Below, piece by piece: positions 1 to 60,308 of a DNA stretch of 60,308 nucleotides. The DNA is taken from the IMG/VR virus record IMGVR_UViG_2923339551_000004; one strand, 5' to 3'. Under the pieces are notes generated by a model. The model saw nothing but the letters and a program-made list of their open reading frames with translations. It made no database searches and was not told the DNA's origin. The first letter of the stretch is position 1, and the number at the start of each line of letters is the position of its first letter. Both the position numbers and the translations under genes were made by a program. This stretch comes from a virus. Lineage: Duplodnaviria > Heunggongvirae > Uroviricota > Caudoviricetes.

Positions 1-222
1 TCAGTATCTCGATAAGCGCAGAGAAATGATGCAGTGGTGGGCGGATTGGCTTGATGAAAAAGTGGAGTAATCCGGACCGTACTTCTTTATCCAGGCATAA
101 AGGCTGTGGGTGGTGATATCGAGACGTGTTGCAACGCTGGCAACAGAATAACCGCGATCAATAACCTGTTTGACTGCTTCAGTTTTAAACTCTTCGGGAT
201 AACGCTTACCGCTCATGGGCAC
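1..222 (-). pseudogene. IS3-family transposase OrfA-like fragment (N-terminal HTH), aberrant C-terminus
   Basis: N-terminal ~50 aa (MSGKRYPEEFKTEAVKQVIDRGYSVASVATRLDITTHSLYAWIKKYG) resembles IS3-family OrfA; the C-terminal ~20 aa look unrelated, suggesting truncation or junction. Confidence 0.45.
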
Positions 223-282
223 CTCTCTTTAAGCCATCTTAAATGACTCTGAGGTGTCTGTTAAACCCGTGGCGATTCAAAA

Positions 283-732
283 CTGCGTGTTACGTTCGCC
301 CTGGACTGTTGCGATCGTGAAGCCATAGACTGGGCCGCAAGCACGGGAGGTTACGATAAAGCGACAGTGCAGGATGTCATGTTAGGAGCGATAGAAAAAC
401 GCTTTGGCGATAAAGTACCGGAACAGTCCATCCAGTGGCTGACAGATAACGGTTCAGCGTATAGAGCGCATGAAACACGGCAGTTCGCCAGAGAGTTGAA
501 TCTGGAGCCCTGCACAACGGCAATCAGCAGTCCTCAGAGTAATGGAATGGCAGAAAGGTTCGTGAAAACGATGAAGGAAGACTACATCGCGTTCATGCCG
601 AAACCGAATGTAAGAACGGCATTGCATAATCTTGCAGTGGCGATCGAACATTACAATGAAAACCATCCGCACAGTGCGCTGGGTTATCGCTCTCCGCGAG
701 AATATCGACGTCAGCGGGTAACGTTAACTTAA
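283..732 (+). pseudogene. IS2-like (IS3 family) transposase OrfB, C-terminal fragment only
   Basis: Frame translation from ~283 ([13 protein letters not shown]...[14 protein letters not shown]) parallels the C-terminal third of IS2 InsD at 50931..51836; no N-terminal part or OrfA upstream; IS2-like terminal sequence (tgtctggaaata.agggggcaa) ends near 773. Confidence 0.7.
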
Positions 733-773
733 GATACACCCCCTGTCTGGAAATAAGGGGGCAAGAACAATGA

Positions 774-1526
774 TCAGATTCCCTGGTGAGTAAGAATTTT
801 ACTTTCTGAACTCCTCTGAGAGTATTGACTTGGAGAAACACCAAAATAACGTCTAAATACATAAGTAAAGTATGAGACACTGGCATAACCACAGACCTTA
901 GCTACTTTACTAATAGGATAACAACGAGTGCTGAGTAAATATTCAGCCATTTGCATCCTCTCATCAAGTATGATCTTACTGAATGATACCCCCTCTTCTT
1001 TCAATTTCATCTTTAGTAAACTTTCGCTGAGATATAATCTTGATGATATATCCTTAAGACGCCATGGTGCAGATAAATCCGTATGAATAATCGTTTTAAC
1101 TTTAGCCCCTGTGCTTTTCAAACATCCAAACAGAAATACTCCAAATTGTTTTTCAGAAGAAAATGCAGAGAGACATGTAAAAGCAATAGACTCATCAAAA
1201 ATTTCTATGTATTCAGCACAGTGATTAGCCCAACTAATTAATCCTTTAATTAAACTGAAGTCAGCAAAGTTTATTTTTAAATAAGATGGATATTCCCTAC
1301 AATCAGAAATATCCCTTAAGTTATTAGCTTTCAAATAGCGACTAATAAACTCAGCGCCAAAATCCGCCACTATCACTCTTTCAGGATATGTCAGGAAAAA
1401 ATCTCTAGAGCTAGAGTCGACAAGTACAGATGAACCTCTCTCCAGAAACACACTCTCTTTTCCGAAATAAACATCAAAGGACTCCAAAATCAATATAACT
1501 GAACATGTAGTTGCCATATCATCCAC
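774..1526 (-). CDS. AraC/XylS-family transcriptional regulator (AppY/EnvY/GadX-like)
   Basis: 250 aa ORF; C-terminal double HTH typical of AraC family (SKVAKVCGYASVSYFTYVFRRYFGVSPSQY); AT-rich gene. Confidence 0.7.
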   Translation of the reverse strand: MDDMATTCSVILILESFDVYFGKESVFLERGSSVLVDSSSRDFFLTYPERVIVADFGAEFISRYLKANNLRDISDCREYPSYLKINFADFSLIKGLISWANHCAEYIEIFDESIAFTCLSAFSSEKQFGVFLFGCLKSTGAKVKTIIHTDLSAPWRLKDISSRLYLSESLLKMKLKEEGVSFSKIILDERMQMAEYLLSTRCYPISKVAKVCGYASVSYFTYVFRRYFGVSPSQYSQRSSESKILTHQGI

Positions 1527-1738
1527 CCAATTTAACTGAAACCTGGATGAAGTATATGCATATAAAGTTCACTTTGCCAAACTTCAGTATAAAAAACCAC
1601 ATAAAAAATAGGGTGTGATAAAAAATACCGTAACAATAAAGCAAAGGATTATAAAATCCGTTACAGTTACAAATGATACTCAAGAAACAATTCCTTAGGA
1701 AAAACTTATTTACAGCCAATAAGGGTAATGACTCGAAC

Positions 1739-2242
1739 TTATTGATAGTGTTTTATGTTCAGATAATGCCCGATGACTTTGTCATGCAGCTCCACCGATT
1801 TTGAGAACGACAGCGACTTCCGTCCCAGCCGTGCCAGGTGCTGCCTCAGATTCAGGTTATGCTGCTCAATTCGCTGCGTATATCGCTTGCTGATTACGTG
1901 CAGCTTTCCCTTCAGGCGGGATTCATACAGCGGCCAGCCATCCGTCATCCATATCACCACGTCAAAGGGTGACAGCAGGCTCATAAGATGCCCCAGCGTC
2001 GCCATAGTGCGTTCACCGAATACGTGCGCAACAACCGTCTTCCGGAGCCTGTCATACGCGTAAAACAGCCAGCGCTGGCGCGATTTAGCCCCGACATAGC
2101 CCCACTGTTCGTCCATTTCCGCGCAGACGATGACGTCACTGCCCGGCTGTATGCGCGAGGTTACCGACTGCGGCCTGAGTTTTTTAAGTGACGTAAAATC
2201 GTGTTGAGGCCAACGCCCATAATGCGGGCAGTTGCCCGGCAT
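1739..2242 (-). CDS. insB: IS1 InsB (expressed as InsAB' by frameshift)
   Basis: 167 aa, overlaps the insA 3' end as in IS1. Confidence 0.9.
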
Positions 2243-2436
2243 CCAACGCCATTCATGGCCATATCAATGATTTTCTGGTGCGTACCGGGTTGAGAAGCGG
2301 TGTAAGTGAACTGCAGTTGCCATGTTTTACGGCAGTGAGAGCAGAGATAGCGCTGATGTCCGGCGGTGCTTTTGCCGTTACGCACCACCCCGTCAGTAGC
2401 TGAACAGGAGGGACAGCTGATAGAAACAGAAGCCAC
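2161..2436 (-). CDS. insA: IS1 InsA
   Basis: 91 aa, [37 protein letters not shown]... matches IS1 InsA. Confidence 0.9.
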
Positions 2437-3240
2437 TGGAGCACCTCAAAAACACCATCATACACTAAATCAGTAAGTTGGCAGCATCACCAGCCTTCTT
2501 GAGGCTACCACCTGTTTTCAGGTGTCATTCAGACGTGATTTGCCCCAGATTGGGAAAGCACGCTTTTTTCTCAGCTATCGTCCTCTTATTTTGCCGTTAC
2601 ATTTCTTTTTGCACTCTAATGATTAATTTACAATAATAATATCGGTAATTATTGAGTAATAATAAATTGATTATTGCAAATGTAATTTAATTCCATCTTC
2701 GCGTTATATTCCAATCTTTAATCTCCGCATGGAACAAGTTGCATGCGTGACTATATTAAGACAACTTATAACCACCAAAACATTTGCTTTGCAAGCAAAA
2801 ACAGTGACCATTGACTCTAAGAAAATTCCGATCTATTGTTAGGGTCATCAAAGTTACTTAACAGTATTCCGAAATGAAAATACAAAGCAAGCTAATTGTC
2901 TTATTAAACATTATTATTGCATTTATATTATTTGAGCTTTTAGCTCAAAAATTTGGTTTGAGTACATTATTTTAAAGCAAGATAAACAATATCGGGCACT
3001 CTAGTTTTTATAATTAACAATTAAACGTCCATGAAATGTTATTTACTTTTCTTCGCTATTGTCATATCTTAATATAGTGGCTTACGCCACTCTACTTTCA
3101 TCACATTTTGTACGTTTATGTACTCGCCATGAAGCTCTTTCATGGCGATTTTTTATTCTTAATCCAAGAACATACTCCCTACCTATAGCAAAATCACTTT
3201 TTTAACAAAAGAATAACGTATTTAGGTAATCATTACGAAT

Positions 3241-3822
3241 TTACCCTATAGGTGCTACTGGCCATTCAATATCCGGTGCAGTTGTTGTATTAACACGGTT
3301 CAGCAACACCCGATACTTCTTCCAGGCTTCCAGCAACGAGATTTCTTCCTCCGTTGCGATTTCCAGATCTACAGCATCCTGAAGTGGCGCAATATGCTCA
3401 CTGGCTACCTGCATCAGGCTGTTTTTTGTTTCTTCTGCCTCCCGGATCCGGAACAGTTTTTCTGCTTCCGTATCCTTCACCCAGGCTGTGCCGTTCCACT
3501 TCTGAAACTCCCCTTCCGGCGATAACCAGGTAACATTTTCCGCTAACGGACCGAGTTCAGAAATAAATAACGCGTCGCCGGAAGCCACGTCATAGACCGT
3601 TTTACCCCGATGGTCTTCAACGAGATGCCACGATGCCTCATCACTGTTGAAAACAGCCACAAAGCCAGCCGGAATATCTGGCGGTGCAATATCGGTACTG
3701 TTTGCTGGCAGACCTGTATGAGGCGGAATATATGCGTCACCTTCACCAATAAATTCATTAGTTCCGGCCAGCAGATTATAAATTGTTATGGTCCGTGGTT
3801 GTTCACTCATTCTGAATGCCAT
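3241..3822 (-). CDS. tfa: tail fiber assembly protein Tfa
   Basis: 193 aa immediately downstream of stf; Tfa-family sequence. Confidence 0.85.
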
Positions 3823-6800
3823 TATGCAAGCCTCACAATATAGTTAAATGCGATGTTTTTGACGGTGTTTTCCGCGTTACCAGCAGCGTTAACGGTGATG
3901 GTGTGTCCATGTGAGCCAATCGCAACCGAGTGCGTATGAGCACCAATACCGACAGTATGTGCGTGTGCACCTGCGCTTGCAGCAGTGCCGGACAGTGAGT
4001 GGGTATGAGCACCATCTGATGATGTCTTCCCTGCATTACGAGTCTGGCCACTACCGCTTGTTGTGCTCATAATCCCCGCGCTTGGATTTGAAATCGCGGT
4101 ATAACCATTAGGGAAAATGCTCGTGTTCGTGCCACCAAATGCACCGGAACTCTTGTGTTGGTGCGCACCGGCACTATTTGCGGTCCCGCTAATACTATGG
4201 GTATGCGCCCCGGTGTTATTCGTGGATTTGGTTCCGTAATCAAACGACGATGTGGTTTTCGTCCCCAAATCCGTACTGGATGCGCTGGCGCTGTGGGTAT
4301 GCGATTTAATGCCGTCCTGTTCCTGAGACAATACGGCCCGACCACTGGCAGGTTTGCCCTTAATCGTCCAGCCACGCATATCAGGGATCACGCCTGACGG
4401 ATAAGCCGCTGCAAGTTTCGGGTAGGCAGATTTGTCAAAAGCCTGCCCCTGCATCAGGGCATAGCCAGACGGAACGGTATCTGATGGCCACGGGATTGGT
4501 GCGCCGACTGGGTAGCTTTCTGGTGGAAGATTTTTCGAGGTATAAACTTCTGCCCAGTCTTCCTCAAAACCATAGCCATCTCTTGAGGAACGGTAGAACA
4601 GACCTCCATTTCTGTAATGCGCCTTCATCTGCAGGGTCCGGCAACTTCCGACTCCGGTATAGAAGTTAACCAGAATATAGCTGTCGCCAGAGCGGGTGAC
4701 ATTGTAAGCGCCTGATTCGGCATTCCAGGGAACGCCACCATCCGCATCGGCATATGTATCCGTTGCCCTTCTGGCAAAAGCAGCCACATGCGCGGCGGTT
4801 AAAGTAATATCTTTGGAACCATCAAACTCAACACCAGAAACCAGTCTTGGCGTTTGCAGCTTTGTTGCTGTTAATGCATTACCGTTCAGACTTGCGGACA
4901 GTTTGGTTCCAATAATCAGTTCGCCGGTTGCGTTATCAATAGCAAACGGTCTTAATGTATTCCAGCCACCATAAACATCACCTTGATTGGTAAGCAGCAG
5001 GTAAGTTTTAGCGCCATCATTACGCCATAATGCACCATACTCCCCACCTATCATTCGAATCTGATTACCACCACGCGCTACAATTTCGTCTGTGGCAAAA
5101 AGTTTTTTGCACGACAAGTTATCGTTAACGATTAACGAATGAGACTCATAAAAACCACGCCCACTCTTAAAATCAAGGATAACGTCCGCCGCGATACATT
5201 CAGTCGCCGGATTTGTTGCCCCAAACTTATAGGTCGTATCATTAACAACGAGATCAGCACCAGGTGCGGATATTGACAGGCCATCTTCGATAAACGCAAA
5301 AACAGGGAAAGCAGCGCCATCAACATAGAACACAGAGCGCAAATCATCGCCCTTATTACTCATCATTATTGAGTGGATGGCTCGTTCATTGTTTTGATAT
5401 TGCCAGAACATTCCATAAGCATAACGCCCCCTGTCAGTCCAGCCACCAGGCATAACAAATCCGTTAAACTCGCAGTTATTCATCGGATCGCCTGCGGTTC
5501 GCGTTGCCGTGGTGATAATGACCCTTGATGCCAGTTCGCTTACTGAGCCAGCAGAACGCATAACAACAACAGGGTAATATTTTCCAGATGTTGCACCTGC
5601 AGGAGCGTTAACCCGCACATAACGCATACCACGCTTATCAGCAAAGTCTGTTTTACTGACCGCGTTAATGTTGTTCAGGAAGCGTCCCTTATCGGGTATA
5701 TCAGCGCCGTTCTGGTCTTTCTGCAGACGTTTCTCTGCATTGTCATAGGCTGATTTTACTGCCTTTGGCGTTGCCGCCAGCGTTTCAGACGTACTGTTGG
5801 TCGCACTGCTGAGCTGTACTACCCCCTTTTTCGTCGTGCTCGCATCCTCAAGCGCCACGGCGGATGCAATATCCTCTGCCCGTTTTGCCGCTGTCTCGGC
5901 GCGCGTTGCCGCGGATTCCGCCGTACTTTTGCTCTGTGCTGCCGCTGCCGCACTGCCAGCTGCCTCTGTCGCCTTCGTGGATGCTGTCGTGGCGCTGCCC
6001 TTCGCTGCTGACGCCTGTCTGGTCGCCTCATCTTTTGAAGCAGACGCCGATGATGCCGATGACGCCGCCGAACTGGCTGACGATGCGGCAGCCGTTTTTG
6101 AGGATTCTGCGCTGGTTTCCGACGCTTTCGCGTTCGTTTCGGATGTCTTCGCTGCGGAAGCAGACCTCGCTGCTGCGCTGGCCTGTTCAGTGGCTTCGCC
6201 AGCCTTCGTTGTGGCTGTTGAAGCAGACGATGCGGCACTTTCTGCCGACTTTCCGGCAGCGGTGGCACTGGCTGAGGCCTGCCCGGCACTTGTTGACGCG
6301 GCGCTGGCAGACGACGCAGCCGCTGTTTTTGAGCCTGCCGCAGCTGAGGCACTCTGTCCCGCTGCCGTTTCAGAAGACTTAGCGTTCGTCTCGGACGTTT
6401 TGGCCGCCTTCGCAGAATTTGCTGTCGCCGTTGCCGAGGAAGCTGCGCTGCTGGCGCTCGAGGCTGCGCTCGTTTCTGATGATTTTGCCGCCTCTTTTGA
6501 AGCTGACGCATCCCGGGCTGAGGTGGCAGCTTCTGACGCTTTCGTGGTCGCGGTGGATGCAGAAGTGGCTGCTGATTGTTGTGACGCTGCCGCATTCGTT
6601 TCTGACGTTTTCGCCGCAGCGGCACTGGTGGCCGCCGCGCTTTTTGAGGACTCTGCAGCGGCAGCACTTTTTTCCGCTTCAGTGGCCTTTGTTGATGCCG
6701 TTCCTGCGCTGGAAGACGCTGACTGAGCCGACGACGCGGCCTGTCCGGCTGACGTGCTGGCTGCGCGTGCTGAGCCTGCAGCATCAGTCGCATGGGTTGC

Positions 6801-7223
6801 CGCCTCACGGGCTGATGTGCCGGCATCGCTGGCTGACTTCTTCGCGGCTGCCGTGTTCTGTGCCACCGCGGACGCGTTACGCGCCACCTCTTCCACCATC
6901 AGTTCAAAACGGCGCAGAGCCTCAGGACGGGCATCATCCTCTGTCATGGCACCGAGAAAATCATTCAGCGTACCGGGTTGAGAATCTTCATACACGGTAA
7001 TGGTCCCGGCATGTGATGGCGGGAATCCCTCCACCAACAGACTGACGCTGTACTGACCATACTCGACGTCCATTGTGTAACGCCCGGCTTCATCCGGGTT
7101 TTCTGAGGCCACTGTGTTCACCACCACCGTGGTGCTGTTGCGCCTGGCCTTTAGCTGAATGGTGCAGTTTTGTATCGGCTTACCTGCGCCATCTTTCAGT
7201 ACACCTGAAATCCGTACTGCCAT
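3822..7223 (-). CDS. stf: side tail fiber protein Stf (long, StfR-like)
   Basis: 1133 aa; N-terminus [31 protein letters not shown] and C-terminus ...[31 protein letters not shown] typical of lambdoid side tail fibers; central Ala/Ser-rich repeats. Confidence 0.9.
5790..6900 (-). repeat. Ala/Ser/Thr-rich low-complexity repeat tract inside stf
   Basis: Reiterated [13 protein letters not shown] units; generates long spurious ORFs in other frames (5797..6726, 5819..6826). Confidence 0.8.
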
Positions 7224-7232
7224 ATTCCCCCC

Positions 7233-7260
7233 ACAAAAAAGCCCGCCTGAACCGGCGGGC
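7233..7260 (-). terminator. intrinsic terminator downstream of lom
   Basis: GC hairpin gcccgcc...ggcgggc followed by a T-run on the minus strand. Confidence 0.6.
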
Positions 7261-7287
7261 TGTCATAACACTGTGTTACCTGGCTAA

Positions 7288-7887
7288 TCAGAATTTATAA
7301 CCGACACCAACGATGAAACTGTTGGTACGCCAGTCACCGCTGCCGGAGCCTTCATAAGCAATATCAATGGCCACGGATTCGGTCGGGTTAAACTGCACGC
7401 CAGCTCCCCACGCCAGAGACGTGTTGCTGTGGCGACCGTCATCACTTCCGGTCAGCACGTCGTGCGTTTTCCCCTTGTTGTCAGTTACGCGGAGATAATC
7501 CCCGGAGAAAGTCGACACACGGCTGTAAGCCACACCCGCCATCGCATACGCGCTGAACCATTCATTCACGCGCACAGACGGCCCCGCCATCACGCTGAAC
7601 CAGCGGTTACGAACGGAATCTTCATGCCAGCGGGTATCGCTGTAACGGGTAAGCTGGCGATTCTTGTCTCCTGCATAGCTGAATGACGTCACCATCCCCA
7701 GTGTGTCCGTAAACTCATAACGGTATTTCACGTTAATCCCGTTCAGATCATCGCTGCCGGGAACGTTCGTCGAGGCATGAAGATACCCCGCGCTCAGCGT
7801 GGACTGATGTTCAGATGCCCATGCAGGCGCACCGGATACGGCCAGACAAATGGCTGCGGACAAAATTGCTGCACAAACTTTACGCAT
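7288..7887 (-). CDS. lom: outer membrane protein Lom
   Basis: 199 aa with signal peptide, near-identical to lambda Lom. Confidence 0.9.
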
Positions 7888-7911
7888 AATTACCTCTCGC
7901 TTTTCTGCAAT

Positions 7912-7945
7912 AAAAAAGGCGTCATTCCTGACGCCCTTTATTGGG
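7912..7945 (-). terminator. intrinsic terminator downstream of J
   Basis: Hairpin ggcgtcaggaatgacgcc plus T-run on the minus strand. Confidence 0.6.
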
Positions 7946-7957
7946 GTTATAACAATT

Positions 7958-10900
7958 TCAACGAATACTGATGCCGGAAGCGGCTTTTTTGGTCACAATC
8001 ACCGTACAGTCGGTGATATTACCTGCCCACTGATTGCCTTTATGGAAAACCTTAAACTCCAGAGTGACGCTTCCCCTGCCACTCGGCATATCAATAACCG
8101 CACTGTAGCTACCGGGAATGGCCCCTTTAGTTTCTCTGGATGCGATTAATACACCGTTTTTGCGAACTTCAAAACCATAACCCGTGTATCTTGTACCTCC
8201 CGGGTTATTACCACTTCCCGGATCGCTATACGCTATTCCGTTAAAGATAATGGGCGGAATAATGATTTGACGGTCAAAGTTATGATCATCGCTGATGGTG
8301 ACTGTAACCGTCCCGTTTGGTGTTTCCGTATTACCCCACGTACCAGCCTGTTTCGGGAATGATTTGGATACAGCTTTAACGAAGTCACCTCTGACCTGAG
8401 TCGCCTCCAGCATGCCCTTAATCGTACAGTTTTCATTTACCGTGACATTGTTGAGCGTCCCGGCGTTCGCATTCACACTGCCACTGATATCCGCATTTTT
8501 AGCGGTCAGCTTTCCGTCCGGTGTCAGGGAAAATGCCGGTGGATTTCCACCGCTGGTAATGGTGGGGGCCGTCAGGCGTTTCAGGAACACGTCGTTCATG
8601 AATATCTGATCGCCCTGACCAACAAACATCGGTTTTGTGTTGCCATTCGCAGGATTAACCATCGCAATCCTGTCCGCCGCCAGCAGCACCTGACTCTGCA
8701 TGCCGTCAGGGGTGTTCTCAATACCGGCACCAATACCCGCGATATAAAGGCGTCCGTCCTGCATCTGCTGCAGCTTCACAGCCCACATGCTGTTCAGGTT
8801 ATTATTTGTATCAACCTGAACTTTCTGTATCTGCTGGATTGCCGCACTCTGGTCTTCCAGTTTTTTATTGACGGTCTGCGTGATTTCATTGCTGACATTC
8901 GTAATGGACGTCCTGATTTCAGCCAGGTCCGGCGCAAGCTGACCGTTATCAATCTGCGTCCACAGCTCCTGGGCCAGATGTGTTTTCCCGATTTCTCCTT
9001 TGAAAAAATCCAGGTAACCTTCCGCATCATCGCTCGCCCGACCGACAGCCTCCACGAATGCCGATTTGCCAACAGTGTTCACACTGCGAACGTAAAAATA
9101 ATAATCATGACCCGGCTTGATATTGATACTGGCAGCTATCCAGTACAGCGCCGTGCCAAGATAGCGGGCTGTAGTTTCAACCTGCCTGATATCGGTAATC
9201 CGCTTTTCCGAGAACCAGAACTCAAACTGTACCGTCGGGTCATAAACGGCAAGATGCGGCGTTGCGGTTATCTGAAAATAGCCCGGCGTCAGTTCAATCC
9301 GCGACGGCGTCGCCGGTGCGGCAATCCGGAACAATACCGACGCCGGATCGCCCTGCTGTCCCCACGCATTTACCGCCCGGACTGTCAGCCTGTAGTTTCC
9401 CAGCGCCAGCTGCCTGAAGCGGTATGTGGTTTCCGTCGTCCGGGCTGTGCTGACCAGCCGCTCACTGCCATCGTCCGCTGTCACGGTCAGGCGAAGCATA
9501 AAGCTCACCCCCTTCACCACCTTCGGTGTGTCCCAGCGCGCCAGCACCTGATATTCCCCGCTGTCTGCGGAGACTTCGGCTGTCAGGTGCTGTACCGCTG
9601 GCGGCGTGACACCATTCACCGTGCCGCTCAAATCGCCGTCAAAGTGCGCCCCGTTATCCACGATGGCCTCTTTTTCCGGTACATGCTGCACGGCAGTGAT
9701 GGCATACGTGCCGTCATCGTTCTCACGGATACTCACACAGCGGAACAGGCGCTGGCGCAACGTCGGCAACTTCAGCCCCCATACGCTGTATCCGGCAACG
9801 CCGTCAGGAACACGGCTCACTTTTACCTTCACGCCGTCGGTGACGGACTGGACCTCCACGCTGACCGGATTGCCACTTCCGTCAACCAGGCTTATCAGCG
9901 TGGTGCCGGAAGATGGCAGCGTGATTTCACGGTCGAGCGTCAGCGTCCGGGTCTGGCTGTTCACCGCCAGCACGCGCCCGCCGGTGCTGATACCGGCATA
10001 GTCATCATCGCAGATTTCAATGACATCGCCCGGTACATGGCGAAGCCCTTCAGCACCCACGCTGAAGTCCACGGTCTGCGTTTCCAGCAGCTCCGTTTTA
10101 ATCAGCCACAGCCCGGCTCGGTGTGCCTGCCCCCGGCTGGTACAGCCAAAGGCATCCATCTTCGTGACGTTACGACCATAACGGGCAATGGCCTGCGTGT
10201 CCTCCACAAGCTCTGTCGCCGTCTCCCAGCCGTTATCCGGGTCAATCCAGTTCACCTCAACGGCATTATGGCGGTCCTTGAGGGCGCTGAAGCTGTAGCG
10301 GAACGGCGCGCCATCATCCGGCATCACCACATTACTGCGGTTATAGGTCCACACCTTATCCGACGGTCGGTCCTGCACGAACGTCAGCGTCTGCCCGTTC
10401 CATACCGGCATACAGCGCATCGCCGAGCAGAAATCACTGAGCACATCCCACGCCTTGCGCTGTGTGGTCAGGTACGCATTACAGGTGATGCGCGGCTCCG
10501 TGCCGCCAAAGCCGTCCGGCACTGACTGGTCGCAGTACTGGCCGATGACATACAGCGCCCATTTGTCCACATCCGCCGCACCAAGACGTTTCCCCATGCC
10601 GTAGCGTGGGTGGGTCAGCATATCCCACAGACACCAGGCCATGTTATTGCTGTATGCTGGCTTAAACGTTCCGTCCCAGATACCGCTGTATTGCCGCGTC
10701 TGCGGGTTATAATTCGACGGCACCTGCAGAATACGCCCGCGCAGATGATAATTACGGCTCACCTGCTGGCTGCCGAACTGCTCCGAGTCCACCTGCACAC
10801 CGACCAGTGCCGTGTTCGGGTAGCACTGTTTCACATCGATGATTTCGGTGTATGACGACCAGAGCGTTTTGTTCTGCAGCTGGTCTGTGGTGCTGTCCGG

Positions 10901-11455
10901 CGTCATCCTGCGCATCCGGATATTAAACGGGCGCGGCGGCAGGTTATCCACCACCACCGAGGCCAGATACTGCGAGGTGGTTTTGCCCTTAATGGTGATG
11001 TCTTTTTCCGTCACCCAGCCACCGTTACGCTGTATCTGAACCAGCAGGCGGACTTCCGACGGATTCCTGTCACCCTTTGAGGTGGTTTCCACCAGTGCCT
11101 GTACACCGAAGGTAAAGCGCAGACGGTCGATGTTTGCCGACGTGATGGTCCGGGTGATCGGCGTGTCATATTTCACTTCCGTACCCAGCACCGTCTCGGA
11201 GCCGGAGGATTCAAATCCCTCCGGCGGTGACTGCTCCTGCTCACCGGCCCGGAACACCACCGTGACGCCGGATATATTGGTATTCCCCTCACTGTCCAGC
11301 ACCGGCGTACTGTTCAGCAGCACGCTTTTTAATCCATCCACCGGACCTTCAACCGGCCCTTCGCTGATGGCATCGATCACACTCAGCAGCTGCGTGGACT
11401 TCAGGTTGTCCTTCGCTTCGCGCGGGGTATGCCCCTTACTGCTGCCTTTACCCAT
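7958..11455 (-). CDS. J: tail tip host-specificity protein J
   Basis: 1165 aa, lambda J homolog. Confidence 0.95.
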
Positions 11456-11515
11456 TCGTCATGCTCCATAAACGATAAAACCGCCCGGAGGCGGTTTCAC
11501 ATAAAACGTTTTTCA

Positions 11516-12157
11516 TCAGCGACCAATCACCACAACCTGACCACCATCACCTTCATCTGCTGTGCTGATCTCCTGAGATACCACACGTGATCCCACGCGC
11601 ATTTCACCGTACAGAACGGGCAGAACATTGCCCTGGGCAACCATATTATCCAGTGAAGAAAAATAGGTGTTCTGTTTGCCGTTATCCGTTGTCTGTGTGC
11701 TGGGGGTTTTGGGTTTAGGGGCCAGCATCTGTGCAACACCGCCAAGCGTCATACTGGCACCGAGAGAAAACAGCAGATTACTCGCCATAATTCCTACCCC
11801 CGGCATCCATATAGCAACCGCCATAACAGCCGCCCCCAGCACAGCCTGAAACACACCGCCACTTTTGGCTCCTGCCAGACGCGGCACGATATGGATCACA
11901 GCACCATTTGCCAGCGGTTCATTAAGACGGGCTGATAATTCCGTTTCACCTGTATCACGCCCGGCAATCCGTACCTGATACCAGCCGTCGCTCAGTTTCT
12001 GACGAAACGCCGGGAGCTGTGTGGCCAGCGCCCGGATGGCTTCAGCCCCCGTTTTCACACGAAGGTCGATGCGGCGACCAAATCGTTGTAAATCCCCGTA
12101 AAGGCAGATGCGCGCCATGCCCGGTGACGCCAGAGGGAGTGTGTGCGTCGCTGCCAT
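11516..12157 (-). CDS. I: tail tip assembly protein I
   Basis: 213 aa; overlaps K as in lambda. Confidence 0.85.
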   Translation of the reverse strand: MAATHTLPLASPGMARICLYGDLQRFGRRIDLRVKTGAEAIRALATQLPAFRQKLSDGWYQVRIAGRDTGETELSARLNEPLANGAVIHIVPRLAGAKSGGVFQAVLGAAVMAVAIWMPGVGIMASNLLFSLGASMTLGGVAQMLAPKPKTPSTQTTDNGKQNTYFSSLDNMVAQGNVLPVLYGEMRVGSRVVSQEISTADEGDGGQVVVIGR

Positions 12158-12798
12158 TTGTCGGTATACCTCTCTCGTTTGCTCAGTTGTTCAGGAATAT
12201 GGTGCAGCAGCTCGCCATCACCACAGTAAATGGCGGCATGATTCGGCACCGATGAACCAAAACAGCACAGCAGCACATCGCCCGGTTGTGCTGATGACAA
12301 CGGCACCTGATACAACCCTGTGGCCTCCAGATTATCCAGATAGAGATTCTGACCGTGACGCCACCAGTCATCCTCGCGATGAAAATCCGGCATCTCAATC
12401 CCCGCCAGATGATAAGCATCCCGGAACAGCGTGTAACAGTCCGTCACCCCGTGCTCAAAGCGCCGCCCGGTGAGATGCGGCACACAGCGGAACTTATGAA
12501 TCGTCCCCCGGCAGACCAGCCACCACGGCAAATCACTCTGCACCTGCAGCCGCCGGTCGGCCTCACTCAGCCAGGGCAGACCACCGGGGTGGCTGTGGAC
12601 CAGCGCCACAATCTCACCCTGCATTTCTGCCTGCAGCCAGTCCTCCGGCGACATACGGAAATACGCCTCCGGCTCACCGGAAATATTCACGCCGGGAAAA
12701 TATCTTTCCCCCTCCGGCGTTCTCACCACGAAGCCGCACGACTCCGCTGGCGCACATCGCCGGGCGTGCGCCAGAATCGCTGATTCTGTCTGTGTCAT
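12055..12798 (-). CDS. K: tail tip assembly protein K
   Basis: 247 aa ORF; lambda K-like sequence; start uncertain. Confidence 0.85.
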   Translation of the reverse strand: MTQTESAILAHARRCAPAESCGFVVRTPEGERYFPGVNISGEPEAYFRMSPEDWLQAEMQGEIVALVHSHPGGLPWLSEADRRLQVQSDLPWWLVCRGTIHKFRCVPHLTGRRFEHGVTDCYTLFRDAYHLAGIEMPDFHREDDWWRHGQNLYLDNLEATGLYQVPLSSAQPGDVLLCCFGSSVPNHAAIYCGDGELLHHIPEQLSKRERYTDKWQRRTHSLWRHRAWRASAFTGIYNDLVAASTFV

Positions 12799-12803
12799 GG
12801 GAT

Positions 12804-13502
12804 TTACTGCGAAAGTTTGTTAATGGAAAGGAAGCCGCCAAAGTTGCCGACGTTATTGCGGAACTTACAGCCACTCAGGCATTTGCTGCATTTATCCTTC
12901 GTGATATCGGACGTCGGCTGGTCATATTCATCCGCGACAGCCGGACCGCTATAACCGCACTCGTCACCGCGATAGGTCCAGGTGCAGGTGTTGGCCAGCA
13001 TGATACGTCCCGGAAAAACAGCGCCATCCGTTTCCGTCGGCGTGGACAGTACAAAGGAGGCACTCACCGCGCTCAGTTCGCTGCACTGCTCGATGCGCCA
13101 GCGGCTGATTACCTCCTGCTCCGGATCGGCGTCACTGTTTCCGTTGACGAAGTTCACCGCATCCAGAAAACGGGCGTAAACCTTACGCCGGACCACCGTT
13201 CCGCCGACCAGACTCTGCAGATCTTCCGCCATCCCGGTGACCATACCGTACAGGTTAGAAACCGTCAGCGTGGGGCGTGTACTGGTGCCTTTGCCATTCA
13301 GTTCAAAACCGCTCCCCTGAATGGGATACGGCTGATACTGTCGCCCCTGCCAGGTGACCGGCTCACCTTTTTCGTTCTGCTCATTACAGAAAAAATAACG
13401 TTCTCCACCGACCTCTGTCAGGTCGATTTCCCAGAGCACCACGCTGGCCGACTGCTCCGCACGGGTGCATTCATTCAGTGTTTCCTGCCGGATATCCTGC
13501 AT
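12804..13502 (-). CDS. L: tail tip assembly protein L
   Basis: 232 aa, MQDIRQETLNECTRAEQSASVVLWEIDLTEVGGERYFF matches lambda L. Confidence 0.95.
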   Translation of the reverse strand: MQDIRQETLNECTRAEQSASVVLWEIDLTEVGGERYFFCNEQNEKGEPVTWQGRQYQPYPIQGSGFELNGKGTSTRPTLTVSNLYGMVTGMAEDLQSLVGGTVVRRKVYARFLDAVNFVNGNSDADPEQEVISRWRIEQCSELSAVSASFVLSTPTETDGAVFPGRIMLANTCTWTYRGDECGYSGPAVADEYDQPTSDITKDKCSKCLSGCKFRNNVGNFGGFLSINKLSQ

Positions 13503-13831
13503 CAGTTCACCACCTGTTCAAACTCTGCGCTGAACTCAACACGCAGCATACTGACCCGCGACGACCATTTTGCGCAGGTCACCTTTATCTGCCGCCACTC
13601 ATAAGGCGGCGTCCACAGAAAGGCTTTCCAGCCCCCGTGCTCTTCCAGAAACGACTCCAGTACCGTGGCCTCCTCACGGGGGACAGAAAGCGTCACGCTG
13701 TACGTTTTCAGGTTGGCATTCAGCCCGGCAGGCGCTCGCTGGGAATAGCCATCACCAAAGCGCACCTTTCTTACAGAAGGGGCCGAAGCCACATCCATAC
13801 CGGGTTTCACTTTCCAGCGGAAGGTTTTCAT
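13502..13831 (-). CDS. M: tail tip assembly protein M
   Basis: 109 aa, lambda M homolog. Confidence 0.95.
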   Translation of the reverse strand: MKTFRWKVKPGMDVASAPSVRKVRFGDGYSQRAPAGLNANLKTYSVTLSVPREEATVLESFLEEHGGWKAFLWTPPYEWRQIKVTCAKWSSRVSMLRVEFSAEFEQVVN

Positions 13832-16389
13832 CGTCCACCTCCGGAGAACAGGCCACCATCACGCATCTGTGTCTGAATTTCATCACGGGCACCCTTGCGG
13901 GCCATGTCATACACTGCCTTCATCATCTGTGGACCTGGCAGACCATTCGTACCGTCGTTCTGAATCACCACGTGATTGTTCTGATTAAAATTAATGCCTT
14001 CAGCCCGCCGCATCTGCGCCGGACTTCCGGCACCGCCCACATAACCACCTTCCGCATAGCCCCGCATCAGGCGGTACAGGTTGCCGACACCAATCCGGCT
14101 GGTTGCCTCCTTCGTGAAGACAAATTCACCACGGTGAACAATCCCCGCTGGCTCATATTTGCCGCCGGTTCCCGTAAATCCCCCGGTCGCAAAATGGAAT
14201 TTCGCCGCAGCTGCCTGAATGGCTGTACCGCCTGACGCGGATGCGCCGCCACCAACAGCCCCGCCAATGGCGCTGCCGATACTCCCGACAATCCCCACCA
14301 TTGCCTGCTTAAGCAGAATTTCTGTCATCATGGACAGCACGGAACGGGTGAAGCTGCGCCAGTTCTGCTCACTGCCGGTCAGCATCGCCGCCATATTCTG
14401 TGCAATACCATCAAAGGTCTGCGTGGCAGCACTTTTAACCTGCGACATACTGTCCGTGGCGCTCTCTTCCCACTCACTCCAGCCGGACTTCAGGCCTGCC
14501 ATCCAGCTCCCGCGAAGCTGGTCTTCAGCCGCCCAGGTCTTTTTCTGCTCTGACATGACGTTATTCAGCGCCAGCGGATTATCGCCATACTGTTCCTTCA
14601 GGCGCTGTTCCGTGGCTTCCCGTTCTGCCTGCCGGTCAGTCAGCCCCCGGCTTTTCGCATCAATGGCGGCCCGTTTTGCCCGTTGCTGCTGTGCGAATTT
14701 ATCCGCCTGCTGCGCCAGCGCGTTCAGGCGCTCCTGATACGTAACCTTGTCGCCAAGTGCAGCCAGCTGGCGTTTGTACTCCAGCGTCTCATCTTTATGC
14801 GCCAGCAGGGATTTCTCCTGTGCAGACAGCTGGCGACGTTGCGCCGCCTCCTCCAGTACCGCGAACTGACTCTCCGCCTTCCACAAATCCCGGCGCTGCT
14901 GGCTGATTTTCTCATTTGCTCCGGCATGCCTCTCCAGCGTCCGGAGTTCAGCCTGAAGCGTCAGCAGGGCAGCATGAGCACTGTCTTCCTGACGATCGCC
15001 CGCAGACACCTTCACGCCGGACTGTTTCGGCTTTTTCAGCGTCGCTTCATAGTCCTTTTTCGCCGCCGCCATCAGCGTGTTGTAATCTGCCTGCAGAATT
15101 TTCCCGTCCTTCAGTGCCTTGTTCAGTTCTTCCTGACGGGCGGTATATTTCTCCAGCGGCGTCTGCAGCCGTTCGTAAGCCTTCTGCGCCTCTTCGGTAT
15201 ATTTCAGCCGTGACGCTTCAGTATCGCTCTGCTGCTGCGCATTTGTGTCCTGTTGACTCTGCTGTTCAGCCTTCTTTCTCGCGGCTTCAAGCGCAAGACG
15301 GGCCTTTTCACGATCATCCCAGTAACGCGCCCGCGCTTCATCGTTAACAAAATAATCATCCTTGCGCAGACTCCAGATGTCGTCCGCTTTCTTAAACGCA
15401 GCCTCTGCCTTAATCAGCATCTCCTGCGCGGTATCAGGACGACCAATATCCAGCACCGCATCCCACATGGATTTGAATGCCCGCGCTGTCCTGTCTGCCC
15501 AGGTCTCCAGCGTACCCATGTTCTCTTTCAGGCGGCGGGTCTGGTCATCAAACCCTTTCGTCGCGGCCTCGTTCGCCGCCTGCAATGCCCCGGCTTCATC
15601 GCCGGAACGCTGCAACTGAGCAACATACGCAATCTGCTCCGCCGTCACGTTATGGAACTGGCGTGCCATCGCCGTCAACCCCGACGTCGGGTCTGTGGTC
15701 AGCTTCCCGAAGGCTTCAGCGACCTTGTCCACCTCCACACCGGATGCAGAGGAGAAACGCGCCACACTCTGGCTGATGGACGCAATCTGAGCCTCACCGC
15801 TTACTCCCGCCTTAACCAGTGCGCTGAGTGACTCGCTGGTCTGGTTAAACGTCAGCCCTGCCACCTGCCCGGCTCTGGACAGGACCAGCATGCGATCTGC
15901 CGTCAGACCCGACTGATTGCCGGAAAGGACCAGCGTTTTGTTGAAATCGGACAGGGTTGAGTTGCCCTGATACCAGGCATACGCCAGCGCACCGGTCGCC
16001 ACCGCCAGCGAGGTGGCCCCCACCATCGGCAGGTTGATCGCACCGGCAAGCCCCCTGAACATGGGGATCATCCCGCCGAAGGAGTCCTTAACCTGCCCCC
16101 CCTGTTGCAGCAGGATCAGCCACGGACTTTGCCCGCCTGCAAGCTGCGTGGCCACGTCGGTGAACTGTGCAGGCAGCATACGCATGGCGGCTTTATACTG
16201 TCCGACGGAAATCCCCGCTTTCTGTGCAGCCAGCGCCTGCCGGTTCATTGACTGTTCAACGACTGCCGCTGTTTTTTTCGCATCACTTTCCGTACCGGAA
16301 AAATGACGCCTGACTCTGGCCATCTGCTCGTCAAATCTGGCCGCATCCAGACTTAAATCAACGACCAGATCGCCTACCGGTTCAGCCAT
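13828..16389 (-). CDS. H: tail tape measure protein H
   Basis: 853 aa, lambda H homolog. Confidence 0.95.
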   Translation of the reverse strand: MAEPVGDLVVDLSLDAARFDEQMARVRRHFSGTESDAKKTAAVVEQSMNRQALAAQKAGISVGQYKAAMRMLPAQFTDVATQLAGGQSPWLILLQQGGQVKDSFGGMIPMFRGLAGAINLPMVGATSLAVATGALAYAWYQGNSTLSDFNKTLVLSGNQSGLTADRMLVLSRAGQVAGLTFNQTSESLSALVKAGVSGEAQIASISQSVARFSSASGVEVDKVAEAFGKLTTDPTSGLTAMARQFHNVTAEQIAYVAQLQRSGDEAGALQAANEAATKGFDDQTRRLKENMGTLETWADRTARAFKSMWDAVLDIGRPDTAQEMLIKAEAAFKKADDIWSLRKDDYFVNDEARARYWDDREKARLALEAARKKAEQQSQQDTNAQQQSDTEASRLKYTEEAQKAYERLQTPLEKYTARQEELNKALKDGKILQADYNTLMAAAKKDYEATLKKPKQSGVKVSAGDRQEDSAHAALLTLQAELRTLERHAGANEKISQQRRDLWKAESQFAVLEEAAQRRQLSAQEKSLLAHKDETLEYKRQLAALGDKVTYQERLNALAQQADKFAQQQRAKRAAIDAKSRGLTDRQAEREATEQRLKEQYGDNPLALNNVMSEQKKTWAAEDQLRGSWMAGLKSGWSEWEESATDSMSQVKSAATQTFDGIAQNMAAMLTGSEQNWRSFTRSVLSMMTEILLKQAMVGIVGSIGSAIGGAVGGGASASGGTAIQAAAAKFHFATGGFTGTGGKYEPAGIVHRGEFVFTKEATSRIGVGNLYRLMRGYAEGGYVGGAGSPAQMRRAEGINFNQNNHVVIQNDGTNGLPGPQMMKAVYDMARKGARDEIQTQMRDGGLFSGGGR

Positions 16390-16816
16390 ACCGGACTCCT
16401 CCTGCGATCCCTTCTGATACTGTCATCAGCATTACGTCATCCTCCGTCATGTCCGCCACATCCGGGGAAGCGGGGATAACTTCATTCCCGTCCGGGCCAA
16501 AACGAACGCCTCCGGCAAGCCCTGCCGCTTTCTGCATCAGCACATCATCTTCAGGCTCTTCGTCAGCCTCGCGCCGGTTCAGCAGACTGAAATCCAGCGG
16601 ATGCATCTCCGGATCGCTGAAAAACAGGCTGAGCACGGTGTACGTCAGCCCGGAAAAGTGCATATCCAGCAGAACATCATGAAAATAATGGGTACTGTAA
16701 AAGCGGTGCCAGTCGGCATACTCCGTGGATGACATCCCGGCAAGCATGGCGCGCCAGTCGGGTCGCCCCATCTCACGCGCCAGTTTCAGGGCAAAACTCA
16801 GCTCACCGTCGAACAC
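16382..16816 (-). CDS. T: tail assembly chaperone T region (made as a G-T fusion by -1 frameshift)
   Basis: ORF overlapping the G 3' end; slippery GGGAAAG on the minus strand at 16816..16822. Confidence 0.8.
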   Translation of the reverse strand: MFDGELSFALKLAREMGRPDWRAMLAGMSSTEYADWHRFYSTHYFHDVLLDMHFSGLTYTVLSLFFSDPEMHPLDFSLLNRREADEEPEDDVLMQKAAGLAGGVRFGPDGNEVIPASPDVADMTEDDVMLMTVSEGIAGGVRYG

Positions 16817-17220
16817 TTTCCCGCAGAAACAGGCACTGCAGGCCCGGCGTCCTCTGCCTGTTCAGGAGCATCATTCACCACAAACTCATACATACCGGAC
16901 AGCCGGTACACCACGTTTTCAGCATGAGAAATTGCCTCTGTGGGCCAGGTGGTAAGCACTTCCTGCTCAATCTGTTTAACGGCTTCATTCATGGAAGGCA
17001 GCTTTGTCTTCTGCGGATGGTTATGCCACAGGGACATCGCTACCACAAAAGCACCGGTTCTGATGGCGTCTTCCACAGTAAACTTCCGGTTGCTGTCTGA
17101 CTCCGCCTGTTCTGCCTGCCGTTTCATCAGGTCGAGATGCTCAATACGCTGCAGGGCTGACAGTTCAGAAAGCGTGACGGTCACACCGTTATGTTCAAAT
17201 GATTCGGTTTTCAGGAACAT
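16798..17220 (-). CDS. G: tail assembly chaperone G
   Basis: 140 aa, MFLKTESFEHNGVTVTLSELSALQRIEHL matches lambda G. Confidence 0.95.
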   Translation of the reverse strand: MFLKTESFEHNGVTVTLSELSALQRIEHLDLMKRQAEQAESDSNRKFTVEDAIRTGAFVVAMSLWHNHPQKTKLPSMNEAVKQIEQEVLTTWPTEAISHAENVVYRLSGMYEFVVNDAPEQAEDAGPAVPVSAGKCSTVS

Positions 17221-17235
17221 CGCTGACTCTCCGGA

Positions 17236-17976
17236 TTAACTGGCGGTGACGTTGATTTCTGCAACCGCAGCAAACTCACCATTACCAGATACGACCGGAA
17301 TGTTGACCTTGCCTGCAGCAACACCTTTCACGGTGATGGTCATACCACTGACCGACACGGTGGCTTTTGTTTTATCCGCAGACACCGCACGGAAGCTCTT
17401 GTCGGTTGCGCCATCCGGCTGGAATGCCACGGTCAGCGTGGTGCTCTGCCCTTTCACTACGGAAGCACTGGCGGGTGTCACCGTCATGCCGGTCGTCGCC
17501 GTCACCGTGCTGCGATCTTCTGCCATCGACGGACGGCCCACATTGGTGACCTTCACCGTGCGGGTAATCACTTCCTTCGCCGTCACCGCCTTACCGATAC
17601 TGCTGACCCAGCCACGGAACACATCGACCGTGCCGTTCGGGAAGCGGATTTTATAGGCACGGGTATCACCTTCATTAAACCACGCCAGCAGCGCCTGCTG
17701 CCCCTGCTCTCCGGGCATCCACGCCAGCGTGAAGCTGGTATCTCCGGCAGATTTCTGCCCCTGCCCGGTCGCAGTCCAGTCTGCATCTTCATCATCGAGA
17801 TAGCTGTCGTCATAGGACTCAGCGGTCAGTTCGCCGGGCGTCAGGTCTTTAACTTTTGCCAGACGCGACCAGTCAACGTCTGAAAGCGGGTTCGCATAAG
17901 GGTCACCGCTCCCCTTATAAACCCACAGGGTGGTTCCGGCACCTTTCACCGGTATTGCTGGATTTGGTACAGGCAT
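17236..17976 (-). CDS. V: major tail protein V
   Basis: Lambda V homolog; start placed at MPVPNP (the track ORF extends to 18006). Confidence 0.9.
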
Positions 17977-17983
17977 ATCGTCC

Positions 17984-18379
17984 TCACATTTCATAGGTAA
18001 TGACATACGTCAGATCGGCAGAACTCCACAAGCCCGCATCATCGTCGCGCCGGTAGTCATAGCCACTGGCCACCATACTGGTGATCAAATCTGACAGTGC
18101 CGGGATATCGCTCATCACCGGATAAATCCGGGACTCCATCCACGCATCCAGCTCTGAATCCGGCACCTGAGCAGGCAGGAAAACTTCAATATGCAGCTCC
18201 GCCTGCCAGGTATCGCTGTCCAGCTCTTCGCCCGTGTATTCAGCGCCGGTGAGATAAACGGCAATTGCCGGAAAATCTTCCTCATCAAAAACAGCAGGGC
18301 GACCATCAAAAAACGTCGCCCCGGTGTCATGCTTCTCCAGTGCATCCAGTACGGCTGCACGGAGTTCAGTATGTTTCAT
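17984..18379 (-). CDS. U: tail terminator protein U
   Basis: 131 aa, lambda U. Confidence 0.95.
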
Positions 18380-18954
18380 CGCTTTATTACCATCCTCAGT
18401 TGATGCTGCAGCGCATAGCCCAGCTCTTTCGGAAGACGCTCACGCCGTATCCGCTCAATATTCTGTTTAAACGCCGTGGTCAGCGGCACCGCCATCGGGA
18501 TTTTCACCACATCAATGGGGTAACGGTTTTTCCCGGCCACACGCTGCATGACATGCCAGCGGCCATTTTTCAGTTGCTGAATAAACGCGCCGGGAATACG
18601 ACGGTTTCCCACCACAAGCACGCTGCCGCCACCTTTCAGGGCTGAACGCTGCCCCTTTTTACGACGCCTGCGTCGGGACAGGACAATCCGCGCGTTACCC
18701 AGCTTTATTACGGGCAAATCCCCCCGGTTAACCCTGATTCTGGCCTGCGGATTTTTGACCGTGGCCCTTTTCAGCCAGGCCCTTTCCTTTACCAGTTTCC
18801 GGCGTACCTTTGTCTCACGGGCAACCTGTGACGCCGACTGCGATATCGCGGATGAAGCAACGCGGTTAATGGCCATTGCGGCGGCACCGGGCACCGCCGT
18901 TCTGCTGATACGGCTGAGGTTTTCAACGGCCTGCTCAAGACCTTTTATGGCCAT
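18376..18954 (-). CDS. Z: tail completion protein Z
   Basis: 192 aa, lambda Z. Confidence 0.95.
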   Translation of the reverse strand: MAIKGLEQAVENLSRISRTAVPGAAAMAINRVASSAISQSASQVARETKVRRKLVKERAWLKRATVKNPQARIRVNRGDLPVIKLGNARIVLSRRRRRKKGQRSALKGGGSVLVVGNRRIPGAFIQQLKNGRWHVMQRVAGKNRYPIDVVKIPMAVPLTTAFKQNIERIRRERLPKELGYALQHQLRMVIKR

Positions 18955-18965
18955 ACATCCCCCTT

Positions 18966-19319
18966 TCAGCGGCGACGGTTAACGGCAGGCGGTACGCCCC
19001 GCCCAAGCCAGAGATGACAGCTTCCGCCATCATCCGGCGAAATCCGGTCTATCCAGAAGTTTTCCTCACCGATGGTCAGCGTGTCGCCGCGCCGCAGCTG
19101 CCGCACATCATCAGTCCGGACAAACAGGGACGGGCTGGAGCCTTCAACGCGTACGCCCTGTCCGGCATAGCTGATATTTTCAGGGTCATCAAAAACACCA
19201 CGTATTACTGCGCCGGACTGCTCACCGGATGTCATGGTGGCTGACGTTCCCATGTACCCGCGTATCGTTTCATCGGCGCGGGCAATGGCAGCATCGAACA
19301 GGTTATCGAAATCAGCCAC
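18966..19319 (-). CDS. FII: head-tail joining protein FII
   Basis: 117 aa, lambda FII. Confidence 0.95.
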   Translation of the reverse strand: MADFDNLFDAAIARADETIRGYMGTSATMTSGEQSGAVIRGVFDDPENISYAGQGVRVEGSSPSLFVRTDDVRQLRRGDTLTIGEENFWIDRISPDDGGSCHLWLGRGVPPAVNRRR

Positions 19320-19330
19320 AGCGCCTCCCG

Positions 19331-19726
19331 TTATTGCATTCTGGCCAGGCCGCGCTCTGTCATTTCAGCTGCCACACCGGCAGAGACACGGAACGCCGTT
19401 CCCGGCAGCACAAATGCCACAGCCTCATCCCGCGTGGCGTGAAGTGCATCAGTATGCAGCGTCACCAGTGCCACAACCGTGACCAGATCAGCCGTATCAG
19501 TCACGGTATCCGGCTGCGCTGATACCACCTCATTTTCATGTCCGGTCAGCGCATTTTCCGGGCTGACAGATGTGTCCTGACCGGCAGCGTCATCCGTGTC
19601 ATCAAGCTCCTCTTCCAGCTCTGCCACACGGAGCGCCAGTTCTTCTTTCGTCCCCGTCAGGCTGACATCACGGTTCAGTTGTTCACCCAGCGAGCGGAGA
19701 CGGGCAATCAGTTCATCTTTCGTCAT
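19331..19726 (-). CDS. FI: DNA packaging protein FI
   Basis: Lambda FI homolog; start at MTKDELIARLRSLGEQL. Confidence 0.9.
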   Translation of the reverse strand: MTKDELIARLRSLGEQLNRDVSLTGTKEELALRVAELEEELDDTDDAAGQDTSVSPENALTGHENEVVSAQPDTVTDTADLVTVVALVTLHTDALHATRDEAVAFVLPGTAFRVSAGVAAEMTERGLARMQ

Positions 19727-19767
19727 GGACTCCTCCACAGAGAAACAATGGCCCCGAAGGGCCATGA

Positions 19768-20557
19768 TTACGCCAGTTGTACGGACACGAACTCATCAGG
19801 GTCAGCCAGCAGCATCAGCGGTGCTGACTGAATCATGGTGAACTCACGCGCCGGATCGCCGGTGGTCACCCAGTTTTTCGGGTAACGGGCAGAGGCGTTA
19901 ATGCCTTCGCGCTGTGCGTCCGCATCCTGAATGCAGCCATAGGTGCGCAGACCGCGTGCATGAGTGTTACCCAGCACCATCGTGTTGTCCGGCAGGAAGT
20001 TCTTTTTGACGCCGTTTTCCACGTACTGTCCGGAATACACGACGATGGCCACATCGCCATACATCCCCTTATAGGACACCGCTTTACCCAGGTCTTTCAC
20101 CGCTGTCTCCAGCTCGGAATGAGAGCCGCGACGGGTATCCAGCTTCTCCTTGACGGCGTTGAAGGAACGGAACAGCGCCCAGCCTTTCGGATCAAACACG
20201 ATGATATTCACCACGCCGCTGGCGTTCAGCGCGTAGGCTTCGATATCGTCGGTCGGGTCATACGTGGACTTGTCACGCTTGCTCCACTCCGTGCCGCCGG
20301 ACTGCGTGATGTTGTTCGCCGCACTGCGGCCCATATCCACCTCAACCGGATCGAAGGCTTCACCGGTCATGGTGTATTTGCCCTTGAGCACGGCAGAAAC
20401 TGCCTGCATCTCTTCGACCTGAGCAATGGCCAGCTCTTCGTCACGCATGTTCTGCAGGATGATGCGACGGCGGCGGTAAGCCGGGTCCGCCAGATTCTGC
20501 GGATCTTCATCCGGCAGGCGACGCAGGGTCATCTGCGGATTCACTTCATGCTTGGGT
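19768..20557 (-). pseudogene. E: major capsid protein E, C-terminal fragment (codons ~83 to end) separated from its 5' part by the satellite insertion
   Basis: Translation ...PKHEVNPQMTLRRLPDEDPQNLADPAYRRRR... to ...EFVSVQLA matches lambda E from residue ~80; in-frame stop immediately upstream at the junction. Confidence 0.9.
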
Positions 20558-20712
20558 TACATGAGTCAATCCCGAAAGAACTATTTGATTTCACTTAGCT
20601 TTGTGGTTTATATATCTACGCAACTCCTATCACTGCAATACTTTCTGCAATACAGATATGTGTAGTGAGGACTTGTCTAAAAACCATATTCACGAAGAAA
20701 AAGGATGACACG

Positions 20713-21876
20713 ATGCAACCAGAAGATTATGAAGAAAAGCAATACGAGGATGAGCCAGAATCCTATCCAATTGATGAGTTTCAACTTACTACTACGCCCA
20801 ATGATTTTAATATAATCACAATTATAAGTTTTATTAAATCAAAAGTTTTTAAAATCCCTAACTTTCAAAGGCATTATGTTTGGGATATCAAACGAGCATC
20901 AAAACTCATTGAATCTCTTTTAATAGGCCTTCCTATACCTCAAATATTTTTATATGAACAAGATAAAAATGAATTTTTAGTGATAGATGGTCAGCAGAGA
21001 TTAATGACCCTTTATTACTTTGTAAATGGTGTATTCCCTAGAAAAGAGAAACGTTCTGAACTGAGAAAAATCTTTGAAGATAATGGAAACATTCCAGAAA
21101 ACATTCTTCACAATGATGAATACTTCACAAAGTTCAACCTAAAACTTGATGGTCTATCAGACACCCAAAAAAACAAGTTTAATGGGAAAAACTATGAAAC
21201 ATTAAACGAATTTCAAACCACTTTAAATCTGGCAACCATACGAAATATGGTAATCAAACCGGTTGCACAAGATTCGGAAGATGGTGCAATGTTTGAAATA
21301 TTTAACCGCCTAAATAGTGGGGGAATGAACCTTTCTCCTCAAGAAATTCGTATGAGTTTATATCACTCAGACTTTCTTTCAAATCTTGTTTCATTGAATG
21401 AAAACAAGACATGGAGAAAAATTCTTTCAAAAAATGTTGTTGACATGCGATTGAGTGATATTGAAGCGATATTGCGCACATTTGCTATGTCCCTTTTTAC
21501 ATCTCAATACAAAAGCTCAGTTAGCGGTTTTTTGAACAATTTCTCAAATTATGCAAAAAACTACGACACTAAAGACATAATTTTATTTAGTAATATATGG
21601 AATGAATTTATGGATAGTGTTGATGGAATTGATGAAATCAATTTCAGAACTGGTGGGAATCGTATGAGTATAACTTTATTTGAGTCAATTTTTTATGCTG
21701 CAACTTATGACTCATTTAAAGATAAAGATCTAAAAATAAGACAAGTGACGGTGAATTACATCGATAAGCTTAAAAATGATCCTGAATTTCTGACATTTAG
21801 TACTGATAAAACAACAAGAAGAGAGCATGTAATTGGACGTCTAGAACGTGCAAGAACAATTTTGGAGGGAATGTAA
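20713..21876 (+). CDS. DUF262 (ParB-like nuclease/NTPase fold, GmrSD N-terminal-domain-like) protein
   Basis: Motif FLVIDGQQRLMTLYYF (DGQQR signature of DUF262); AT-rich; start at ATG 20713 with RBS aaggatga (track ORF begins 20665). Confidence 0.7.
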   Translation: MQPEDYEEKQYEDEPESYPIDEFQLTTTPNDFNIITIISFIKSKVFKIPNFQRHYVWDIKRASKLIESLLIGLPIPQIFLYEQDKNEFLVIDGQQRLMTLYYFVNGVFPRKEKRSELRKIFEDNGNIPENILHNDEYFTKFNLKLDGLSDTQKNKFNGKNYETLNEFQTTLNLATIRNMVIKPVAQDSEDGAMFEIFNRLNSGGMNLSPQEIRMSLYHSDFLSNLVSLNENKTWRKILSKNVVDMRLSDIEAILRTFAMSLFTSQYKSSVSGFLNNFSNYAKNYDTKDIILFSNIWNEFMDSVDGIDEINFRTGGNRMSITLFESIFYAATYDSFKDKDLKIRQVTVNYIDKLKNDPEFLTFSTDKTTRREHVIGRLERARTILEGM

Positions 21877-21880
21877 AATA

Positions 21881-22429
21881 ATGGAGGATATGGGATATAC
21901 TTCTATTGAAAGTATGTTTAATAACTATAAGTGTTATTATGATTTTCTTCTAACTCATAATGAGATTAGTTTTGCTAATGATTACAAATCACAATTTTCA
22001 AAAGTAATGCTATTAGCATGTGCTAGCTATTTTGAAACTTTAGTTGTAACTAAGATACATTGTATGCTTAACCCAAGCCAATGTAATCTTACACACGATT
22101 TTATCGATAATAAGGCCCTAACCAGGCAGTATCATACACTCTTTGATTGGAAAAAAAGGAATGCAAACCAGTTTTTTTCCTTTTTTGGCCCAAAATTTAA
22201 AGAGTTTATGATTGAGAAGGTAAAATCAAGCACAGAGTTGACCAAGTCTATCTCTGATTTTATGGAAATCGGAGAGCTAAGAAATAAATTAGCACATAAT
22301 AATTATGCTACTTTTGTATTAGAAAGCACAGCTGAAGAGATTTATAATAAATTTTTAAATGCACATTCATTTGTCTCTCAACTAGATACGTTCAGTACAC
22401 AGTTTAGAGAGCAAATTGGTGAACAGTAA
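21881..22429 (+). CDS. hypothetical protein, possible HEPN-like partner of the DUF262 gene
   Basis: Start ATG 21881 preceded by ggaggga, 5 nt after the DUF262 stop; C-terminal motif ELRNKLAHNNY fits the Rx4H HEPN pattern; motif-level evidence only. Confidence 0.45.
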   Translation: MEDMGYTSIESMFNNYKCYYDFLLTHNEISFANDYKSQFSKVMLLACASYFETLVVTKIHCMLNPSQCNLTHDFIDNKALTRQYHTLFDWKKRNANQFFSFFGPKFKEFMIEKVKSSTELTKSISDFMEIGELRNKLAHNNYATFVLESTAEEIYNKFLNAHSFVSQLDTFSTQFREQIGEQ

Positions 22430-22466
22430 TAGTTTATCTCCAGCAAAAAAATAACTTGCAAATAAT

Positions 22467-22493
22467 AAAAGCGGTCGCGTGACCGCTTTTTTC
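22467..22493. terminator. bidirectional intrinsic terminator between convergent genes
   Basis: aaaagcggtcgcgtgaccgctttttt: hairpin flanked by an A-run and a T-run. Confidence 0.7.
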
Positions 22494-22687
22494 TATTTAT
22501 CATTGCTATTTTCCTTTATTATTTCAGCAATTGACATAACTAAGGCGTCTGCTTTATTTCTAGTCCTATCAAACATATCTCTAATTACATCAATATAATA
22601 ATGTTCCTCAAAAATATTTACGTATGACAAAAGTATTGCACAACTCTTGCCCAAAATGTCAGCCAGTTGATCTTTGTTGACTTCCAT
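22493..22687 (-). CDS. small ORF with a Nu1-like N-terminus (first ~15 aa) fused to unrelated AT-rich sequence
   Basis: MEVNKDQLADILGKS... versus helper Nu1 MEVNKKQLADIFGAS...; sits next to the satellite cos. Confidence 0.4.
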   Translation of the reverse strand: MEVNKDQLADILGKSCAILLSYVNIFEEHYYIDVIRDMFDRTRNKADALVMSIAEIIKENSNDK

Positions 22688-22699
22688 TGTTCATTCCAC

Positions 22700-22920
22700 G
22701 GACAAAAACAGAGAAAGGAAACGACAGAGGCCAAAATGCCCGTTTTCAGCGCCTGTCATTTCCTTTCTTTTCAGGGGGTATTTTAAATAAAAACATAAAG
22801 TTACGGCGAAGAAGAACGGAAATGCCTTAAACCGGAAAATTTCCATAAATAGAGAAAAACTGCGCGCCTGACGCCCCGTAGCCTGTCAGATCGCCGGAAA
22901 GGACCCGCCAGCCAGAGCGG
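22700..22920 (-). other. satellite cos region: lambda-like terminase-binding segment with a divergent cosN
   Basis: ~85-90% identity by eye to helper cos 38060..38290 over the terminase-binding segment; the cosN-equivalent 12-mer (22865..22876, cgcctgacgccc) differs from the helper (aggtcgccgccc) at 5 positions. Confidence 0.75.
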
Positions 22921-22932
22921 GCCCTAATTTCA

Positions 22933-23316
22933 TCAACCAATCAGCTTATAGCGACCATCCCGTGCATTGCGGCGTACACGCTCAATCTTGAGGCATAGCG
23001 CCGCATCTGGCTTTTTTGGGACAGGTACGCGGCAATATTCAGAAGCGCGAGGAATATTATTTATCCAGTCGATCACTTCACTTAAATACCAGGCCTTACG
23101 CCCTTCCGTAACCTGCACACGCTCCGGGAACTCTCCACTAGCCTCAAGGTTTAGCAGTGTACGCCGACTCAGGGTTGTAATTTCCATCACCTGATTCATA
23201 TCAACAAGGCGCTCGCTTAAACACATTTTGTCAGCGATAGCTTTTAATTCCTCTACAGCTGGATTCGGGTACATCATTTCGGCAATTGGCTTAAGGTCAT
23301 TGTAATCATTCTGCAT
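22933..23316 (-). CDS. AlpA-like HTH DNA-binding protein
   Basis: Central segment MEITTLSRRTLLNLEASGEFPERVQVTEGRKAWYLSEVIDWI resembles AlpA/Xis-type HTH; start uncertain. Confidence 0.55.
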   Translation of the reverse strand: MQNDYNDLKPIAEMMYPNPAVEELKAIADKMCLSERLVDMNQVMEITTLSRRTLLNLEASGEFPERVQVTEGRKAWYLSEVIDWINNIPRASEYCRVPVPKKPDAALCLKIERVRRNARDGRYKLIG

Positions 23317-23327
23317 TGTATCCCCCT

Positions 23328-23669
23328 TTACACACGAGCCAGCGGCTGAACAGAAATACCTGAGCCAACAAACGCGGCAACCTTTGCCGACAGTTCTCTT
23401 ACAGACTCAGGCCAGTTCAGAGCATCAACATTTAAAACACCTGTCTTATAAACCTGTGCCTGTGTTTTTTTCGCTGTGTCGATTTGTACAGCGGAAACAT
23501 AAACCGCTTTGCCTGCGCTCGTTCCATCCCATACCACTAGCGCACCAGTTGCATCTTCCTGCATCAGTGGCGTAAACGCAGGTATTACCCCTTTATTGGC
23601 TGAAAATATCCCCAGCGTAGTAACCAGTGCTTCAGTGCCAGACATGAGTTCAGTGTAATGAGTAGCCAT
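23328..23669 (-). CDS. head decoration protein D homolog (divergent), satellite-encoded
   Basis: 113 aa; recognisable similarity to lambda D (VVWDGTSAGKAV versus [13 protein letters not shown]), far more diverged than the helper D at 32164..32496. Confidence 0.7.
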   Translation of the reverse strand: MATHYTELMSGTEALVTTLGIFSANKGVIPAFTPLMQEDATGALVVWDGTSAGKAVYVSAVQIDTAKKTQAQVYKTGVLNVDALNWPESVRELSAKVAAFVGSGISVQPLARV

Positions 23670-23678
23670 TGCTCCCCC

Positions 23679-24719
23679 TTAGCCAATGCGAACGGTAACA
23701 AAACGATTGATGCGGGCCGGTATTGGCTGTGGTGCTGAATGTGTCTGCACATATTCAATAGCCGGATCACCAGGCACAATATAGTTTTTCGGTGCAAGTT
23801 CGGCTTTAGTCAGCCCCATTCGGATTAGCTCCGGATCCTGAATACCGCCATAGGCGACAATCCCCTGAAGAGCCGTATTGCCAAGCACCATCAAATCAGG
23901 ATCAAGGAAATGTTTTTCAGTTCCGTCCTCGTCGGTATAACGCCCGCTGTATACAACAATCGCAACATCGCCCATATACCCTTTAAAACTCACCGAATCA
24001 CCAAGGTCTTTAAGGGCCGTTTCCAGTTCGGAATTAGAACCACGACGGGTATCCAGAGCCTCTTTTATCGCTCTGAATGAACGGTATTTCTTCCATACAT
24101 TACCGCCCATAATGATGATATTAGTGACGCCCTCACTAAATTCTGCGTAGCTCTCAATATCATCATTTGGATCAAAAGTTTCTTTATCCTTACCTGACCA
24201 CTCAGCACCGCCAGACTGAGTGATGATATTTTGTGGTTTAATATTCCAGTCCAGCTCATAACGTTCAATACCATCGCCCTCAATGATATTTTTCCCCGTT
24301 GTGATTGCCTGAACGGCAAGCCATTCAATACGTGCACGAATAGCTTTAGCCTGATTTACAATCGCCTGTTTAACTTTAATATTACGCGCTCCAAAAGCAT
24401 TGTATTGCTCAGGTGATACACCAGCAGGGCGCACAGCTAACTTATTTGGATCAATGCTGCTTTTCGGCTTCATATAGCCTGGACGAATTGTTTTTGATTC
24501 GTACCCTTCGTCACGTGAAACTTTACTACCCACCATAGGAGAACAAAACGCTGCAATTGGGATATTTGGATCGTCGATTGTATCAAGAATAATATCGCGC
24601 GATTCAAACATTACCGAGCGAGTAAAAAACAAACTGGTAAACAACGCATTTAGTTGTTTTTGTACATCTACAGCATTAACCACCTGTACAAGCTGGGTAG
24701 GCGAATATAAATCAACCAT
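23679..24719 (-). CDS. major capsid protein E homolog (divergent), satellite-encoded
   Basis: About half the positions shared with lambda E over the C-terminal part (TRRGSNSELETALKDLG, GDVAIVVYSG); start at ATG 24719 with aagagg RBS (track ORF begins 24893). Confidence 0.8.
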   Translation of the reverse strand: MVDLYSPTQLVQVVNAVDVQKQLNALFTSLFFTRSVMFESRDIILDTIDDPNIPIAAFCSPMVGSKVSRDEGYESKTIRPGYMKPKSSIDPNKLAVRPAGVSPEQYNAFGARNIKVKQAIVNQAKAIRARIEWLAVQAITTGKNIIEGDGIERYELDWNIKPQNIITQSGGAEWSGKDKETFDPNDDIESYAEFSEGVTNIIIMGGNVWKKYRSFRAIKEALDTRRGSNSELETALKDLGDSVSFKGYMGDVAIVVYSGRYTDEDGTEKHFLDPDLMVLGNTALQGIVAYGGIQDPELIRMGLTKAELAPKNYIVPGDPAIEYVQTHSAPQPIPARINRFVTVRIG

Positions 24720-24936
24720 ACGCATCCTCTTTGCATTCATTAAAAATAATTGTGGATATATGCTATCACCGATATTTGTCATGCGAATACATGCAACCGA
24801 GTGCAATGTTGTATAAAGTTTTGGGATGACAACTTCAGCACGGATAATTAGTGTTAATATCTTCACTCCCTTTGGTCTGGATTTATGTAGCATGCCGGAA
24901 AATTTATTTTTTTCCGGCCTTTTTTATTGGCAATAT

Positions 24937-25386
24937 TTAAAGCGGAATATCATCTCCCCATTGCTCATTATCTCCCACTGGTGGATGGCTTCCTTGCTGA
25001 TCTGCCTGTTGTTTTGCTCTGTTCAGTGCGTCAGTAGCCTGCCCCTGTTGGCCTTTTTTGCCGCCCGGTCGCACCGATCGCGCACTGATTACGCTGTCTG
25101 CGATAACCTGCCAGCCCTGCCGCGTTTCACCGTTCTGTCCAGTCCACTGGCTCACCTGCATATTACCCGCCACGCTCAGGAGTTCGCCTTTGTGATGCTT
25201 TGCCAGCGTGTCGGCTTGTCTGCCAAACGCCAGCACAGATAACCACATCGTCGCCGTTCCGTCATCTGCCTGGCTGCATGGCAAAGATACCGCCATCCAT
25301 GCCAGTGTCATGGGTGTTCCCTTGCTGGTATGTTTTACCTGTGGGTCGTCCACCAGCCGCCCGTAAGCTGCTATTTGCGCCGTCAT
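24937..25386 (-). CDS. single-stranded DNA-binding protein-like (SSB-like)
   Basis: 149 aa; OB-fold-like N-terminus, Gly/Gln-rich tail and terminal DDIPL resembling the SSB C-terminal DDDIPF. Confidence 0.6.
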   Translation of the reverse strand: MTAQIAAYGRLVDDPQVKHTSKGTPMTLAWMAVSLPCSQADDGTATMWLSVLAFGRQADTLAKHHKGELLSVAGNMQVSQWTGQNGETRQGWQVIADSVISARSVRPGGKKGQQGQATDALNRAKQQADQQGSHPPVGDNEQWGDDIPL

Positions 25387-25397
25387 GCTGCCTGCTC

Positions 25398-25640
25398 TCA
25401 GGACTTAATATTGATGGTTGTCACTTCCTCCGCTTCGGCAATCTCCCGTTCGGTCAGCGTGGCAAAGTTTGCAGCCGCCGTTGTCATGAATGCGCTTATC
25501 AGTTCGGGATGTGCTTTCGCGTATCCTTCCCCGGCGTTGCGGTCTATTGCCTTAATCGCCACCCTTAGCCAGTGTTCAGCCATATCAAGGGCGCGGTAAT
25601 GTGGCTTTATATGTTTGTTCAGTTTTCCTGATGTGTGCAT
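25398..25640 (-). CDS. hypothetical protein
   Basis: 80 aa ORF between the origin and the SSB-like gene. Confidence 0.4.
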   Translation of the reverse strand: MHTSGKLNKHIKPHYRALDMAEHWLRVAIKAIDRNAGEGYAKAHPELISAFMTTAAANFATLTEREIAEAEEVTTINIKS

Positions 25641-25685
25641 TTTTATTTTTACCCCCTCGTTTAAAAAGTTTTTTGTGCACCACCA

Positions 25686-25918
25686 CCTTGTCTACCTTGT
25701 CTACCTGATTAGTTATCAGGCCAGTAATGGCGCGGGTTTCAGGGAGGTAGACAGCCCCAAATAGCTGTCTACCTCATCTCTACCCGTCTCCTTACCTGTC
25801 TACAAAAATGGGTAGATAAGGTAGATAACAGGTAGACAGTGAAAAATAGTTATCTACCTGCATTAATACATTGAAATAAAAGTATTTTATTTCAGTCAGG
25901 TAGACAAGGTAGATAACC
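25686..25918. repeat. iteron array, putative satellite replication origin
   Basis: At least 11 copies of GGTAGA(C/T)A / T(A/G)TCTACC in both orientations, irregularly spaced, immediately 3' of the primase/helicase gene. Confidence 0.75.
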
Positions 25919-25929
25919 ATTGCCATTTT

Positions 25930-27681
25930 TTATAAAAACGCATCGCAATCATCAGTAGTCGTTGCGTTGGTCTGCGTGACTCCCTTAACTTTTCGAGTAA
26001 TATATTCATATCCGTAAACTTTCGCCGCTGACCTCATAGCCTTTCCGAACTCATTCACGCTCAAACATTTCCCCTTTCCTGTATATGCCATGAAGGCCAT
26101 ATAGACACGGTAAAGGCTGTTTCTGGTCGTGTACTTCACGGTGTCACCACCACCGCCCATCATTAGCCCACGAGCTTCCTCCAGAAACTCCAGCGCCGCG
26201 CAAAGCTCAACAACCGGATCCGTTTGCTGCTTTATTGCCAGAGCTTCATCACCGTCACGCTGTTCCAGTAATAAAGCCCGTGCCTTTTCAGGGTCAGCAA
26301 AATTAGCCAGCAAGCGGCGGATAATTACGGGGATTTCTGCCGCTATCTTTTCCGGTAATTCCTTGTCTTTTTCGTCCTCCCTTACAATGTTGTCGAACCG
26401 GAAAATCACCCGACGGCGTGACACACCTCCGGCCCGTTCGGTAAAGATCATCGGGTCGTTATTGGTTGCCAGTACCACCGCCCTTATTATCGTCGTGAAT
26501 CGCTTCTCATATTTCGGGTTAATTTCAACGGGATCGCCTCCCGTGATTTTCTTGATGCCCGTGCCTTCCCCCGTATATTTCGGCTGATCGGCAAGGACGA
26601 TAAGACGACTCCCGACAACCTGCGCACGCCCTCCTGCATCATCGAGTGATGTCATCTCTGCGCTTACGGTGTTCTGTTTGCCAGCAAGCAGGGTGGCAAT
26701 ATGGGTAAATGTACTCTTACCGCTTCCCCCGTCTCCGGTGGCCTCAATGAACATCTGCCAGTCGTACCGGTTCGCCATAATCATGTACAGCGCGGCACAT
26801 ATACGCATCATCTTGCGCGGGTCTTTTCCGGCTGCGTGCTCAAGCCATTTATGAAAGTTTGGCGCGTTATCGCGGATGTTCTCCCCTGGTGCTGGTGGCG
26901 TGTACTCAATGCCGTTGTGCGTGGTGATCCAGTTCTCCGGCGTGTGCGGGGAAAATTCCCCCGTTTTCAGGTCAAGCGCACCATTGGCGAACGGCAGCAA
27001 ATCGCCGGACGGCTCGCCCATTGGTTCGGCAATAACTTTTAACGCTTCAACGGCGTTATTGATCACGCGTTTGCTGAAAGTGGCCCTGTGCTCTGAATAG
27101 ATCGCCACCATTTCGCGGCTCAGCTCCATTGTGCTGATCGGACACCATACCCCGCCGCGCCATACGTGAACGATTTCACTTTCCGGATGCACACAAACGC
27201 CATCAAAGCGCTCGGCAAGCAGCTGCGCGCGCTCACTGTCTGCCATCTGTGAAAGTTGCGCCTTTTGCTTCGTCGGAAGATTAAGCACCAGGCTTTCCCC
27301 ACGCTCGCATTCCTCTTTGAGTCGCGGCAACTGGTCGGATAAATCCACTGGGCTGGTGTCAGTAATCCCCGCGTATTCGTGTACGGTCTTCACTCCAGCC
27401 ACAGCCAGTAACGTAACAATCTGCGTCATGCTGTGCTCTGTGATATGTCCTGCGCGGTAAACACGCACACACTGACGATCTTCATCAATGATCCGGTAAT
27501 CGGTGATGTTTTTCAGTTGCTCATCAGCCAACACGACAGGCGGCACATCGTCGGCGGCAATATGTTTACCCGCCCATTCCTGCCACTCTTTCGCATGGCT
27601 CCACGCATCACTACCTGCAAAGATGATTATCTCTGTCAGTCTGTCGCGTGGCTGTTTTTTTAAGTTCGGTGCCAGTTTCAT
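25930..27681 (-). CDS. replication protein: primase/helicase (P4 alpha / D5-like SF3 helicase family)
   Basis: 583 aa; Walker A EATGDGGSGKSTF; sits next to the iterons. Confidence 0.75.
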   Translation of the reverse strand: MKLAPNLKKQPRDRLTEIIIFAGSDAWSHAKEWQEWAGKHIAADDVPPVVLADEQLKNITDYRIIDEDRQCVRVYRAGHITEHSMTQIVTLLAVAGVKTVHEYAGITDTSPVDLSDQLPRLKEECERGESLVLNLPTKQKAQLSQMADSERAQLLAERFDGVCVHPESEIVHVWRGGVWCPISTMELSREMVAIYSEHRATFSKRVINNAVEALKVIAEPMGEPSGDLLPFANGALDLKTGEFSPHTPENWITTHNGIEYTPPAPGENIRDNAPNFHKWLEHAAGKDPRKMMRICAALYMIMANRYDWQMFIEATGDGGSGKSTFTHIATLLAGKQNTVSAEMTSLDDAGGRAQVVGSRLIVLADQPKYTGEGTGIKKITGGDPVEINPKYEKRFTTIIRAVVLATNNDPMIFTERAGGVSRRRVIFRFDNIVREDEKDKELPEKIAAEIPVIIRRLLANFADPEKARALLLEQRDGDEALAIKQQTDPVVELCAALEFLEEARGLMMGGGGDTVKYTTRNSLYRVYMAFMAYTGKGKCLSVNEFGKAMRSAAKVYGYEYITRKVKGVTQTNATTTDDCDAFL

Positions 27682-27977
27682 TTTTTGCCCCTGAATGCGT
27701 TAATCATGCTTTTCATTTTCTGGATGTTTCCCCGCGCTTTTTCCCTGCTGATGGGCTTACTACGGGGTGCGGCATATACCAGGGAAAAATCACGCCGGAA
27801 CTGATAAACAGGCATCACGCAGTCATAGCTATACCCCTCACGACGGTAAGTGATGCGCCGTTCTGCCACGCCTTTAATCGTTACCGTGCCGCCGTATTTA
27901 TCGCGGTAAATATCGCCGTTCATAAATTCAGGCCGAGCGGGGCCGCTGGCAATAAAGCCAGAATTTTTCATTTCCAT
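27678..27977 (-). CDS. hypothetical protein (replication-operon small ORF)
   Basis: 99 aa; stop overlaps the primase start (27678..27681). Confidence 0.45.
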   Translation of the reverse strand: MEMKNSGFIASGPARPEFMNGDIYRDKYGGTVTIKGVAERRITYRREGYSYDCVMPVYQFRRDFSLVYAAPRSKPISREKARGNIQKMKSMINAFRGKK

Positions 27978-27994
27978 ATTATTTATTCCTCGAC

Positions 27995-28216
27995 TTAACT
28001 CGACTTATTTGATAGCAGGGCACTATTTATTGCGTCATTGAGTTTTTCTGCTGCTTCATCAATAAGTGACAACAGGCCATAAGCAATATTTGCATCTTCA
28101 TTGTCATTTATGCAATCAAGCCACATATTTAATATTGCTTTTGCTGAATTATTTAAAGTTAATGAACTTTCTGCACATGCTAACAATTTAAAAAAGACTT
28201 CCCGTTCTGTATTCAT
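27995..28216 (-). CDS. hypothetical protein
   Basis: 73 aa ORF, AT-rich. Confidence 0.35.
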   Translation of the reverse strand: MNTEREVFFKLLACAESSLTLNNSAKAILNMWLDCINDNEDANIAYGLLSLIDEAAEKLNDAINSALLSNKSS

Positions 28217-28408
28217 TTAATCCCCCACCAGCTTACTTTCTTCCTCAATCAAAAAACTAGCGACACTTCCCGAAAGACGCGCCAGTAGGCTCGCCAGTGC
28301 GGATATATCAGCATCTGTAATTTTGTTCGGGTATACCTCAAGAAGGCGGCAAATAATTTCTGTCTGGTGCGCACGTTCAGCGGCTTCGTGTAATGTGATT
28401 TCCTGCAT
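28217..28408 (-). CDS. hypothetical protein
   Basis: 63 aa ORF abutting neighbours. Confidence 0.35.
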   Translation of the reverse strand: MQEITLHEAAERAHQTEIICRLLEVYPNKITDADISALASLLARLSGSVASFLIEEESKLVGD

Positions 28409-28593
28409 TAATGCACCTCTTTTAATTCATACACTGCTGAAATAATGACTTGTGATAAGCCATATTCTGATGATTCGCTTCTCACCGCAGCAATAGCCGT
28501 CTGAACATTAACAGCCTTCACATTCTGAGCGATACCAATTGTGTGGCCTATTGGGTTAACAGCTCGGGCAAATACACGGAAGGTTTTAAGCAT
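28408..28593 (-). CDS. hypothetical protein
   Basis: 61 aa ORF abutting neighbours. Confidence 0.35.
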   Translation of the reverse strand: MLKTFRVFARAVNPIGHTIGIAQNVKAVNVQTAIAAVRSESSEYGLSQVIISAVYELKEVH

Positions 28594-28787
28594 GACTCAC
28601 TCCCTGGCGGATTTTTGCAGCGAATACAGCAACACAACCGGACGGGCAACGGCTACGCGCTTCGCGTTCCGTCCAGGCGGTTACGTGGATGATTTGAGAT
28701 TCTCCGGCACTCAGTGCCAGAAAACGCCACACAAAGGCCGTTTGTGTGTGTACAAGGTGTGGTATATGATTTACAGCAACCATAACG
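28587..28787 (-). CDS. hypothetical protein, first gene of the leftward satellite operon
   Basis: 66 aa from ATG 28787 with aggag RBS; below the 60-aa track cutoff as a separate ORF because it is embedded in the spurious 28586..29317 frame. Confidence 0.4.
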
Positions 28788-28973
28788 GCTCCTAGTTTAC
28801 GTTGTTGGTTAGACGCCCCGTATGTGTTCCCAGCACTGCGGGGCGTTGCTCTTTGTATTTCAACAATCCTTTCGGTGTGTTTCATGTTATGAGCGCATGA
28901 AACACACGTCAAGGCTTTTTGTATTTCTTTTTTTGTGTATACTGAAACACACCGATGATTAGGAGTTTCAGAA

Positions 28974-29279
28974 ATGGCAACGGCTAACAAAAACGCAAAA
29001 TCACAACTGACAACTGTCAGAGTCCCACTAGATGTTATGCAAGGGATGGAATCCGTTAAGCTGGACGGTGAAAGCAATGCCGGATTTATCGTAACCGCCA
29101 TGCGCGGTGAAATCGCCCGCCGCCAGGCAGAAGGAAGCGGAGAAAATCCCCTCGTGTCTTCACTGGATGCCTTAGCTAAGGTCGAACAAATCGGCATCAA
29201 GGCAGCGGAGGAAATCGGGCAACTCGTAGCCGTCGCTCGTGAAGAACTCCAGCGGCGTAAAGCCAAAGAATCTGAATAA
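28974..29279 (+). CDS. hypothetical protein, divergently transcribed from the replication operon (possible regulator)
   Basis: 101 aa; RBS aggag upstream; divergent arrangement typical of a satellite control region. Confidence 0.45.
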   Translation: MATANKNAKSQLTTVRVPLDVMQGMESVKLDGESNAGFIVTAMRGEIARRQAEGSGENPLVSSLDALAKVEQIGIKAAEEIGQLVAVAREELQRRKAKESE

Positions 29280-29629
29280 TTAGTATCAGCGCCGTGATGT
29301 GAGTAACTACGGCGCATTGCTATGTAAATACTGGCAATAAACAGAAAAGGTAGTTCTACTCCGAATAATTTTATCTGACACTACTCCTGAACTAACATGC
29401 GCTTATCTTACAGGATATAAATATAAATCCATAAAATCACGATTAAATAAAGTCGCTCCAAACATAAACCACACCCAACGCTTAACAAGATAGCAACAAA
29501 CAGGTAAATAACTTGCAGAAATATTTATCGCAAGGATTATCATTATTAATGACAAATCACTTTACCAAGTCATTCCCCTCTCTTATCATAAAGAGAAAGT
29601 AATAAATAAGTTAAGGGAGTTAGAATGCT

Positions 29630-30166
29630 ATGAATCTAAAAAAAATAGCCACAAACACAAAAAACAAGATAACAGAAACATTTAATAAACTTATATTAGA
29701 GGCATCTAAAACCCCCACGCAAGATGAAATTAAAATACTTGAGAGAAGGAGTAAGAAGTTTAATTACTCCTTTTTCTCATACGCAGTCACAGGAGCTATA
29801 ATAGTTTTTTGCTCTCAACCATTAATTAAATACGCAAACCCAATACTTATTTTATTGAGTGGTCTGTTACTGTCTATCATCATTATCATTCTCAGAATGA
29901 TTTATATTTCACAAGCGAATGCATCATGGACAACCAAAAAACGCTCACATGTACTAGTTCATTTTCTTTCTGCATGTTTCATAGCATCAACATTGACGTT
30001 GCTATATCAGGCTTACGATAATAACATCACACACAAATTGTACTGTAAAAATATACAACAACTTATTGAAAAAAGGATAGAAACAGAAAAAAACATCAGC
30101 ATATTCAGTGGGATGCAATGCACCCCGGTATATGATTACTCTTTATTTGGATTTAATCTCTTATAA
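29630..30166 (+). CDS. AT-rich predicted membrane protein
   Basis: 178 aa; two strongly hydrophobic segments (AIIVFCSQPLI, ILILLSGLLLSIIIIILRMIYI); very low GC; aagggag RBS. Confidence 0.5.
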   Translation: MNLKKIATNTKNKITETFNKLILEASKTPTQDEIKILERRSKKFNYSFFSYAVTGAIIVFCSQPLIKYANPILILLSGLLLSIIIIILRMIYISQANASWTTKKRSHVLVHFLSACFIASTLTLLYQAYDNNITHKLYCKNIQQLIEKRIETEKNISIFSGMQCTPVYDYSLFGFNLL

Positions 30167-30235
30167 AGAATGTTATTACTGATTTGAGTACAAATTCTCA
30201 AATCAGTAATTCATAATATTTTATTCTGAGATAAT

Positions 30236-30472
30236 TTAAACTACCCACTCACCTCGAATCCATGCCTGCACTTCTGAAAGACGATATGCAACAGCAGTGG
30301 AACCAATCTTGATCCGCTTAGGAAATTTTCCTTCCTTCTCCAGCTTCCAGCGTGTGCTGTTCGCAAGAGTGGTTAGCTCCCGACATTCTTTCTCACGGAT
30401 CATTCGGTCAATGTTAGGAATGTACTCCAGACCCTTTTTATCAACAATTGCCATTTTTTTCATGTTAACCAA
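30236..30472 (-). CDS. alpA: AlpA-family transcriptional regulator / excisionase-like
   Basis: 78 aa, ...ELTTLANSTRWKLEKEGKFPKRIKIGSTAVAYRLSEVQAWI; directly downstream of the integrase. Confidence 0.7.
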   Translation of the reverse strand: MVNMKKMAIVDKKGLEYIPNIDRMIREKECRELTTLANSTRWKLEKEGKFPKRIKIGSTAVAYRLSEVQAWIRGEWVV

Positions 30473-31700
30473 CCTTTTGTTTGAGGATTGTCACTTTTGA
30501 ATCAGCACCTGCGATGCTATTGAGATATGTAGTCCAGAGTTCCAGAGCATCCAGTTTTTTAGCCATAAACTTACTCCGGTTGTAAACACCTGCCACGCCA
30601 GGTAGCGCATGGCCTAACAGTTGTTCTACTACATAAAATTCAACACCGAGATCACTTAGATGAGTAGATAGCGTTCTTCTAAGGTCGTGTAGTGACCATT
30701 GTTTTTCATGGCCCAAACGTTTACCGATTTTCCCCCCAATCTTGCTTACGCTTTCTCTAATTCGCAGACTTCCCAGCACATAACCAGTATGTTTTGTCTC
30801 TTCGTGAACATCCGTTACCCACTGTCGTAGAATTTCAGGTACTGGTCTGACGATTTCAACACCAGTTTTTGAGTGATCTTTTGGTACAGTCCAAACCCAA
30901 CTTTCGAGATCCCATTCGCTCCATTCTGATAATCGGGCTTCACTCATTCGACATCCAAATACTGTACAAAGCACAAACATTTTTCGCGTGTATTCAGACA
31001 TTAGTTTTAAATCAGGCTCGACAAAAATTGCCTTCCAGAGCTGGCCGAGTTCGGCTTCATCCAGAACCCGATCCCGCTTACCTGCAATCTGCCCCACATC
31101 ACTCATGCGCAAATCCTTTAAAGCATCACACGTCGCGTACTGGCGTACCCGACAAAAACGAAGAGCTAATTTAGTGTCAGAAAAAACATACGCCGCCATA
31201 ACTGGTGCATTACGTTTAATTCGGTCAAAACAGTCCAGCCATTCATATAGGTGAGTGTCATTTACGGGCAAATGACCGATATAGGGAAAGATATGCTTTC
31301 GAAATCTGCCAAGCGTTACAGCATGAGTTTTACGACGCACCTTACAGTAATTTTCATACCAGTAATTTAGTGCATCCTCCACTGTAACCGGCTTTAAGCG
31401 TTCTTCAGCCTGAATCTTAATCTGGATACGCGGATCACGTTTGTCAGCCAACCAACCACGGCACTCGTCGCGCTTTTCCCTTGCCTGTTTGAGTGACATA
31501 TCAGGATATTTACCCAACGTTAGCCAGACCGGAGCAGCCCGGCCACCTGCTAACCTGTAGAAGAAAACAAAGCTCACAGCCCCTTTAGTACTCACACGAA
31601 TAGAAAGCCCCTTTCCATCAGCAATGGTGATCTGCTTTTCTCTGGGTTTCCCCAGATATCCTTTAAGCGCTTTGTCGCTCAGTTTGTTCTCGCCAGCCAT
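30465..31700 (-). CDS. int: tyrosine recombinase / integrase (P4-type), satellite
   Basis: C-terminal catalytic region with HDLRRT and LLGH...Y motifs; start placed at MAGENKL (track ORF extends to 31751); adjacent to the att repeat. Confidence 0.85.
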   Translation of the reverse strand: MAGENKLSDKALKGYLGKPREKQITIADGKGLSIRVSTKGAVSFVFFYRLAGGRAAPVWLTLGKYPDMSLKQAREKRDECRGWLADKRDPRIQIKIQAEERLKPVTVEDALNYWYENYCKVRRKTHAVTLGRFRKHIFPYIGHLPVNDTHLYEWLDCFDRIKRNAPVMAAYVFSDTKLALRFCRVRQYATCDALKDLRMSDVGQIAGKRDRVLDEAELGQLWKAIFVEPDLKLMSEYTRKMFVLCTVFGCRMSEARLSEWSEWDLESWVWTVPKDHSKTGVEIVRPVPEILRQWVTDVHEETKHTGYVLGSLRIRESVSKIGGKIGKRLGHEKQWSLHDLRRTLSTHLSDLGVEFYVVEQLLGHALPGVAGVYNRSKFMAKKLDALELWTTYLNSIAGADSKVTILKQKVG

Positions 31701-31832
31701 TTTTAGCCCCAAAAAGCAATACAAGCTGCAATACAGAGATGATTGCAACACACAGATAACGAGGAAAATTCAGTGAAAGCACCAGATAAACTTATTCTTT
31801 ATTATCAAAAGATTAAGTGTAAAAACCAGCAA

Positions 31833-32108
31833 CTACACGAAAGCCTCAGAAAGCCATGCTAAGTGCTTGGGTTTGACATATCCCGGCGTAAATTCAGAGG
31901 TGGAGCCGCCACGGGAACGGATAACCTCACCGGAAACAATCGGCGAAACGTACAGCGCCATGTTTACCAGTCCCGGAATTTGTGAGAGATAGACTTTCTC
32001 CGTAGTGAAGGGATAGCTCTCACGGAAAAAGAGACGCAGAAACAGCGGATCAAACTTAAATTTCTGCTCATTTGCCGCCAGCAGCTGGGCGGTTGTGTAC
32101 ATCGACAT
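31833..32108 (-). pseudogene. E: major capsid protein E, N-terminal fragment (82 aa) fused to 9 satellite-encoded codons
   Basis: MSMYTTAQLLAANEQKFKFDPLFLRLFF...GYVKPKH then LAWLSEAFV and stop; breakpoint at the KPKH codons. Confidence 0.9.
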
Positions 32109-32163
32109 AAAAAAATCCCGTAAAAAAAGCCGCACAGGCGGCCTTTAGTGATGAAGGGTAAAG

Positions 32164-32496
32164 TTAAACGATGCTGATTGCCGTTCCGGCAAACGCGGTC
32201 CGTTTTTTCGTCTCGTCGCTGGCAGCCTCCGGCCAGAGCACATCCTCATAACGGAACGTGCCGGACTTGTAGAACGTCAGCGTGGTGCTGGTCTGGTCAG
32301 CATCAACCGCCAGAATGCCAACGGCAGCACCGTCGGTGGTGCCATCCCACGCAACCAGCTTACGGGTGGAGGTATCCAGCATCAGCGGGGTCATTGCAGG
32401 CGCTTTCGCACTCAATCCGCCGGGCGCGGTTGCCGTATGTGCCGGGTCACTGTTGCCCAGCGGCTGGTAATGGGTAAAGGTTTCTTTGCTCGTCAT
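32164..32496 (-). CDS. D: head decoration protein D
   Basis: [27 protein letters not shown]..., near-identical to lambda D. Confidence 0.95.
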
Positions 32497-32505
32497 AAAC
32501 ATCCC

Positions 32506-33805
32506 TTACACTGGTGTGTTCAGCAAATCGTTAACGGCATCAGATGCCGGGTTACCTGCAGCCAGCGGTGCCGGTGCCCCCTGCATCAGACGATCCAGCG
32601 CAGTGTCACTGCGCGCCTGTGCACTCTGTGGTGCAGCTGCCAGAATGCGGCGGGCCGTTTCCACGGTCATACCGGGGGTTTCGGCCAGCACGCGTGCCTG
32701 TTCTTCGCGTCCGTGAGCCTCCTCACAGTTGAGGATCCCCATAATGCGACTGTTTTCTGCCGCAACCGCTGCGGTGATCTGCGCGTTCACGTCCGGCTGC
32801 GCCGCGCTGGCGTTCTCGCCCTCCGTCGCTTGCACCACGCCAGTAACGTCAGCCTGCGAAGCAGTGGCTGAAACAGTTGTTGATTGAGTCTCTTTGGTCA
32901 TTCGCCCTCCTGAGAGACGGGATTTACGTGCATCCAGTGCATCACGCATGACGGTGATCGCATCGGTACTGTTAACAAGTTCATCAGCCAGTCCGGCATC
33001 AATGGCCTCCTGACCGCTGTACACTGCAGCCTCGGTATCCAGCACAGCCTGCACGGACAGGCCGGTATATGCCGACACCTTCTGCGCAAACATCTGACGG
33101 GTTGCGTCCATCCGGGACTGCAGTGTCTCCCGGACGTCATCCGGAAGATGGCTGTAGGGATTGCCATCCACCTTATGGCTGCCGCTGTAAATCAGCGTGA
33201 TTTCCACACCCTGTTTCTCCAGGGCAGCACCGTAATTACTGTGAGCCATCATGACGCCGATGGAGCCTGTCCGGGCGGTCTGCGTGACCAGACGCCGGGA
33301 GGCGGCACTGGCAAGCAGCTGACCTGCACTGCAGTTCATGTCGTTGGCCAGCGCCCATACCGGTTTTATGTCACGCACACGGGCGATGATGTCAGCGCAG
33401 TCAAATGCCCCCGCCACCATTCCGCCTGGCGTGTCCATATCGAGCAGAATGCCGTCCACCATCGGGTCGCTGGCAGCCTGTTGCAGACGGGCGATAATGC
33501 CGTTGTAACCGGTCATCCCCGAGTACGGCTGCAGCGCCCGCGTCCGGCTGACCAGCGTGCCGGACACCGGCAGCACGGCGATGCCGTTCATGACCTGATA
33601 ACTGCGGGCCTGTCGTGGTCCGTCATCATCACCGGATAATGCCAGCGTCGCGAGTGCCTCCTGGGCAGTCAGGCTGTCGCCGGACACCGCATCCGTCAGG
33701 CGGCTGATCCCAAGCTGGCCTGCAAGCGCACAAAAGAAAACCCGCGCATAGGCGGGTTCAAGCATCAGCGGCTCATTAAAGGCCATGCTGGCAATATGCG
33801 GGAGA

Positions 33806-33815
<10 letters not shown>
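32506..33815 (-). CDS. C: capsid assembly protease C with nested scaffold Nu3
   Basis: Lambda C homolog (TAELRNLPHIASMAFNEPLMLEPAYARVFF); likely GTG start at 33815 with aggagg RBS, overlapping the B 3' end; the track ORF extends to 33960. Confidence 0.9.
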
Positions 33816-37506
<3,691 letters not shown>

Positions 37507-37532
<26 letters not shown>

Positions 37533-38052
37533 TCAGCAACCCCGGTATCAGTTCATCCAGCGCGGCTGCTTTGTTCATAGCTTTGATGATATCCCGTTTC
37601 AGGAAATCAACATGTCGGTTTTCCAGTTCCGGAAAACGCCGCTGCACCGACAGGGGGATCCCGTCGAGAATACTGGCAATTTCACCTGCGATCCGCGACA
37701 GCACGAAAGTACAGAATGCGGTTTCCACCACTTCAGCTGAGTCTCTGGCATTCTTCAGTTCCTGTGCGTCGGCCTGCGCACGCGTAAGTCGATGGCGTTC
37801 GTACTCAATAGTCCCTGGCTGCAGATCTGTCTCGCTGGCCTGCCGCAGTTCTTCAACTTCCCGGCGCAGCTTTTCGTTCTCAATTTCAGCATCCCTTTCG
37901 GCATACCATTTTATAACGGCGGCAGAGTCATAAAGCACCTCATTACCCTTGCCACCGCCTCGCAGAACGGGCATTCCCTGTTCCTGCCAGTTCTGAATGG
38001 TACGGATACTCGCACCGAAAATGTCAGCCAGCTGCTTTTTGTTGACTTCCAT
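37507..38052 (-). CDS. Nu1: terminase small subunit Nu1
   Basis: 181 aa, MEVNKKQLADIFGASIRTIQNWQEQGMPV. Confidence 0.95.
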
Positions 38053-38149
38053 TGTTCATTCCACGGCCAAAAACAGAGAAAGGAAACGACAAAGGCCCAA
38101 AAGTTCGTTTTCAGCACCTGTCGTTTCCTTTCTTTTCAGGGGTTATTTT

Positions 38150-38290
38150 AAATAAAAACATTAAGTTACGACGAAGAAGAACGGAAACACCTTAAACCGG
38201 AAAATTTTCATAAATAGCAAAAACCCGCGAGGTCGCCGCCCCGTAACCTGTCGGATCGCCGGAAAGGACCCGTAAAGTGATAATGATTAT
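38150..38290 (-). other. cos: helper prophage cos site, with the 12-nt cohesive-end sequence at 38230..38241
   Basis: aggtcgccgccc is the reverse complement of the lambda cohesive end GGGCGGCGACCT; flanked by cgtaacctgtc (lambda right end). Confidence 0.9.
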
Positions 38291-38440
38291 CATCTACATA
38301 TCACAACGTGCGTGGAGGCCATCAAACCACGTCAAATAATCAATTATGACGCAGGTATCGTATTAATTGATCTGCATCAACTTAACGTAAAAACAACTTC
38401 AGACAATACAAATCAGCGACACTGAATACGGGGCAACCTC

Positions 38441-38635
38441 ATGTCAACGAAGAACAGAACCCGCAGAACAACAACCCGCAACATCCGCTTTCCTAACCAA
38501 ATGATTGAACAAATTAACATCGCTCTTGAGCAAAAAGGGTCCGGGAATTTCTCAGCCTGGGTCATTGAAGCCTGCCGTCGGAGACTAACGTCAGAAAAGA
38601 GAGCATATACATCAATCCAGAGTGATGATGAATAA
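38441..38635 (+). CDS. hypothetical protein, conserved lambda right-end ORF
   Basis: 64 aa ORF between cos and bor. Confidence 0.5.
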   Translation: MSTKNRTRRTTTRNIRFPNQMIEQINIALEQKGSGNFSAWVIEACRRRLTSEKRAYTSIQSDDE

Positions 38636-38996
38636 ACATCCCGGTTTCTTCCACCATCGCACCGGAAAAGCGACTATGAGGGTAACCCTGCGTCTGTCAG
38701 CACAGTAAAACCCGGTGTGCATCGTTTTTGATTATTCCCGCACACTCACGCAGAAGGAATTCCCCGTCGGGCTACGGTCATGGTTAATGCGGGAATACGG
38801 CGACGATACAGCGCAGCTAAAAGGGTAATGGACAGAAAGAGCGGTTTATTTCATTCCACAGGATTCTGAGTGCCCCCCCCTCCTCCAATAGGCTGAGCAT
38901 CCACCTATATAGTTTTAATTTTCATCAATCCATTTAACTATCGTTTAATTGTTGTCACATAGGATTCTGCCGTTTTTAACAATGCAGGATAATAAG

Positions 38997-39290
38997 ATGA
39001 AAAAAATGTTGTTTTCTGCCGCTCTGGCAATGCTTATTACAGGATGTGCTCAACAGACGTTTACTGTTGGAAACAAACCGACAGCAGTAACACCAAAGGA
39101 AACCATCACCCATCATTTCTTCGTTTCGGGAATTGGACAGGAGAAAACTGTTGATGCAGCCAAAATTTGTGGCGGCGCAGAAAATGTTGTTAAAACAGAA
39201 ACCCAGCAAACATTCGTAAATGGATTTCTCGGTTTTATTACTTTAGGCATTTATACTCCGCTGGAAGCGCGTGTGTATTGCTCACAATAA
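38997..39290 (+). CDS. bor: Bor lipoprotein
   Basis: MKKMLFSAALAMLITGCAQQTFTV...; lipobox LITGC; start placed at MKKML. Confidence 0.9.
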   Translation: MKKMLFSAALAMLITGCAQQTFTVGNKPTAVTPKETITHHFFVSGIGQEKTVDAAKICGGAENVVKTETQQTFVNGFLGFITLGIYTPLEARVYCSQ

Positions 39291-39321
39291 TTGCATGAGT
39301 TGCCCATAGATATGGGCAGCT

Positions 39322-39783
39322 CTATCTGCACTGCTCATTAATATACTTCTGGGTTCCTTCCAGTTGTTTTTGCATAGTAATCAGCCTCTCTCTGAGGGTG
39401 AAATAATCCCGTTCAGCGGTGTCTGCCAGTCGGGGGGAGGCTGCATTATCCACGCCGGAGGCGGTGGTGGCTTCACGCACTGACTGACAGACTGCTTTGA
39501 TGTGCAACCGACGACGACCAGCGGCAACATCATCACGCAGAGCATCATTTTCAGCTTTCGCATCAGCTAACTCCTTCGTGTATTTTGCATCGAGCGCAGC
39601 AACATCACGCTGACGCATCTGCATGTCAGTAATTGCCGCGTTCGCCAGCTTCAGTTCTCTGGCATTTTTGTCGCGCTGGGCTTTGTAGGTAATGGCGTTA
39701 TCACGGTAATGATTAACAGCCCATGACAGGCCGACGATGATGCAGATAACCAGAGCGGAGATAATCGCGGTTACTCTGTTCAT
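39322..39783 (-). CDS. Rz: inner-membrane spanin Rz
   Basis: [36 protein letters not shown]..., lambda Rz. Confidence 0.9.
39381..39563 (-). CDS. Rz1: outer-membrane lipoprotein spanin Rz1, embedded in Rz in the +1 frame
   Basis: [24 protein letters not shown]...PPPPPAW. Confidence 0.9.
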
Positions 39784-40277
39784 TGCTGACCCCACAAACA
39801 GATTTCACGCTCAATCTCACGACGAGTCATGAGACCTTTCCATTGCTTACCGCCAGCATATGTCCAGCGACGTAGCTGATCACATGCGCCTTTAATATCA
39901 CCCTGGTTTATTTTGCGAAGAAGCGTCGATGTTCTGAAATTGCCAGCACCCACGTTGTAGACGAACGAGTAAAGAGCGCCGCGCGTTGTTTCCGGTATAT
40001 CGACTTTGATGTACGGGTTAATTTGTCTGGCGACAGTGGCAAGGTCTTTATTCAGGAGGGCTTTGCACTCTGCTTCGGTATACGTTTTACCGGGAATGAT
40101 GTCTTTTCCTGTATGCCCGTGACATACAGTCCATACACCAACTATGTCTTTGTAAGGATTATGTCTCACACCTTCCAGACCATCGTTACCACTTGGGCCA
40201 GTGATTAATACAGATGCTATAGCAATAGCCCCGCCACCAATAGCAGCAGCAACAGCTTTTCGTAATGATGGAGGCAT
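39780..40277 (-). CDS. R: SAR endolysin (T4-lysozyme-like), phage-21 type
   Basis: [37 protein letters not shown]... N-terminal signal-anchor-release domain; matches the P21 endolysin, not lambda R. Confidence 0.9.
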
Positions 40278-40492
40278 TATCCACCTCTCGCAGCCTTGCG
40301 CTTATCTTCTTTAATCTTGAAATAAAGGTTTGTCAGGTACGTCAGCAGGCCAAATACCAGGCTACCCAGCACTCCAATTGCCGCCCACTGTGAGGGCGTG
40401 ACTTTATCTAGCAGCTGTAAAAACCAGTACCCGGCACTACCTGCTGAGGTGCCATAGGCGACACCCGTTGTTAACTTATCCATGGATTTCAT
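40277..40492 (-). CDS. S: pinholin S21
   Basis: [26 protein letters not shown]..., two TM segments, basic C-terminus. Confidence 0.9.
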
Positions 40493-41064
40493 AACCCCAC
40501 CTCGCAGACAAAGCGGGTGTAAATTGAGGGAATACTACGAAACGTAACAGACTCGGAGTCAGTGAATAACTCAGGTATTGGGTTATCAGCTAATATCGAG
40601 ACTCAAAAAATGGAAAAACCCGCTCGACGGCGGGTTTAAGCTGTGTGACGAAGTAACCACTCTTAACAGCATAACCAATTTTTTACGTACGTAAACCACT
40701 AAATGATATTTGCGAGAATGCTACCGAGTATTGAAAACACCACTACAAATACATAAGCAAATCTCAACAAATAACCAACAAATAATTTCCAGTGTTATTT
40801 TTAGCTGGTTTAAATTGAACCTTCAAATTATAGAGCACTTATAAATAACAGCCGTTAATATAAATTGGCTAACAGATTTATTTTTATTCAGCCAAGAGCC
40901 ATGAATAGGATTCGATAGAAAAAAGTTCAGATAAAAATAGAGATCTACTTCACAAATCAAACGAGAAACCAAAACTTACATCTTGAAATAATCACATTGA
41001 TTAGATGAATATTTATCGCGCAGTGACATCATTTTTTAATAATAGTTCAAAAAAAGGGCTCACG

Positions 41065-42162
41065 ATGAAAAAATTAACAGTGGCAATTTCTGCTGTAGCT
41101 GCATCAGTACTGATGGCGATGTCTGCTCAGGCAGCTGAAATTTATAATAAAGACAGTAACAAGCTGGATCTGTACGGGAAAGTTAATGCTAAGCACTACT
41201 TCTCCTCTAATGATGCAGATGATGGTGATACTACTTATGCCCGTCTTGGCTTCAAAGGTGAAACCCAAATCAACGATCAACTGACTGGTTTCGGTCAGTG
41301 GGAATATGAATTCAAAGGCAACCGCGCTGAATCTCAAGGTTCCTCCAAAGATAAAACCCGTCTTGCCTTCGCTGGCCTGAAATTCGGTGACTACGGCTCC
41401 ATCGATTACGGCCGTAACTACGGTGTAGCATACGACATCGGTGCGTGGACTGACGTCCTGCCAGAATTCGGTGGTGACACTTGGACTCAAACCGACGTGT
41501 TCATGACTCAACGTGCAACTGGTGTTGCAACCTATCGTAACAACGACTTCTTTGGTCTGGTTGATGGTCTGAATTTTGCTGCTCAGTACCAAGGCAAAAA
41601 CGATCGTAGCGATTTCGATAACTACACTGAAGGTAACGGTGATGGCTTCGGTTTCTCTGCTACCTATGAATACGAAGGATTCGGTATCGGTGCAACTTAT
41701 GCGAAATCTGATCGTACCGACACTCAAGTTAATGCAGGGAAAGTTCTTCCTGAAGTATTTGCTTCCGGTAAAAATGCAGAAGTTTGGGCCGCAGGTCTGA
41801 AATATGACGCTAACAACATTTACCTGGCCACTACCTATTCTGAAACCCAGAATATGACTGTATTTGCTGATCACTTCGTTGCTAATAAAGCCCAAAACTT
41901 CGAAGCTGTTGCACAATATCAGTTCGATTTCGGTCTGCGTCCGTCCGTTGCTTACCTGCAATCTAAAGGTAAGGATCTTGGAGTATGGGGCGATCAGGAC
42001 TTAGTCAAATATGTTGATGTAGGTGCAACCTATTACTTCAACAAAAATATGTCTACTTTCGTTGATTACAAAATCAACCTGCTTGACAAAAATGACTTCA
42101 CTAAAGCACTCGGTGTAAGCACTGATGACATCGTTGCTGTAGGTCTGGTTTACCAGTTCTAA
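41065..42162 (+). CDS. nmpC: phage-borne outer membrane porin (NmpC/Lc-like)
   Basis: Signal peptide [23 protein letters not shown], beta-barrel porin sequence ending ...VGLVYQF. Confidence 0.9.
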
Positions 42163-42298
42163 TCTGATTACGAAAAAGATATGTTGCGGGAGGCGTTGCC
42201 TCCCCAACATATAAGTGGCTCCCTCAAGCCACTTCCTTTAGAAGCACAACCTTGCTTCTAACTATATAAACCTTCTGTTATATATTACCCTTTATTTT

Positions 42299-42323
42299 TG
42301 GGGGCGTCTCAACGCCCCATTTT
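42299..42323 (+). terminator. intrinsic terminator downstream of the porin gene
   Basis: ggggcgtctcaacgcccc followed by atttt; further hairpins at 42188..42258. Confidence 0.6.
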
Positions 42324-42351
42324 TAATAATTTTTAGTAAACAATTGGCATA

Positions 42352-42735
42352 TTAATTAGAGTTATTAACAACGATATCCATCTCTAACCGGATATCTAAT
42401 GCCATTAACATCCCTTCAATTATACCCTCAGCCTTCTGTAACCTTTTCCCGATATAACCATCAGAGCAGCAATGCTTACCTGCCAGTGACATGAATGTCA
42501 TACCGACTACATAATAATCTACTAATAAATCGTGCAAATCGCTGTTGTTCTTTTTCAGACGGGCCATGCACCCGCAAATGATCATCGCGTCATCGTCACA
42601 ACATTGCGGGCGAGATTTTACTTTTGAAGTAATTAATCCCTTAAAACCGGCGGCAATGGACGACCAGGTCACATCTTCATGATTATTAGCCGCCCACGCT
42701 CCCCAACGCTCAAGAACCATCTGAATATCACGCAT
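42352..42735 (-). CDS. Q: late antiterminator Q (phage 21 / QuuD type)
   Basis: [22 protein letters not shown]..., matches DLP12 QuuD / Q21. Confidence 0.9.
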
Positions 42736-42957
42736 CAACTTACTCCACAAAAATCAGACCAGAACGCCAATTACAAGCAAAAATCAACAAAACAGTATTA
42801 GTTGATTGTTATCTCTGACTTCATACTCCTGCTCCTGTCAGGGTTTTGGCGTAATTCTTCAGTATTCGGTAATCGGTCAAAACAGAACCGGGGAAACGAT
42901 ATAAGCGCAGACGCCCCCAGCGGTGGCGAAGAAGTTCTGCCATATTAAACTCAAACA

Positions 42958-43320
42958 TCATTCATTCCCCATTTCGGTGATGGTCAGTTCCAGCCTCCCA
43001 CCTTTGGTAACAGGCATCTTCACAACGCGGTAATCAACGACCTGAGCATCATCCAGCCAGAAACCTGCTTTGGTGAGTGCGTCAAAAGAGGCTTTTTGCA
43101 GATTATCCAGGTCACGGCGACGGCGATCCGGCATGTGGCACTCAATGCGGATTTTCACAGGCATAGCCAGGCCGATATCCAGCATTGCGTTTTTAATGAT
43201 TCGGGCGACGTTATCGCAGTATGCCTGCCCCTCTGCGCTAACGTGCGTGCGCCCGCGATTATGGCGGTAATAGCGATTATTGCTCGGAGGCCAGGGTAAT
43301 GTGATGCTGTAGGTATTCAC
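42958..43320 (-). CDS. rusA: Holliday junction resolvase RusA
   Basis: 120 aa, [34 protein letters not shown]...; GTG start. Confidence 0.95.
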
Positions 43321-43323
43321 GCC

Positions 43324-43534
43324 TTAATAACCCCCTCTTTCAGCCAGATAACCTGTGTTCTCGCCATACCTTCCAGCGCGCATTCTTTTGCATATGCAGC
43401 ATCGACTTGCTTGGCATGCCCTTTACCGGCAATCTTCTGTATGCGCTAAACCTAGATAGAATCCACTCTGTGCACATTGAAGCCCGCTCTATGCTTCCTT
43501 TCAGGTATTGAAGGGATTGAGATGGGCTAAGCAT
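43324..43534 (-). pseudogene. recombinant remnant: ninF-like start joined to the C-terminal ~25 codons of a ybcO-like gene
   Basis: ORF 43340..43534 begins [10 protein letters not shown] (NinF-like); a different frame ending at 43324 encodes ...[29 protein letters not shown] (YbcO C-terminus) with stops upstream. Confidence 0.55.
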
Positions 43535-43874
43535 TATTGGCCTCCTGCATCAGGAGAAAGACAATCATGGCGGCGCGGAGAGGTCTGGCATCAAATATTG
43601 GGCTTACGCCTTTTGCATCCACACACCATTCAGTTAACTGGTCTAAGATAGAAATCCTGTATTTCTCAATAATCGGCCATGAAGCGCTCGGATCATTGCA
43701 GTAGTCAGGCAAATGATTTAATGGCTCAAAAGTTGTATCAGCATTTCCGTAATACCATTTGTTGGTGTTATTCCCTGATGTTTCCGGTTTACTTGCCCAA
43801 AGGCCTTTAAAAATTATGTCTCCTACCATTCTGTTAATTTCAAAATCACTTAACTGTGAATAATCCATTGTCAT
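43527..43874 (-). CDS. hypothetical nin-region protein
   Basis: ORF with start [14 protein letters not shown] overlapping the stop of the upstream gene. Confidence 0.45.
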
Positions 43875-44047
43875 TTCCTCGCACGATATCTTAGCCACCG
43901 GATATCCCACAGGTGAGCTGTGTAATTGAAGGTTTTTACGTCAGATTCTTTTGGGATTGGCTTGCGTTTATTTCTGGAGCGTTTCGTTGGAAGGTATTTG
44001 CAGTTTTCGCAGATGATGTCGGTGAAACTTCGTCGCTGTCGCCTCAT
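43871..44047 (-). CDS. ninE: NinE-like small protein
   Basis: 58 aa, [52 protein letters not shown]; ATGA overlap with the upstream stop. Confidence 0.55.
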
Positions 44048-44571
44048 GCCGCCCTCCTGACGCCCTGCCCGATCGCCATCAATGCCGCTTTGGATACGGT
44101 AGTAAACATCCGTCGAGGACTGATGAACGGTCGCCAAATCAGCAGCATGGAGCCTTTGCTGTTTCCCTTCTTCTCCAGCCCTGTCGATGGTTCGATAAAA
44201 TTAATCCGTCCATCAGTGATAATGCGAACTTCGTCGACACTCTCCAGAGCCTTGCTGAACCATCCGACTGACATATCCTCTGGCACAAGCATAACTACCG
44301 TCTGTCGCTGTTGTATGCACTGCTCAGCGGCTTTTTCCACCCACGGCCTGATATTGCTGTACGGTGGGTTATTCCAGATTGCACCGTGGCTTACCCACTC
44401 AGAATTGAGCGCGTCGTCGGCCTCAGTTAGCCAGTGAGCACACAGAGCATTTTTGTCGCTCGCTGCAGAATCCAGCCAGAATCCAAACTCAATATCCAGT
44501 GCATCAAAAAGCCAAAGCGGCGTTTGCCAGCAGTCCTTGTCGTGTGCTGGCGTATTTGATTTGATAGTCAT
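44044..44571 (-). CDS. phage DNA N6-adenine methyltransferase (Dam-like)
   Basis: Motif [12 protein letters not shown] (NPPY); start placed at [20 protein letters not shown] (track ORF extends to 44631). Confidence 0.75.
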
Positions 44572-45008
44572 GCAGCCCGATCTCCCCATCTCGCTTTCCA
44601 CTCCAGAGCCAGTCTCGCTTCGTCTGACCACTTAACGCCACGCTCTGTACCGAATGCCTGTATAAGCTCTAATAGCTCCGCAAATTCGCCTACACGCATC
44701 CTGCTGGTTGACTGGCCTATTACCACAAAGCCATTCCCGGCAAGGTTAGGAACAACATCCTGCTGCTTTAATGCTGCGGTAAACACACACTTCCAGCTTT
44801 CTGCATCCAGCCAGCGACCATGCCATTCAACCTGACGAGAGACGTCACCTAAGCAGGCCCATAGCTTCCTGTTTTGGTCTAAGCTGCGGTTGCGTTCCTG
44901 AATGGTTACTACGATTGGTTTGGTTGGGTCTGGAAGGATTTGCTGTACTGCGTGAATAGCGTTTTGCTGATGTGCTGGAGATCGAATTTCAAAGGTTAGT
45001 TTTTTCAT
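44568..45008 (-). CDS. ninB: recombination protein NinB
   Basis: MKKLTFEIRSPAHQQNAIHAVQQILPDPTKPIVVTIQ... Confidence 0.95.
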   Translation of the reverse strand: MKKLTFEIRSPAHQQNAIHAVQQILPDPTKPIVVTIQERNRSLDQNRKLWACLGDVSRQVEWHGRWLDAESWKCVFTAALKQQDVVPNLAGNGFVVIGQSTSRMRVGEFAELLELIQAFGTERGVKWSDEARLALEWKARWGDRAA

Positions 45009-45081
45009 GACTTCCCTCTCCCCCAAATAAAAAGGCCTGCGATTACCAGCAGGCCTGTTATTAGCTCAGTGATGTAGATGG

Positions 45082-45372
45082 TCATCTTTTAACTCCATAT
45101 ACCGCCAATACCCGTTTCATCGCGGCACTCTGGCGACACTCCTTAAAAATCAGGTTCGTGCTCATCTTTCCTTCCCGTTCTTCCTTGGTAGCAAACCGGT
45201 AATACACCGTTCGCCAGACCTTACCTTCGATAACCAGAAGACCTGCCCGTGCCATTTTAGCCGCGGCCTGATTTATGCTGGTTACTGTTGCGCCTGTTAG
45301 CGCGGCAACGTCCGGCGCACAGAAGCTATTATGCGTCCCCAGGTAATGAATAATTGCCTCTTTGCCCGTCAT
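45082..45372 (-). CDS. ren: Ren
   Basis: 96 aa, MTGKEAIIHYLGTHNSFCAPDVAALTGATV... Confidence 0.95.
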   Translation of the reverse strand: MTGKEAIIHYLGTHNSFCAPDVAALTGATVTSINQAAAKMARAGLLVIEGKVWRTVYYRFATKEEREGKMSTNLIFKECRQSAAMKRVLAVYGVKR

Positions 45373-46070
45373 ACACTTGCTCCTTTCAGTCCGAACTTAG
45401 CTTTGATTTCTGCGATCTTCGCCAGAGCCTGTGCACGATTTAGAGGTCTACCGCCCATGACAGGAAGTTGTTTTACTGGTTCAGGGATCGCCTCACCACG
45501 GTTAATTCTCGCAGTCATATGGACAAGCTCATCTGCGGCCTTACGGCGTAATTCCGCATCAGTAAGCGCATTGGCCCGCATGTTCTGATACAGGTTGGTA
45601 ACCAGCCAGTAGTGCGCGTTTGATTTCCACGGATAAGACTCCGCATCCGGATACAGGCCTCGCTTCCGGCAATACTCGTAAACCATATCAACCAGCTCGC
45701 TGACGTTTGGCAGTCCGGCGATAACGGATGCTTCTTCCCGGCACCATGCAACAAACTGCCCGGGTGATGGCAGAAATGGTCGATTCTGCCGACGGGCTAC
45801 GCGCATTCCTGCGTTAACCTGTTCCATTGTGGTGATCCCGTTTTCCCGGAAAGCCAGCACCCACTGGCGGCGGATTTCGTTCAGTTCGTTCTGGTCCCGG
45901 TTAGCCAGGCTCGCCGGGAAAGTTGCCAGTAACTGGCTGAACACACCATTGATGATCTGCGCTACCTGTTGTACCTGCGGCTTTTCGTCGTACTGTTCCG
46001 GCATGTTGTTGGCGATCCGACGCATCTGCTCACGGTCAAAGTTAACCATCTGTGCGGCGATGTTTTTCAT
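45369..46070 (-). CDS. P: replication protein P (helicase loader)
   Basis: 233 aa, lambda P. Confidence 0.95.
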   Translation of the reverse strand: MKNIAAQMVNFDREQMRRIANNMPEQYDEKPQVQQVAQIINGVFSQLLATFPASLANRDQNELNEIRRQWVLAFRENGITTMEQVNAGMRVARRQNRPFLPSPGQFVAWCREEASVIAGLPNVSELVDMVYEYCRKRGLYPDAESYPWKSNAHYWLVTNLYQNMRANALTDAELRRKAADELVHMTARINRGEAIPEPVKQLPVMGGRPLNRAQALAKIAEIKAKFGLKGASV

Positions 46071-46966
46071 AAATCCACCCCGTAAATCCAGTCAGTGTTT
46101 GTCAGGTCGAGTTTTGGTTTGCTGGCTGTCACGCCTGCCTGTTGCTTGTTACGGTTGATTTCGAGCTGGGTCCACTTGTCGCGGAGTTTGGCCGGACTCA
46201 GCACGTTACCGGACCAGAAGTTGTCCTGGCAGGCCCAGCGGAAAAGCACACACATATCGCGGTGGTTACGTCCGTCACGTTCACGCATCAGGCGGATATC
46301 GTTAGCCCACCCAGCAAAATTCGGTTTTCTGGCTGATGGTGCGATAGTCTTCACCATGTCAAACATCCACTCTGCGGCGGTCAGGTCTTCTGCTGTCCCC
46401 CACTTGCTGCCGCTCTGAATTGCAGCATCCGGTTTAACCACAGAAAGATCGTTTTCTGGCTGGTCAGAGGATTCGCCAGAATTCTCTGACGAATAATCTT
46501 TTCTTTTTTCTTTTGTAATAGTGTCTTTTGTGTCCCCCTGTTTTGAGGGATAGCAATCCCCCAATTTGAGGGATGTTTTATCCCTCGTTTTAGGGGATTG
46601 TCCCTCGTTTTGAGGGATACACCATTCTGAGATGTTTTTATTTGGTCCAAACATGCCGCCTTGCTGCTTGATAATATTCATTCTGACGAGTTCTAACTTG
46701 GCTTCATTGCACCGTTTGACAGGTAACTTTGTAATCTCGCTAAGTTGAGAATCGGTGATTCTGTCCATTGGTTTATTCCACCCATAGGTTTTACGCAGAA
46801 TGGCAAGCAGCACTTTAAACTGTCGCTTGGTCAGATCTGCGCCCGAATAAGCCTCAAGCAGCATATTTGATAGTCTGGCGTAACCATCATCGAGATCTGC
46901 CACATTACGCTCCTGTCCGGCAAAGTTACCTCTGCCGAAGTTGAGTATTTTTGCTGTATTTGTCAT
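46067..46966 (-). CDS. O: replication initiator O
   Basis: 299 aa, lambda O; contains the ori iterons. Confidence 0.95.
   Translation of the reverse strand: MTNTAKILNFGRGNFAGQERNVADLDDGYARLSNMLLEAYSGADLTKRQFKVLLAILRKTYGWNKPMDRITDSQLSEITKLPVKRCNEAKLELVRMNIIKQQGGMFGPNKNISEWCIPQNEGQSPKTRDKTSLKLGDCYPSKQGDTKDTITKEKRKDYSSENSGESSDQPENDLSVVKPDAAIQSGSKWGTAEDLTAAEWMFDMVKTIAPSARKPNFAGWANDIRLMRERDGRNHRDMCVLFRWACQDNFWSGNVLSPAKLRDKWTQLEINRNKQQAGVTASKPKLDLTNTDWIYGVDL
46480..46640. promoter_or_regulatory. ori: ori-lambda inside O: four iterons plus AT-rich region
   Basis: Four tccctcaaaacgaggga-type repeats at 46541..46640 and an adjacent A/T-rich tract at 46480..46540. Confidence 0.9.
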
Positions 46967-46976
46967 AATGACTCCT

Positions 46977-47053
46977 GTTGATAGATCCAGTAATGACCTC
47001 AGAACTCCATCTGGATTTGTTCAGAACGCTCGGTTGCCGCCGGGCGTTTTTTA
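46977..47053 (+). ncRNA. oop: OOP antisense RNA (antisense to the cII 3' end)
   Basis: Position relative to cII/O as in lambda; terminator hairpin gccgccgggcg plus T-run at ~47030..47056. Confidence 0.6.
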
Positions 47054-47292
47054 TTGGTGAGAATCGCAGCAACTTGTCGCGCCAATCGAGCCATGTCGTC
47101 GTCAACGACCCCCCATTCAAGAACAGCAAGCAGCATTGAGAACTTGGGAATCCAGTCTCTCTTCCACCTGCTGATCTGCGACTTATCAACTCCCACAGCT
47201 TCCGCTGTCTTCTCAGTTCCAAGCATTGCGATTTTGTTAAGCAACGCACTCTCGATTCGTAGTGCCTCGTTGCGTTTGTTTGCACGAACCAT
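46999..47292 (-). CDS. cII: transcriptional activator CII
   Basis: MVRANKRNEALRIESALLNKIAMLGTEKTAEAVGV...; start at MVRANK. Confidence 0.95.
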   Translation of the reverse strand: MVRANKRNEALRIESALLNKIAMLGTEKTAEAVGVDKSQISRWKRDWIPKFSMLLAVLEWGVVDDDMARLARQVAAILTNKKRPAATERSEQIQMEF

Positions 47293-47371
47293 ATGTAAGT
47301 ATTTCCTTAGATAACAATTGATTGAATGTATGCAAATAAATGCATACACCATAGGTGTGGTTTAATTGGAT

Positions 47372-47386
47372 GCCCTTTTTCAGGGC
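47372..47386 (-). promoter_or_regulatory. nutR: nutR boxB
   Basis: gccctttttcagggc, reverse complement of the boxB hairpin gccctgaaaaagggc. Confidence 0.8.
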
Positions 47387-47410
47387 GGGGATGGGTAAGA
47401 GCGGGGTTAT

Positions 47411-47620
<210 letters not shown>

Positions 47621-47637
47621 TTAGTACATGCAACTAT

Positions 47638-47701
47638 TATCACCGCCAGAGGTAAAATAGTCAACACGCACGGTGTTAGATATTTATCCCTTGCGGTGAT
47701 A
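47638..47701. promoter_or_regulatory. OR: right operator OR1-OR2-OR3 with divergent promoters pR and pRM
   Basis: tatcaccgccagaggta (OR1), tcaacacgcacggtgtta (OR2), tatcccttgcggtgata (OR3). Confidence 0.9.
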
Positions 47702-47708
47702 GATTTAA

Positions 47709-48425
<717 letters not shown>

Positions 48426-48552
48426 TAGGAAGTAAGTTTTATGTTGACGGCACAGTCAACTTGGCATAGATTAATTAAACCAAGCCCAGCCCCGTTCGCA
48501 GACAATTGTTAATATCTGCATAACGGCTCTGGGCTATTTTTTTGGGACTCTT

Positions 48553-49410
48553 ATGAAGAAAGCAGCAATTTTAATTGATGCGGGTTTTTTCATGCAGCGT
48601 GTTCATGCTACGCATCGTAAACACTTCGCCGAGCATGAACTGACTGCGCAATGCATAATGAAAGTAATATGGTCAATGGTTCTTTCCCATCTTAATGGAA
48701 AACGTCAATCACAAGAACGTAGGGAACCGCTTGAGCTTTATAGAATTTACTTCTATGACTGTCCACCACTCGACATTCAAACACGCCTTCCACTTCCTGA
48801 GCCTGGCAATAAGACGCCTGGTCGCAAGAATTTCAAACTCGAAAAATCATATATTCTGAGAACGGAGCTGCATGAAGAGTTAAGAAAAACTCGAAAAACA
48901 GCCTTAAGATTAGGGAATCTTGTTGATAATAAGCGATGGCAACTAACTACATTCTCCCTTGATGCTCTGATGAAAGGAACGAAAAAATGGGATGAACTGA
49001 CAAATGATGATTTTTACTATGACATCAAACAAAAACAAGTTGATATCAAGCTAGGGATGGATATCACGACTTTAGCTTATGAAAAACTTGTTGATGTAAT
49101 TGTCCTTGTTGCTGGGGACTCAGACTTTGTGCCTGCCGCCAAACACGCCAGAATTAAAGGTATTGATTTTATTCTTGATCCACTAAGACAGAATGTTACC
49201 CCATCACTGTCAGAGCACATTGATGGAGTTCAGTCATACAGCTTGATATCAGGACTTGCCGATGCTTTACATGTTGAGCCAGACCCGGCACCTGACTGGT
49301 GGGAAGATCGAAAAAAAGGCAAGCCTAGGGGAAAAAACAATAGCGGTAAACGCAGGTATGGAAACACTCAAGCTGAGTCTGCAAAGAAACATCAAAGAAA
49401 TAAACGATAA
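48553..49410 (+). CDS. NYN-domain (PIN-like nuclease superfamily) protein with basic C-terminal tail, occupying the rexAB position
   Basis: N-terminal AILIDAGFF, central KQVDIKLGMDITTLAYE and VIVLVAGDSDFVPAA resemble NYN/LabA-like motifs; no similarity to RexA or RexB. Confidence 0.55.
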   Translation: MKKAAILIDAGFFMQRVHATHRKHFAEHELTAQCIMKVIWSMVLSHLNGKRQSQERREPLELYRIYFYDCPPLDIQTRLPLPEPGNKTPGRKNFKLEKSYILRTELHEELRKTRKTALRLGNLVDNKRWQLTTFSLDALMKGTKKWDELTNDDFYYDIKQKQVDIKLGMDITTLAYEKLVDVIVLVAGDSDFVPAAKHARIKGIDFILDPLRQNVTPSLSEHIDGVQSYSLISGLADALHVEPDPAPDWWEDRKKGKPRGKNNSGKRRYGNTQAESAKKHQRNKR

Positions 49411-49600
49411 TCCCATCAACCCGGCCACCGAGCCGGGTTTTCTTTGCCTCACGATCGCCCCACCTAAAAACACATAACCAATTGTATTTATTTTAAAATT
49501 AATAGGTGCAACTCACTAAACAACGCAATTCTGATCTCTCGATCACCTCCCAAGCCACACAACCCTGCAAAAAATAAATCTATATAAAAAACATACAGAT

Positions 49601-49661
49601 AACCATCTGCGGTGATAAATTATCTCTGGCGGTGTTGACACAAATACCACTAGCGGTAATA
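49601..49661 (+). promoter_or_regulatory. OL: left operator OL1-OL3 with promoter pL
   Basis: aaccatctgcggtgata, tatctctggcggtgttg, taccactagcggtaata; -35 ttgaca. Confidence 0.9.
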
Positions 49662-49702
49662 CTAAACACACCAGCAGGACGCACTAACCCACATGAAGGT
49701 GA

Positions 49703-49733
49703 TGCTCTTAAAAATTAAGCCCTGAAGAAGGGC
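49703..49733 (+). promoter_or_regulatory. nutL: nutL (boxA and boxB)
   Basis: cgctctta (boxA) and gccctgaagaagggc (boxB). Confidence 0.85.
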
Positions 49734-49891
49734 AGCATTCAAAGCAGAAGGCTTTGGGGTGTGTGATACGAAACGAAACATTGGCCGGAAGTGCGAATCC
49801 GGATTAGCTGCAAATGAGCCAATCGTGGGGTGTTTTCGTTCAGGACTACGACTCCCACACACCACCAAAGCTAACTGACAAGAGAATCCAG

Positions 49892-50789
<898 letters not shown>

Positions 50790-50930
50790 TTAAAAGACAG
50801 GCATACTAATAAACACTGCACTGTGTATTTATTCCAACGAGTGAATACACGGAGCAATGTCGCTCGTAACTAAACAGGAGCCGACTTGTTCTGATTATTG
50901 GAAATCTTCTTTGCCCTCCTGGATTTGCCC

Positions 50931-51836
50931 CTATATTTCCAGACATCTGTTATCACTTAACCCATTACAAGCCCGCTGCCGCAGATATTCCCGTGGCGAG
51001 CGATAACCCAGCGCACTATGCGGATGCCATTCGTTATAATGCTCGAACGCCTCTGCAAGGTTCTTTGCTGCCGTTAACCCGTCTGGTTTGGGCATGATAC
51101 TGATGTAGTCACGCTTTATCGTTTTCACGAAGCTCTCTGCGATTCCGTTACTCTCCGGACTCCGCACCGCCGTGTTCTTCGGTTCAAGTCCCAACATCCG
51201 GGCGAACTGGCGTGTTTCATTAGCCCGGTAGCATGAACCATTATCCGTCAGCCACTCCACTGGAGACGACGGAAGATCGTTGCCGAAGCGGCGTTCCACC
51301 GCTCCCAGCATGACGTCCTGTACTGTTTCACTGTTGAAGCCGCCGGTAGTGACCGCCCAGTGCAGTGCCTCACGATCACAGCAGTCCAGCGCGAACGTGA
51401 CACGCAGTCTCTCTCCGTTATCACAGCAGAACTCGAACCCGTCAGAGCACCATCGCTGATTGCTTTCTTTCACGGCCACTCTGCCTGTATGTGCCCGTTT
51501 CGATGGCGGTACAGCAGGTTTTCGCTCAAGCAACAGCGCATTCTGGCGCATGATCCGGTAAACACGTTTGGCATTGATCGCAGGCATACCATCAAGTTCT
51601 GCCTGTCTGCGAAGCAGCGCCCATACCCGACGATAACCATACGTGGGCAGCTCTCCGATAACATGGTGTATACGGAGAAGCACATCCGTATCATCAGTGT
51701 GACGACTGCGGCGGCCATCCATCCAGTCATCGGTTCGTCTGAGAATGACGTGCAACTGCGCACGCGACACCCGGAGACAACGGCTGACTAAGCTTACTCC
51801 CCATCCCCGGGCAATAAGGGCGCGTGCGCTATCCAC
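50931..51836 (-). CDS. insD: IS2 transposase InsD (OrfB)
   Basis: 301 aa, DDE transposase. Confidence 0.9.
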
Positions 51837-52159
51837 TTTTTTGCCCGTCCATATTCAACGGCTTCTTTGAGGAGTTCATTTTCCATCGTTTTCTTGCCGA
51901 GCAGGCGCTGGAGTTCTTTAATCTGCTTCATGGCGGCAGCAAGTTCAGAGGCAGGAACAACCTGTTCTCCGGCGGCGACAGCAGTAAGACTTCCTTCCTG
52001 GTATTGCTTACGCCAGAGAAATAACTGGCTGGCTGCTACACCATGTTGCCGGGCAACGAGGGAGACCGTCATCCCCGGTTCAAAGCTCTGCTGAACAATT
52101 GCGATCTTTTCCTGTGTGGTACGCCGTCTGCGTTTCTCCGGTCCTAAGACATCAATCAT
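51794..52159 (-). CDS. insC: IS2 InsC (OrfA)
   Basis: [47 protein letters not shown]... Confidence 0.9.
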
Positions 52160-52294
52160 CTGCTCTCCAATGACTAGTCTAAAAACTAGTATTAAGACTA
52201 TCACTTAAATAAGTGATACTGGTTGTCTGGAGATTCAGGGGGCCAGTCTACCTCCAGTGTGAGGGCGATTTTTTATCTATGAGGATATGAATAG

Positions 52295-52663
52295 GTGTCA
52301 AACATCAAAAAATACATCATTGATTACGACTGGAAAGCATCAATAGAAATTGAAATCGACCATGACGTAATGACAGAGGAAAAACTTCACCAGATTAATA
52401 ATTTCTGGTCAGACTCTGAATACCGACTCAATAAACACGGCTCTGTATTAAATGCTGTATTAATCATGCTGGCGCAACATGCTCTGCTTATAGCAATTTC
52501 AAGCGACTTAAATGCATATGGTGTTGTGTGTGAGTTCGACTGGAATGATGGAAATGGTCAGGAAGGATGGCCTCCAATGGATGGTAGCGAAGGAATAAGA
52601 ATTACCGATATCGATACATCAGGAATATTTGATTCAGATGATATGGCTATCAAGGCCGCCTGA
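52295..52663 (+). CDS. ea10: Ea10 (Ssb-like early protein)
   Basis: 122 aa, MSNIKKYIIDYDWKASIEIEIDHDVM... Confidence 0.85.
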   Translation: MSNIKKYIIDYDWKASIEIEIDHDVMTEEKLHQINNFWSDSEYRLNKHGSVLNAVLIMLAQHALLIAISSDLNAYGVVCEFDWNDGNGQEGWPPMDGSEGIRITDIDTSGIFDSDDMAIKAA

Positions 52664-52736
52664 GTGCGGCTTTACCGCATACCAATAACGCTTCACTCGA
52701 GGCGTTTTTCGTTATGTATAAATAAGGAGCACACCA

Positions 52737-52876
52737 TGCAATATGCCATTGCAGGGTGGCCTGTTGCTGGCTGCCCTTCCGAATCTTTACTTGAACGAAT
52801 CACCCGTAAATTACGTGACGGATGGAAACGCCTTATCGACATACTTAATCAGCCAGGAGTACCCAAAAATGGATAA
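52737..52876 (+). CDS. cIII: CIII (FtsH inhibitor)
   Basis: [46 protein letters not shown]. Confidence 0.9.
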
Positions 52877-53012
52877 AAAACTTATGGCTATCCAGACAAA
52901 ATTCACTATTGCCACTTTTATTGGCGATGAAAAGATGTTTCGTGAGGCCGTCGACGCTTATAAAAAATGGATATTAATACTGAAACTGAGATCAAGCAAA
53001 AGCATTCACTAA
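52869..53012 (+). CDS. kil: Kil
   Basis: [47 protein letters not shown], 47 aa. Confidence 0.85.
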
Positions 53013-53383
53013 CCCCCTTTCCTGTTTTCCTAATCAGCCCGGCATTTCGCGGGCGATATTTTCACAGCTATTTCAGGAGTTCGGCCATGAACGCTTATTA
53101 CATTCAGGATCGTCTTGAGGCTCAGAGCTGGGCGCGTCACTACCAGCAGATAGCCCGTGAAGAGAAAGAGGCAGAACTGGCAGACGACATGGAAAAAGGC
53201 CTGCCCCAGCACCTGTTTGAATCGCTATGCATCGATCATTTGCAACGCCACGGGGCCAGCAAAAAAGCCATTACCCGTGCGTTTGATGACGATGTTGAGT
53301 TTCAGGAGCGCATGGCAGAACACATCCGGTACATGGTTGAAACCATTGCTCACCATCAGGTTGATATTGATTCAGAGGTATAA
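52967..53383 (+). CDS. gam: Gam (RecBCD inhibitor)
   Basis: 138 aa, [36 protein letters not shown]... Confidence 0.95.
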
Positions 53384-53388
53384 AACGG

Positions 53389-54174
53389 ATGAGTACAGCA
53401 CTCGCAACGCTGGCAGGGAAGCTGGCTGAACGTGTCGGCATGGATTCTGTCGACCCACAGGAACTGATCACCACTCTTCGCCAGACGGCATTTAAAGGCG
53501 ATGCCAGCGATGCGCAGTTCATCGCATTGTTGATCGTCGCCAACCAGTACGGCCTTAATCCGTGGACGAAAGAAATTTACGCCTTCCCTGACAAGCAGAA
53601 CGGCATCGTTCCGGTGGTGGGCGTTGATGGCTGGTCCCGTATCATCAATGAAAACCAGCAGTTTGATGGCATGGACTTTGAGCAGGACAATGAATCATGT
53701 ACATGCCGGATTTACCGCAAGGACCGTAATCATCCGATCTGCGTTACCGAGTGGATGGATGAATGCCGCCGCGAACCATTCAAAACCCGCGAAGGCAGAG
53801 AAATCACCGGACCGTGGCAGTCGCATCCCAAACGGATGTTACGGCATAAAGCCATGATTCAGTGTGCCCGTCTGGCCTTCGGATTTGCTGGTATCTATGA
53901 CAAGGATGAAGCCGAGCGCATTGTCGAAAATACCGCATACACTGCAGAACGTCAGCCGGAACGCGACATCACTCCGGTTAACGATGAAACCATGCAGGAG
54001 ATTAACACTATGCTGATTGCCCTGGACAAAACATGGGATGACGACTTATTGCCGCTCTGTTCCCAGATATTTCGCCGCGACATTCGCGCATCGTCAGAAC
54101 TGACACAGGCCGAAGCAATGAAAGCTCTTGGATTCCTGAAACAGAAAGCCTCTGAACAGAAGGTGGCTGCATGA
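53389..54174 (+). CDS. bet: Bet (Red-beta single-strand annealing protein)
   Basis: 261 aa, [35 protein letters not shown]... Confidence 0.95.
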
Positions 54175-54851
54175 CACCGGACATTATCCTGCAGCGTACC
54201 GGGATCGACGTGAGAGCTGTCGAACAGGGGGATGATGCATGGCACAAATTACGGCTCGGCGTCATCACCGCTTCAGAAGTTCACAACGTGATAGCAAAGC
54301 CCCGCTCAGGAAAGAAGTGGCCTGACATGAAAATGTCCTACTTCCACACCCTGCTGGCTGAGGTTTGCACCGGTGTGGCTCCGGAAGTTAACGCTAAGGC
54401 GCTGGCCTGGGGAAAACAGTACGAGAACGACGCCAGAACCCTCTTTGAGTTCACTTCCGGCGTTAATGTTACTGAATCCCCGATCATCTATCGCGACGAA
54501 AGTATGCGCACCGCCTGCTCTCCCGATGGTTTATGCAGTGACGGCAACGGCCTTGAACTGAAATGCCCGTTTACCTCCCGGGATTTCATGAAGTTCCGGC
54601 TCGGTGGTTTCGAGGCCATAAAATCGGCTTACATGGCCCAGGTGCAGTACAGCATGTGGGTGACGCGAAAAGATGCCTGGTACTTTGCCAACTATGACCC
54701 ACGAATGAAGCGTGAAGGCCTGCATTATGTCGTGGTTGAGCGGGATGAAAATTACATGGCGAGTTTTGACGAGATGGTGCCGGAGTTCATCGAAAAAATG
54801 GACGAGGCACTGGCTGAAATTGGTTTTGTATTTGGGGAGCAATGGCGATGA
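54171..54851 (+). CDS. exo: Exo (lambda exonuclease)
   Basis: 226 aa, [38 protein letters not shown]... Confidence 0.95.
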
Positions 54852-55030
54852 CGCATCCTCACGATAATATCCGGGTAGGCGCGATCACTTTCGTCTACTC
54901 CATTACAAAGCGAGGCTGGGTATTTCCCGGCCTTTCTGTTATCAGAAATCCCCTGAAAGCACAGCGGCTGGCTGAGGAGATAAATAATAAACGGGGAGCT
55001 GTATGCACAAAGCATCTCCCGTTGAGTTAA
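54842..55030 (+). CDS. lambda orf60a homolog
   Basis: [28 protein letters not shown]... Confidence 0.8.
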
Positions 55031-55194
55031 GAACGAGTATCGAGATGGCACATAGCCTCGCTCAAATTGGAGTCAGGTTTGTGCCAATACCAGTAGAAAC
55101 AGACGAAGAATTTCATACGTTAGCCGCATCCCTTTCACAAAAGCTGGAAATGATGGTGGCGAAAGCAGAAGCAGATGAGAGAGACCAGGTATGA
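55003..55194 (+). CDS. lambda orf63 homolog
   Basis: [37 protein letters not shown]... Confidence 0.8.
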   Translation: MHKASPVELRTSIEMAHSLAQIGVRFVPIPVETDEEFHTLAASLSQKLEMMVAKAEADERDQV

Positions 55195-55270
55195 CAACCA
55201 CTGAATGCATTTTTCTGGCAGCGGGCTTCATATTCTGTGTGCTTATGCTTGCCGACATGGGGCTTGTTCA

Positions 55271-55486
55271 ATGACACCTCAGCAAGAAAACGCCCTTCGC
55301 AGCATTGCCCGTCAGGCTAATTCTGAAATCAAAAAAGCCAGACAGCAGTTTCCGGATAAAAACGTCGATGACATTTGCCGTAGCGTACTAAAGAAGCACC
55401 GCGAAACGGTAACGCTGATGGGATTCACACCGACTCATTTAAGCCTGGCGATCGGCATGTTGAACGGCGTCTTTAAGGAACGGTGA
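55271..55486 (+). CDS. lambda orf61 homolog
   Basis: MTPQQENALRSIARQANSEIKKARQQFPDKNVDDICRS...; start inside the longer track ORF. Confidence 0.75.
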   Translation: MTPQQENALRSIARQANSEIKKARQQFPDKNVDDICRSVLKKHRETVTLMGFTPTHLSLAIGMLNGVFKER

Positions 55487-55584
55487 ACATGAAAAGCAAA
55501 ATCATCAGGGAGCTACAGGCTCCTTTTTTATTATTCGCATTCACCCTCAAGCGTATTAACCAACAATTCAGGGATTAATGAAAG

Positions 55585-55806
55585 ATGGCAGACATCATTG
55601 ATTCAGCATCAGAAATTGAAGAATTACAGCGCAACACAGCAATAAAAATGCGCCGCCTGAACCACCAGGCTATATCTGCCACTCATTGTTGTGAGTGTGG
55701 CGATCCGATAGATGAACGAAGACGCTTGGCCGTTCAGGGTTGTCGGACTTGTGCAAGTTGCCAGGAGGATCTGGAACTTATCAGTAAACAGAGAGGTTCG
55801 AAGTGA
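55585..55806 (+). CDS. TraR/DksA-family C4 zinc-finger protein (lambda orf73-like)
   Basis: CCECGDPIDERRR...CRTCASC. Confidence 0.8.
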   Translation: MADIIDSASEIEELQRNTAIKMRRLNHQAISATHCCECGDPIDERRRLAVQGCRTCASCQEDLELISKQRGSK

Positions 55807-56351
55807 GCGAAATTAACTCTCAGGCACTGCGTGAGGCGGCAGTAGCAATTGAAACAGTAGCAACACCTCAAAAATTGCTGGCATTTCGTATGAAAGTCAC
55901 ACCTCAGGTTGTGCTGGCTCTACTGGATGAACGAGATGCATTAAATGAACGCCTAGCCGAACTGGAGGCTGATTTAGCAGGGCTGGCCGAAGACCACCAG
56001 AAAGCGACTGAGTCAATTAAGCAGGCTGATGCAGCTGTTAAGTTGGCACACGAGAAGTTTTCGGCGCTGGCGGCGGAGAATGAGCTGGCTCGTAAAGCAG
56101 TTCAGGAATTCTGCGATGTTGTTGGCGACAGCACCGAGGTTATCTGCGAGGAGATTGGGAGAGATGGTGTTCTGGTTATTTTGGAGGCCATGAAGGCAAC
56201 AGGAAATATGCCAGCCACCGATGCTTTCCTGGCTGAAGTACGGGCGCAGGGGGTGGAGATGATGCGCGAACATCCATCAATCAAACTTTGCTCTTTGACG
56301 CACATATGTGATGAGTTAGCCGCCCAGCTTCGCAAAGGAGGCAACCAGTGA
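55803..56351 (+). CDS. ea22: Ea22-like protein (conserved N-terminus, divergent remainder)
   Basis: 182 aa; MSEINSQALREAA as in lambda Ea22, the rest coiled-coil-like and different. Confidence 0.6.
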   Translation: MSEINSQALREAAVAIETVATPQKLLAFRMKVTPQVVLALLDERDALNERLAELEADLAGLAEDHQKATESIKQADAAVKLAHEKFSALAAENELARKAVQEFCDVVGDSTEVICEEIGRDGVLVILEAMKATGNMPATDAFLAEVRAQGVEMMREHPSIKLCSLTHICDELAAQLRKGGNQ

Positions 56352-56481
56352 CTGGACATGCAGCAATCCTCGACATGTGCTGTGGCAGTCGCATGTTCTG
56401 GTTAGATAAGAATGACGAACGGGCGAGATAAGCGATCGGTTAAGTGCTATAGTAATGCGCTTTTGTATTTATGGAGTGAAT

Positions 56482-57180
56482 ATGAAAAATATCCTACTGG
56501 CATCATTGTTAGTGGCATCGCCGGGTGCATTTGCAGCCAGCTTTGACTGCCAAAAGGCTTCGACAGCAATCGAACATAAAATCTGCGATAACGAACGTCT
56601 GTCAAAATTAGACGAACAGCTTAGCTCTGCCTATTCTAGTGCCCTCAAAGGAAACCCAGAGAACGCAGACACCCTAAAAATGGTTCAACGTCAGTGGGTA
56701 AATATGCGTGGAAAACTCACTGATAATAAGGCTCTGGAGCTGGCTTATCTTATCCAAATTAATGGCCTCAAAGGTTTGGGGAGTTCAGTCAGCGTAACAG
56801 CGGCCAATGACATACCCACGTCGGCGCAGAAACATTCTAAAGAGCAGGAAGATACAAGTAAGGCAGAAGCTAAGTCGGTCAAGAACGGCAATAAGCTAAC
56901 CTTAGAGTCATTCCGAGCTAAATATGTAGAAGTAGATGGTGAGTATTACAGCACGACATCCATTCCTAGAGGCAGTTCGTTCTTGTTCACTTGCGCTAGT
57001 CGTATTGCTGATGACCAAGTGAATATTTGGAAGAAACAGGCAGCCAAAGAGGGCAAAATCGACCTATTCTTTGAGGTTGAGAATCACTTACACACGGCTA
57101 TGTTGAACGCCAATTTTCAGAAGTTGAATTCAGACCCTGCCAAAAGAGGTATTTGTAATCTGATTAACGCAGTGCCGTAA
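56482..57180 (+). CDS. secreted DUF1311 (lysozyme-inhibitor LprI-like N-terminal domain) protein, moron
   Basis: Signal peptide MKNILLASLLVASPGAFAA; SFDCQKASTAIEHKICDNERLSKLDEQLSSAY...VQRQW; RBS ggagtga; occupies the ea8.5 position. Confidence 0.6.
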   Translation: MKNILLASLLVASPGAFAASFDCQKASTAIEHKICDNERLSKLDEQLSSAYSSALKGNPENADTLKMVQRQWVNMRGKLTDNKALELAYLIQINGLKGLGSSVSVTAANDIPTSAQKHSKEQEDTSKAEAKSVKNGNKLTLESFRAKYVEVDGEYYSTTSIPRGSSFLFTCASRIADDQVNIWKKQAAKEGKIDLFFEVENHLHTAMLNANFQKLNSDPAKRGICNLINAVP

Positions 57181-57189
57181 GTAAATTTA

Positions 57190-57225
57190 GGGCCACAGTT
57201 GTGGCCTTAAATATTTTTTTCAGCC
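57190..57225 (+). terminator. intrinsic terminator after the DUF1311 gene
   Basis: gggccacagttgtggcc followed by a T-rich run. Confidence 0.6.
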
Positions 57226-57416
57226 TTTTCTTATTTGTAATAAGCAGTACTTGGTAGTGCTTATAAAACAGAATAAAAAATATATGACTTTGGCGATTAC
57301 CCAGTAAAGATATTCGAAATAAATGTAAATATCGACAATGAATAACTATCCTCGCACTCGCGGGGATTTCTTTTATCTGAACTCGCTACGGCGAGTTTTT
57401 TTTATGGAGATGATAA

Positions 57417-57584
57417 ATGCACTTCCGAGTCACAGGTGAATGGAATGGAGAACCATTCAACAGAGTTATCGAAGCCGAGAACATCAGCGACTGCTATGAC
57501 CACTGGATGCTGTGGGCGCAGATAGCACATGCAGACGTAACCAATATTCGAATTGAAGAACTGAAAGAACACCAAGCCGCCTGA
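57417..57584 (+). CDS. small conserved ORF upstream of xis (55 aa)
   Basis: MHFRVTGEWNGEPFNRVIEAENISDCYDHWMLWAQIAHADVTNIRIEELKEHQAA; below the ORF-track size cutoff; followed by hairpin gccgcctgatggcgg plus T-run. Confidence 0.6.
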   Translation: MHFRVTGEWNGEPFNRVIEAENISDCYDHWMLWAQIAHADVTNIRIEELKEHQAA

Positions 57585-57623
57585 TGGCGGTTTTTTCTTG
57601 CGTGTAATTGCGGAGACTTTGCG

Positions 57624-57842
57624 ATGTACTTGACACTTCAGGAGTGGAACGCACGCCAGCGACGCCCAAGAAGCCTTGAAACAGTTCGTCGATGGGTACG
57701 CGAGTGCAGGATATTCCCTCCTCCGGTTAAGGATGGAAGAGAGTATCTGTTCCACGAATCAGCGGTAAAGGTTGACTTAAATCGACCAGTAACAGGTAGC
57801 CTTTTGAAGAGGATCAGAAATGGGAAGAAGGCGAAGTCATGA
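57624..57842 (+). CDS. xis: excisionase Xis
   Basis: 72 aa, MYLTLQEWNARQRRPRSLETVRRWVRECRIFPPPVKDGREYLF... Confidence 0.95.
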   Translation: MYLTLQEWNARQRRPRSLETVRRWVRECRIFPPPVKDGREYLFHESAVKVDLNRPVTGSLLKRIRNGKKAKS

Positions 57843-58890
57843 GCGCCGGGATTTACCCCCTAACCTTTATATAAGAAACAATGGATATTACTGCTACAGG
57901 GACCCAAGGACGGGTAAAGAGTTTGGATTAGGCCGAGACAGGCGAATCGCAATCACTGAAGCTATACAGGCCAACATTGAGTTATTTTCAGGACACAAAC
58001 ACAAGCCTCTGACAGCGAGAATCAACAGTGATAATTCCGTTACGTTACATTCATGGCTTGATCGCTACGAAAAAATCCTGGCCAGCAGAGGAATCAAGCA
58101 GAAGACACTCATAAATTACATGAGCAAAATTAAAGCAATAAGGAGGGGTCTGCCTGATGCTCCACTTGAAGACATCACCACAAAAGAAATTGCGGCAATG
58201 CTCAATGGATACATAGACGAGGGCAAGGCGGCATCAGCCAAGTTAATCAGATCAACACTGAGCGATGCATTCCGAGAGGCTATAGCTGAAGGCCATATAA
58301 CAACAAACCCGGTCGCAGCCACTCGCGCTGCAAAATCAGAGGTAAGGAGATCAAGACTTACGGCTGACGAATACCTGAAAATTTATCAAGCAGCAGAATC
58401 ATCACCATGTTGGCTTAGACTTGCAATGGAACTGGCTGTTGTTACCGGGCAGCGAGTTGGTGATTTATGCGAAATGAAGTGGTCTGATATCGTAGATGGA
58501 TATCTTTATGTCGAGCAAAGCAAAACAGGCGTAAAAATTGCCATCCCAACAACATTGCATGTTGATGCTCTCGGGATATCAATGAAGGAAACACTTGATA
58601 AATGCAAAAAGATTCTTGGCGGAGAAACCATAATTGCATCTACTCGTCGTGAACCGCTTTCATCCGGCACAGTATCAAGGTATTTTATGCGCGCACGAAA
58701 AGCATCAGGTCTTTCCTTCGAAGGGGATCCGCCTACCTTTCACGAGTTGCGCAGTTTGTCTGCAAGACTCTATGAGAAGCAGATAAGCGATAAGTTTGCT
58801 CAACATCTTCTCGGGCATAAGTCGGACACCATGGCATCACAGTATCGTGATGACAGAGGCAGGGAGTGGGACAAAATTGAAATCAAATAA
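57820..58890 (+). CDS. int: lambda integrase Int
   Basis: 356 aa, MGRRRSHERRDLPPNLYIRNNGYYCYRDPRTGKEF... Confidence 0.95.
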   Translation: MGRRRSHERRDLPPNLYIRNNGYYCYRDPRTGKEFGLGRDRRIAITEAIQANIELFSGHKHKPLTARINSDNSVTLHSWLDRYEKILASRGIKQKTLINYMSKIKAIRRGLPDAPLEDITTKEIAAMLNGYIDEGKAASAKLIRSTLSDAFREAIAEGHITTNPVAATRAAKSEVRRSRLTADEYLKIYQAAESSPCWLRLAMELAVVTGQRVGDLCEMKWSDIVDGYLYVEQSKTGVKIAIPTTLHVDALGISMKETLDKCKKILGGETIIASTRREPLSSGTVSRYFMRARKASGLSFEGDPPTFHELRSLSARLYEKQISDKFAQHLLGHKSDTMASQYRDDRGREWDKIEIK

Positions 58891-58963
58891 TGATTTTATT
58901 TTGACTGATAGTGACCTGTTCGTTGCAACAAATTGATAAGCAATGCTTTTTTATAATGCCAAC

Positions 58964-58978
58964 TTAGTATAAAAAAGC
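58964..58978 (-). other. attL: prophage attachment junction core (attL type: B arm, core, P' arm)
   Basis: ttagtataaaaaagc is the reverse complement of the att-lambda core GCTTTTTTATACTAA, with P'-arm sequence on the int side and bacterial aggcttca on the ybhC side. Confidence 0.9.
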
Positions 58979-59024
58979 AGGCTTCAACGGATTCATTTTT
59001 CTATTTCATAGCCCGGAGCAACCT

Positions 59025-60308
59025 GTGAACACATTTTCAGTTTCCCGTCTGGCGCTGGCATTGGCTTTTGGCGTGACGCTGACCGCCTGTAGCTCAACAC
59101 CGCCCGATCAACGTCCTTCTGATCAAACCGCGCCTGGTACCTCTTCTCGCCCGATTCTGTCGGCAAAAGAAGCGCAGAATTTCGATGCTCAACACTATTT
59201 TGCATCCCTGACACCAGGTGCGGCAGCGTGGAATCCTTCCCCGATTACCCTGCCTGCACAACCTGACTTTGTTGTCGGCCCGGCGGGTACTCAAGGTGTA
59301 ACGCATACCACGATTCAGGCGGCGGTAGATGCGGCAATTATCAAGCGTACCAACAAGCGCCAGTATATTGCCGTGATGCCTGGTGAGTATCAGGGAACGG
59401 TATATGTCCCTGCCGCTCCGGGTGGAATTACTCTGTACGGTACAGGTGAAAAACCGATTGATGTGAAGATTGGGCTTTCCCTTGATGGGGGCATGAGCCC
59501 TGCCGACTGGCGTCACGACGTCAACCCGCGCGGCAAATATATGCCAGGTAAACCAGCGTGGTATATGTACGATAGCTGCCAGAGCAAACGCAGCGACAGT
59601 ATCGGCGTTCTCTGCTCTGCGGTCTTCTGGTCACAAAACAATGGACTGCAACTGCAAAACCTGACCATCGAAAACACGCTGGGCGATAGCGTAGATGCGG
59701 GTAACCATCCGGCGGTGGCACTGCGTACTGATGGTGACCAGGTACAGATTAACAACGTTAACATTCTCGGTCGTCAGAACACCTTCTTTGTCACCAACAG
59801 CGGTGTGCAGAACCGTCTGGAAACGAATCGTCAGCCGCGTACGCTGGTGACCAACAGCTACATTGAAGGGGATGTGGATATCGTTTCTGGTCGCGGCGCA
59901 GTGGTGTTCGATAATACCGAATTCCGCGTGGTGAACTCACGTACTCAGCAAGAAGCGTATGTGTTTGCACCGGCTACGCTGTCCAACATTTACTACGGTT
60001 TCCTCGCCGTAAACAGTCGTTTCAATGCTTCCGGTGATGGCGTGGCGCAACTGGGCCGCTCGCTGGATGTTGATGCCAATACCAACGGTCAGGTGGTGAT
60101 CCGTGATAGCGCCATCAACGAAGGTTTTAACACAGCCAAACCGTGGGCTGATGCGGTGATTTCCAATCGTCCATTCGCGGGTAACACCGGCAGCGTTGAT
60201 GATAACGACGAAGTACAGCGCAATCTGAATGACACTAACTACAACCGCATGTGGGAATACAATAACCGCGGCGTGGGTAGCAAAGTGGTTGCAGAGGCGA
60301 AGAAGTAG
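59025..60308 (+). CDS. ybhC: chromosomal lipoprotein YbhC (pectinesterase-like)
   Basis: 427 aa with lipobox LTACSS; the gene known to flank the lambda attachment site in E. coli. Confidence 0.85.
   Translation: MNTFSVSRLALALAFGVTLTACSSTPPDQRPSDQTAPGTSSRPILSAKEAQNFDAQHYFASLTPGAAAWNPSPITLPAQPDFVVGPAGTQGVTHTTIQAAVDAAIIKRTNKRQYIAVMPGEYQGTVYVPAAPGGITLYGTGEKPIDVKIGLSLDGGMSPADWRHDVNPRGKYMPGKPAWYMYDSCQSKRSDSIGVLCSAVFWSQNNGLQLQNLTIENTLGDSVDAGNHPAVALRTDGDQVQINNVNILGRQNTFFVTNSGVQNRLETNRQPRTLVTNSYIEGDVDIVSGRGAVVFDNTEFRVVNSRTQQEAYVFAPATLSNIYYGFLAVNSRFNASGDGVAQLGRSLDVDANTNGQVVIRDSAINEGFNTAKPWADAVISNRPFAGNTGSVDDNDEVQRNLNDTNYNRMWEYNNRGVGSKVVAEAKK

Follow-up and report, generated by a model that had tools for sequence, protein, structure and literature searches.

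Accessory region of a lambdoid prophage at att-lambda with a patE-like regulator gene, an IS1-associated deletion and, in IS1-free relatives, a tRNA-serU junction

Features between tfa and the left edge of the window

The window, namely, the whole stretch of 60,308 nucleotides that was analysed (IMG/VR record IMGVR_UViG_2923339551_000004), carries a compact set of genes, gene fragments and insertion sequences in its first 3240 bases, and the features are collected in Table 1. The last late gene, tfa, is the right-hand limit of the region. The lambda b-region genes, which the earlier note had reported missing, are indeed absent; a tblastn search with ea47, ea31 and ea59 gave nothing in the whole window. 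Lambda DNA matches the left region only at −241 to −26 (P arm, 85.7% identity) and at 3260–3900 (tfa, 96.6%), where negative positions are the bases left of window base 1, read in genomes matching the window. An Rfam search of 1–4000 (E ≤ 1) returned only IS009, inside tfa, and the AT-rich stretch was without an RNA family.

Table 1. Features of the left end of the window and the att core at its other end
Feature	Position	Strand	Details
C-terminal relic of a tyrosine integrase (P4/IntS type)	2..69	+	22 codons, QYLDKRREMMQWWADWLDEKVE and stop
IS3-family fragment	70..279	-	left end and first 49-51 codons of orfA, cut at base 70; Pfam HTH_Tnp_1, E 1.4e-14
IS2-like (IS3 family) fragment	280..769	+	3' 150 codons of orfB (280-732) and presumed right end to ~769
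patE-like AraC/XylS-family regulator gene	774..1517	-	247 aa, AT-rich; Pfam HTH_AraC/HTH_18
Promoter-like site upstream of patE (predicted)	1551..1580	-	TTGGCA-18-TATACT; consensus scan, 10/12 matches
Complete IS1 (IS1A-like)	1724..2491	-	768 bp; 23-nt terminal inverted repeats 1724-1746 and 2469-2491
AT-rich right arm of ancestral serU-type phage attachment region	2492..3240		contiguous with tfa in serU prophages
Small self-contained gene (moron; predicted)	2811..3158	+	promoter-like site, 33-codon ORF, terminator-like hairpin
tfa, tail fibre assembly, last late gene	3241..3822	-	Pfam Caudo_TAP, E 2.9e-42; 96.6% identical to lambda tfa DNA
attL core, exact match	58964-58978	-	P' arm, core, B arm (CAGGCTTCA) adjoining ybhC

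The integrase relic begins 26 bases before the left edge of the window; in full, it reads IYNHAQYLDKRREMMQWWADWLDEKVE followed by a stop codon. It is identical to the C-terminus of the EDL933 P4-like integrase at 11 of 26 residues (BLASTP, E 3e-8), and it matches positions 373–393 of the 413 in the NCBIfam integrase NF007246 as well as PHROG integrase families. The relic is present in phage 434 by sib/attP (homology end at window 73) and absent from lambda (homology end at window −26). Two candidate sources, the integrase of the satellite inserted in the capsid gene and that of the NCTC10444 serU prophage, were dropped as unrelated.

Two oppositely oriented IS3-family fragments follow, as the earlier note had described; both were recognised using Pfam, the second also using NCBIfam. 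The orfA piece spans 70–222, IS3-family copies in other genomes stop matching at window 279/280, and PGAP labels 70–279 as a ‘transposase, missing C-terminus’. The orfB piece matches Pfam rve/rve_3 and positions 143–289 of the 301 in NCBIfam IS2 TnpB (E 2.9e-71). Bases 733–769 recur on plasmids and chromosomes, and from the IS2 inverted repeat we take 733 to about 769 to be the presumed right end of the IS2-like element. A complete IS3-family element is not present; the 5' piece of orfA and the 3' piece of orfB represent two different elements on opposite strands.

The AT-rich AraC-family regulator gene reported in the earlier note was confirmed by its Pfam match and by a GC content of about 0.32–0.37; an alternative GTG start lies at 1526. 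The encoded protein carries a C-terminal AraC-type double helix-turn-helix (HTH_18 at residues 161–238 and HTH_AraC at residues 204–235). Its best NCBIfam matches are YdeO and GadX, both under the equivalog cut-offs, and it matches PHROG 1450 with E 1.4e-94. EDL933 has a single matching gene, in its cryptic prophage at thrW; the AraC protein encoded there is identical to the present one at 246 of 247 residues, and the two share one 90% cluster. Z0321/PatE has been placed in O-island 8/CP-933H (PMC10877973, PMC2907692), and our naming of the EDL933 match as Z0321 rests on location and on this literature rather than on a PatE-labelled sequence record. A look-up of the exact PatE sequence returned only att-lambda, thrW-type and IS1-derived contexts. 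Activation of gadE/hdeAB and acid resistance by PatE have been described in published EHEC work (reviewed in PMC10877973), from which we infer that patE would be functional cargo here, acting as an activator of gad/hde acid resistance.

The 750 bp between IS1 and tfa had been characterised as AT-rich and non-coding. The first part of this description holds, with a GC content of 0.27–0.35 in 200-bp windows, and the second only in part, as the stretch holds a conserved 33-codon ORF (2874–2975, plus strand; MKIQSKLIVLLNIIIAFILFELLAQKFGLSTLF) that is convergent with tfa. In NCTC10444, the prophage integrated at serU has a colinear right end that is 98.6% identical to the stretch as a whole; the identity is 98.9–99.5% in mEp332, PhiR70_1 and ev099, and other prophages share the first 85 bp at their right ends. 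The ORF lies between a promoter-like site found by consensus scan (TTGACT-17-TATTGT, 2811–2839) and a terminator-like hairpin (3124–3148, with a T run to 3158). It is identical to K-12 YncL at 11 of 28 residues (BLASTP, E 2e-7), and shares with YncL-type proteins a single hydrophobic helix of about 30 aa, the N..LF..KFG/RFG positions and maintenance of the ORF. Its match to the NCBIfam YncL model (NF000537) has an E of 1.3e-5 and 25 bits, under the cut-off of 35, and the ORF is therefore treated as YncL-like and not as YncL.

Alternatively, the AT-rich 750 bp may be purely non-coding attachment-arm DNA, with the 33-codon ORF there by chance. The score under the curated cut-off speaks for such a reading, as do the lack of an obvious Shine-Dalgarno sequence ahead of the ATG, the lack of annotation in every genome and phage record inspected, and promoter-like sites that are no commoner than in shuffles. 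Against it stand the significant similarity to K-12 YncL and the comparison with a diverged copy of the stretch (L014; 84% identical over aligned 2600–3260, 79% in the blastn hit). In this copy the ORF has the same length, start and stop, and its codons differ by 7 synonymous and 5 conservative changes (hand count). The hairpin of the terminator and the hexamers of the promoter-like site are also conserved; a neighbouring 13-codon ORF has been lost. We consider a chance ORF unlikely.

The attR junction and the b region of the phage lineage

The exact att core occurs once in the window, in attL, and no exact copy lies in 1–3240. The earlier note had found no second core in this part, and had proposed that the prophage end lies beyond the window or was deleted. 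The core search likewise found no intact attR-type junction within 1–3240. The closest att-like match is a 2-mismatch site at 1584–1598, just upstream of the predicted patE promoter; it was rejected as a junction, as it has no surrounding arm sequences and lies inside a block common to EDL933.

Leftward extension, as the earlier note had advised, was performed using matching genomes, and a core, a P arm and a ybhB flank were recovered. E. coli HCM-28C-2 is 100% identical to window 1–25000, and strain 104 is 100% identical to window 1–3300, with attR outside the window there too. In HCM-28C-2, the attR core ACTTTTTTATACTAA (minus strand) lies at 5762–5776 of L002, corresponding to window −238 to −224. 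A single G-to-A change in its first base, which lies towards the P arm and not in the overlap, sets it apart from the 15-bp common core GCTTTTTTATACTAA; the 7-bp overlap TTTATAC is intact. B' and ybhB flank the core on one side, with the end of ybhB about 90 bp from the core, and a lambda-type P arm and sib/tI flank it on the other; attR adjoins ybhB/bioA. The P arm shows 85.7% identity to lambda 27528–27741 and 89% to the phage 434 attP, and carries the arm-type Int sites CAGTCACTAT and AGGTCACTAAT and the tI hairpin (read by eye in the matching genome). The junction in the matching genome has the core, overlap, P arm and B' flank of a lambda-type attR (P-O-B'). The window ends short of attR, so the junction is read from matching genomes and not from the window itself; in the source strain, the left flank would read ybhB stop, about 90 bp, CGCTAAAG-TTAGTATAAAAAAGT-TGAATGTGAAAC, P arm and tI hairpin. 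As judged from these genomes, the prophage is flanked by both att junctions, with attR just beyond the window. The two junctions have identical overlaps, int and xis are intact, and the capsid gene is interrupted.

The missing core in 1–3240, and the crowding of an integrase fragment and three IS-derived pieces into the leftmost part of the window, might be taken as traces of a bio-side prophage end that was cut off or scrambled by IS activity, with loss of a functional attR. This explanation is highly improbable. An intact attR with P arm, sib/tI and B' flank is found in a genome identical over 25 kb, contrary to the proposed deletion of the junction; the layout from ybhB to the integrase relic is the same in every relative inspected; and the IS fragments and the integrase relic belong to the genomes of the phages ev099 and mEp332.

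The earlier description of a rearranged left boundary is also not upheld, since the layout from tfa to attP, apart from IS1, recurs in the lambdoid phage records ev099, mEp332 and PhiR70_1 at 98–99% identity. The common order is tfa, AT-rich arm, AraC gene, IS fragments, integrase relic and attP. ev099 matches the window at −241 to 1723 (98.2%) and at 2492–3900 (98.7%), with 550 bp where the window has IS1; mEp332 matches in the same two blocks (99.1% and 98.4%), again with 550 bp in place of IS1. The phage mEp332 has been used as a plaque-forming K-12 phage (PMC3442831). Recurrence in three phage records marks this layout as the normal b region of the phage lineage. We are confident that window 1–3240, lying between tfa and attP, represents the accessory (“b”) region of a lambdoid prophage of ev099/mEp332 type at att-lambda, and that this end is undamaged. 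IS1 and its 550-base deletion are the only later rearrangement in the region. Apart from this deletion, the odd left end consists of normal phage cargo, and is ordinary and well explained.

Several traits are shared with other lambdoid b regions, such as lambda b2, that of phage 434 with Nle effector genes, and that of DLP12 with appY/envY after tfa. These traits include the position between tfa and attP, low GC content, dispensability for lytic growth, host-affecting cargo accompanied by IS debris, and sib/tI and the P arm coming next. Unlike the lambda b region, the present one is without ea47/ea31/ea59, and its cargo consists of patE and the YncL-like small gene; unlike the three b regions named above, that of this lineage contains a fossil tRNA-serU junction with host DNA.

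IS1 and the missing 550 bp

The IS1 is complete, with both inverted repeats and the insA and insB' ORFs, and its programmed frameshift is annotated by PGAP. The flanking 9-mers differ (GCCAATAAG and AGCCTTCTT), as the earlier note had observed, and the 9-bp target duplication is lacking. These two 9-mers sit 550 bp apart in IS1-free relatives, and IS1 replaces exactly 550 bp in comparison with GZM7, ACN002, ev099 and mEp332 (and PhiR70_1). The earlier note had suggested IS-mediated deletion or recombination rather than simple insertion, and a deletion associated with IS1 is borne out by IS1-free relatives and three phage records. In this bacterial lineage, IS1 has entered the region and removed 550 bp including the serU fossil, and this loss explains why no target duplication is seen.

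Two routes may lead to this product. The complete IS1 without a 9-bp duplication, the 550 bp missing relative to IS1-free relatives and nested further deletions in related strains all resemble IS1-mediated adjacent deletion, although the event is known from its end product. Had the 550 bp been flanked by two copies of IS1, homologous recombination between them would have given the same product, a single IS1 with unrelated flanks; E. coli genomes are rich in IS1 (a median of 11 matching places per genome), and one strain (L031) has two IS1 copies near each other in this region. Nevertheless, no genome was seen with two IS1 copies bracketing the 550 bp. In other strains, further IS1-adjacent losses are nested and occur on either side, and several derivatives keep one IS1 junction while the other varies, the pattern expected of IS1 adjacent deletions. 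A search with a synthetic query, which covered the right-hand junction only, found no simple IS1 insertion with duplication at that junction; this null result was also counted against recombination between two copies. The two-copy route is accordingly doubtful, and we prefer intramolecular adjacent deletion. An initial assignment of the right junction as the original one, made from strain L013, was withdrawn, as the right junction varies in other derivatives. IS1 is seen here as a local driver of prophage decay.

The serU junction and the origin of patE

The 550 bp of IS1-free relatives holds the host-type 3' 62 nt of tRNA-serU and 278 bp of downstream E. coli DNA, and in these copies a short IS630-like remnant lies after patE and before the 278 bp. 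The combined 340 bp is 97.06% identical to the K-12 serU locus and matches nearly all of the 5426 complete E. coli genomes searched. The segment has the structure of a tRNA-site fossil, namely, a truncated host-type 3' tRNA with a phage arm on one side and host-contiguous DNA on the other; it is present in IS1-free relatives and phage records, and IS1 has deleted it from the window. ev099 is colinear with the serU-integrated prophage of NCTC10444 (97.8% over 2464 bp) across attR into host DNA. The tRNA variable arm has the host version A..T in the fossil, as opposed to G..C in the phage-supplied copy at the NCTC10444 attL. The homology with EDL933 ends, to within 2 nt, where the serU fragment has its inner edge, and past this point EDL933 carries other phage DNA.

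This junction is probably a fossil attR, so the likely source of patE and the host DNA is an ancestor that was integrated at serU. This ancestral prophage may have left the chromosome imprecisely, or may have recombined across its right junction, and would have carried with it patE and other flanking island DNA, about 2.2 kb in all. Later, the phage would have replaced its integration module with the int-att module of lambda/434 type that serves at att-lambda today. On its left, the captured DNA borders on the 434-type integrase relic instead of serU-phage DNA, which calls for a minimum of one further recombination step.

The donor configuration, patE beside an intact serU, was searched in several collections. 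Contiguous patE, complete serU and mtfA were found in 0 of the 5426 complete E. coli genomes (synthetic query), and an exact-pattern scan of species-representative genomes found patE beside intact serU in none. Two human-gut metagenome contigs (OQER01003864 and OWYG01002187) have the patE module adjoining complete serU-mtfA-asnT, and a third metagenome contig, in which yodB is retained, carries a 41-bp IS630-like remnant at the same position. The two patE–serU contigs are short-read assemblies, one at about 1.8x coverage, and chimeric assembly is possible because about 200 bases are identical between the native allele and the fossil. The far side of metagenome contig L021, with a YmgB/AriR-like gene and IS debris, was considered as a serU anchor and dropped, as it matches many chromosomal places.

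The serU fossil and patE may also have entered the phage without imprecise excision, if a resident defective prophage at serU and its flank served as recombination partners for a lambda-type phage; alternatively, the direction may be reversed, with the contigs being phage-derived or chimeric. The left bound of the captured block, formed by IS fragments and the 434-type relic, agrees with such a course, and so do the occurrence of the same block in a different prophage context in EDL933, the identical stretch that may mislead short-read assemblers, and the mixing of 340-bp alleles between contexts, which implies gene conversion. Nonetheless, only site-specific integration into serU can join a truncated 3' piece of host-type serU to a phage arm. 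The contigs also hold patE-side contexts and private PatE substitutions unseen in prophage copies, and the 41-bp IS630-like remnant occupies the same chromosomal position with yodB intact. We therefore give this alternative a rather low probability.

On balance, we lean towards reading the b region as a full natural record of specialised transduction, in which a serU prophage took its host-derived attR together with about 2.2 kb of serU-flanking island, patE included, and was swapped to a lambda-type module, and PatE is now spread by mEp332/ev099-like phages. The hybrid junction of attR type, followed by host-contiguous chromosomal DNA, resembles specialised transducing phages that arise by imprecise excision (lambda dbio/dgal). 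Unlike these, the capture is natural, fixed and small (about 2.2 kb), the phages keep their full gene set, and the attachment site involved (serU) is no longer used by the phage.

If this reading is true, phages carrying PatE, a regulator of acid resistance and LEE in EHEC, would convert the acid resistance of their lysogens, and the candidate donor chromosomes, serU-integrated sister prophages and recipient phages would all be extant and comparable. A host-type tRNA fragment and chromosomal DNA embedded in phage genomes would offer a checkable example of the route by which a moron enters a phage. Judging by the genomic arrangement, ordinary lambda-like phages may be able to pass an acid-resistance regulator from one E. 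coli strain to another.

Earlier studies have treated PatE only in the setting of a cryptic EHEC prophage; here it is found beside embedded host DNA in phage genomes. Like EHEC PatE (Z0321) and the related prophage AraC regulators PsrA, PsrB and AppY, the present gene lies at a prophage end beside tail-fibre genes; near-identity to the EHEC protein and family matches to YdeO/GadX-like regulators further support the likeness. Unlike the EDL933 gene, which belongs to a cryptic remnant at thrW, it resides in an att-lambda phage with a full gene set, both here and in ev099 and mEp332, and in this strain IS1 lies 206 bp upstream of its start codon. The predicted patE promoter is kept in the window, and is lost in Res13-Lact-PEA06-10, where IS1 abuts window 1532.

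Att junctions and layout of the left end

The window is a lambda-like prophage at att-lambda, running in the bio-to-gal direction. Window 1-25000 was 100% identical to E. coli HCM-28C-2 (NZ_AP038246.1; L002), in which the gene order was bioA, ybhB, the studied region, tfa, stf, lom, J, the remaining phage, int and ybhC. The exact 15-bp att core was present as a single copy in the window (58964-58978, minus strand). Its position between the P' arm and the B arm with ybhC identifies it as attL. Within window 1-3240, the sole att-like site (1584-1598) carried two mismatches and was located directly upstream of the predicted patE promoter, in a block common to unrelated prophage contexts. The leftward search for an att core and bacterial flank, proposed in the earlier note, located the core ACTTTTTTATACTAA (minus strand) at L002 5762-5776, corresponding to window -238 to -224 (negative positions are bases left of window base 1), and strain 104 was alike. 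In HCM-28C-2, this core was flanked on the left by B' (CTTTAGCGAAAC), approximately 90 bp from the ybhB stop, and on the right by a P arm (85.7% identical to lambda, 89% to phage 434) in which two arm-type Int sites were read, together with the sib/tI hairpin. It departed from the exact core only at its first base, which lies toward the P arm and is not part of the 7-bp overlap. Given that attR was found just outside the window in a genome identical over window 1-25000, the earlier note was correct in placing the prophage end beyond the window, and its alternative of a deleted junction was wrong.

The IS1, AraC-family gene, IS3-family fragments and AT-rich stretch described previously were all present in the window. 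The lambda b-region genes were indeed absent; tblastn with ea47, ea31 and ea59 yielded no match across the whole window, and lambda DNA matched the window and its flank only in the P arm (window -241 to -26) and tfa (3260-3900). The same region was found at 98-99% identity in three phage genome records, namely, ev099 (NC_049953), mEp332 (PV340541) and PhiR70_1, in the order tfa, AT-rich stretch, AraC gene, two IS fragments, short integrase relic, sib, attP, int and xis; mEp332 serves as a plaque-forming K-12 phage (PMC3442831). The relic, IYNHAQYLDKRREMMQWWADWLDEKVE*, ends at window 69 and aligns with the C-terminus of P4-type integrases; it also lies beside attP in phage 434 and is missing from lambda. 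The sole difference in layout was that the phages held exactly 550 bp instead of IS1, and these 550 bp were present in approximately 96 of the 178 complete E. coli genomes with the tfa-to-attP arrangement (GZM7 and ACN002 were inspected as examples). Judged from this recurrence, the layout of window 1-3240, previously regarded as a rearranged left boundary, is not a rearrangement.

Locations of features in the window and in related sequences
Feature	Location	Strand	Remarks
IS3-family orfA 5' fragment and its IS end	window 70-279	-	
IS2-like orfB 3' fragment	window 280-732	+	
AraC-family gene (patE)	window 774-1517	-	
IS1	window 1724-2491		768 bp, 23-nt terminal inverted repeats, insA/insB'
33-codon ORF	window 2874-2975	+	
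550 bp with proposed serU fossil	L004 4992-5541; L010 5455-6004		gone from window, IS1 in its place
Metagenome contig spans	L020 2540-5073; L021 1677-4877; L022 1-2110		
Major capsid gene, C-terminal part	window 19768-20556	-	
Major capsid gene, N-terminal part	window 31863-32108	-	
DUF262/HEPN pair	window 20713-22429	+	splitting element
Second major capsid gene	window 23679-24719	-	splitting element, with head decoration gene
Tyrosine integrase	window 30465-31700	-	splitting element

The proposed serU fossil and the IS1-associated deletion

The 550 bp comprised approximately 100 bp ending in an IS630-like remnant, 278 bp with the 3' 62 nt of tRNA-Ser(CGA) serU, and a 110 bp phage arm. The 340 bp of the middle piece were 97% identical to the K-12 serU locus and matched nearly all E. 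coli genomes searched; the IS1-free relatives and the phage records ev099 and mEp332 contain this host-type serU end and E. coli chromosomal DNA. Ev099 was colinear with the lambda-like prophage now in serU of NCTC10444 (97.8% over 2464 bp), and the match crosses the attR of that prophage into host DNA. The variable arm of the fossil serU piece was the host version, and the phage-supplied copy at the NCTC10444 attL was a compensated G..C variant. In EDL933, a block of the IS2-like fragment, AraC gene, 278 bp and serU piece was located in a cryptic prophage at thrW; homology stopped no more than 2 nt from the same inner edge of the serU piece, with different phage DNA beyond. From these alignments, the serU junction reads as the signature of an attR produced by integration into serU, and the IS1-free relatives and phage genomes would hold it as a fossil. 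This attR would later have been carried off along with its flanking DNA.

None of 5426 complete E. coli genomes and no species-representative genome had patE beside an intact serU. Two human-gut metagenome contigs contained the patE module, 278 bp, complete serU, mtfA and asnT, with the module immediately downstream of serU-mtfA-asnT; a third had intact serU and yodB, and the corresponding position was occupied only by a 41-bp IS630-like remnant. The patE-side contexts of the first two contigs were unlike both prophage contexts, and one contig encoded three private PatE substitutions; however, short-read chimeras could account for the patE-serU contigs because approximately 200 identical bases are common to the fossil and native alleles. 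The contigs probably represent the donor configuration, with patE beside intact serU in the chromosome.

The 9-mers flanking IS1 differ (GCCAATAAG vs AGCCTTCTT). IS1 was associated with a deletion because the 550 bp are missing and no target duplication is present, which agrees with the earlier preference for deletion or recombination over simple insertion. A simple-insertion intermediate was looked for at the right-hand junction and not found; therefore, the route may have been intramolecular transposition or, alternatively, recombination between a pair of IS1 copies. In strain Res13-Lact-PEA06-10 (L013), the right IS1 junction is retained, and the deletion reaches 191 bp farther on the patE side, taking in the predicted patE promoter. 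In other genomes with identical PatE, IS1 stays 222 bp upstream of patE, and the far-side prophage losses vary in size. IS1 is a local centre of prophage decay. Larger IS1-flanking deletions were observed in L026, L030, L031 and L032, some of which, on the side away from patE, remove everything from tfa as far as the tail, terminase or porin genes.

patE, the AT-rich stretch and known systems

The AraC-family protein was identical at 246 of 247 residues to the product of the single matching EDL933 gene, in the cryptic prophage beside thrW, and its best family matches, YdeO and GadX, were both below equivalog cut-offs. Z0321/PatE has been described as the AraC-like regulator of O-island 8 (CP-933H), dependent on RpoS, with gadE, gadBC and hdeAB among its activated targets and some LEE genes among the repressed ones (PMC10877973, PMC2907692). 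patE would presumably act likewise in the prophage strain.

Window 2492-3240 had a GC content of 0.27-0.35 and is the right arm of an old serU-type attachment region. The stretch had been described as AT-rich and non-coding; the first part holds, and the second holds only in part, given a conserved YncL-like ORF of 33 codons. This ORF is preceded by a promoter-like TTGACT-17-TATTGT (2811-2839) and followed by a terminator-like hairpin with a T run (3124-3158). A diverged copy of the stretch (84% identity across the alignment of 2600-3260; blastn hit, 79%) kept the ORF start, length and stop; by manual count, seven of its codon changes are synonymous and five conservative. A nearby 13-codon ORF was lost in the same copy. 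The product is similar to YncL, a small membrane protein of the stress response, with 11 of 28 residues identical to K-12 YncL and an NCBIfam match (E 1.3e-5) that falls short of the cut-off. No genome or phage record inspected annotates the ORF, which is probably a small moron gene. The 85-bp segment adjoining IS1 on the right (window 2492-2576) has 94-100% identical copies at the right end of unrelated prophages, located at serU (diguanylate cyclase cargo) and close to ompN/uspF (nleC), and is probably part of an attachment arm that they have in common.

Every component of the studied region is of a known kind. Lambdoid b regions with morons are represented by phage 434 with Nle genes and by DLP12 with appY; prophage-borne AraC regulators form the PatE/Psr/AppY type; the IS1 deletion is a known kind of event; and host DNA is captured across an att junction in lambda dbio. 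The finding is ordinary and now explained. Peculiar to this case, the sister prophages, recipient phage genomes and candidate donor chromosomes are still identifiable, and the captured gene is a studied virulence-associated regulator.

Other insertions and cargo

The major capsid gene of the prophage was split (window 19768-32108) by an element of approximately 11.3 kb that looks like a satellite and also carries a primase, an Icd-like gene and SSB. A 26-nt imperfect direct repeat was found at 20635-20660 and 31716-31741. The element would be a satellite lodged in the capsid gene of its likely helper. From the annotation of the identical genome, iss (bor-like serum survival; ~36300-36600) and a porin gene downstream of a Q-like antiterminator (~41065-42160) are further cargo of this prophage, and the DUF2528 gene is separated from N by a complete IS2 (~50931-52159). 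The tfa coding sequence wholly contains, at window 3281-3479(-), a full-length match to Rfam IS009 (229 bits vs a gathering score of 117).

Follow-up and report, generated by a model that had tools for sequence, protein, structure and literature searches.

The 60-kb window analysed here (the whole stretch of 60,308 nt) contains an 11.3-kb phage satellite inside the major capsid gene E (lambda type) of a lambda-like prophage. We put at roughly 93% the probability that this satellite is one of the helper-embedded PICIs (HE-PICIs) of the E:Phage_cap_E:80 group, a mosaic variant of 11capE in gene E of a lambda-like prophage by ybhC. E. coli 14EC020 (CP024138, NZ_CP024138.1) matches the window at 100% identity, and the arrangement is real, was well read from the sequence and is already known. 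The founding 'helper-embedded PICI' is 11capE, at site E:Phage_cap_E:80 (Tommasini, Mageeney and Williams, NAR Genom Bioinform 2023; PMC10111431), a site with 201 copies in a catalogue of 491 examples; the present copy is included, listed in the supplementary table as Eco7916.11.E_Phage_cap_E_80, with helper Eco7916.59.PBP|ybhC and core aacccaagca. The original prediction of a PICI-type satellite integrated site-specifically in helper E therefore agrees with a published, experimentally supported description, and its statement that no known satellite uses its helper's capsid gene in this way is overturned by the same paper, where this is the founding case and this exact copy is tabulated.

The interrupted capsid gene and its att sites

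Gene E is split by the satellite between perfect 10-bp repeats, as had been claimed; both coordinates and both translations were confirmed.

19768..20557, minus strand: 3' part of helper E (codons ~80-341), a pseudogene fragment in the annotation
20549..20558, minus strand: att core at the far end of the satellite, AACCCAAGCA on the minus strand, an identity block in supplementary file 3 of PMC10111431
31864..31873, minus strand: att core at the integrase end
31833..32108, minus strand: 5' part of helper E, 82 codons, plus 9 codons running into the satellite

The repeat reads TGCTTGGGTT at 20549..20558 and 31864..31873. On re-inspection its reverse complement, AACCCAAGCA, was present at both junctions and nowhere else in the 60-kb window, and a sequence comparison of the two junctions found no similarity past the 10-bp core. 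Translation of the 3' part starts PKHEVNPQ, while the 5' part gives 82 E residues to GYVKPKH, followed by LAWLSEAFV and a stop; that this 82-aa fragment might interfere with assembly is speculation. In silico excision, joining the halves with one repeat copy, yields an open gene E of 1026 nt and 341 aa. Pfam Phage_cap_E covers it over its full length, and it matches the uninterrupted capsid gene of E. coli D10 at 100% identity in a single piece, bearing out the expectation that precise excision would rebuild E. On the current Pfam profile the 82-aa fragment covers positions 1-78, which places the core at ~75-78, and we attribute the small offset from profile position 80 to the Pfam version or to counting. 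To one side of gene E lie D, C, B, W, A and nu1, and to its other side FI, FII, Z, U, V through J and stf.

Could a chromosomal island have been wrongly joined into the prophage during assembly, or the 10-bp repeat have arisen by chance? This is a general possibility with nothing further in its favour, and we regard it as extremely improbable, since the same integrase-side junction occurs in 172 independent genomes out of 5426 complete E. coli genomes (about 3%), the repeat is restricted to the two junctions, and removal of the insert leaves a gene 100% identical to intact E; misassembly is ruled out by the first and last of these. Most of the element is present in at least 35 complete E. coli genomes, and in another genome a copy with different cargo occupies the same site.

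The arms of attP carry two doubled motifs, both on the minus strand.

20634..20656, minus strand: doubled TGTATTGC motif, cores starting at 20654 and 20642, 12-nt spacing
31715..31737, minus strand: second doubled TGTATTGC motif, cores starting at 31735 and 31723

The proximal edges of these motifs lie 80.5 bp and 131.5 bp, respectively, from the core centre. For HE-PICI attP, two co-oriented doubled TGTATTGC motifs are described, the upstream one 81+/-2 bp and the downstream one 132+/-2 bp from the centre (PMC10111431), and our distances agree with these values, assuming that the nearest motif edge was measured there. At the DNA level the integration zone shares 97.6% identity with its counterpart in the type element, a value that points to membership in the HE-PICI integrase clade (RefSeq integrases in the comparison of the present element with 11capE: WP_000896725, WP_000896726).

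Gene content and cos site

The features originally named within the insert were all identified, namely the integrase and AlpA, the primase (D5_N/DUF5906), the iterons at 25685..25921 and a cos-like region of 258 bp at 22650..22907; that account had missed an E-like capsid gene, a D-like decoration gene and the defence cargo.

20713..21876, plus strand: cargo gene, DUF262/GmrSD_N protein, PADLOC NsnA / PD-T4-2_A-like
21881..22429, plus strand: cargo gene, HEPN (RiboL-PSP) protein, weak PD-T4-2_B match
22493..22687, minus strand: 64-aa ORF that starts with the N-terminus of the terminase small subunit Nu1; captured nu1 remnant
22650..22907, minus strand: satellite cos region, sharing ~89% identity with the cos of the helper; variant cosN GGGCGTCAGGCG from 22876
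22933..23316, minus strand: second AlpA-family HTH protein (phrog_2790), late zone
23328..23669, minus strand: satellite's lambda D-like head decoration gene, 39% identity to helper D
23679..24719, minus strand: satellite's lambda E-like major capsid gene, 42% identity to helper E
24937..25386, minus strand: SSB
25685..25921, no strand assigned: iteron-type origin with GGTAGAYA/TRTCTACC repeated many times in either orientation, just 3' of the primase gene
25930..27681, minus strand: primase/helicase (D5_N, DUF5906, Pox_D5)
27678..28783, minus strand: small early genes (DUF4222, three PHROG unknowns, Icd-like)
28974..30166, plus strand: divergent YlcI/YnfO-family gene and 178-aa membrane protein (GC 0.32)
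30236..30463, minus strand: alpA (excisionase/regulator)
30465..31700, minus strand: tyrosine integrase with arm-binding, SAM-like and catalytic domains; HxxR and Y motifs present
38015..38272, minus strand: helper cos, canonical lambda cosN GGGCGGCGACCT at 38241..38230, upstream of nu1

Along the minus strand int is followed by alpA, small regulators, pri, ori, SSB, capsid, decoration, HTH, cos and cargo, with int, alpA and pri on the same strand as the helper late operon. Gram-negative PICIs have an integration zone (int, alpA), a Bro/regulatory zone, a replication zone (pri, SSB, ori) and a late zone of captured phage late genes; the satellite shows four ordered zones and no tail genes at 11.3 kb, within the 10-20 kb expected. 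No Bro-N domain was detected in it. C4/isrK immunity RNAs have been reported in some HE-PICIs (PMC10111431), and an Rfam scan of the element for these P4-type RNAs returned none, only a sub-threshold MicX match (31 bits against a gathering score of 75) that we take as noise. A consensus scan for promoters and terminators near int and alpA gave no promoters beyond shuffle expectation. A strong hairpin with a T run lies on the minus strand at 30210..30175, directly 3' of alpA.

The presence of Phage_cap_E genes in both partners raises the idea that the satellite E-like gene recombined homologously with helper E, with no action of the integrase, and the satellite protein does carry GYMKPK at the equivalent position. 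However, the junctions adjoin int and the opposite end of the element, outside the satellite capsid gene, which reads AGCCGAAAAG at the equivalent site, with 5/10 mismatches to the core, and the two capsid proteins share just 42% identity. Such an exchange is hardly credible, and the geometry together with the 5/10 mismatches rules out recombination via the satellite capsid gene.

The satellite's own capsid genes also bear on the proposal that helper capsid production is conditional on excision. The interruption of E stands, but the strictness of the dependence is weakened because the satellite has its own E-like and D-like genes. Among the genes expected of a capsid-forming PICI (capsid, protease, portal, connectors, terminase), the satellite has the capsid gene, accompanied by a decoration gene, only; no portal, protease or terminase genes were found in the insert.

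The cosB (Nu1-binding) side of the satellite cos is nearly identical to the helper's. Rpp-type redirection entails an Rpp homologue and a cosB unlike that of the helper, a combination that the satellite does not show: phmmer searches of PDB sequences (including RppC) with the 127-aa HTH protein and nine concatenated small ORFs gave no Rpp homologue, with AlpA (8c3t) and noise as the sole matches. From the variant cosN, which would give the satellite group cohesive ends of its own, the helper-type cosB, the element's own E/D genes and the lack of a detected Rpp, packaging discrimination might therefore act when the DNA is nicked or through the cohesive ends, and not when TerS binds, with satellite E/D building or doping capsids while helper E is interrupted; this scheme is tentative and quite improbable as it stands. 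The 2023 paper discusses neither of these two ideas (PMC10111431), and the satellite-specific cosN is the only small loose end.

Excision and the state of the helper

In the type element, mitomycin C led to precise excision, as followed by qPCR and deep sequencing, with an efficiency of 42-98% (PMC10111431). Virions of the type helper and the type satellite both went undetected by the original authors, and the type composite gave no plaques (PMC10111431), which leaves particle transfer hypothetical.

The present helper adjoins ybhC (att-lambda region) in E. coli 14EC020. IS2 is inserted between its N and cIII genes and IS1 close to its left end, and it may for that reason not be fully inducible. 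These insertions, a truncated DUF1364 gene and the lack of plaques from the type composite would fit a decayed, immobile remnant, which integrated once by the published mechanism and is now trapped in a defective prophage, with E inactivated and no regulated excision. We consider this unlikely: the satellite retains int, alpA, the two cores, the two arm motifs, pri, ori and cos in intact form, the late operon of the helper, E aside, has all its genes from nu1 to tfa, excision of the type element reaches the efficiency given above, and near-identical copies are found in many unrelated strains, and with differing cargo.

The mechanism can be set out as follows. As is read directly from the DNA, the satellite tyrosine integrase recombined the 10-bp core AACCCAAGCA, at codons K79-H82 of E, with an identical core in the satellite attP, whose arms carry the two co-oriented doubled TGTATTGC motifs. 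Experiments on the type element (PMC10111431) showed that SOS induction causes the whole prophage-satellite composite to excise and replicate, and that the satellite then excises precisely, ~2 h after induction, restoring E. In the present copy, helper late transcription may enter the co-oriented satellite genes int, alpA, pri and capsid, the satellite would replicate from the iteron origin, and helper terminase would package it at its own cos, with the low-GC DUF262 and HEPN defence cargo carried in a variable end.

With the helper capsid gene as its site, a satellite gains control in cis of helper virion production, and being embedded it can share the helper's induction, replication and late transcription. 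The embedding principle is interesting but was established in 2023; the value here is independent confirmation from sequence alone, and the variant cosN and the exchangeable defence cargo are minor leads.

Comparison with known satellites

P4 uses a tRNA gene as its integration site, and its Sid and Psu proteins remodel the capsids of P2. Unlike the present satellite, P4 is not known to encode a capsid homologue and does not lie within its helper. The two share a primase-helicase and cos packaging by the helper, as well as an integrase of the same broad clade (PMC10111431). Like the present satellite, capsid-forming PICIs (cf-PICIs) encode their own capsid protein but, as they are described (bioRxiv 10.1101/2022.09.08.507074), they encode all proteins for their own small capsids, whereas ours has no more of these than the E-like and D-like genes.

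Among Gram-negative cos-type PICIs the model is EcCICFT073 (Fillol-Salom et al., 2018, 2019; PMC6739421), which has the same Int-AlpA-pri-ori-capsid order. Both elements have a cos site and lack terS, and thus depend on the terminase of a lambdoid helper. EcCICFT073 is chromosomal, whereas the present satellite is embedded in its helper. Furthermore, EcCICFT073 keeps cosN and changes cosB, with Rpp retargeting TerS (PMC6739421), while the present satellite has a helper-like cosB and an altered cosN, and the PDB search gave no Rpp homologue.

The closest relative is 11capE (Eco567.11capE, E. coli NRG857c), of 11.1 kb compared with 11.3 kb here. Its helper is at icd whereas ours is at ybhC/att-lambda, and the central ~3.4 kb (the replication zone, with the primase and small early genes) is non-homologous between the two. 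Outside this centre, the integration zone described above is matched by a late/cargo zone of 98.6% identity, and RefSeq lists the capsid, AlpA, late-zone HTH and HEPN proteins of both elements under the same accessions. Finally, both elements have the core AACCCAAGCA in the same E codons, the same orientation relative to the late operon, the same variant cosN and the same doubled attP motif.

Boundaries and recurrence of the insert in gene E

The window corresponds, at 100% identity over its full length, to NZ_CP024138.1 3240764-3301071 (E. coli 14EC020). The helper is a lambda-like prophage whose int and xis genes adjoin ybhC, the att-lambda neighbourhood, with an early region of lambda type (cI, cro, cII, O, P, N, Q, exo, bet and gam) and a late operon (nu1, A, W, B, C, D, FI and FII, then the tail genes as far as stf and tfa) that is complete save for E. 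IS2 separates N from cIII in its leftward early operon (~50931..52159), and IS1 lies past the tail-fibre genes, near the helper left end (1739..2436); either could impair helper induction or be a sign of decay at the prophage left end. The helper also carries two morons near the lysis/Q region, iss, for the increased serum survival lipoprotein, and a gene for a porin (~38997..39290 and ~41065..42162).

Features at the insert boundaries
20549..20558 and 31864..31873: 10-bp repeat TGCTTGGGTT (minus-strand form AACCCAAGCA)
31833..32108, minus strand: E 5' part, coding for residues 1-82 of a major capsid protein of lambda type (…TPGYVKPKH), then 9 foreign codons and a stop
19768..20557, minus strand: E 3' part, encoding the remainder of E and starting PKHEVNPQ

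Within the window, AACCCAAGCA occurs only at the two junctions, and comparison of the flanks revealed no similarity between the repeat copies past 10 bp. Fusing the halves of E through a single repeat copy yields a 1026-nt, 341-aa open reading frame, which spans positions 1-328 of 329 in Pfam Phage_cap_E and matches, in one piece and at 100% identity, the uninterrupted capsid gene of E. coli D10. The open frame and this match together indicate that the insert boundaries are exact and that the repeat is no chance match. They also bear out the original prediction that precise removal would rebuild an intact E; the sequence features on which it drew were all found where it had placed them.

A search of other genomes for the element in E and for an empty site, suggested with that prediction, found both. 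An essentially complete copy of the junction on the integrase side, made up of 250 bp from the satellite and 245 bp from E, was found in 172 of 5426 complete E. coli genomes; at least 35 genomes have at least 80% of the satellite, and besides D10, intact genes 95–99% identical to the rejoined E occur in ~3100 other complete E. coli genomes. Misassembly is ruled out by the recurrence of the same junction across complete genomes and by the cargo variants found at this site. At the level of sequence, integrase-mediated insertion at the 10-bp core, within codons K79-H82 of E, is shown, as is its predicted scarless reversal.

Gene content and exchangeable cargo

Features of the 11.3-kb satellite (the helper late operon runs along the minus strand)
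30465..31700, minus strand: tyrosine integrase with arm-binding, SAM-like and catalytic domains
30236..30463, minus strand: AlpA
Plus strand, divergently oriented: YlcI/YnfO-family gene and low-GC membrane protein
Minus strand: several small early genes, Icd-like and DUF4222 proteins among them
25930..27681, minus strand: primase-helicase (D5_N/DUF5906)
25685..25921: dense GGTAGAYA iterons in both orientations, the SSB gene coming next along the minus strand
23679..24719, minus strand: lambda E-like major capsid gene, 42% identical to helper E
23328..23669, minus strand: lambda D-like decoration gene, 39% identical to helper D
Minus strand, between the D-like gene and the cos region: second AlpA-family HTH gene
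22650..22907, minus strand: satellite cos, ~89% identical to helper cos
22493..22687, minus strand: 64-aa ORF starting MEVNKDQLADI, the Nu1 (terminase small subunit) N-terminus, and diverging after ~13 nu1 codons
20713..22429, plus strand: DUF262/GmrSD_N and HEPN gene pair, GC 0.32

The E-like and D-like genes were missing from the inventory in the original prediction. In this copy, the co-oriented satellite genes would be read by helper late transcription, replication would proceed from the iteron origin, and the helper terminase would package the satellite at its own cos. Directly downstream of alpA, a hairpin with a 14-bp stem is followed by a T-rich run (30175..30210, minus strand), and it may act as a terminator between the integration zone and the oppositely oriented membrane-protein gene.

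The DUF262/GmrSD_N and HEPN pair, which would serve defence, matches the PADLOC models NsnA (E = 3e-59) and PD-T4-2_A (E = 3e-38), and PD-T4-2_B weakly. It sits at the far end of the satellite, where many otherwise near-identical copies in E. coli genomes (H18-H35) carry other genes, a replacement that makes this end look like a defence-cargo hotspot. Because the first ~2.1 kb is swapped in many genomes (e.g. strain 20Ec-P-124) with the E insertion site unchanged, the cargo position is exchangeable.

A satellite cos with a variant cohesive end

Satellite and helper cos barely differ on the cosB/nu1 side, and the 12-nt cohesive end of the satellite cos reads GGGCGTCAGGCG (22865..22876, minus strand) as against the canonical lambda GGGCGGCGACCT in the helper (38230..38241). 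The variant cosN is shared with 11capE of E. coli NRG857c, the type element of the helper-embedded PICIs (HE-PICIs), and with a cargo variant (L002); the variant satellite cos occurs at ≥95% identity in ~55 complete genomes. The 64-aa ORF seems to be what remains of a cos-nu1 segment captured from the helper. The description of 11capE remarks on a 258-bp cos segment, 90% identical, and leaves the variant cosN without discussion (Tommasini, Mageeney & Williams 2023, PMC10111431). In the cos-type PICI EcCICFT073, cosN is conserved, cosB is changed and Rpp retargets TerS (PMC6739421), whereas here the reverse holds, with a helper-like cosB and a changed cosN; no Rpp homologue was detected among the satellite proteins searched against PDB sequences.

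Before excision, the satellite cos (22876) and helper cos (38241) of the composite are co-oriented and 15.4 kb apart. We speculate that, with the ~59-kb composite as a circle or as a concatemer, ~44 kb would run from satellite cos to helper cos, a lambda-sized stretch whose two cohesive ends would be non-complementary.

Relation to 11capE

The original prediction knew of no satellite that uses its helper's capsid gene as attachment site. That claim of novelty fails, since the arrangement has been published with experimental support and the satellite of E. coli 14EC020 itself is listed in a supplementary table (PMC10111431); a satellite within E is already known. The biological interpretation, a satellite inserted site-specifically in helper E, agrees with that work and was essentially right. 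11capE is an 11-kb PICI with its own capsid gene, inserted at a 10-bp identity block in the E (capsid) gene of a lambdoid prophage. After mitomycin C the whole composite excises and replicates, and 11capE then leaves precisely (42-98% by 2-3 h), yielding attP as predicted together with a restored attB in the capsid gene; experiment thereby gives the order for the type element as composite excision, replication and satellite excision; the authors were unable to recover any virions of the composite (PMC10111431).

The doubled motif tgTGTATTGCantgTGTATTGCa is reported as unique to HE-PICI attP sites, with one copy 81±2 bp upstream of the centre and another, co-oriented, 132±2 bp downstream (PMC10111431). 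In the present satellite, minus-strand cores of the TGTATTGC type, at a spacing of 12 nt, are found at 20654/20642 and 31735/31723, their nearest edges 80.5 and 131.5 bp, respectively, from the att core centres. The satellite's own capsid gene is reported to differ at the att-equivalent position (PMC10111431); here that site reads AGCCGAAAAG as against AACCCAAGCA, with mismatches at 5 of 10 positions.

Identity between 11capE and the present satellite is 97.6% in the integration zone and 98.6% in the late and cargo zone, and their capsid protein, AlpA, late-zone HTH protein and HEPN protein have the same accessions. In contrast, the central 3.4-kb replication/early module (primase, DUF4222 and small ORFs; 25600..28990) is non-homologous to that of 11capE (L005 3918..7072), while its flanks are 97-99% identical. 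The satellite is thus a mosaic variant of 11capE, and the sequence comparison indicates modular exchange within this satellite family.

Follow-up and report, generated by a model that had tools for sequence, protein, structure and literature searches.

A DUF262–HEPN gene pair carried by a helper-embedded PICI is a probable anti-phage module of the PD-T4-2 class

Introduction

The phage-defence system PD-T4-2 of Escherichia coli ECOR65 was listed as "DUF262, HEPN" by Vassallo, Doering, Littlehale, Teodoro & Laub (2022). Its two proteins, RCO39066.1 and an unannotated partner, were assigned to PF03235 in the case of PD-T4-2A (HHpred probability 99.7) and to PF18735 in the case of PD-T4-2B (HHpred 97.8; Vassallo 2022, Table S3). 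When cloned with its native promoter the system lowered the plating of T4, and when it was deleted from the native ECOR65 host the plaquing of T4 went up strongly (Vassallo 2022). The systems selected with T4 in that study generally protected against T2 and T6 as well. The association itself is older, since the RiboL-PSP family of HEPN proteins had already been described as "in operon with ParB" by Anantharaman et al. (2013). Reviews and a 2025 study of Menshen (PMC12065111) place PD-T4-2, Menshen and Dazbog together among the DUF262 systems without DUF1524 that are mechanistically uncharacterised; our literature search likewise found no paper giving the mechanism of PD-T4-2. More is known about the two kinds of domain in other settings. 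In GmrSD, BrxU and SspE, DUF262 is a sensor NTPase: when it recognises particular DNA it binds and hydrolyses NTP, and a nuclease is then activated. Phage-defence HEPN RNases such as DARNA/PD-T7-3 cleave the anticodon loop of tRNA.

Defence systems are reported to occupy the 5′ and 3′ ends of phage-inducible chromosomal islands (PICIs), which have been named as sites of immune systems (PMC11364771). One such satellite, 11capE, was described in E. coli NRG857c as part of the composite element "61icd", in which a lambdoid prophage, 50icd, has its major capsid gene E split by the 11-kb 11capE (Tommasini, Mageeney & Williams 2023, NAR Genom Bioinform, PMC10111431). All non-hypothetical satellite genes of 11capE lie in the late-gene direction (PMC10111431). 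Word searches of that paper for DUF262, HEPN, cargo and accessory genes found nothing.

Here we analyse a pair of genes in a 60,308-nucleotide stretch of viral DNA (IMG/VR record IMGVR_UViG_2923339551_000004; the window is this whole stretch), in which an earlier note, made by a model from the letters alone, had proposed a candidate anti-phage module.

Results

The locus and its carrier satellite

The features of the locus are as follows, with positions counted along the window.

19768–20544, minus strand: 3′ part of the interrupted lambdoid capsid gene E, left of attL
20549–20558: attL core of the helper-embedded satellite, TGCTTGGGTT, 10 bp, read from the sequence; PMC10111431 reports a 10-bp identity block for 11capE
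20579–22704: variable cargo slot, AT-rich (31% GC), delimited by blastn against the EC4 relative, annotation and composition
20585–20660, plus strand: upstream control region of the pair, from alignment with the E. hormaechei counterpart and a repeat search
20585–20590 (TTGATT) and ~20608–20615 (TATATAT block), plus strand: candidate promoter, kept in the Enterobacter hormaechei counterpart
20635–20660, plus strand: GCAATAC tandem motif, also kept in the E. hormaechei counterpart
20713–21876, plus strand: gene 1 (ATG at 20713, stop at 21874–21876), 387 aa, DUF262/GmrSD_N protein, proposed sensor
21881–22429, plus strand: gene 2 (ATG at 21881, stop at 22427–22429), 182 aa, RiboL-PSP-type HEPN protein, proposed RNase effector
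22467–22490, both strands: bidirectional intrinsic terminator, with a perfect 10-bp stem and T-runs on both strands, from a terminator scan
22493–22687, minus strand: 64-aa open reading frame, convergent with the pair
31864–31873: attR, the same 10 bp as attL (TGCTTGGGTT), read from the sequence

The outer coordinates and the shared orientation of the two genes stand as the earlier note gave them, but the gap between the genes is 4 nt and not the 5 nt that it reported. A Shine–Dalgarno-like sequence precedes each gene. The note had also placed the pair between the left att repeat and a bidirectional terminator and had called it low in GC, and both descriptions hold: the pair has a GC content of 31.2% (GC3 ~0.26), against 45.5% for the remainder of the satellite and ~56% for the flanking prophage.

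The terminator ends both the pair and the convergent 64-aa open reading frame. The latter was considered as a further component of the system and set aside, as it opens with the N-terminus of Nu1, from the cos region, and the Enterobacter counterpart lacks it. On the upstream side, a sigma-70 consensus scan ahead of gene 1 gave no strong promoter, and we infer the promoter of the pair (TTGATT...TATATAT) from its conservation in Enterobacter. The GCAATAC motif occurs a second time at 31716–31741, adjoining int, and could represent an arm-type site for the integrase. A scan of the whole satellite against Rfam at gathering thresholds found no RNA family.

Positions 19700–25500 are ~98% identical by blastn to the NRG857c locus, and the satellite of the window has in common with 11capE both the insertion in capsid gene E and the 10-bp att block. 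Judged by these alignments, the carrier is closely related to 11capE, the published helper-embedded PICI. The pair sits at the satellite end that is away from the integrase, between attL and a satellite cos region (22643–22908) that is ~91% identical to lambdoid cos/Nu1 sequences, and it is oriented against all of the satellite's life-cycle genes.

The slot that holds the pair is bordered on the left by attL plus ~20 nt and on the right by the cos region, and its content changes from one satellite to another. Homology between the window and its relative in E. coli EC4 ends at 20578 and restarts at 22705; in EC4 the slot is filled by a different gene, encoding 438 aa, which has no Pfam or PADLOC match. 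The ECN24 relative carries in the slot a gene for a small terminase subunit together with a gene of ~94 aa. The neighbouring satellite core is found in ~365 genomes, only 31 of which have the pair, always joined to a fragment of the capsid gene. In its position at a satellite end, and in a slot that varies among close relatives, the pair fits the end-located immune cargo of PICIs. The earlier note had called the accessory regions of satellites hotspots for defence systems, and for PICI ends such a hotspot is stated in PMC11364771.

Gene 1 encodes a DUF262 protein

The Pfam search that the earlier note had proposed found a domain in each of the two proteins, DUF262 among them. Gene 1 matches GmrSD_N/DUF262 (PF03235) at E=1.7e-35 and 123 bits, above the gathering score. 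Its predicted domains are:

residues ~36–217: DUF262/GmrSD_N ParB-like NTPase domain
C-terminal domain: all-helical, of the NsnA-C or "ParBDB" type

The helical character extends over the whole C-terminal half. The DUF262 motifs QRxxxW, DGQQR and FxxxN are present as QRHYVW (residues 52–57), DGQQR (92–96) and FEIFN (194–198), and all three are invariant in 51 homologues of gene 1. The search gave no match to DUF1524 even at E<=1, and no nuclease domain. The prediction of a DUF262 protein that bears DGQQR and has no DUF1524/His-Me nuclease domain was therefore correct, DUF1524 having no Pfam match at E<=1.

In fold comparison the top matches of gene 1 are BrxU and SspE. When solved structures were searched by sequence, the sole match was a marginal one, to BrxU (E=6e-4). 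Assignment to GmrSD-type restriction was rejected: DUF1524 is absent, and gene 1 has 387 aa with a helical C-terminal half. The PADLOC check, also proposed beforehand, returned two defence profiles. The better match is NsnA (E=6.2e-59, 198 bits), which aligns residues 13–385 with positions 32–380 of its 385; PD-T4-2_A matches in two stretches with a lower score (E=1.9e-38, 130 bits). Identity with Menshen was rejected as well, for neither NsnB nor NsnC is present, and what follows the HEPN gene is the terminator and then cos.

Gene 2 encodes a HEPN protein

Gene 2 matches HEPN_RiboL-PSP (PF18735) at E=1.6e-13 and 51.5 bits, with a cut-off of 28.4. Because this match and that of gene 1 to GmrSD_N both exceed their gathering scores, chance is excluded as their source. 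The Rx4H motif anticipated by the earlier note is RNKLAH at residues 134–139 (R134-N135-x3-H139). R134, N135 and H139 are invariant in 40 close homologues; across 146 representatives of HEPN clusters, R134 never varies, and conservation is 90% or more at N135 and H139. Fold comparison lists the HEPN proteins HI0074, LAS1L, HepT, RnlA and HepS among many top matches. Gene 2 thus shows what defines the HEPN superfamily, a conserved Rx4-6H motif on what is predicted to be a helical-bundle fold. The annotation of E. coli NRG857c in RefSeq agrees for both coding sequences, which are named "DUF262 domain-containing protein" and "HEPN domain-containing protein". Searches of the pair against Pfam and PADLOC gave no nucleotidyltransferase match. 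A HEPN-MNT toxin–antitoxin system was rejected, the partner being a DUF262 protein and the MNT antitoxin being absent.

Several of these results bear on a type IV restriction-like explanation, according to which the DUF262/ParB-like protein itself would nick or cut phage DNA, possibly modified DNA, while the HEPN protein would be accessory or regulatory. ParB-like domains have been termed nucleases (Anantharaman et al. 2013), and the closest solved structures to gene 1 are the type IV enzymes BrxU and SspE; the general reach of T4-selected systems to T2 and T6, with modified cytosine, would suit it too. However, those solved relatives cut by means of the DUF1524 His-Me domain, which is missing here, and the invariance or near-invariance of Rx4H in the 146 cluster representatives argues for a HEPN protein that is catalytic and not regulatory. 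We consider restriction of this kind very unlikely.

The pair has the PD-T4-2 architecture

The earlier note could not match the domain pairing to a named system. That point has to be amended: PF03235 with PF18735 is the architecture of PD-T4-2 (Vassallo 2022). By its domain matches, the pair of the window is a PD-T4-2 (DUF262–HEPN) architecture that is divergent in sequence from the prototype. Closeness to the prototype was judged on PADLOC profiles. Because gene 1 scores higher with NsnA than with PD-T4-2_A (198 vs 130 bits), the clade is to be placed as a distant relative of the validated PD-T4-2 prototype, and its phage range may be different.

The divergence is greater on the HEPN side. 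PD-T4-2_B is the second-best PADLOC match of gene 2 but a weak one (E=2e-4, 19.4 bits, profile positions 23–141 of 168). Among the 146 HEPN family representatives it is the most frequent PADLOC match, reached at E<=1e-3 by only 14 of them, with a best value of 1.4e-6. A full HMMER scan with a HEPN profile returned 864 clusters (50% identity), most of which have proteins of ~170–190 aa. As defence-finding profiles barely detect the HEPN partner, the clade is probably under-counted in surveys.

A distant blastn search of E. coli genomes for the prototype found only unrelated DUF262 genes, on ~38–150-kb plasmids. Further candidates for the prototype, the DUF262+HEPN pairs from P2_4B2, from Klebsiella phage ST16-OXA48phi5.4, from Moraxella Mcat phages and from one such E. 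coli plasmid, were also rejected; all score ~100–140 bits on PD-T4-2_A, and none has a PD-T4-2_B match. When the pair of that one E. coli plasmid is compared with the pair of the window, the DUF262 proteins are 31% identical and the HEPN proteins have no similarity detectable by BLASTP. Matches to PD-T4-2_B are weak or absent across these pairs, and therefore the DUF262–HEPN class is a broad and mixed group whose HEPN partners diverge fast.

The two genes travel together

The pair is present in 31 of 5426 complete E. coli genomes, at an identity of at least 99.8%. Beyond E. coli, a pattern scan that used one genome per species found relatives of gene 1 in at least 550 species-level genomes. 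The best 80 of these at least 550 relatives are 44–68% identical to gene 1, and their taxa include Proteobacteria, Cyanobacteria, Chloroflexota, Bacteroidota, Actinomycetota, Acidobacteriota, Planctomycetota, Parcubacteria and archaea of the Methanobacteriota. In 78 of the 80 species-representative loci a HEPN reading frame lies downstream of the DUF262 gene on the same strand. The distance from the DUF262 stop to the HEPN start is at most ~60 nt in 76 loci, and 147 and 299 nt in two more. Of the two loci without the pairing, one lies on a contig that ends 30 nt past the DUF262 gene and the other has a truncated DUF262 reading frame. All-against-all clustering of the flanking reading frames of the 80 loci gave no conserved third gene.

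The settings in which the pair occurs are diverse. It adjoins the integrase of a P2-like prophage of Yersinia, lies in cassettes of the V. cholerae superintegron, and is found in chromosomes of Neisseria and Chloroflexaceae, in an integrase–relaxase element of Salmonella and in the Akkermansia phage Chambord. A related PICI of Enterobacter hormaechei, likewise embedded in a capsid gene, has a 93%-identical pair in the corresponding slot. Comparison with these orthologues gives dN/dS values of 0.035 (gene 1) and 0.037 (gene 2), at a dS above 1, so that strong purifying selection acts on both. Taken together, the pair is an obligate, self-contained and mobile two-gene unit, which looks like an operon.

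This distribution speaks to the possibility that the pair serves the life cycle of the satellite, through interference with the helper or control of packaging, and is not a defence against other phages. Its place next to the satellite cos and inside the helper prophage could be read in that way. Yet the pair is also found away from any satellite (in chromosomes, integron cassettes, phages and mobilisable elements), close satellite relatives carry other genes in the slot, and the direction of the pair is opposite to that of every life-cycle gene. A role in the life cycle thus seems extremely improbable to us.

Mobility and tight linkage are equally what would be expected of an addiction module. 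In such a toxin–antitoxin system HEPN would be a constitutively toxic RNase neutralised by the DUF262 protein, and the main role of the pair would be to stabilise its carrier elements, not to sense phages. HEPN proteins are often toxins (Anantharaman et al. 2013), the two genes are only 4 nt apart, the pair travels on mobile elements, and in the V. cholerae superintegron it sits amid CcdAB and ParE/Phd cassettes. Still, a protein of 387 aa in which three NTPase motifs are invariant exceeds by far what an antitoxin needs, DUF262 is a sensor NTPase in GmrSD, BrxU and SspE, and the same domain pairing, as PD-T4-2, protects its native host from phage. Toxin–antitoxin behaviour and defence by abortive infection are, moreover, mutually compatible. 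We regard addiction as the main role as unlikely.

Discussion

We think it likely that the pair is a self-contained anti-phage module of the DUF262–HEPN (PD-T4-2) class, carried as cargo by a helper-embedded PICI. The proposal of an anti-phage module in the earlier note is thus supported, because the pair has the same architecture as a validated system and behaves as a self-contained mobile unit. Domain identities, catalytic motifs, obligate pairing, purifying selection and mobility are observations of this analysis, and defence by the same domain pairing is taken from the literature. The rival explanations are less consistent with the data because the NTPase and Rx4H sites are invariant and because the pair occurs outside satellites.

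The way in which such a module might work can be outlined from its parts. By analogy with GmrSD, BrxU and SspE, gene 1 would be the sensor, combining a ParB-like DUF262 NTPase with a helical domain of a DNA-binding type. It would recognise a feature of the DNA of an invading phage, and the binding or hydrolysis of NTP at DGQQR would switch its state. In the switched state it would release or activate the HEPN RNase encoded by gene 2, whose Rx4H site probably works in a dimer. Gene 2 would then cut cellular RNA, phage RNA or both (tRNA, mRNA), so that translation stops and multiplication of the phage is blocked. This cleavage would probably be costly to the infected cell. In the lysogen, the pair would be expressed from its own promoter, opposite to the late genes of satellite and helper, and would guard the host against other phages, and in this way also prophage and satellite. 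We infer the order from sensor to effector, the trigger, the RNA target, the fate of the infected cell and the protection conferred by this clade.

A more specific version of this defence reading can also be put forward. The clade may be a distinct DUF262–HEPN system whose trigger is a more universal feature of invading DNA and not modified DNA of the T-even type; in addition, the position of the pair, convergent with and antisense to late read-through from the helper, may act as an off-switch for the defence during replication of helper and satellite. We offer this combination as speculation with a small chance of being right.

Much of what the locus contains is already known: the domain pairing from PD-T4-2, the carrier satellite from 11capE, and the type of hotspot. 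Current concepts are unchanged by the pair. What it does add is a probable defence cargo to the published PICI 11capE, whose description left the oppositely oriented genes unaddressed. The DUF262–HEPN class has a validated phenotype through PD-T4-2 and a mechanism that is unpublished. Residual interest thus lies in the size and conservation of the clade, in its near-invisibility to the PD-T4-2_B profile and in the mechanism of the class. Abundance, high conservation and a compact, strictly two-gene build (569 aa altogether) make the clade a convenient model of how a ParB-like NTPase sensor could control an RNase in trans.

It is useful to set the pair beside the systems that it resembles. GmrSD, BrxU and SspE are single polypeptides of ~560–600 aa that carry a DUF1524 His-Me DNA nuclease at the C-terminus; in the pair DUF1524 is missing and a separate HEPN gene is present instead. 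In effect, the DNase that those enzymes carry in cis may be replaced here by a HEPN RNase acting in trans. PD-lambda-5 ("ParB/HEPN, methyltransferase") and the ParB–HEPN fusions described by Anantharaman et al. (2013) likewise couple a ParB-like domain to HEPN in a defence context. They differ in having one fused protein and a methyltransferase, whereas here there are two genes and no methyltransferase.

The likeness to Menshen (NsnABC; Millman 2022; Nucleic Acids Res 2025, PMC12065111) lies in gene 1, whose architecture is that of a complete NsnA (ParB-DUF262 followed by helical "ParBDB"), and in the logic proposed for both systems, a DNA sensor coupled to an RNase effector. By contrast, the ABC ATPase NsnB and NsnC (an inactive PIN domain plus effector) are absent here, and HEPN is the only partner. 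Compared with PD-T4-2, the operon is longer (1717 vs 1540 bp) and its proteins are somewhat longer. The likeness to PD-T4-2 extends to the whole unit: in both, two co-oriented genes of E. coli encode an A protein with PF03235 but not DUF1524 and a small B protein with PF18735, of ~165–180 aa, and in both the small HEPN_RiboL-PSP gene lies directly downstream of the DUF262 gene, at a distance of 4 nt in the window.

Architecture of the satellite

Helper and satellite sequences interlock as follows:

19768-20544 and about 31874-32135: fragments of capsid gene E on either side of the satellite
20549-31873: satellite
20635-20660 and 31716-31741: 26-nt direct repeat with tandem GCAATAC motifs, near both satellite ends
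22493-22687, minus strand: 64-aa ORF
22643-22908: lambdoid cos/Nu1-start region
25745-25917: repeat cluster directly downstream of the primase gene

Besides an integrase, AlpA-like regulators, an Icd-like protein, a primase and an SSB, the satellite encodes capsid and decoration genes of its own. The same configuration has been published for the helper-embedded PICI 11capE of E. coli NRG857c (PMC10111431).

The 26-nt GCAATAC repeats may serve the integrase as arm-type sites; the left copy is kept in the related capsid-embedded element of Enterobacter hormaechei, and the integrase has an Arm-DNA-bind_3 domain in the relatives. The cluster behind the primase gene comprises two copies of a 30-nt unit containing a palindrome, AGGTAGACAG...CTGTCTACCT, and two of a second repeat, GGTAGATAAGGTAGATAAC. 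For Gram-negative PICIs, a satellite replication origin has been reported downstream of pri, and the cluster's position fits such an origin.

The cos/Nu1-start region shares ∼91% identity with nohA/nohD regions, which occur with this level of match in thousands of E. coli genomes. The overlapping 64-aa ORF starts as the Nu1 N terminus (MEVNK.QLADI) and then runs into unrelated AT-rich sequence, and at its position the E. hormaechei counterpart carries a full-length, 168-aa Nu1-like gene. Thus, the small terminase-like gene of this satellite looks truncated or replaced.

Alternative cargo and related gene pairs

The slot that holds the DUF262 and HEPN genes here (20579-22704) is filled differently in a sister element inserted in the same capsid-gene site in E. 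coli EC4 (locus L010):

L010 4429-5745: gene for a single 438-aa protein

This protein had no match in Pfam or PADLOC, and its gene is a candidate defence gene.

Pairs of DUF262 and HEPN genes also occur on other mobile elements, for example:

L098 2325-3965: DUF262+HEPN pair on a 44-kb E. coli plasmid (NZ_CP062857.1)

Further pairs lie at loci L008, L012 and L013. The E. coli plasmids with such a pair carry it beside their replication gene and also encode H-NS, Hha and a topoisomerase; P2-like phages of E. coli and Klebsiella have pairs too, as do Moraxella phages. At three of the 80 species-representative loci (L028, L042 and L072; Stenotrophomonas and Bradyrhizobium), an ORF resembling a cytosine-5 DNA methyltransferase is found within a few kilobases of the pair, too few cases for an association.

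The HEPN partners in the plasmid and phage pairs are members of the RiboL-PSP or MAE_28990 family and have diverged beyond detection by BLASTP. The differing families and the extent of divergence suggest that the effector of DUF262-HEPN pairs is polymorphic, as has been described for Menshen. Within the family of the HEPN partner encoded by the satellite, one representative, P0272, has 403 aa, twice the usual length, with the HEPN domain at residues 11-178 followed by a C-terminal extension.

Follow-up and report, generated by a model that had tools for sequence, protein, structure and literature searches.

Introduction

The closest described counterpart of the locus dealt with here is the satellite 11capE, reported by Tommasini, Mageeney and Williams (bioRxiv 10.1101/2022.07.18.500453) within the prophage 50icd of Escherichia coli NRG857c. 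The same study pointed out a 258-bp, 90%-identical sequence common to 11capE and 50icd at the position of the lambda cos site, and presumed packaging through the helper cos machinery, cosN, the cohesive ends and Nu1 never being named; neither virions nor plaque-forming units were recovered from the NRG857c lysogen. A second reference system is EcCICFT073 (Fillol-Salom et al. 2018, 2019; PMC6092414, PMC6739421), also a Gram-negative cos-type PICI, which is packaged as multimers into phage-sized heads by a lambda-type terminase, combines a canonical cosN and cosQ with an unrelated cosB, and uses the protein Rpp to retarget TerS.

As for the lambda cos site itself, the work of Feiss et al. (2015; PMC4669245) revealed a functional asymmetry of cosN. 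Mutations of bp 7–12 were of minimal effect and the right-half variants were efficiently nicked by TerL, the bottom-strand nick being positioned by the terminase anchored at cosB, which makes bp 7–12 tolerant. The constrained and conserved parts are the left half of cosN, the flanking CG pairs and cosQ. Natural variants listed there are those of N15 and phiD326, at bp 9 and 12, and of Gifsy-1, at bp 8, 9 and 11. With regard to the small terminase subunit Nu1, its recognition helix covers the residues 17–24 and its wing the residues 31–39 (PMC9026076).

Results

The satellite and its helper

The window, i.e. the whole stretch of DNA analysed, comprises 60,308 nucleotides (IMGVR_UViG_2923339551_000004). 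The satellite occupies 20549–31873 on the minus strand, with 11,315 bp between its 10-bp att cores, and lies inside the helper capsid gene E, being co-oriented with it (Table 1). All the core genes of the satellite—those for an integrase, AlpA, a D5-type primase, SSB, homologues of the capsid proteins E and D, and the 127-aa AlpA-family protein—are found on the minus strand, the same as the late genes of the helper (Nu1 and gpA, then W, B, C and D), so that the element possesses the features of a helper-embedded satellite or Gram-negative PICI. The E-like gene (23679–24893) is 48% identical to helper E and the D-like gene (23328–23669) 38% identical to helper D.

The whole satellite exhibits 99.8–100% identity to its counterparts in E. 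coli NRG857c and 14EC020, the cos region being 100% identical to that of 14EC020 and 99.8% to that of NRG857c. Judged by its sequence, the element is the published helper-embedded satellite Eco567.11capE, located in gene E of an icd-type lambdoid prophage, and it shares with the 11capE/50icd pair both the insertion point in gene E and the gene order. The features described below, mainly the differences at 5 of the 12 positions of cosN and the terS remnant, are added detail on this known element and do not define a new entity. The AlpA-like gene of the satellite is present in 374 of the 5426 complete E. coli genomes. Relatives with the same late module, embedded in the portal gene, were also seen in complete E. 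coli genomes (L218, L226, L227 and L228), and a query made of the portal-gene junction gave matches covering 80% or more of it in 64 of the 5426 complete genomes.

Table 1 Features of the satellite and of its helper (positions in the window)
Feature	Position	Strand	Remarks
Gene E of helper, two parts	31833–32135 and 19768–20544		Reading frame split by the insert
att cores, 10-bp direct repeat	20549–20558 and 31864–31873		TGCTTGGGTT
AT-rich convergent two-gene cargo	20665–22429	+	
Terminator-like hairpin, bidirectional	22467–22490		10-pair stem, T tracts on both strands
64-aa ORF	22493–22687	-	Preceded by the Nu1 ribosome-binding site; Nu1-like over ~15 codons, AT-rich and unrelated thereafter
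cosB, gpNu1-binding segment	22712–22828	-	R3, I1 IHF-site region, R2, R1
R1	22712–22727	-	CTGTCGTTTCCTTTCT; bp 150–165, same position as in helper
R2	22753–22768	-	AGAAAGGAAATGACAG; bp 109–124, same position as in helper
R3	22813–22828	-	AAGGCATTTCCGTTCT; bp 49–64, same position as in helper
cosN	22863–22878	-	Core GGGCGTCAGGCG at 22865–22876, CG at both predicted nick sites
cosQ, packaging-termination signal	22900–22906	-	GGGTCCT; identical to helper 38265–38271, same 30-nt distance from nick
127-aa AlpA-family helix-turn-helix protein	22933–23316	-	Pfam PF05930, PHROG 2790, PDB 8c3t
gpA of helper	35607–37532	-	641 aa
Nu1 of helper	37507–38052	-	Intact, 181 aa
Helper cos	38008–38272	-	cosQ, canonical lambda cosN and cosB, equal to the lambda cos subsites; Nu1 and gpA follow

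The AlpA-like gene and the 64-aa ORF flank the cos-like block of the satellite. The former always adjoins cos in the satellite family, its stop codon being located just upstream of cosQ; in approximately 50 loci its 3' end was found 56 nt before the search pattern, which itself starts 4 nt upstream of bp 1 of cosN. On the other side, the hairpin closes the late operon of the satellite as well as the cargo operon convergent with it. The first gene of this cargo encodes a GmrSD_N/DUF262 protein with NsnA and PD-T4-2_A as the best PADLOC matches, the second one a RiboL-PSP HEPN protein with a weak match to PD-T4-2_B, and the two together probably make up an anti-phage defence system of the satellite. 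Other cargo (TIR, Abi, DUF2971) takes their place in sibling satellites. There is also an AT-rich ORF of 178 aa (29630–30166, plus strand) with apparent hydrophobic segments, oriented opposite to the core genes, for which no match was obtained in PHROG or PADLOC. The Rfam scan of 20000–39000 and the tRNA scan found no RNA genes.

The cos block shared with the helper

Comparison of the two cos regions (by MAFFT and an ungapped comparison) showed that the satellite segment 22643–22907 corresponds to the helper segment 38008–38272 over 265 bp without any gap, with 32 mismatches (87.9% identity). Upstream, the homology begins 1 nt before cosQ; downstream, it spans the ribosome-binding site and the start codon of Nu1 (ATG at 22687 in the satellite and at 38052 in the helper) and fades at about codon 15–16. 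The homology of 22690–22920 with the helper cos, noticed in the preliminary description, is thus real, but its outer limits, 22920 and 38290, have to be moved inwards to the nucleotide preceding cosQ. The cosN of the satellite is 15,365 bp away from that of the helper, and both have the same orientation.

All the subsites of a lambda-type cos could be recognized. The cosQ heptamer precedes the top-strand nick by 30–24 nt. Read along the lambda strand, cosN of the satellite (22876 to 22865) is CG/GGGCGTCAGGCG/CG, whereas that of the helper (38241 to 38230) is GGGCGGCGACCT and equals that of lambda; bp 1–5 (GGGCG) and both CG pairs are the same in the two sites. The cosB segment consists of R3, the IHF site and the inverted R2 and R1, with fixed spacing from cosN, and its I1 region has one base unlike the helper, in the degenerate part of the IHF consensus. 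The claim of a second, satellite-borne cos with a helper-type terminase-binding segment was therefore borne out by cosQ, the R sites and the spacings, all as in the helper. The same holds for the reported difference in the cohesive-end core, which concerns bp 6, 8, 9, 10 and 12, and hence for the expectation that the predicted cohesive ends of the satellite are unlike those of the helper at 5 of the 12 positions. It should be noted that one and the same G to A substitution is found at matching positions of the R3 and R2 repeats in the satellite (CATTTCC versus CGTTTCC), with R1 unchanged; the same base is present in R2 of phi80, and for this reason the change is assumed to be tolerated.

The mismatches between the satellite and the helper are concentrated in cosN, i.e. 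5 of 12 positions there versus 20 of 208 in the remaining cos block (binomial P=0.004), and the pattern therefore looks like a replacement of the allele, not like ordinary drift. Similarity to phage DNA collapses straight after R1, which marks the stretch from cosQ to R1 as a conserved unit; within it, the spacing of the R sites is constant across 24 satellite haplotypes.

Natural distribution of the cosN variant

Concerning the five changes themselves, four (bp 8, 9, 10 and 12) are found within bp 7–12, and the fifth, G to T at bp 6, is outside, on the border of the constrained left half; what is known of its effect on nicking comes only from natural occurrence in phage-context cos sites, among which bp 6 varies too. 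In an IMG/VR sample of about 115 lambda-like cos sites, collected with bp 6–12 left free, the sites preceding Nu1 and gpA exhibited at least 11 alleles, some of them with T or A at bp 6. In phages as well, cosN alleles behave like stable cassettes, the canonical one being present in 46 of the 54 phage sites.

The exact variant, together with its flanks, was encountered at 61 loci, about 50 of which are satellites containing the module of E-like, D-like and AlpA-like genes and cos. Four others (L008, L014, L026 and L041) were discarded as cos sites, being chance matches in unrelated GC-rich DNA. The same allele was also found in three phage contexts (L012, L049 and L060), with Nu1 99% and gpA 99–100% identical to those of the present helper, the head-gene set of L049 being intact and uninterrupted; L022 is probably a further ordinary phage context. 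A confinement of the variant to satellites was thus rejected, since these phage loci carry it beside the same terminase. In the GenBank phage collection, the isolated phages PhiR46_1 and YDC107_1 possess the allele GGGCGGAAGGCG, which has bp 8–12 as in the satellite allele. The gpA of PhiR46_1 is identical to the helper gpA in 633 of 641 residues (98.8%), so that such right halves are naturally paired with a helper-like terminase.

A different kind of variation was observed in L217, a chromosomal relative, and in nine satellite loci from IMG/VR (L177, L182, L185, L192, L200, L206, L209, L211 and L212), where the core is canonical but position 13 is T and not C (GGGCGGCGACCT/TG), which alters the CG flank described as highly conserved by Feiss and colleagues.

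Satellite and helper cosN compared across the family

For a scan of the family, cosN was left free and the pattern was anchored at the satellite-specific junction of the AlpA-like gene (3' end) with cosQ; the 91 satellite-anchored loci obtained comprised 51 with the variant, 34 with the canonical and 6 with other alleles. Satellites with the lambda-type cosB, 43 in number and representing 24 haplotypes, all possess the variant and none has the allele of the helper; bp 6–12 are invariant among them, whereas the adjacent spacers are variable and recombination with canonical phage DNA has taken place in the flanks. Where a satellite has a different cosB and a distant terS of its own, either cosN allele occurs. 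One of the haplotypes differs from a canonical phage by a single position in each flank (of 30 and 178, respectively), but at 5 of 12 in cosN.

Both cos sites were also read in composites, i.e. satellite plus helper, from complete E. coli genomes. In the capsid-gene composites, GGGCGTCAGGCG in the satellite faces GGGCGGCGACCT in the helper in all eight cases examined. As for the portal gene, one composite is mismatched in another way, with the canonical allele in the satellite and GGGCGGAAGGCG in the helper, and three (L226, L227 and L228) have identical, canonical cosN in both, owing to which a mismatch cannot be taken as the rule for embedded satellites. Capsid-gene satellites with a canonical cosN were not found in the complete E. 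coli genomes, the best full-length matches all having the variant.

The association of the variant with the lambda-type cosB is compatible with linkage, because cosN and cosB are approximately 50 bp apart and may have been captured as one block; selection, instead of neutral hitch-hiking, could also have produced it.

The 64-aa ORF and the terS position

The preliminary description had the 64-aa ORF starting exactly like Nu1, which applies to the first five residues but not to those that follow: 12 of the first 16 residues are identical and no similarity is seen beyond them. The PDB match to TerS covers only the residues 1–19 (E=1.6), and the ORF had no Pfam, PHROG or significant PDB match. 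Only the segment preceding the recognition helix is retained, the wing and the TerL-binding parts being absent as well, so that the ORF does not belong to the gpNu1 family. Its relatives among 5.8 billion proteins are limited to eight near-identical clusters from E. coli, several of them altered at the 3' end by IS5. In E. coli CS18F (L222; NZ_CP074576.1, 2797201–2798182), for instance, ISKpn26 of the IS5 family is inserted in the 3' part of the ORF, this insertion resulting in protein variants of 68–78 aa in several assemblies.

The siblings display various states of the terS position. In some of them, a terS of 183 aa is found, with the residues 1–102 approximately 99% identical to the helper Nu1 and a diverged C-terminal TerL-binding part; others have this same gene with an internal stop, or a terS of 36% identity accompanied by a different cosB, and in still others there is nothing at this position, the homology stopping right after R1. 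Since the siblings carry a full, stopped, divergent or no terS there, the 64-aa ORF is, on sequence grounds, what remains of the 5' part of a terS that the satellite has lost, now joined to cargo DNA; in the satellite studied here, it would be the defence-gene cargo that replaced terS. The suggestion of a Nu1 remnant, made as one of two possibilities in the preliminary description, has gained from these siblings with full or pseudogenized Nu1-like terS and from the IS5 disruption.

The 183-aa chimeric terS, absent from the window, was seen in L040, L021, L052 and L215, in some genomes with an internal stop. Its residues 1–102 correspond to the DNA-binding and dimerization parts, and the diverged C-terminal stretch of about 80 residues to the TerL-binding region. 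The sibling protein might serve either as a true decoy or as an adaptor for a different TerL.

Search for a redirecting protein

An Rpp was sought in the satellite by BLASTP, using a 146-aa RppA-like query from an EcCICFT073-type island against all six-frame ORFs of at least 40 aa; the best hit had E=2.2, while Nu1 was found with the same query at E=5e-6. The phmmer searches of PDB with the two ORFs flanking cos did not return an Rpp chain either, and no Rpp or TerS homologue was found in the satellite. The arrangement is thus not that of an Rpp-type redirection, no Rpp having been found, the cosB being phage-like and cosN the part that differs. From the combination of no Rpp with a helper-like cosB it follows that packaging presumably uses the helper Nu1 and gpA directly. 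The published transduction data for EcCICFT073 were considered as evidence on the variant allele and set aside, since both its cos1 and cos2 contain the canonical cosN.

Discussion

Considering the anatomy, the conservation pattern and the allele distribution observed here, together with the absence of Rpp and terS, it is fairly probable that the locus is the cos site of an 11capE-type, Gram-negative PICI satellite that has kept a functional cosQ-cosN-cosB array, carries a natural cosN allele and is followed by a decayed terS. The cosN would be a naturally circulating allele, changed mainly in the unconstrained half and carried in together with the phage-type cosB, rather than an engineered incompatibility.

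The packaging of such a satellite might proceed as follows. Upon induction, it would excise from the helper gene E and form concatemers, using its own primase and origin. The helper gpNu1 and IHF would bind the helper-like R3-I1-R2-R1 array and the helper gpA would nick cosN, the bottom-strand nick being placed, through cosB, by the small subunit bound at R3 and expected to be insensitive to bp 7–12, and the top-strand nick relying on the conserved left half (bp 1–5) and the flanking CG. Since a single unit measures 11.3 kb, terminase would cut at roughly one cos in four, to give 45.3 kb or 93% of the lambda length, and such four-unit molecules agree with published reports of multimer packaging in Gram-negative PICIs. 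The particles would then contain DNA with the 12-nt ends GGGCGTCAGGCG, able to anneal mutually but not to the helper ends. In the unexcised composite of approximately 60 kb, packaging that started at the satellite cos and stopped at the helper cos would cover approximately 45 kb, a packageable length, and leave mismatched ends.

There are, however, other ways of looking at the same site. It might be a decaying relic, with a cos that is unused or poorly used, an eroded cosN and a truncated Nu1, persisting vertically in a defective prophage. This would agree with the lack of plaque-forming units and virions from the NRG857c lysogen and with the terS position decaying across the family by premature stops, truncation and IS5 insertion. 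Erosion would, nevertheless, hardly leave cosQ, the CG pairs, the left half of cosN, the R sites and the spacing intact both here and in 24 haplotypes while the DNA immediately past R1 is freely replaced; moreover, the element resides in hundreds of unrelated E. coli genomes, as judged from its AlpA-like gene (374/5426), with many different cargoes, which implies horizontal spread. A relic thus seems quite improbable. Opposite to decay, selection may keep the satellite ends unlike those of the helper, thereby blocking hybrid cyclization or the joining of helper and satellite ends. The evidence for such an adaptive incompatibility consists of the mismatch in the eight capsid-gene composites and one portal-gene composite, the presence of the variant in all 43 satellites with the helper-type cosB (24 haplotypes), without any variation at bp 6–12 despite varying spacers, and the haplotype with near-phage flanks (1/30 and 1/178) that still differs at 5/12 in cosN; in addition, a 2-nt end mismatch lowers the yield about fourfold (PMC4669245), so that five mismatches should be severe. 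Yet the cosN of L226, L227 and L228 is that of their helpers, the family is polymorphic (34/91 loci canonical), ordinary prophages carry the same allele, and the capsid-gene composites represent few lineages sampled many times over. The association is, furthermore, explained by linkage to a single captured block, given the approximately 50 bp between cosN and cosB, and no evident fitness is gained by a satellite from killing hybrids. For these reasons, adaptive incompatibility is considered unlikely. The suggestion in the preliminary description that cosN was re-coded against co-packaging or recombination is not supported, four of the five changes being in the tolerant bp 7–12 and bp 6 varying naturally, with the same allele in ordinary prophages, a polymorphic satellite family and three portal-embedded relatives matching their helper. 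A stronger version, in which the satellites with the helper cosB actively maintain ends unlike those of the helper and the unexcised composite yields no cyclizable hybrids (helper deletion derivatives conferring immunity), is rather doubtful, too. If true, the maintained end mismatch would label packaged DNA as 'self' or 'non-self' at the sequence level, and a selected mismatch would represent a novel type of barrier separating the satellite genome from that of its helper, which the present evidence does not favour.

With regard to the 64-aa protein, it may be asked whether it functions as a decoy of the small terminase subunit or modulates that subunit, e.g. by pairing with Nu1 via the shared N-terminal helix. 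The retained ribosome-binding site and start of Nu1 and the position of the ORF in the late operon upstream of the terminator would fit such a role, and TerS-like N-terminal domains (Rpp) at this genomic position are able to hijack TerS (PMC6739421). On the other hand, the relatedness to Nu1 is limited to the residues 1–16, with four substitutions, all of it located before the recognition helix and wing. Apart from near-identical copies in E. coli, there is no family, fold or homologue, the ORF is absent from most sibling satellites, in which the homology stops before the ATG, and IS5 disrupts it in several genomes. A decoy is, accordingly, very improbable, and this part of the preliminary description was not upheld, the protein having only near-identical E. 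coli relatives and an IS5-interrupted gene, and being devoid of the recognition helix, the wing and the TerL-binding parts.

With its helper-type terminase-binding site and no Rpp, the present satellite lineage follows a route opposite to that of EcCICFT073, and its packaging should depend directly on the helper Nu1 and gpA. The predicted DNA ends could be used to show packaging of 11capE-type satellites for the first time. The results also add detail to two published stories, i.e. those of the helper-embedded satellites and of the functional asymmetry of cosN.

Comparison with known systems

The cos of the satellite agrees with the lambda cos in the subsites, their order, orientation and spacing, the left half of cosN, the CG pairs and the distance to the Nu1 start. 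It is unlike lambda in 5 bp of cosN, in one G to A change each in R3 and R2, in being followed by a 15-codon stump of Nu1 and not by the terminase genes, and in its location within an 11.3-kb satellite. When compared with the cosN sites of N15, phiD326 and Gifsy-1, the same pattern of functional asymmetry is evident, although the satellite has more changes, five, including those at bp 6 and 10. Its allele occurs mostly in satellites, the nearest one of isolated phages being GGGCGGAAGGCG.

EcCICFT073 and the present satellite, for which packaging is presumed, have a common order in the late zone: capsid, decoration protein, small ORF, cos and a gene at the terS position. Whereas the former has retained the canonical cosN and changed cosB, retargeting TerS by means of Rpp, the latter is its mirror image. 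A like strategy, with a copy of the helper packaging site on a small replicon without a terminase of its own, is represented by P4 with P2 and by SaPIbov5 with cos phages. Both P4 and SaPIbov5, however, use the cohesive-end sequence of their helper, whereas the predicted ends of the satellite described here differ from those of its resident helper.

Follow-up and report, generated by a model that had tools for sequence, protein, structure and literature searches.

Why a satellite of about 11 kb should carry its own homologues of a major capsid protein and a head decoration protein is the question raised by this locus. The window, which is the whole stretch of viral DNA analysed here, has a length of 60,308 nucleotides and contains a lambda-like prophage, the helper, with the satellite inserted in its capsid gene E. 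The original prediction had interpreted the two genes as a capsid-replacement strategy, in which the satellite supplies a variant shell protein in place of the helper E that its integration disrupts, possibly for smaller capsids. According to our analysis, the pair is most likely a working shell and cement pair that is redundant with helper E and D, which is a predicted function. A probability of about 0.5 is assigned to the complete explanation, covering the identity of the element and the mechanism together.

Identity of the element

The two genes almost certainly represent the late-zone module for capsid and decoration proteins in a Gram-negative phage-inducible chromosomal island (PICI). 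With the same certainty, the element itself is a mosaic form of 11capE, a helper-embedded PICI (att group E_Phage_cap_E_80), inserted by its own integrase at a 10-bp core within gene E of a lambda-like prophage. The satellite unit comprises 11,315 bp between two copies of the core AACCCAAGCA, attR at 20549-20558 and attL at 31864-31873, both on the minus strand, and the core and both flanks correspond to the published attL and attR alignments of the E_Phage_cap_E_80 group. As predicted, the integration disrupts helper E, which is split after codon 82 at KPKH|EV. The N-terminal fragment (codons 1-82, 31864-32108, minus strand) and the C-terminal fragment (19768-20558, minus strand) are annotated in RefSeq as 'major capsid protein, missing C-terminus' and 'major capsid protein, missing N-terminus', respectively, and the joined halves restore an E protein of 341 aa. 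The satellite genome is also far smaller than that of the helper, as had been stated, with less than a quarter of its length.

11capE (Eco567.11.E_Phage_cap_E_80) was described in prophage 50icd of E. coli NRG857c (Tommasini, Mageeney & Williams 2023, PMC10111431). The element analysed here shares with it the integration site, the 10-bp core, the attL and attR flanks, the gene order, an identical E-like protein (WP_000228111.1), the AlpA and AlpA2 proteins at 100% identity, the integrase at 99.5%, a HEPN cargo protein under the same RefSeq accession (WP_000389900.1) and the satellite cos region including its variant cosN. The nucleotide identity is 97.6-98.6% across about 8 kb outside the replication zone. 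In contrast, the central ~3.4 kb with small ORFs and the primase has no nucleotide match here, the unit of NRG857c has 11,077 bp instead of 11,315 bp, and SSB is 93% identical. The primase is only 47% identical, which indicates a module swap.

The layout is that of a Gram-negative PICI as described by the criteria of Fillol-Salom 2018, namely a size of ~10-20 kb with int at one end, adjoining alpA and co-oriented genes. The tyrosine integrase gene (30465-31700; Pfam Arm-DNA-bind_3 and Phage_integrase) and alpA (30236-30472; PF05930 at 56 bits) are both located on the minus strand at the attL end. They are followed downstream by the satellite's own primase/helicase gene (25930-27681, minus strand; D5_N, DUF5906 and Pox_D5, PHROG 864). 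Iteron-type direct and inverted repeats of the families D1 and D5 are found downstream of pri (25745-25917). They are a predicted, probable replication origin, the position of which agrees with that reported for the ori of PICIs (PMC10111431). Among all 18 CDS, Pfam, PHROGs and RefSeq annotation revealed no genes for lysis or tails and, of a head/packaging set, only capsid, decoration and a terS remnant. Following the criteria of Tommasini 2023 for helper-embedded PICIs, membership in their integrase clade is indicated by identity, as the integrase is 83-88% identical to same-site integrases in Cedecea and Kosakonia; an integrase scan of species-representative genomes found 3 loci.

The novelty assumed by the original prediction could not be upheld. 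The element and its capsid gene are already published, including the idea of a 'backup copy' (PMC10111431), and Ccm of SaPIbov5 is an earlier example of a satellite capsid homologue that is not accompanied by a head module (PMC8569155). Since a satellite within a helper capsid gene that carries its own capsid gene has been described, this locus does not represent a new kind of system. In the published work, 11capE excised and replicated after induction; virions of 11capE were not detected, and those of its helper prophage were undetectable (PMC10111431).

Capsid and decoration proteins of the satellite

The E-like gene (23679-24719, minus strand) encodes a predicted major capsid protein of 346 aa with the HK97 fold of the lambda gpE family, and the D-like gene (23328-23669, minus strand) a predicted head decoration protein of 113 aa of the lambda gpD / phage 21 SHP family. 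The proposed homology to lambda E and D was corroborated by profile searches. E-like matches PF03864 (Phage_cap_E) over its full length with 143 bits (cut-off 22.9) and PHROG 29 'major head protein' at 3e-89. D-like matches PF02924 with 56.2 bits (cut-off 29.1), PHROG 49 'head decoration' and, in the PDB, SHP (1TD0) at 3e-16 and gpD at 1.5e-12. The lambda proteins and SHP thus have the same Pfam families and fold, and the lambda proteins are of nearly equal length (341 aa for gpE and 110 aa for gpD). The identity is moderate, with 42% between E-like and the reconstructed helper E over the full length (E = 1e-84) and 39% between D-like and helper D.

This identity is unevenly distributed. Over residues 161-346, E-like and helper E are 54% identical, in agreement with the earlier statement that about half of the C-terminal residues are conserved, compared with 31% over residues 1-160. 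By domain, the A-domain reaches 60%, and the divergence from gpE is concentrated in the E-loop and the spine-helix/P-domain regions with ~30%. Recent gene conversion from helper E was considered as a cause of the higher C-terminal identity and rejected, as the sole nucleotide-level match covers 136 nt at 73.5%.

The alignment and structure comparison with gpE, which had been suggested as a check, supports an HK97 fold over the full length. The AlphaFold model of E-like (pLDDT 79) has a TM score of 0.89 to 3BQW and of 0.83-0.86 to lambda gpE. Indels between E-like and helper E do not exceed 4 residues, and E-like has no extra domain. The residue equivalent to lambda W308 is W or Y in 36 of the 36 PICI-clade members examined, and the N-arm and E-loop show, among clade members, a conservation as high as that in genuine phage E proteins. 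These two regions matter only within an assembled lattice.

Both genes are under strong purifying selection. The dN/dS values range from 0.045 (24 synonymous vs 4 non-synonymous changes) to 0.09 for E-like and from 0.06 to 0.15 for D-like. The ORFs are intact in all eight loci compared, and the pair is annotated as intact in 395 of 5,426 complete E. coli genomes. The two genes are therefore not pseudogenes, an objection that the original prediction had named itself, and they appear to be intact, functional-looking homologues of lambda E and D as judged from their sequences. Decaying, functionless remnants of a captured head module would be compatible with the reduction of the neighbouring terS to a 15-codon remnant and with deletions without phenotype in the E. 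coli PICI EcCICFT073. This is extremely improbable, since the selection analysis (dN/dS 0.05-0.15) effectively refutes it, the ORFs are intact in every copy examined from at least eight genera, and the Shine-Dalgarno sequences and the upstream region are conserved.

A satellite-specific lineage

Sequence comparison places the pair in a clade specific to satellites. This placement is new in this analysis, as are the strong purifying selection on the pair and the conservation of a promoter-like region in front of it. Among 50,697 phage records, the closest phage relative of E-like is lambda E with only 42% identity. The list of homologues is bimodal, with 50-99% identity in PICI contexts from at least eight genera vs at most 44% for phage E proteins.

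The original prediction had described the genes as adjacent and in the lambda order. They are indeed adjacent, being separated by 9 nt, but the order is reversed. Both genes are located on the minus strand, so transcription would proceed from E-like to D-like, whereas the helper, on the same strand, and lambda have D followed by E. The E-then-D order is kept in every satellite examined, where the capsid gene is always paired with an adjacent decoration gene. In a Lelliottia PICI, a protease/scaffold gene is added, giving the order E-D-S49 peptidase, which fits a structural role.

The integration sites were compared in 13 individually inspected contexts, and their distribution is relevant for the idea that the pair is a backup due to the embedded lifestyle. 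According to this idea, E-like replaces helper E, destroyed by the satellite's own integration, until excision. It is in line with the origin of the element from a search for islands carrying a homologue of the interrupted gene (PMC10111431) and with the retention of E-like, D-like and AlpA2 in all capE-site satellites of E. coli, Kosakonia and Cedecea. However, the same E-then-D pair was found in PICIs adjoining thiM/rcnR, clpS/cspD, phoQ and fis. It also occurs in a satellite of Edwardsiella, where the portal gene is split and helper D and E remain intact. As these five other integration sites leave helper E intact, the pair is not tied to the disruption of E, and the original view of E-like as an answer to this disruption is not supported. 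Capsid genes also occur in 21 of 29 reference Gram-negative PICIs (PMC10111431), and a backup would make the decoration gene superfluous because helper D is intact. Finally, clade members are as little as 50-55% identical to one another, which makes the clade far older than the capE integration specificity. A backup as the reason for the pair is therefore improbable.

Late operon and cos region

The E-like and D-like genes, each preceded by a strong Shine-Dalgarno sequence, are followed by AlpA2, a second AlpA-family helix-turn-helix gene (22933-23316, minus strand; 127 aa; PF05930, PHROG 2790). As the third gene of the predicted operon, it starts 11 nt past the D-like stop codon with its own Shine-Dalgarno sequence, and its product matches the AlpA-family protein 8C3T in the PDB. 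AlpA2 also directly follows the D-like gene in PICIs of Kosakonia, Cedecea, Serratia and E. coli.

Upstream of E-like, a conserved promoter-like region was identified (24760-24819, minus strand; block ACTTTATAC). It consists of three (A)TTGCAY repeats at intervals of about 11 nt, the last of which overlaps a -35-like TTCGCA, followed by a 16-nt spacer and an extended -10 element, TGaTAGCAT. The region is kept in six loci from four genera amid otherwise diverged intergenic DNA. A generic promoter scan gave no excess of sites (29 vs 25 ± 5 in shuffled sequence), and the promoter function is proposed because of the cross-genus conservation only.

Searches of the satellite for an exact or near-exact lambda cosN found no site. 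The assumption of a satellite without cos was overturned by a BLAST search and alignment to the helper, which revealed a cos region of 258 bp (22650-22907, minus strand) that is 88.8% identical to positions 38015-38272, where the cos site and the Nu1 start of the helper are located. Besides a variant cosN 12-mer at 22865-22876 (GGGCGTCAGGCG), it comprises a segment resembling cosB and the initial 15 codons of a gene of the Nu1 type, and it is identical to that of 11capE in NRG857c. The Nu1-type codons belong to a 64-aa ORF (22493-22687, minus strand), the first 15 residues of which are derived from Nu1 according to the alignment (MEVNKDQLADILGKS), while the rest is unrelated. This ORF has no Pfam match and is the remnant of a small-terminase gene, as close relatives have a complete terS at this position. 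As the satellite cosN differs from that of the resident helper (38230-38241), another phage was considered as the true helper. This was weakened by three viral contigs in which the variant cosN adjoins a Nu1 that is 99.4% identical to that of the resident helper; in one of them, gpA adjoins as well.

Dependence on the helper and comparison with other satellites

No match to a portal, protease or terminase family was found among the satellite ORFs with Pfam, PHROGs and RefSeq annotation, in accordance with the original prediction. The corresponding head and packaging genes are carried by the helper at 32164-38052 on the minus strand, comprising D, C (S49 peptidase/scaffold), B (portal), W, A and Nu1. 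The satellite must therefore depend on the helper for portal, protease/scaffold and terminase. In contrast to lambda gpE and gpD, its pair is encoded without Nu3, C, B, W, A or FI/FII.

The closest functional comparison is EcCICFT073, for which capsid and decoration homologues of an E. coli PICI, c1499 (crystal structure 3BQW) and c1500, were reported in 2018 (Fillol-Salom et al., PMC6092414). In this PICI, too, int, alpA and pri precede the capsid and decoration genes, which stand in the E-then-D order; it has no portal, protease or terminase large subunit, and it is cos-packaged by lambda-type helpers. c1499 and c1500 are 55% and 54% identical to E-like and D-like, a closer relationship than that of either protein to lambda E or D. 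The differences are that EcCICFT073 is integrated in the chromosome and not in a prophage, that its cosN is of the lambda type, and that the gene after c1500 is unrelated to AlpA2. EcCICFT073 also carries RppA, which retargets the helper TerS, whereas no Rpp homologue was detected in the 11,315-bp satellite. A PDB sequence search with AlpA2 gave only the AlpA-family structure and no RppC-like chain, and no further ORF of a suitable size (~144-153 aa) exists in the satellite. An Rpp-type packaging mechanism was therefore rejected for the satellite at the sequence level.

The experiments with EcCICFT073 are also informative for the smaller capsids suggested by the original prediction. In a mode like that of Ccm, E-like alone or in pentamers would force small (T<7) shells holding one or two satellite genomes and excluding the helper genome. 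SaPIbov5 Ccm occupies pentamers and causes small T=4 heads to form in place of prolate ones (Hawkins et al. 2021, PMC8569155), the Pasteurella PICI PmCI172 combines small capsids with a capsid homologue (PMC6092414, PMC6893505), and the short genome of the satellite would suit a smaller head. Like the satellite, SaPIbov5 encodes a homologue of the helper major capsid protein without the rest of a head module and uses cos packaging. However, it belongs to a Gram-positive system, and Ccm has no detectable sequence relationship to E-like and no partner decoration protein. Pentamer occupancy is proven for Ccm, while here only the presence of a capsid homologue is established. Experiments on the E. 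coli model PICI looked for size redirection without finding it: when lambda was the helper, only DNA of phage size was packaged, and the deletion of c1499 left interference in place (PMC6092414). The small indels and the lack of an extra domain in E-like also argue against size redirection, and four satellite units (45.3 kb) amount to 93% of lambda's length and thus fit a lambda head. A lambda-type terminase cleaves cos only once the head is nearly full. Taken together, smaller capsids are improbable for this satellite.

Another possible function is interference, in which E-like, D-like or both would poison the assembly or stability of helper heads by co-assembly or competition and thereby lower the helper yield. 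Helper capsid assembly is a common satellite target (PMC6893505), and with 60% identity to helper E in the A-domain, which makes the intra-capsomer contacts, mixed capsomers are conceivable. In EcCICFT073, however, deleting c1499 or c1500 changed neither the transfer by the resident prophage nor the interference with lambda, as lambda plaques were not restored (PMC6092414), and the interference maps to RppA acting on TerS (PMC6092414, PMC6739421). Poisoning shells that the satellite itself needs would also be self-defeating unless E-like shells were functional as well. Interference as the function of the pair is thus given little credence.

A non-structural role would mean, for example, that the pair is a decoy or trigger for capsid-sensing immunity or that it regulates late functions of the helper, the fold being kept for recognition only. 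The strong selection without any assembly phenotype so far is consistent with this, as is the defence cargo of the satellite, a candidate two-gene anti-phage system composed of a DUF262/GmrSD_N gene and a HEPN (RiboL-PSP) gene (20665-22429, plus strand; Pfam, PADLOC, GC). The cargo has PADLOC matches to NsnA at 2.8e-59 and PD-T4-2_A/B and a low GC content of 31-37%. Neither E-like nor D-like has a PADLOC match, however, and within the clade the lattice-only N-arm and E-loop reach the conservation seen in genuine capsid proteins. Assembly is also suggested by the strict association with a cement protein and by the S49 protease/scaffold gene that is added occasionally, so that a non-structural role is very unlikely.

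Two other groups of satellites were also compared. The cf-PICIs (Alqurainy et al. 2023, 10.1101/2022.09.08.507074) also supply a capsid protein and use helper tails, but they encode everything for making and filling capsids. Measured against capsid, protease/scaffold, portal, connector and terminase genes, the satellite contains capsid and decoration genes only, and thus contributes a shell protein, a cement protein and cos. The other group is represented by P4, a satellite of ~11 kb with an integrase, a D5-type primase, the capsid decoration protein Psu and defence cargo near one end. The satellite resembles it in all these respects, including a capsid-decorating protein of its own. Unlike the E-like and D-like proteins, Sid and Psu of P4 have no relationship to gpE and gpD and exert their effect externally, on a shell of helper protein, and the helper of P4 is P2-type instead of lambda-type. 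No Sid, Psu or Delta/Ogr-type families were found among the satellite ORFs with Pfam and PHROGs, which separates the element from P4-like satellites.

Proposed role of the pair

The satellite-specific lineage, the purifying selection, the fixed reversed order, the linkage to AlpA2 and cos, and the promoter-like region make a conditionally redundant structural role likely. In the proposed mechanism, E-like and D-like are a working, matched shell subunit and cement protein from an old satellite-specific lineage and not a recent copy of helper genes. They would be expressed in one operon from E-like through D-like to AlpA2, probably from its own activator-dependent promoter. In the embedded state, Q-antiterminated late transcription of the helper, reading through the co-oriented satellite, should also cover this operon. 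Since E-like lacks a scaffold domain and genes for a portal, a protease and a terminase are missing from the satellite, assembly would take place on the helper portal with the Nu3/C scaffold-protease. The E-like subunits, alone or mixed with helper E, would form full-size heads of the lambda type, and D-like would cement the threefold sites formed by those parts of E-like that have diverged most from helper E. The helper terminase would then fill these heads from the satellite cos with about four concatemeric units.

The pair would thereby provide a supply of shell protein that is independent of helper E expression and useful when helper E is split or limiting. With an intact helper E expressed, the pair would be redundant, which would explain the lack of a deletion phenotype in the model PICI; this explanation of the EcCICFT073 results is our own. 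As a whole, the mechanism of a matched pair with its own operon, the helper portal and scaffold, full-size heads and a helper-E-independent shell supply is tentative, with slightly less than an even chance. An argument against it is that the surfaces contacting capsomers, scaffold and portal are the most diverged (~30% identity), which makes the compatibility with helper Nu3, C and B uncertain.

A more far-reaching possibility is that E-like, D-like, AlpA2 and cos form an ancient, satellite-owned 'minimal head module', naturally building an all-satellite shell on the portal, scaffold and tails of the helper. This is unlikely. If true, the virions would be chimeric and different from both classical PICI particles, which consist of helper proteins only, and cf-PICI particles, which have all-satellite heads. 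The unexcised composite could then make heads while helper E is still split, and satellite particles could escape defences or exclusion aimed at the helper capsid protein.

Capsid genes are the late genes most often carried by Gram-negative PICIs, and no phenotype has been found for them. A literature search also found no paper that assigns a function to the capsid homologues of E. coli PICIs. If the pair builds the shell of satellite particles, the satellite would occupy a middle position between satellites that take over complete capsids and those that produce their own. It would also offer a compact, tractable system for the contacts that allow a foreign shell protein to use the portal and scaffold of another virus.

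Remaining features of the satellite

All satellite backbone genes from int to AlpA2 are located on the helper late strand, and two small ORFs and the two cargo genes are encoded on the opposite strand. The backbone includes an SSB gene (24937-25386, minus strand; PF00436). Between the late operon and the defence cargo, a bidirectional terminator-like hairpin with a 10-bp stem and T-runs on both strands was found at 22467-22490. An Rfam scan of the satellite gave one match, to MicX, on this hairpin with 31 bits vs a gathering score of 75, which was taken as a chance match.

Satellite insertion in the helper capsid gene

The window contains a lambda-like prophage, the helper, whose late genes Nu1 (37507-38052), A, W, B (portal), C (S49 peptidase) and D (32164-32502) all lie on the minus strand. 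Helper gene E is split in two by an 11,315-bp insert, codons 1-82 occupying 31864-32108 (-) and the rest 19768-20558 (-). Direct repeats of 10 bp, AACCCAAGCA, form the borders of the insert (20549-20558 and 31864-31873), and fusing both halves of E at this repeat yields an uninterrupted protein of 341 AA. The GC content of the insert is lower than that of the late genes on either side. On the minus strand, this satellite encodes a tyrosine integrase, AlpA, several small ORFs, a D5-type primase, iterons, an 80-AA ORF, SSB, a capsid protein (E-like), a decoration protein (D-like), a second AlpA-family protein (AlpA2), a cos region and a terminator. No portal, protease or terminase families were found among the satellite ORFs using Pfam, PHROGs and annotation, which bears out the expectation that these functions are missing from the element.

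Between alpA and the replication genes lie an ORF for a predicted membrane protein of 178 AA without a family match (29630-30166 (+)) and a YlcI/YnfO-family ORF (28974-29279 (+)), with an Icd-like ORF nearby. Low-GC cargo at the attR end (20665-22429 (+)), on the strand opposite to the satellite core genes, encodes a DUF262/GmrSD_N protein and a RiboL-PSP-type HEPN protein. The former matches PADLOC NsnA (2.8e-59) and PD-T4-2_A (2.8e-38), and the latter weakly matches PD-T4-2_B. This cargo is probably a two-gene anti-phage system. Other satellite copies have different cargo at this position, for example a DUF2971 gene or IS insertions.

Identity with 11capE

The satellite is almost certainly the published PICI element 11capE, present here as a mosaic copy. 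11capE was described as an 11-kb PICI inserted into gene E, the capsid gene, of the 50icd prophage of E. coli NRG857c, with a 10-bp identity block, its own capsid gene and 201 same-site relatives (Tommasini, Mageeney and Williams 2023, PMC10111431). The junctions in the window equal the published attL and attR (PMC10111431), base for base around the core. The E-like protein is the same as in NRG857c, its gene differing by one synonymous change; identity to the NRG857c proteins is 100% for AlpA and AlpA2 and 99.5% for the integrase, and the outer parts of the satellite share 97.6-98.6% nucleotide identity with 11capE. The primase is only 47% identical to that of NRG857c 11capE, and the replication zone of the window copy has therefore been swapped, which makes this copy a mosaic. 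In this zone (window 25930-28600, NRG857c locus L005 12435-15049), the adjacent small ORFs also differ, and both flanks are about 98% identical. The swap represents an exchange of modules inside a single satellite lineage.

Among 5,426 complete E. coli genomes, at least 80% of the satellite sequence was found in one place in 33, the alpA-int-attL-E' junction in 174 and the E/D allele group of the window in 395. Since earlier work had already described the element together with its capsid gene, and had also put forward the idea of a 'backup copy' (PMC10111431), the claim of novelty in the original prediction is not supported.

Capsid and decoration proteins of the satellite

The E-like protein (346 AA, 23679-24719 (-)) matches Phage_cap_E over its whole length with 143 bits, and the D-like protein (113 AA, 23328-23669 (-)) matches the lambda gpD family with 56 bits. 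Both scores are far over the curated cut-offs, and the two genes had been recognized and located correctly, apart from their order. They had been described as following the lambda order, but on the coding strand E-like precedes D-like, whereas in the helper, as in lambda, D precedes E. Identity to the helper proteins is 42% for E-like (E = 1e-84) and 39% for D-like. For E-like, it reaches 54% over residues 161-346 compared to 31% over residues 1-160, in agreement with the predicted conservation of about half of the C-terminal residues. An AlphaFold model of E-like (pLDDT 79) superposes with a TM-score of 0.89 on 3BQW, the crystal structure of the capsid homologue c1499 of the model PICI EcCICFT073, and with 0.83-0.86 on lambda gpE. 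No indel relative to helper E exceeds 4 residues, so that the N-arm and E-loop are essentially of lambda length. Alignment and structure prediction against lambda gpE, proposed earlier as a check, thus resulted in an HK97-type superposition.

The closest relative of E-like among 50,697 phage records is lambda E itself, with 42% identity. Matches in a large protein collection form two groups, one of 50-99% identity with satellite-type contexts wherever checked, and one of at most 44% comprising ordinary phage E proteins. Besides c1499, EcCICFT073 encodes c1500, a homologue of head decoration proteins (Fillol-Salom et al. 2018, PMC6092414). E-like is 55% identical to c1499 and D-like 54% to c1500, and these satellite proteins resemble each other more than they resemble lambda E or D. 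Judged by sequence similarity, the pair belongs to a satellite-specific clade.

Both genes are under strong purifying selection, with pairwise dN/dS of 0.045-0.09 for E-like and 0.06-0.15 for D-like, and both are intact in all eight copies compared. That they are functionless relics is extremely improbable. The N-arm and E-loop, which matter solely in the assembled lattice, are as conserved within the E-like clade as among true phage E proteins. The position equivalent to lambda W308, which is reportedly needed for lambda E self-assembly according to the 7SJ5 work, is W or Y in 36 of 36 clade members. Identity to helper E is about 30% in the E-loop and spine-helix/P-domain and 60% in the A-domain. 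In lambda, gpD binds at threefold sites made up of the former regions. The location of the divergence at these sites may explain why E-like genes are always accompanied by a matching D-like gene.

Relatives and integration sites

The E-then-D pair was present in every further satellite context inspected. These were E. coli PICIs adjoining thiM/rcnR and clpS/cspD, the CFT073 PICI adjoining phoQ, Serratia and Lelliottia PICIs adjoining fis, capE-site satellites of Kosakonia and Cedecea, and a helper-embedded PICI of Edwardsiella tarda (L006 765-12681) that splits a lambda-type portal gene. The Edwardsiella helper retains its own intact D and E about 3 kb downstream of the satellite with its E-like and D-like genes. 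Because the pair occurs at several other sites, including with an intact helper E, it cannot be explained as compensation for an interrupted helper E, and the predicted link to the disruption of this gene was not upheld. Carrying the capsid/decoration pair is typical of PICIs in general and does not result from splitting E. A backup function specific to the embedded lifestyle is accordingly unlikely, as the same pair is found at sites leaving helper E intact.

Operon and packaging sequences

All three genes, E-like, D-like and AlpA2, have a strong Shine-Dalgarno sequence, and the gaps between them measure 9 and 11 nt. Upstream of E-like (24760-24819 (-)), a ACTTTATAC block precedes (A)TTGCAY repeats, which are present in two or three copies at intervals of about 11 nt, and after these come a 16-nt spacer and the extended -10 TGaTAGCAT. 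This arrangement is common to six loci from PICIs of four genera (Escherichia, Kosakonia, Cedecea and Serratia), where it may serve as an activator-dependent promoter. The subclade of CFT073, Edwardsiella and Lelliottia has, in place of the repeats, an ORF of about 70 AA that abuts the capsid gene. The satellite core genes, from int to the E-like operon, are co-oriented with the helper late operon, and Q-modified late transcription should therefore read through the satellite too, as proposed by Tommasini et al. (PMC10111431). A perfect 9-bp hairpin, GCCGGAAAA-N7-TTTTCCGGC, directly follows the SSB stop (24894-24918). With its T-run on the plus strand only, this hairpin is not likely to keep minus-strand transcripts from reaching the E-like gene. 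AlpA2 (127 AA, 22933-23316 (-)) is longer than the first AlpA and, in the subclade of the window, always comes next after D-like, just upstream of cos. Candidate roles for AlpA2 are those of a late activator, an excision factor or a cos-binding factor. It is unrelated to the gene after c1500 in CFT073.

The cos region downstream of AlpA2 comprises 258 bp with 88.8% identity to the helper cosN-cosB-Nu1 start. The cosN 12-mers of satellite (GGGCGTCAGGCG, 22865-22876 (-)) and helper (GGGCGGCGACCT, 38230-38241 (-)) differ at 5 of 12 positions, compared to about 89% identity in the cosQ and cosB-like sequence beside them. This mismatch also occurs in NRG857c; in Kosakonia, satellite and helper have the same third variant, GGGCGGCAGACT. 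The satellite variant adjoins AlpA2, D-like or E-like genes in 51 of the 57 viral contigs carrying it, and a full Nu1-like terS follows in 17 of these 51 satellite-type contigs. In three of the 57, it lies at a Nu1 99.4% identical to that of the window helper, once with gpA also beside it. These counts indicate that E-like, D-like, AlpA2, cos and, where present, terS are a stable block. In an ORF of 64 AA (22493-22687 (-)), the N-terminal 15 residues are those of Nu1 (MEVNKDQLADILGKS) and the rest is unrelated sequence; this ORF is what remains of a small-terminase gene. In related PICIs, a complete Nu1-like terS occupies this position, with an identity to helper Nu1 of 36% or about 71-73%.

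Role of the capsid and decoration genes

The role of PICI capsid and decoration genes is the question of interest here. The satellite-specific clade, fixed reversed order, purifying selection, promoter-like region and linkage to AlpA2 and cos make it sharper and more testable. For EcCICFT073 with a lambda helper, packaged DNA was phage-sized throughout, deletion of c1499 or c1500 left transfer and interference unchanged, and no phenotype was found for c1499 (PMC6092414). This experimental record of the closest tested relative argues against the originally predicted mechanism, in which the satellite shell protein would form smaller capsids. Four satellite units amount to 45.3 kb, or 93% of lambda length, which is within the lambda packaging range, and neither superposition of the predicted model nor indel comparison revealed structural novelty of E-like pointing to another geometry. 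For these reasons, a Ccm-like size redirection by E-like has a low probability. Interference of the pair with helper assembly is similarly improbable given the unchanged interference of the deletion mutants, and a non-structural role is considered slightly less probable still. From the original interpretation, functional capsid genes and helper dependence were retained, and the link to E disruption, small capsids and novelty were not.

The reading we favor, with a probability of roughly 45% for the mechanism as a whole, is that E-like and D-like are a functional cognate shell-and-cement set. This set would assemble full-size heads on the portal, scaffold and protease of the helper, with the E-like shell alone or mixed with helper E. 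The pair would supply shell protein to the satellite without dependence on helper E and would be redundant whenever helper E is available.

In the Lelliottia fis PICI (L010 10001-12752), the capsid and decoration genes are followed by a gene for an S49 peptidase of 447 AA, a lambda C-like protease/scaffold, and a Phage_HCP gene is located near alpA. This element looks like a step between pair-only PICIs and satellites with a full head module.

Follow-up and report, generated by a model that had tools for sequence, protein, structure and literature searches.

The probable replication module of a satellite inserted in the capsid gene of a lambdoid prophage

The stretch of viral DNA analysed here (60,308 bp, IMG/VR record IMGVR_UViG_2923339551_000004; below, the window) carries a dense array of short repeats between the gene of a protein annotated as 'DNA primase family protein' (Pri) and a small ORF. 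This raises the question of whether the repeats are an origin of replication and, if so, to which element this origin belongs: the island on which the repeats lie or the helper prophage in which the island is inserted. The reading that we favor, with a probability of about 0.85, is that the region belongs to the replication module of a helper-embedded phage-inducible chromosomal island (HE-PICI) of the '11capE' type and comprises its origin and accessory genes. It rests on repeat statistics, on domain homologies, on colinearity with a validated origin and on the way the iterons track the C-terminal domain of Pri. A module made of an initiator helicase, a repeat-rich origin, a small ORF and an SSB is already known and is ordinary for such satellites, and since its colinear homologue in EcCICFT073 was tested experimentally, the module described here belongs to a described and tested kind. 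The coordinates of its parts and of their surroundings are collected in Table 1.

Table 1. Positions in the window of the island, its replication module and the helper features discussed in the text
Feature	Position	Strand	Remarks
Helper capsid gene, two halves	19768-20544, 31833-32135	minus	lambda-E type, split by the island
Island	~20549-31873		11.3 kb
10-bp direct repeat	20549-20558, 31864-31873		TGCTTGGGTT
cos-like segment, 258 bp	22650-22907		helper copy at 38015-38272
Second AlpA-family HTH protein, 127 aa	22933-23316	minus	downstream of satellite capsid and decoration genes
Satellite major capsid (Phage_cap_E) and D-type head decoration genes	23328-24893	minus
ssb, 149 aa	24937-25386	minus	OB fold aa 5-99, short linker, tip GDDIPL; Pfam, TIGR, phrog and PDB matches
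ORF80, 80 aa	25398-25640	minus	small conserved protein; phrog_1231, unknown function
ORF80 leader	25641-25688	minus	Shine-Dalgarno GAGGGGG; nearly invariant in window, EcCICFT073 and Shigella L003
ori (probable), iteron array	25689-25915	.	consensus RGGTAGAYAR
Plus-strand iterons	25746, 25811, 25820, 25831, 25899, 25908	plus
Minus-strand iterons	25689, 25698, 25766, 25777, 25795, 25851	minus	25777, GGTAGAGA; 25795, degenerate TGTAGACA
AT-rich tract, 40 bp	~25859-25898	.	22.5% G+C; presumed DNA-unwinding element
pri, 583 aa	25930-27681	minus	replication initiator, P4 alpha-like SF3 helicase; annotated 'DNA primase family protein'
C-terminal winged-helix origin-binding domain, Pri aa 487-578	25948-26223	minus	1ka8 match; aligns with alpha 671-762
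D5_N and SF3 helicase core, Pri aa 137-470	26272-27273	minus	Walker A TGDGGSGKS, aa 315-323
N-terminal domain, Pri aa 1-135	27277-27681	minus	in the place of alpha's primase; weakly TOPRIM-like fold
AlpA-type regulator	30236-30472	minus
int	30465-31751	minus	integrase, by Pfam domains
Helper P	45369-46070
Helper O	46067-46966

The island and its repeat array

The island, which has a 10-bp direct repeat at its two ends, interrupts a capsid gene of the helper, the two halves of which are co-oriented; in RefSeq copies identical to the stretch, both halves are annotated as partial or pseudogene major capsid genes of a lambdoid prophage. The int, alpA and pri genes run in one direction on an island with att repeats, as they do in Gram-negative PICIs, which are islands of 10-20 kb, and the minus-strand genes of the island also include an Icd-like gene. 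Over 258 bp, the island shares 88.8% identity with a helper segment located upstream of the terminase genes, and this segment of the island presumably represents the cos site of the satellite. Since this segment lies elsewhere on the island, the array was not taken for a packaging site. A megablast search against the phage collection gave no match, nor did an Rfam scan of the island at gathering thresholds. At one end of the satellite, a pair of plus-strand cargo genes (20665-22429) encodes a DUF262/GmrSD_N protein (PADLOC NsnA, 199 bits; PD-T4-2_A, 130 bits) and a RiboL-PSP HEPN protein (weak match to PD-T4-2_B), and this pair has the look of a system for anti-phage defence. An IS2 element separates the pair from the att site in strain MSHS 133.

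The sequence GGTAGAYA occurs ten times in the window, five times on each strand, and all ten copies are located in the array; in 100 dinucleotide shuffles the mean count was 1.74 and the maximum was 5, with no shuffle reaching ten. The 6-bp core GGTAGA has 15 copies, 11 of them inside the same 227 bp (25689-25915) and four elsewhere in the 60 kb. The eleventh copy of the core is GGTAGAGA (25777-25784, minus strand), and a twelfth, degenerate copy, TGTAGACA (25795-25802, minus strand), was read off the sequence. The preliminary description counted at least 11 repeats in both orientations, and this count is correct because the stretch contains 11 GGTAGA cores and a degenerate twelfth copy; its placement of the array between the 583-aa and the 80-aa ORFs is borne out by the ORF coordinates. 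The iterons form tandem pairs with 9-bp spacing (25689/25698, 25811/25820 and 25899/25908) as well as inverted pairs. The array begins 15 bp past the stop codon of pri, which places the origin directly 3' of the initiator gene, and no second iteron cluster was found in the window, where matches with one mismatch outside the array occur at the chance level.

The AT-rich tract separates the pri-proximal iteron pair (25899-25915) from the nine or ten other copies. It is placed alike in related loci from Shigella (L003), Serratia (L004) and Morganella (L005) and in the Klebsiella satellite vB_KppS-Ant (L008), and an AT-rich tract in this placement was described for E. coli PICIs (PMC6092414, Fig. 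2a legend). The window, EcCICFT073 and Shigella L003 also have in common a conserved, G+C-rich spacer between iterons (25707-25745, CTGAAA..CGCGCCATTACTGGC) that is not itself an iteron. Two other candidates in this region were set aside. A 44-aa ORF (25792-25926) was treated as spurious, as it lies wholly within the repeats and is unannotated in the RefSeq copies; and one DnaA-box-like 9-mer with one mismatch, together with one IHF-like site, was given no weight as a sign of an origin driven by DnaA and IHF.

Pri and the question of its primase activity

The assignment of Pri as an initiator comes from its domains. It matches the Pfam families D5_N (residues 152-281), DUF5906 (315-416) and, weakly, Pox_D5 (517-575), scores 104.9 bits against TIGR01613, slightly below the cut-off of 108.7, and is 41% identical over residues 137-578 to residues 321-762 of P4 alpha. 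The GGSGKS part of its Walker A motif is invariant in the alignment of Pri relatives, and Pri also matches the structure of the SaPI5 primase-helicase (7ola). Its residues 487-578 match PDB 1ka8 (phmmer, E 2.3e-7), a 100-residue chain deposited as 'putative P4-specific DNA primase', which we take to be the origin-binding winged-helix domain of P4 alpha. The helicase and origin-binding domains of what had been called a primase/helicase are clear, and that name is thus borne out by half, since a catalytic primase domain was not found.

The start codon of pri is overlapped by a DUF4222 gene (27678-27977, minus strand; 83 bits against Pfam DUF4222), and this position is also occupied in EcCICFT073. 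In P4, the corresponding place immediately ahead of alpha is taken by ORF106, which is annotated DUF5375; ORF106 is presumably cnr, the copy-number regulator of P4, and by analogy the product of the DUF4222 gene may possibly regulate replication.

In P4 alpha, the zinc-finger and TOPRIM primase region occupies residues 1 to ~300 and carries the EGYATA and DxD motifs. Nothing in Pri aligns with residues 1-320 of alpha, and a profile-profile comparison (hhalign) of the N-terminal domain of Pri with the P4-type primase region was negative (probability 0.2%). The first ~135 residues of Pri match no Pfam family, a lenient scan giving just DUF4332 with an E of 0.048, and a profile search of the PDB returned nothing below E 0.09 for this domain. 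The AlphaFold model of the domain, built from a 19-sequence alignment, has a pLDDT of 88.5; its top Foldseek match in the PDB is the RNA-polymerase domain of DnaG, yet with an E of 0.04, and its matches to TOPRIM and primase proteins in BFVD are weak. TOPRIM enzymes have the catalytic Glu at the end of strand 1 and the DxD motif at the end of strand 3. The corresponding strands of the Pri domain end in F-A-G and A-G-H, with no acidic residue at the expected catalytic positions, and E17 is the sole invariant or nearly invariant acidic residue in the alignment of the family. We infer, with moderate confidence, that the domain is TOPRIM-like but degenerate and unlikely to polymerise primers. Because Pri is devoid of the TOPRIM primase of alpha, the primers most likely come from host DnaG or from an activity of the N-terminal domain that has escaped recognition. 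A 'DNA primase' gene without a recognisable primase active site also means that models of satellite copy number and helper dependence should not assume self-priming. Helicases of the D5_N/'primase C_term' kind are often mis-annotated as primases though they lack a primase domain (PMC10061031).

The family of the N-terminal domain comprises 84 clusters (at 50% identity) among 1.8 billion representatives, and its members are fused to four types of helicases: D5_N/DUF5906, DUF927, VapE-like and AAA_25 (P0128, P0129, P0132 and P0155). The Morganella homologue L005 does carry a zinc-finger/TOPRIM primase region of the alpha type. One may speculate, though we consider it rather doubtful, that the domain is a catalytically dead, TOPRIM-derived adaptor that was shuffled onto at least four unrelated helicase scaffolds, in which case these 'primases' of enterobacterial satellites would be non-primases. 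Priming would then be outsourced, for example to host DnaG, perhaps through the N-terminal domain itself or through the tip of the satellite SSB. A link between the SSB and the N-terminal domain, by which the former would make up for the missing primase and accompany the latter, found no support, as the Serratia and Klebsiella loci have a Pri with this domain and no downstream SSB.

ORF80 and the SSB

The small ORF next to the array has no Pfam or NCBIfam family, phrog_1231 being the sole family found. Its 163 homologues, all annotated 'hypothetical' or 'prophage protein', come from Escherichia, Shigella and Citrobacter only. Counterparts are present in EcCICFT073 and Shigella L003. The AF2 model is a two-helix hairpin of low confidence (pLDDT 70).

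The next gene was proposed in the preliminary description to encode an SSB-like protein ending in DDIPL, and the profile searches agree: the product scores 54.9 bits against Pfam PF00436 (cut-off 26) and 61.5 bits against TIGR00621 (cut-off 53.95), and also matches phrog_44 and 24 solved SSB structures. Its identity to E. coli SSB across the OB fold is 26%, and W48, F54 and W81 align with W54, F60 and W88 of the E. coli protein, which are three of its four ssDNA-contacting aromatic residues. Leu49 aligns with E. coli His55, a residue with a role at the tetramer interface. The tip is a variant one. Of the 120 representatives of the family, 113 have a terminal F (in DNIPF, DDIPF, DGIPF or DEIPF) and not one has a terminal L; the last codon, at 24940-24942, is CTT (Leu) versus TTT (Phe), a change of one base. 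As 113 of the 120 relatives and the SSB of EcCICFT073 end in F, DDIPL represents a single-base variant. The terminal Phe of E. coli SSB docks into partner proteins, and by analogy the change from Phe to Leu may weaken partner binding. The related Pri-ori modules of the Serratia and Klebsiella loci contain no SSB, which marks this protein as accessory to the module and not as one of its defining components. A strong hairpin with a T-run after it (24894-24918), located between the minus-strand genes of the SSB and the satellite capsid protein, was scored as a plus-strand terminator; as an A-run precedes the hairpin when it is read on the minus strand, it may work bidirectionally.

Probable origin function and comparison with known systems

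An argument for an origin comes from EcCICFT073. In a sensitive search, the 289-bp intergenic region that contains the array is present in 566 of 5,426 complete E. coli genomes, and the match in strain CFT073 (75% identity over 98% of the length) is located in EcCICFT073. The gene order DUF4222-pri-ori-small ORF-ssb-capsid-decoration is the same in both elements, the small ORF of EcCICFT073 having 85 aa. The two origins are colinear and share the GGTAGA-core iterons and the AT-rich tract, ORF80 is 80% identical and the SSB is 75% identical. The differences are that EcCICFT073 is integrated next to phoQ and not in a helper capsid gene, that its SSB has 136 aa and ends in DDIPF as opposed to 149 aa and DDIPL, and that the window has no PerC gene after ssb and has one more degenerate iteron. 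At the restrictive temperature, a temperature-sensitive plasmid that carries the pri-ori fragment of EcCICFT073 is maintained in E. coli, and this requires pri as well as ori (Fillol-Salom et al. 2018, PMC6092414). The module had initially been called a self-contained replicon. It is indeed the satellite's own, while its self-sufficiency rests on the homologue and not on the element in the window.

Pri has ~2,500 homologues, and the search for related loci in genome contigs yielded four loci. The Pri of Shigella L003 is 79% identical to that of the window, and when the origins of these two are aligned with that of EcCICFT073, eleven iteron cores do not vary, in contrast to the spacers, which have diverged. 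Iterons of the GGTAGAYA type are found in the window, in Shigella L003 and in CFT073, those of the GTGAACA type in P4, in the Serratia and Morganella loci and in the Klebsiella satellite, and those of the AAAAGTGCAA type in Serratia phage Scapp. The fetched relatives that have an array after pri show the same layout, and the type of the iteron shifts together with the C-terminal domain. Judged from sequence, this covariation, seen in few groups and with two specificities, is the pattern expected if the domain reads the iterons. The record of Pasteurella Pmp8 shows no clear iterons after pri, and an integrase-like region is found there instead.

Three other explanations were weighed, and each is unlikely. 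The one that merits some weight is that the module is intact but idle, and that the element is copied passively by the O/P-driven replicon of the helper. The weight comes from 11capE, in which composite replication precedes satellite excision upon induction and two of three induction repeats gave an attP:attB ratio close to 1 after excision (PMC10111431), so that autonomous replication may be weak; the F-to-L change at the SSB tip points in the same direction. However, one repeat gave a ratio of 1.6-1.9 (PMC10111431), all ORFs are open, the iteron cores are invariant relative to CFT073 while the spacers diverge, as expected of functional sites, and the 2.8-kb module is present, at a coverage of at least 80%, in 251 of the 5,426 complete E. 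coli genomes. It is still less probable that the array is only an enhancer similar to crr of P4 and that initiation takes place in another part of the island, at a further cluster of iterons. The array does sit where crr sits in P4, 3' of alpha, and the P4 record has a separate ori 4.5 kb from crr, but the 60-kb window holds no second cluster (the array contains all 10 exact copies and 11 of the 15 cores), the array has an AT-rich tract of its own, and the pri-ori fragment of EcCICFT073 replicates alone (PMC6092414). Equally improbable is the view that the repeats are mainly operators controlling transcription of orf80, ssb and the capsid genes and form no origin: the start codon of ORF80 is 48 bp past the end of the last iteron pair, its leader is conserved and no terminator-like site was found on the minus strand between pri and ORF80, but a consensus scan gave no promoter-like site in the array, no DNA-binding domain other than the origin-binding domain of Pri has a homologous target, the twelve sites around an AT-rich tract fit the architecture of an origin, and deletion of the origin lowers the replication of EcCICFT073 (PMC6092414). 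A dual role of the array, as origin and operator, is possible.

With the array taken as the origin of the satellite, we infer the following course for binding, melting, loading, the role of the SSB and the route of priming. Pri would bind the RGGTAGAYAR iterons via its C-terminal winged-helix domain. Once Pri occupies the iterons that flank the AT-rich tract, the tract would melt and the SF3 hexamer of Pri would be loaded. The satellite SSB would coat the exposed strands, its acidic tip recruiting replisome proteins of the host, and DNA would be synthesized by host Pol III from primers made probably by DnaG, or else by the N-terminal domain of Pri.

Compared with known systems, the module shares with O/P/ori-lambda of the helper the principle of an iteron-bearing, AT-rich origin and an element-encoded initiator. 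The two are otherwise distinct, as had been claimed at the outset: O and P are unrelated to Pri, and the four ~18-bp iterons of the helper lie inside its O gene, ~20 kb from the array, and are unrelated in sequence to GGTAGAYA. The helicase that the lambda P protein recruits is host DnaB; Pri, by contrast, is a helicase itself. The Pri-Rep-ori modules of SaPIs, which are Gram-positive PICIs, have a helicase core of the same family, and their origins lie 3' of the initiator gene with iterons around an AT-rich tract (PMC6092414). The match to the SaPI5 structure 7ola is, however, confined to the helicase core (Pri residues 194-441 against 405-652 of a 797-residue chain), the first ~400 residues of that chain are unmatched in Pri, and the iterons are unrelated.

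P4 is closer. Its alpha protein combines an SF3 helicase with a winged-helix origin-binding domain, as Pri does, and its crr, which is required in cis, lies directly 3' of alpha; the 8-bp type-1 repeats of crr are found in either orientation and include pairs spaced by 9 bp. The type-1 repeat GGTGAACA and the repeat of the window, GGTAGACA, have six of eight bases in common. The differences are the single iteron cluster of the window as opposed to the separate ori and crr of P4, the absence of the zinc-finger/TOPRIM region of alpha from Pri, and the SSB, which P4 does not encode. The iteron can thus be viewed as a variant of the P4 type-1 repeat, differing at two of eight positions and tracking the winged-helix domain, which makes these satellites a compact system for studying the evolution of initiator specificity, and the latter bears on incompatibility between co-resident satellites.

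As a whole element, the island corresponds in its features to the description that Tommasini, Mageeney and Williams gave in 2023 of HE-PICI Eco567.11capE from E. coli NRG857c (CP001855; PMC10111431). Both are ~11 kb long, are inserted in and co-oriented with the capsid gene E of a lambdoid prophage, have a 10-bp att identity block and E and D homologues of their own, and share with the helper a 258-bp cos-like segment (~89% identity here, 90% in PMC10111431). The paper places primase, SSB and DUF5906 proteins of such islands in a 'Replication' category and does not describe the iterons and the domains of Pri (PMC10111431). The module analysed here confirms the picture of a helper-embedded satellite with an alpha-type replicon of its own, a configuration published in 2018 and 2023.
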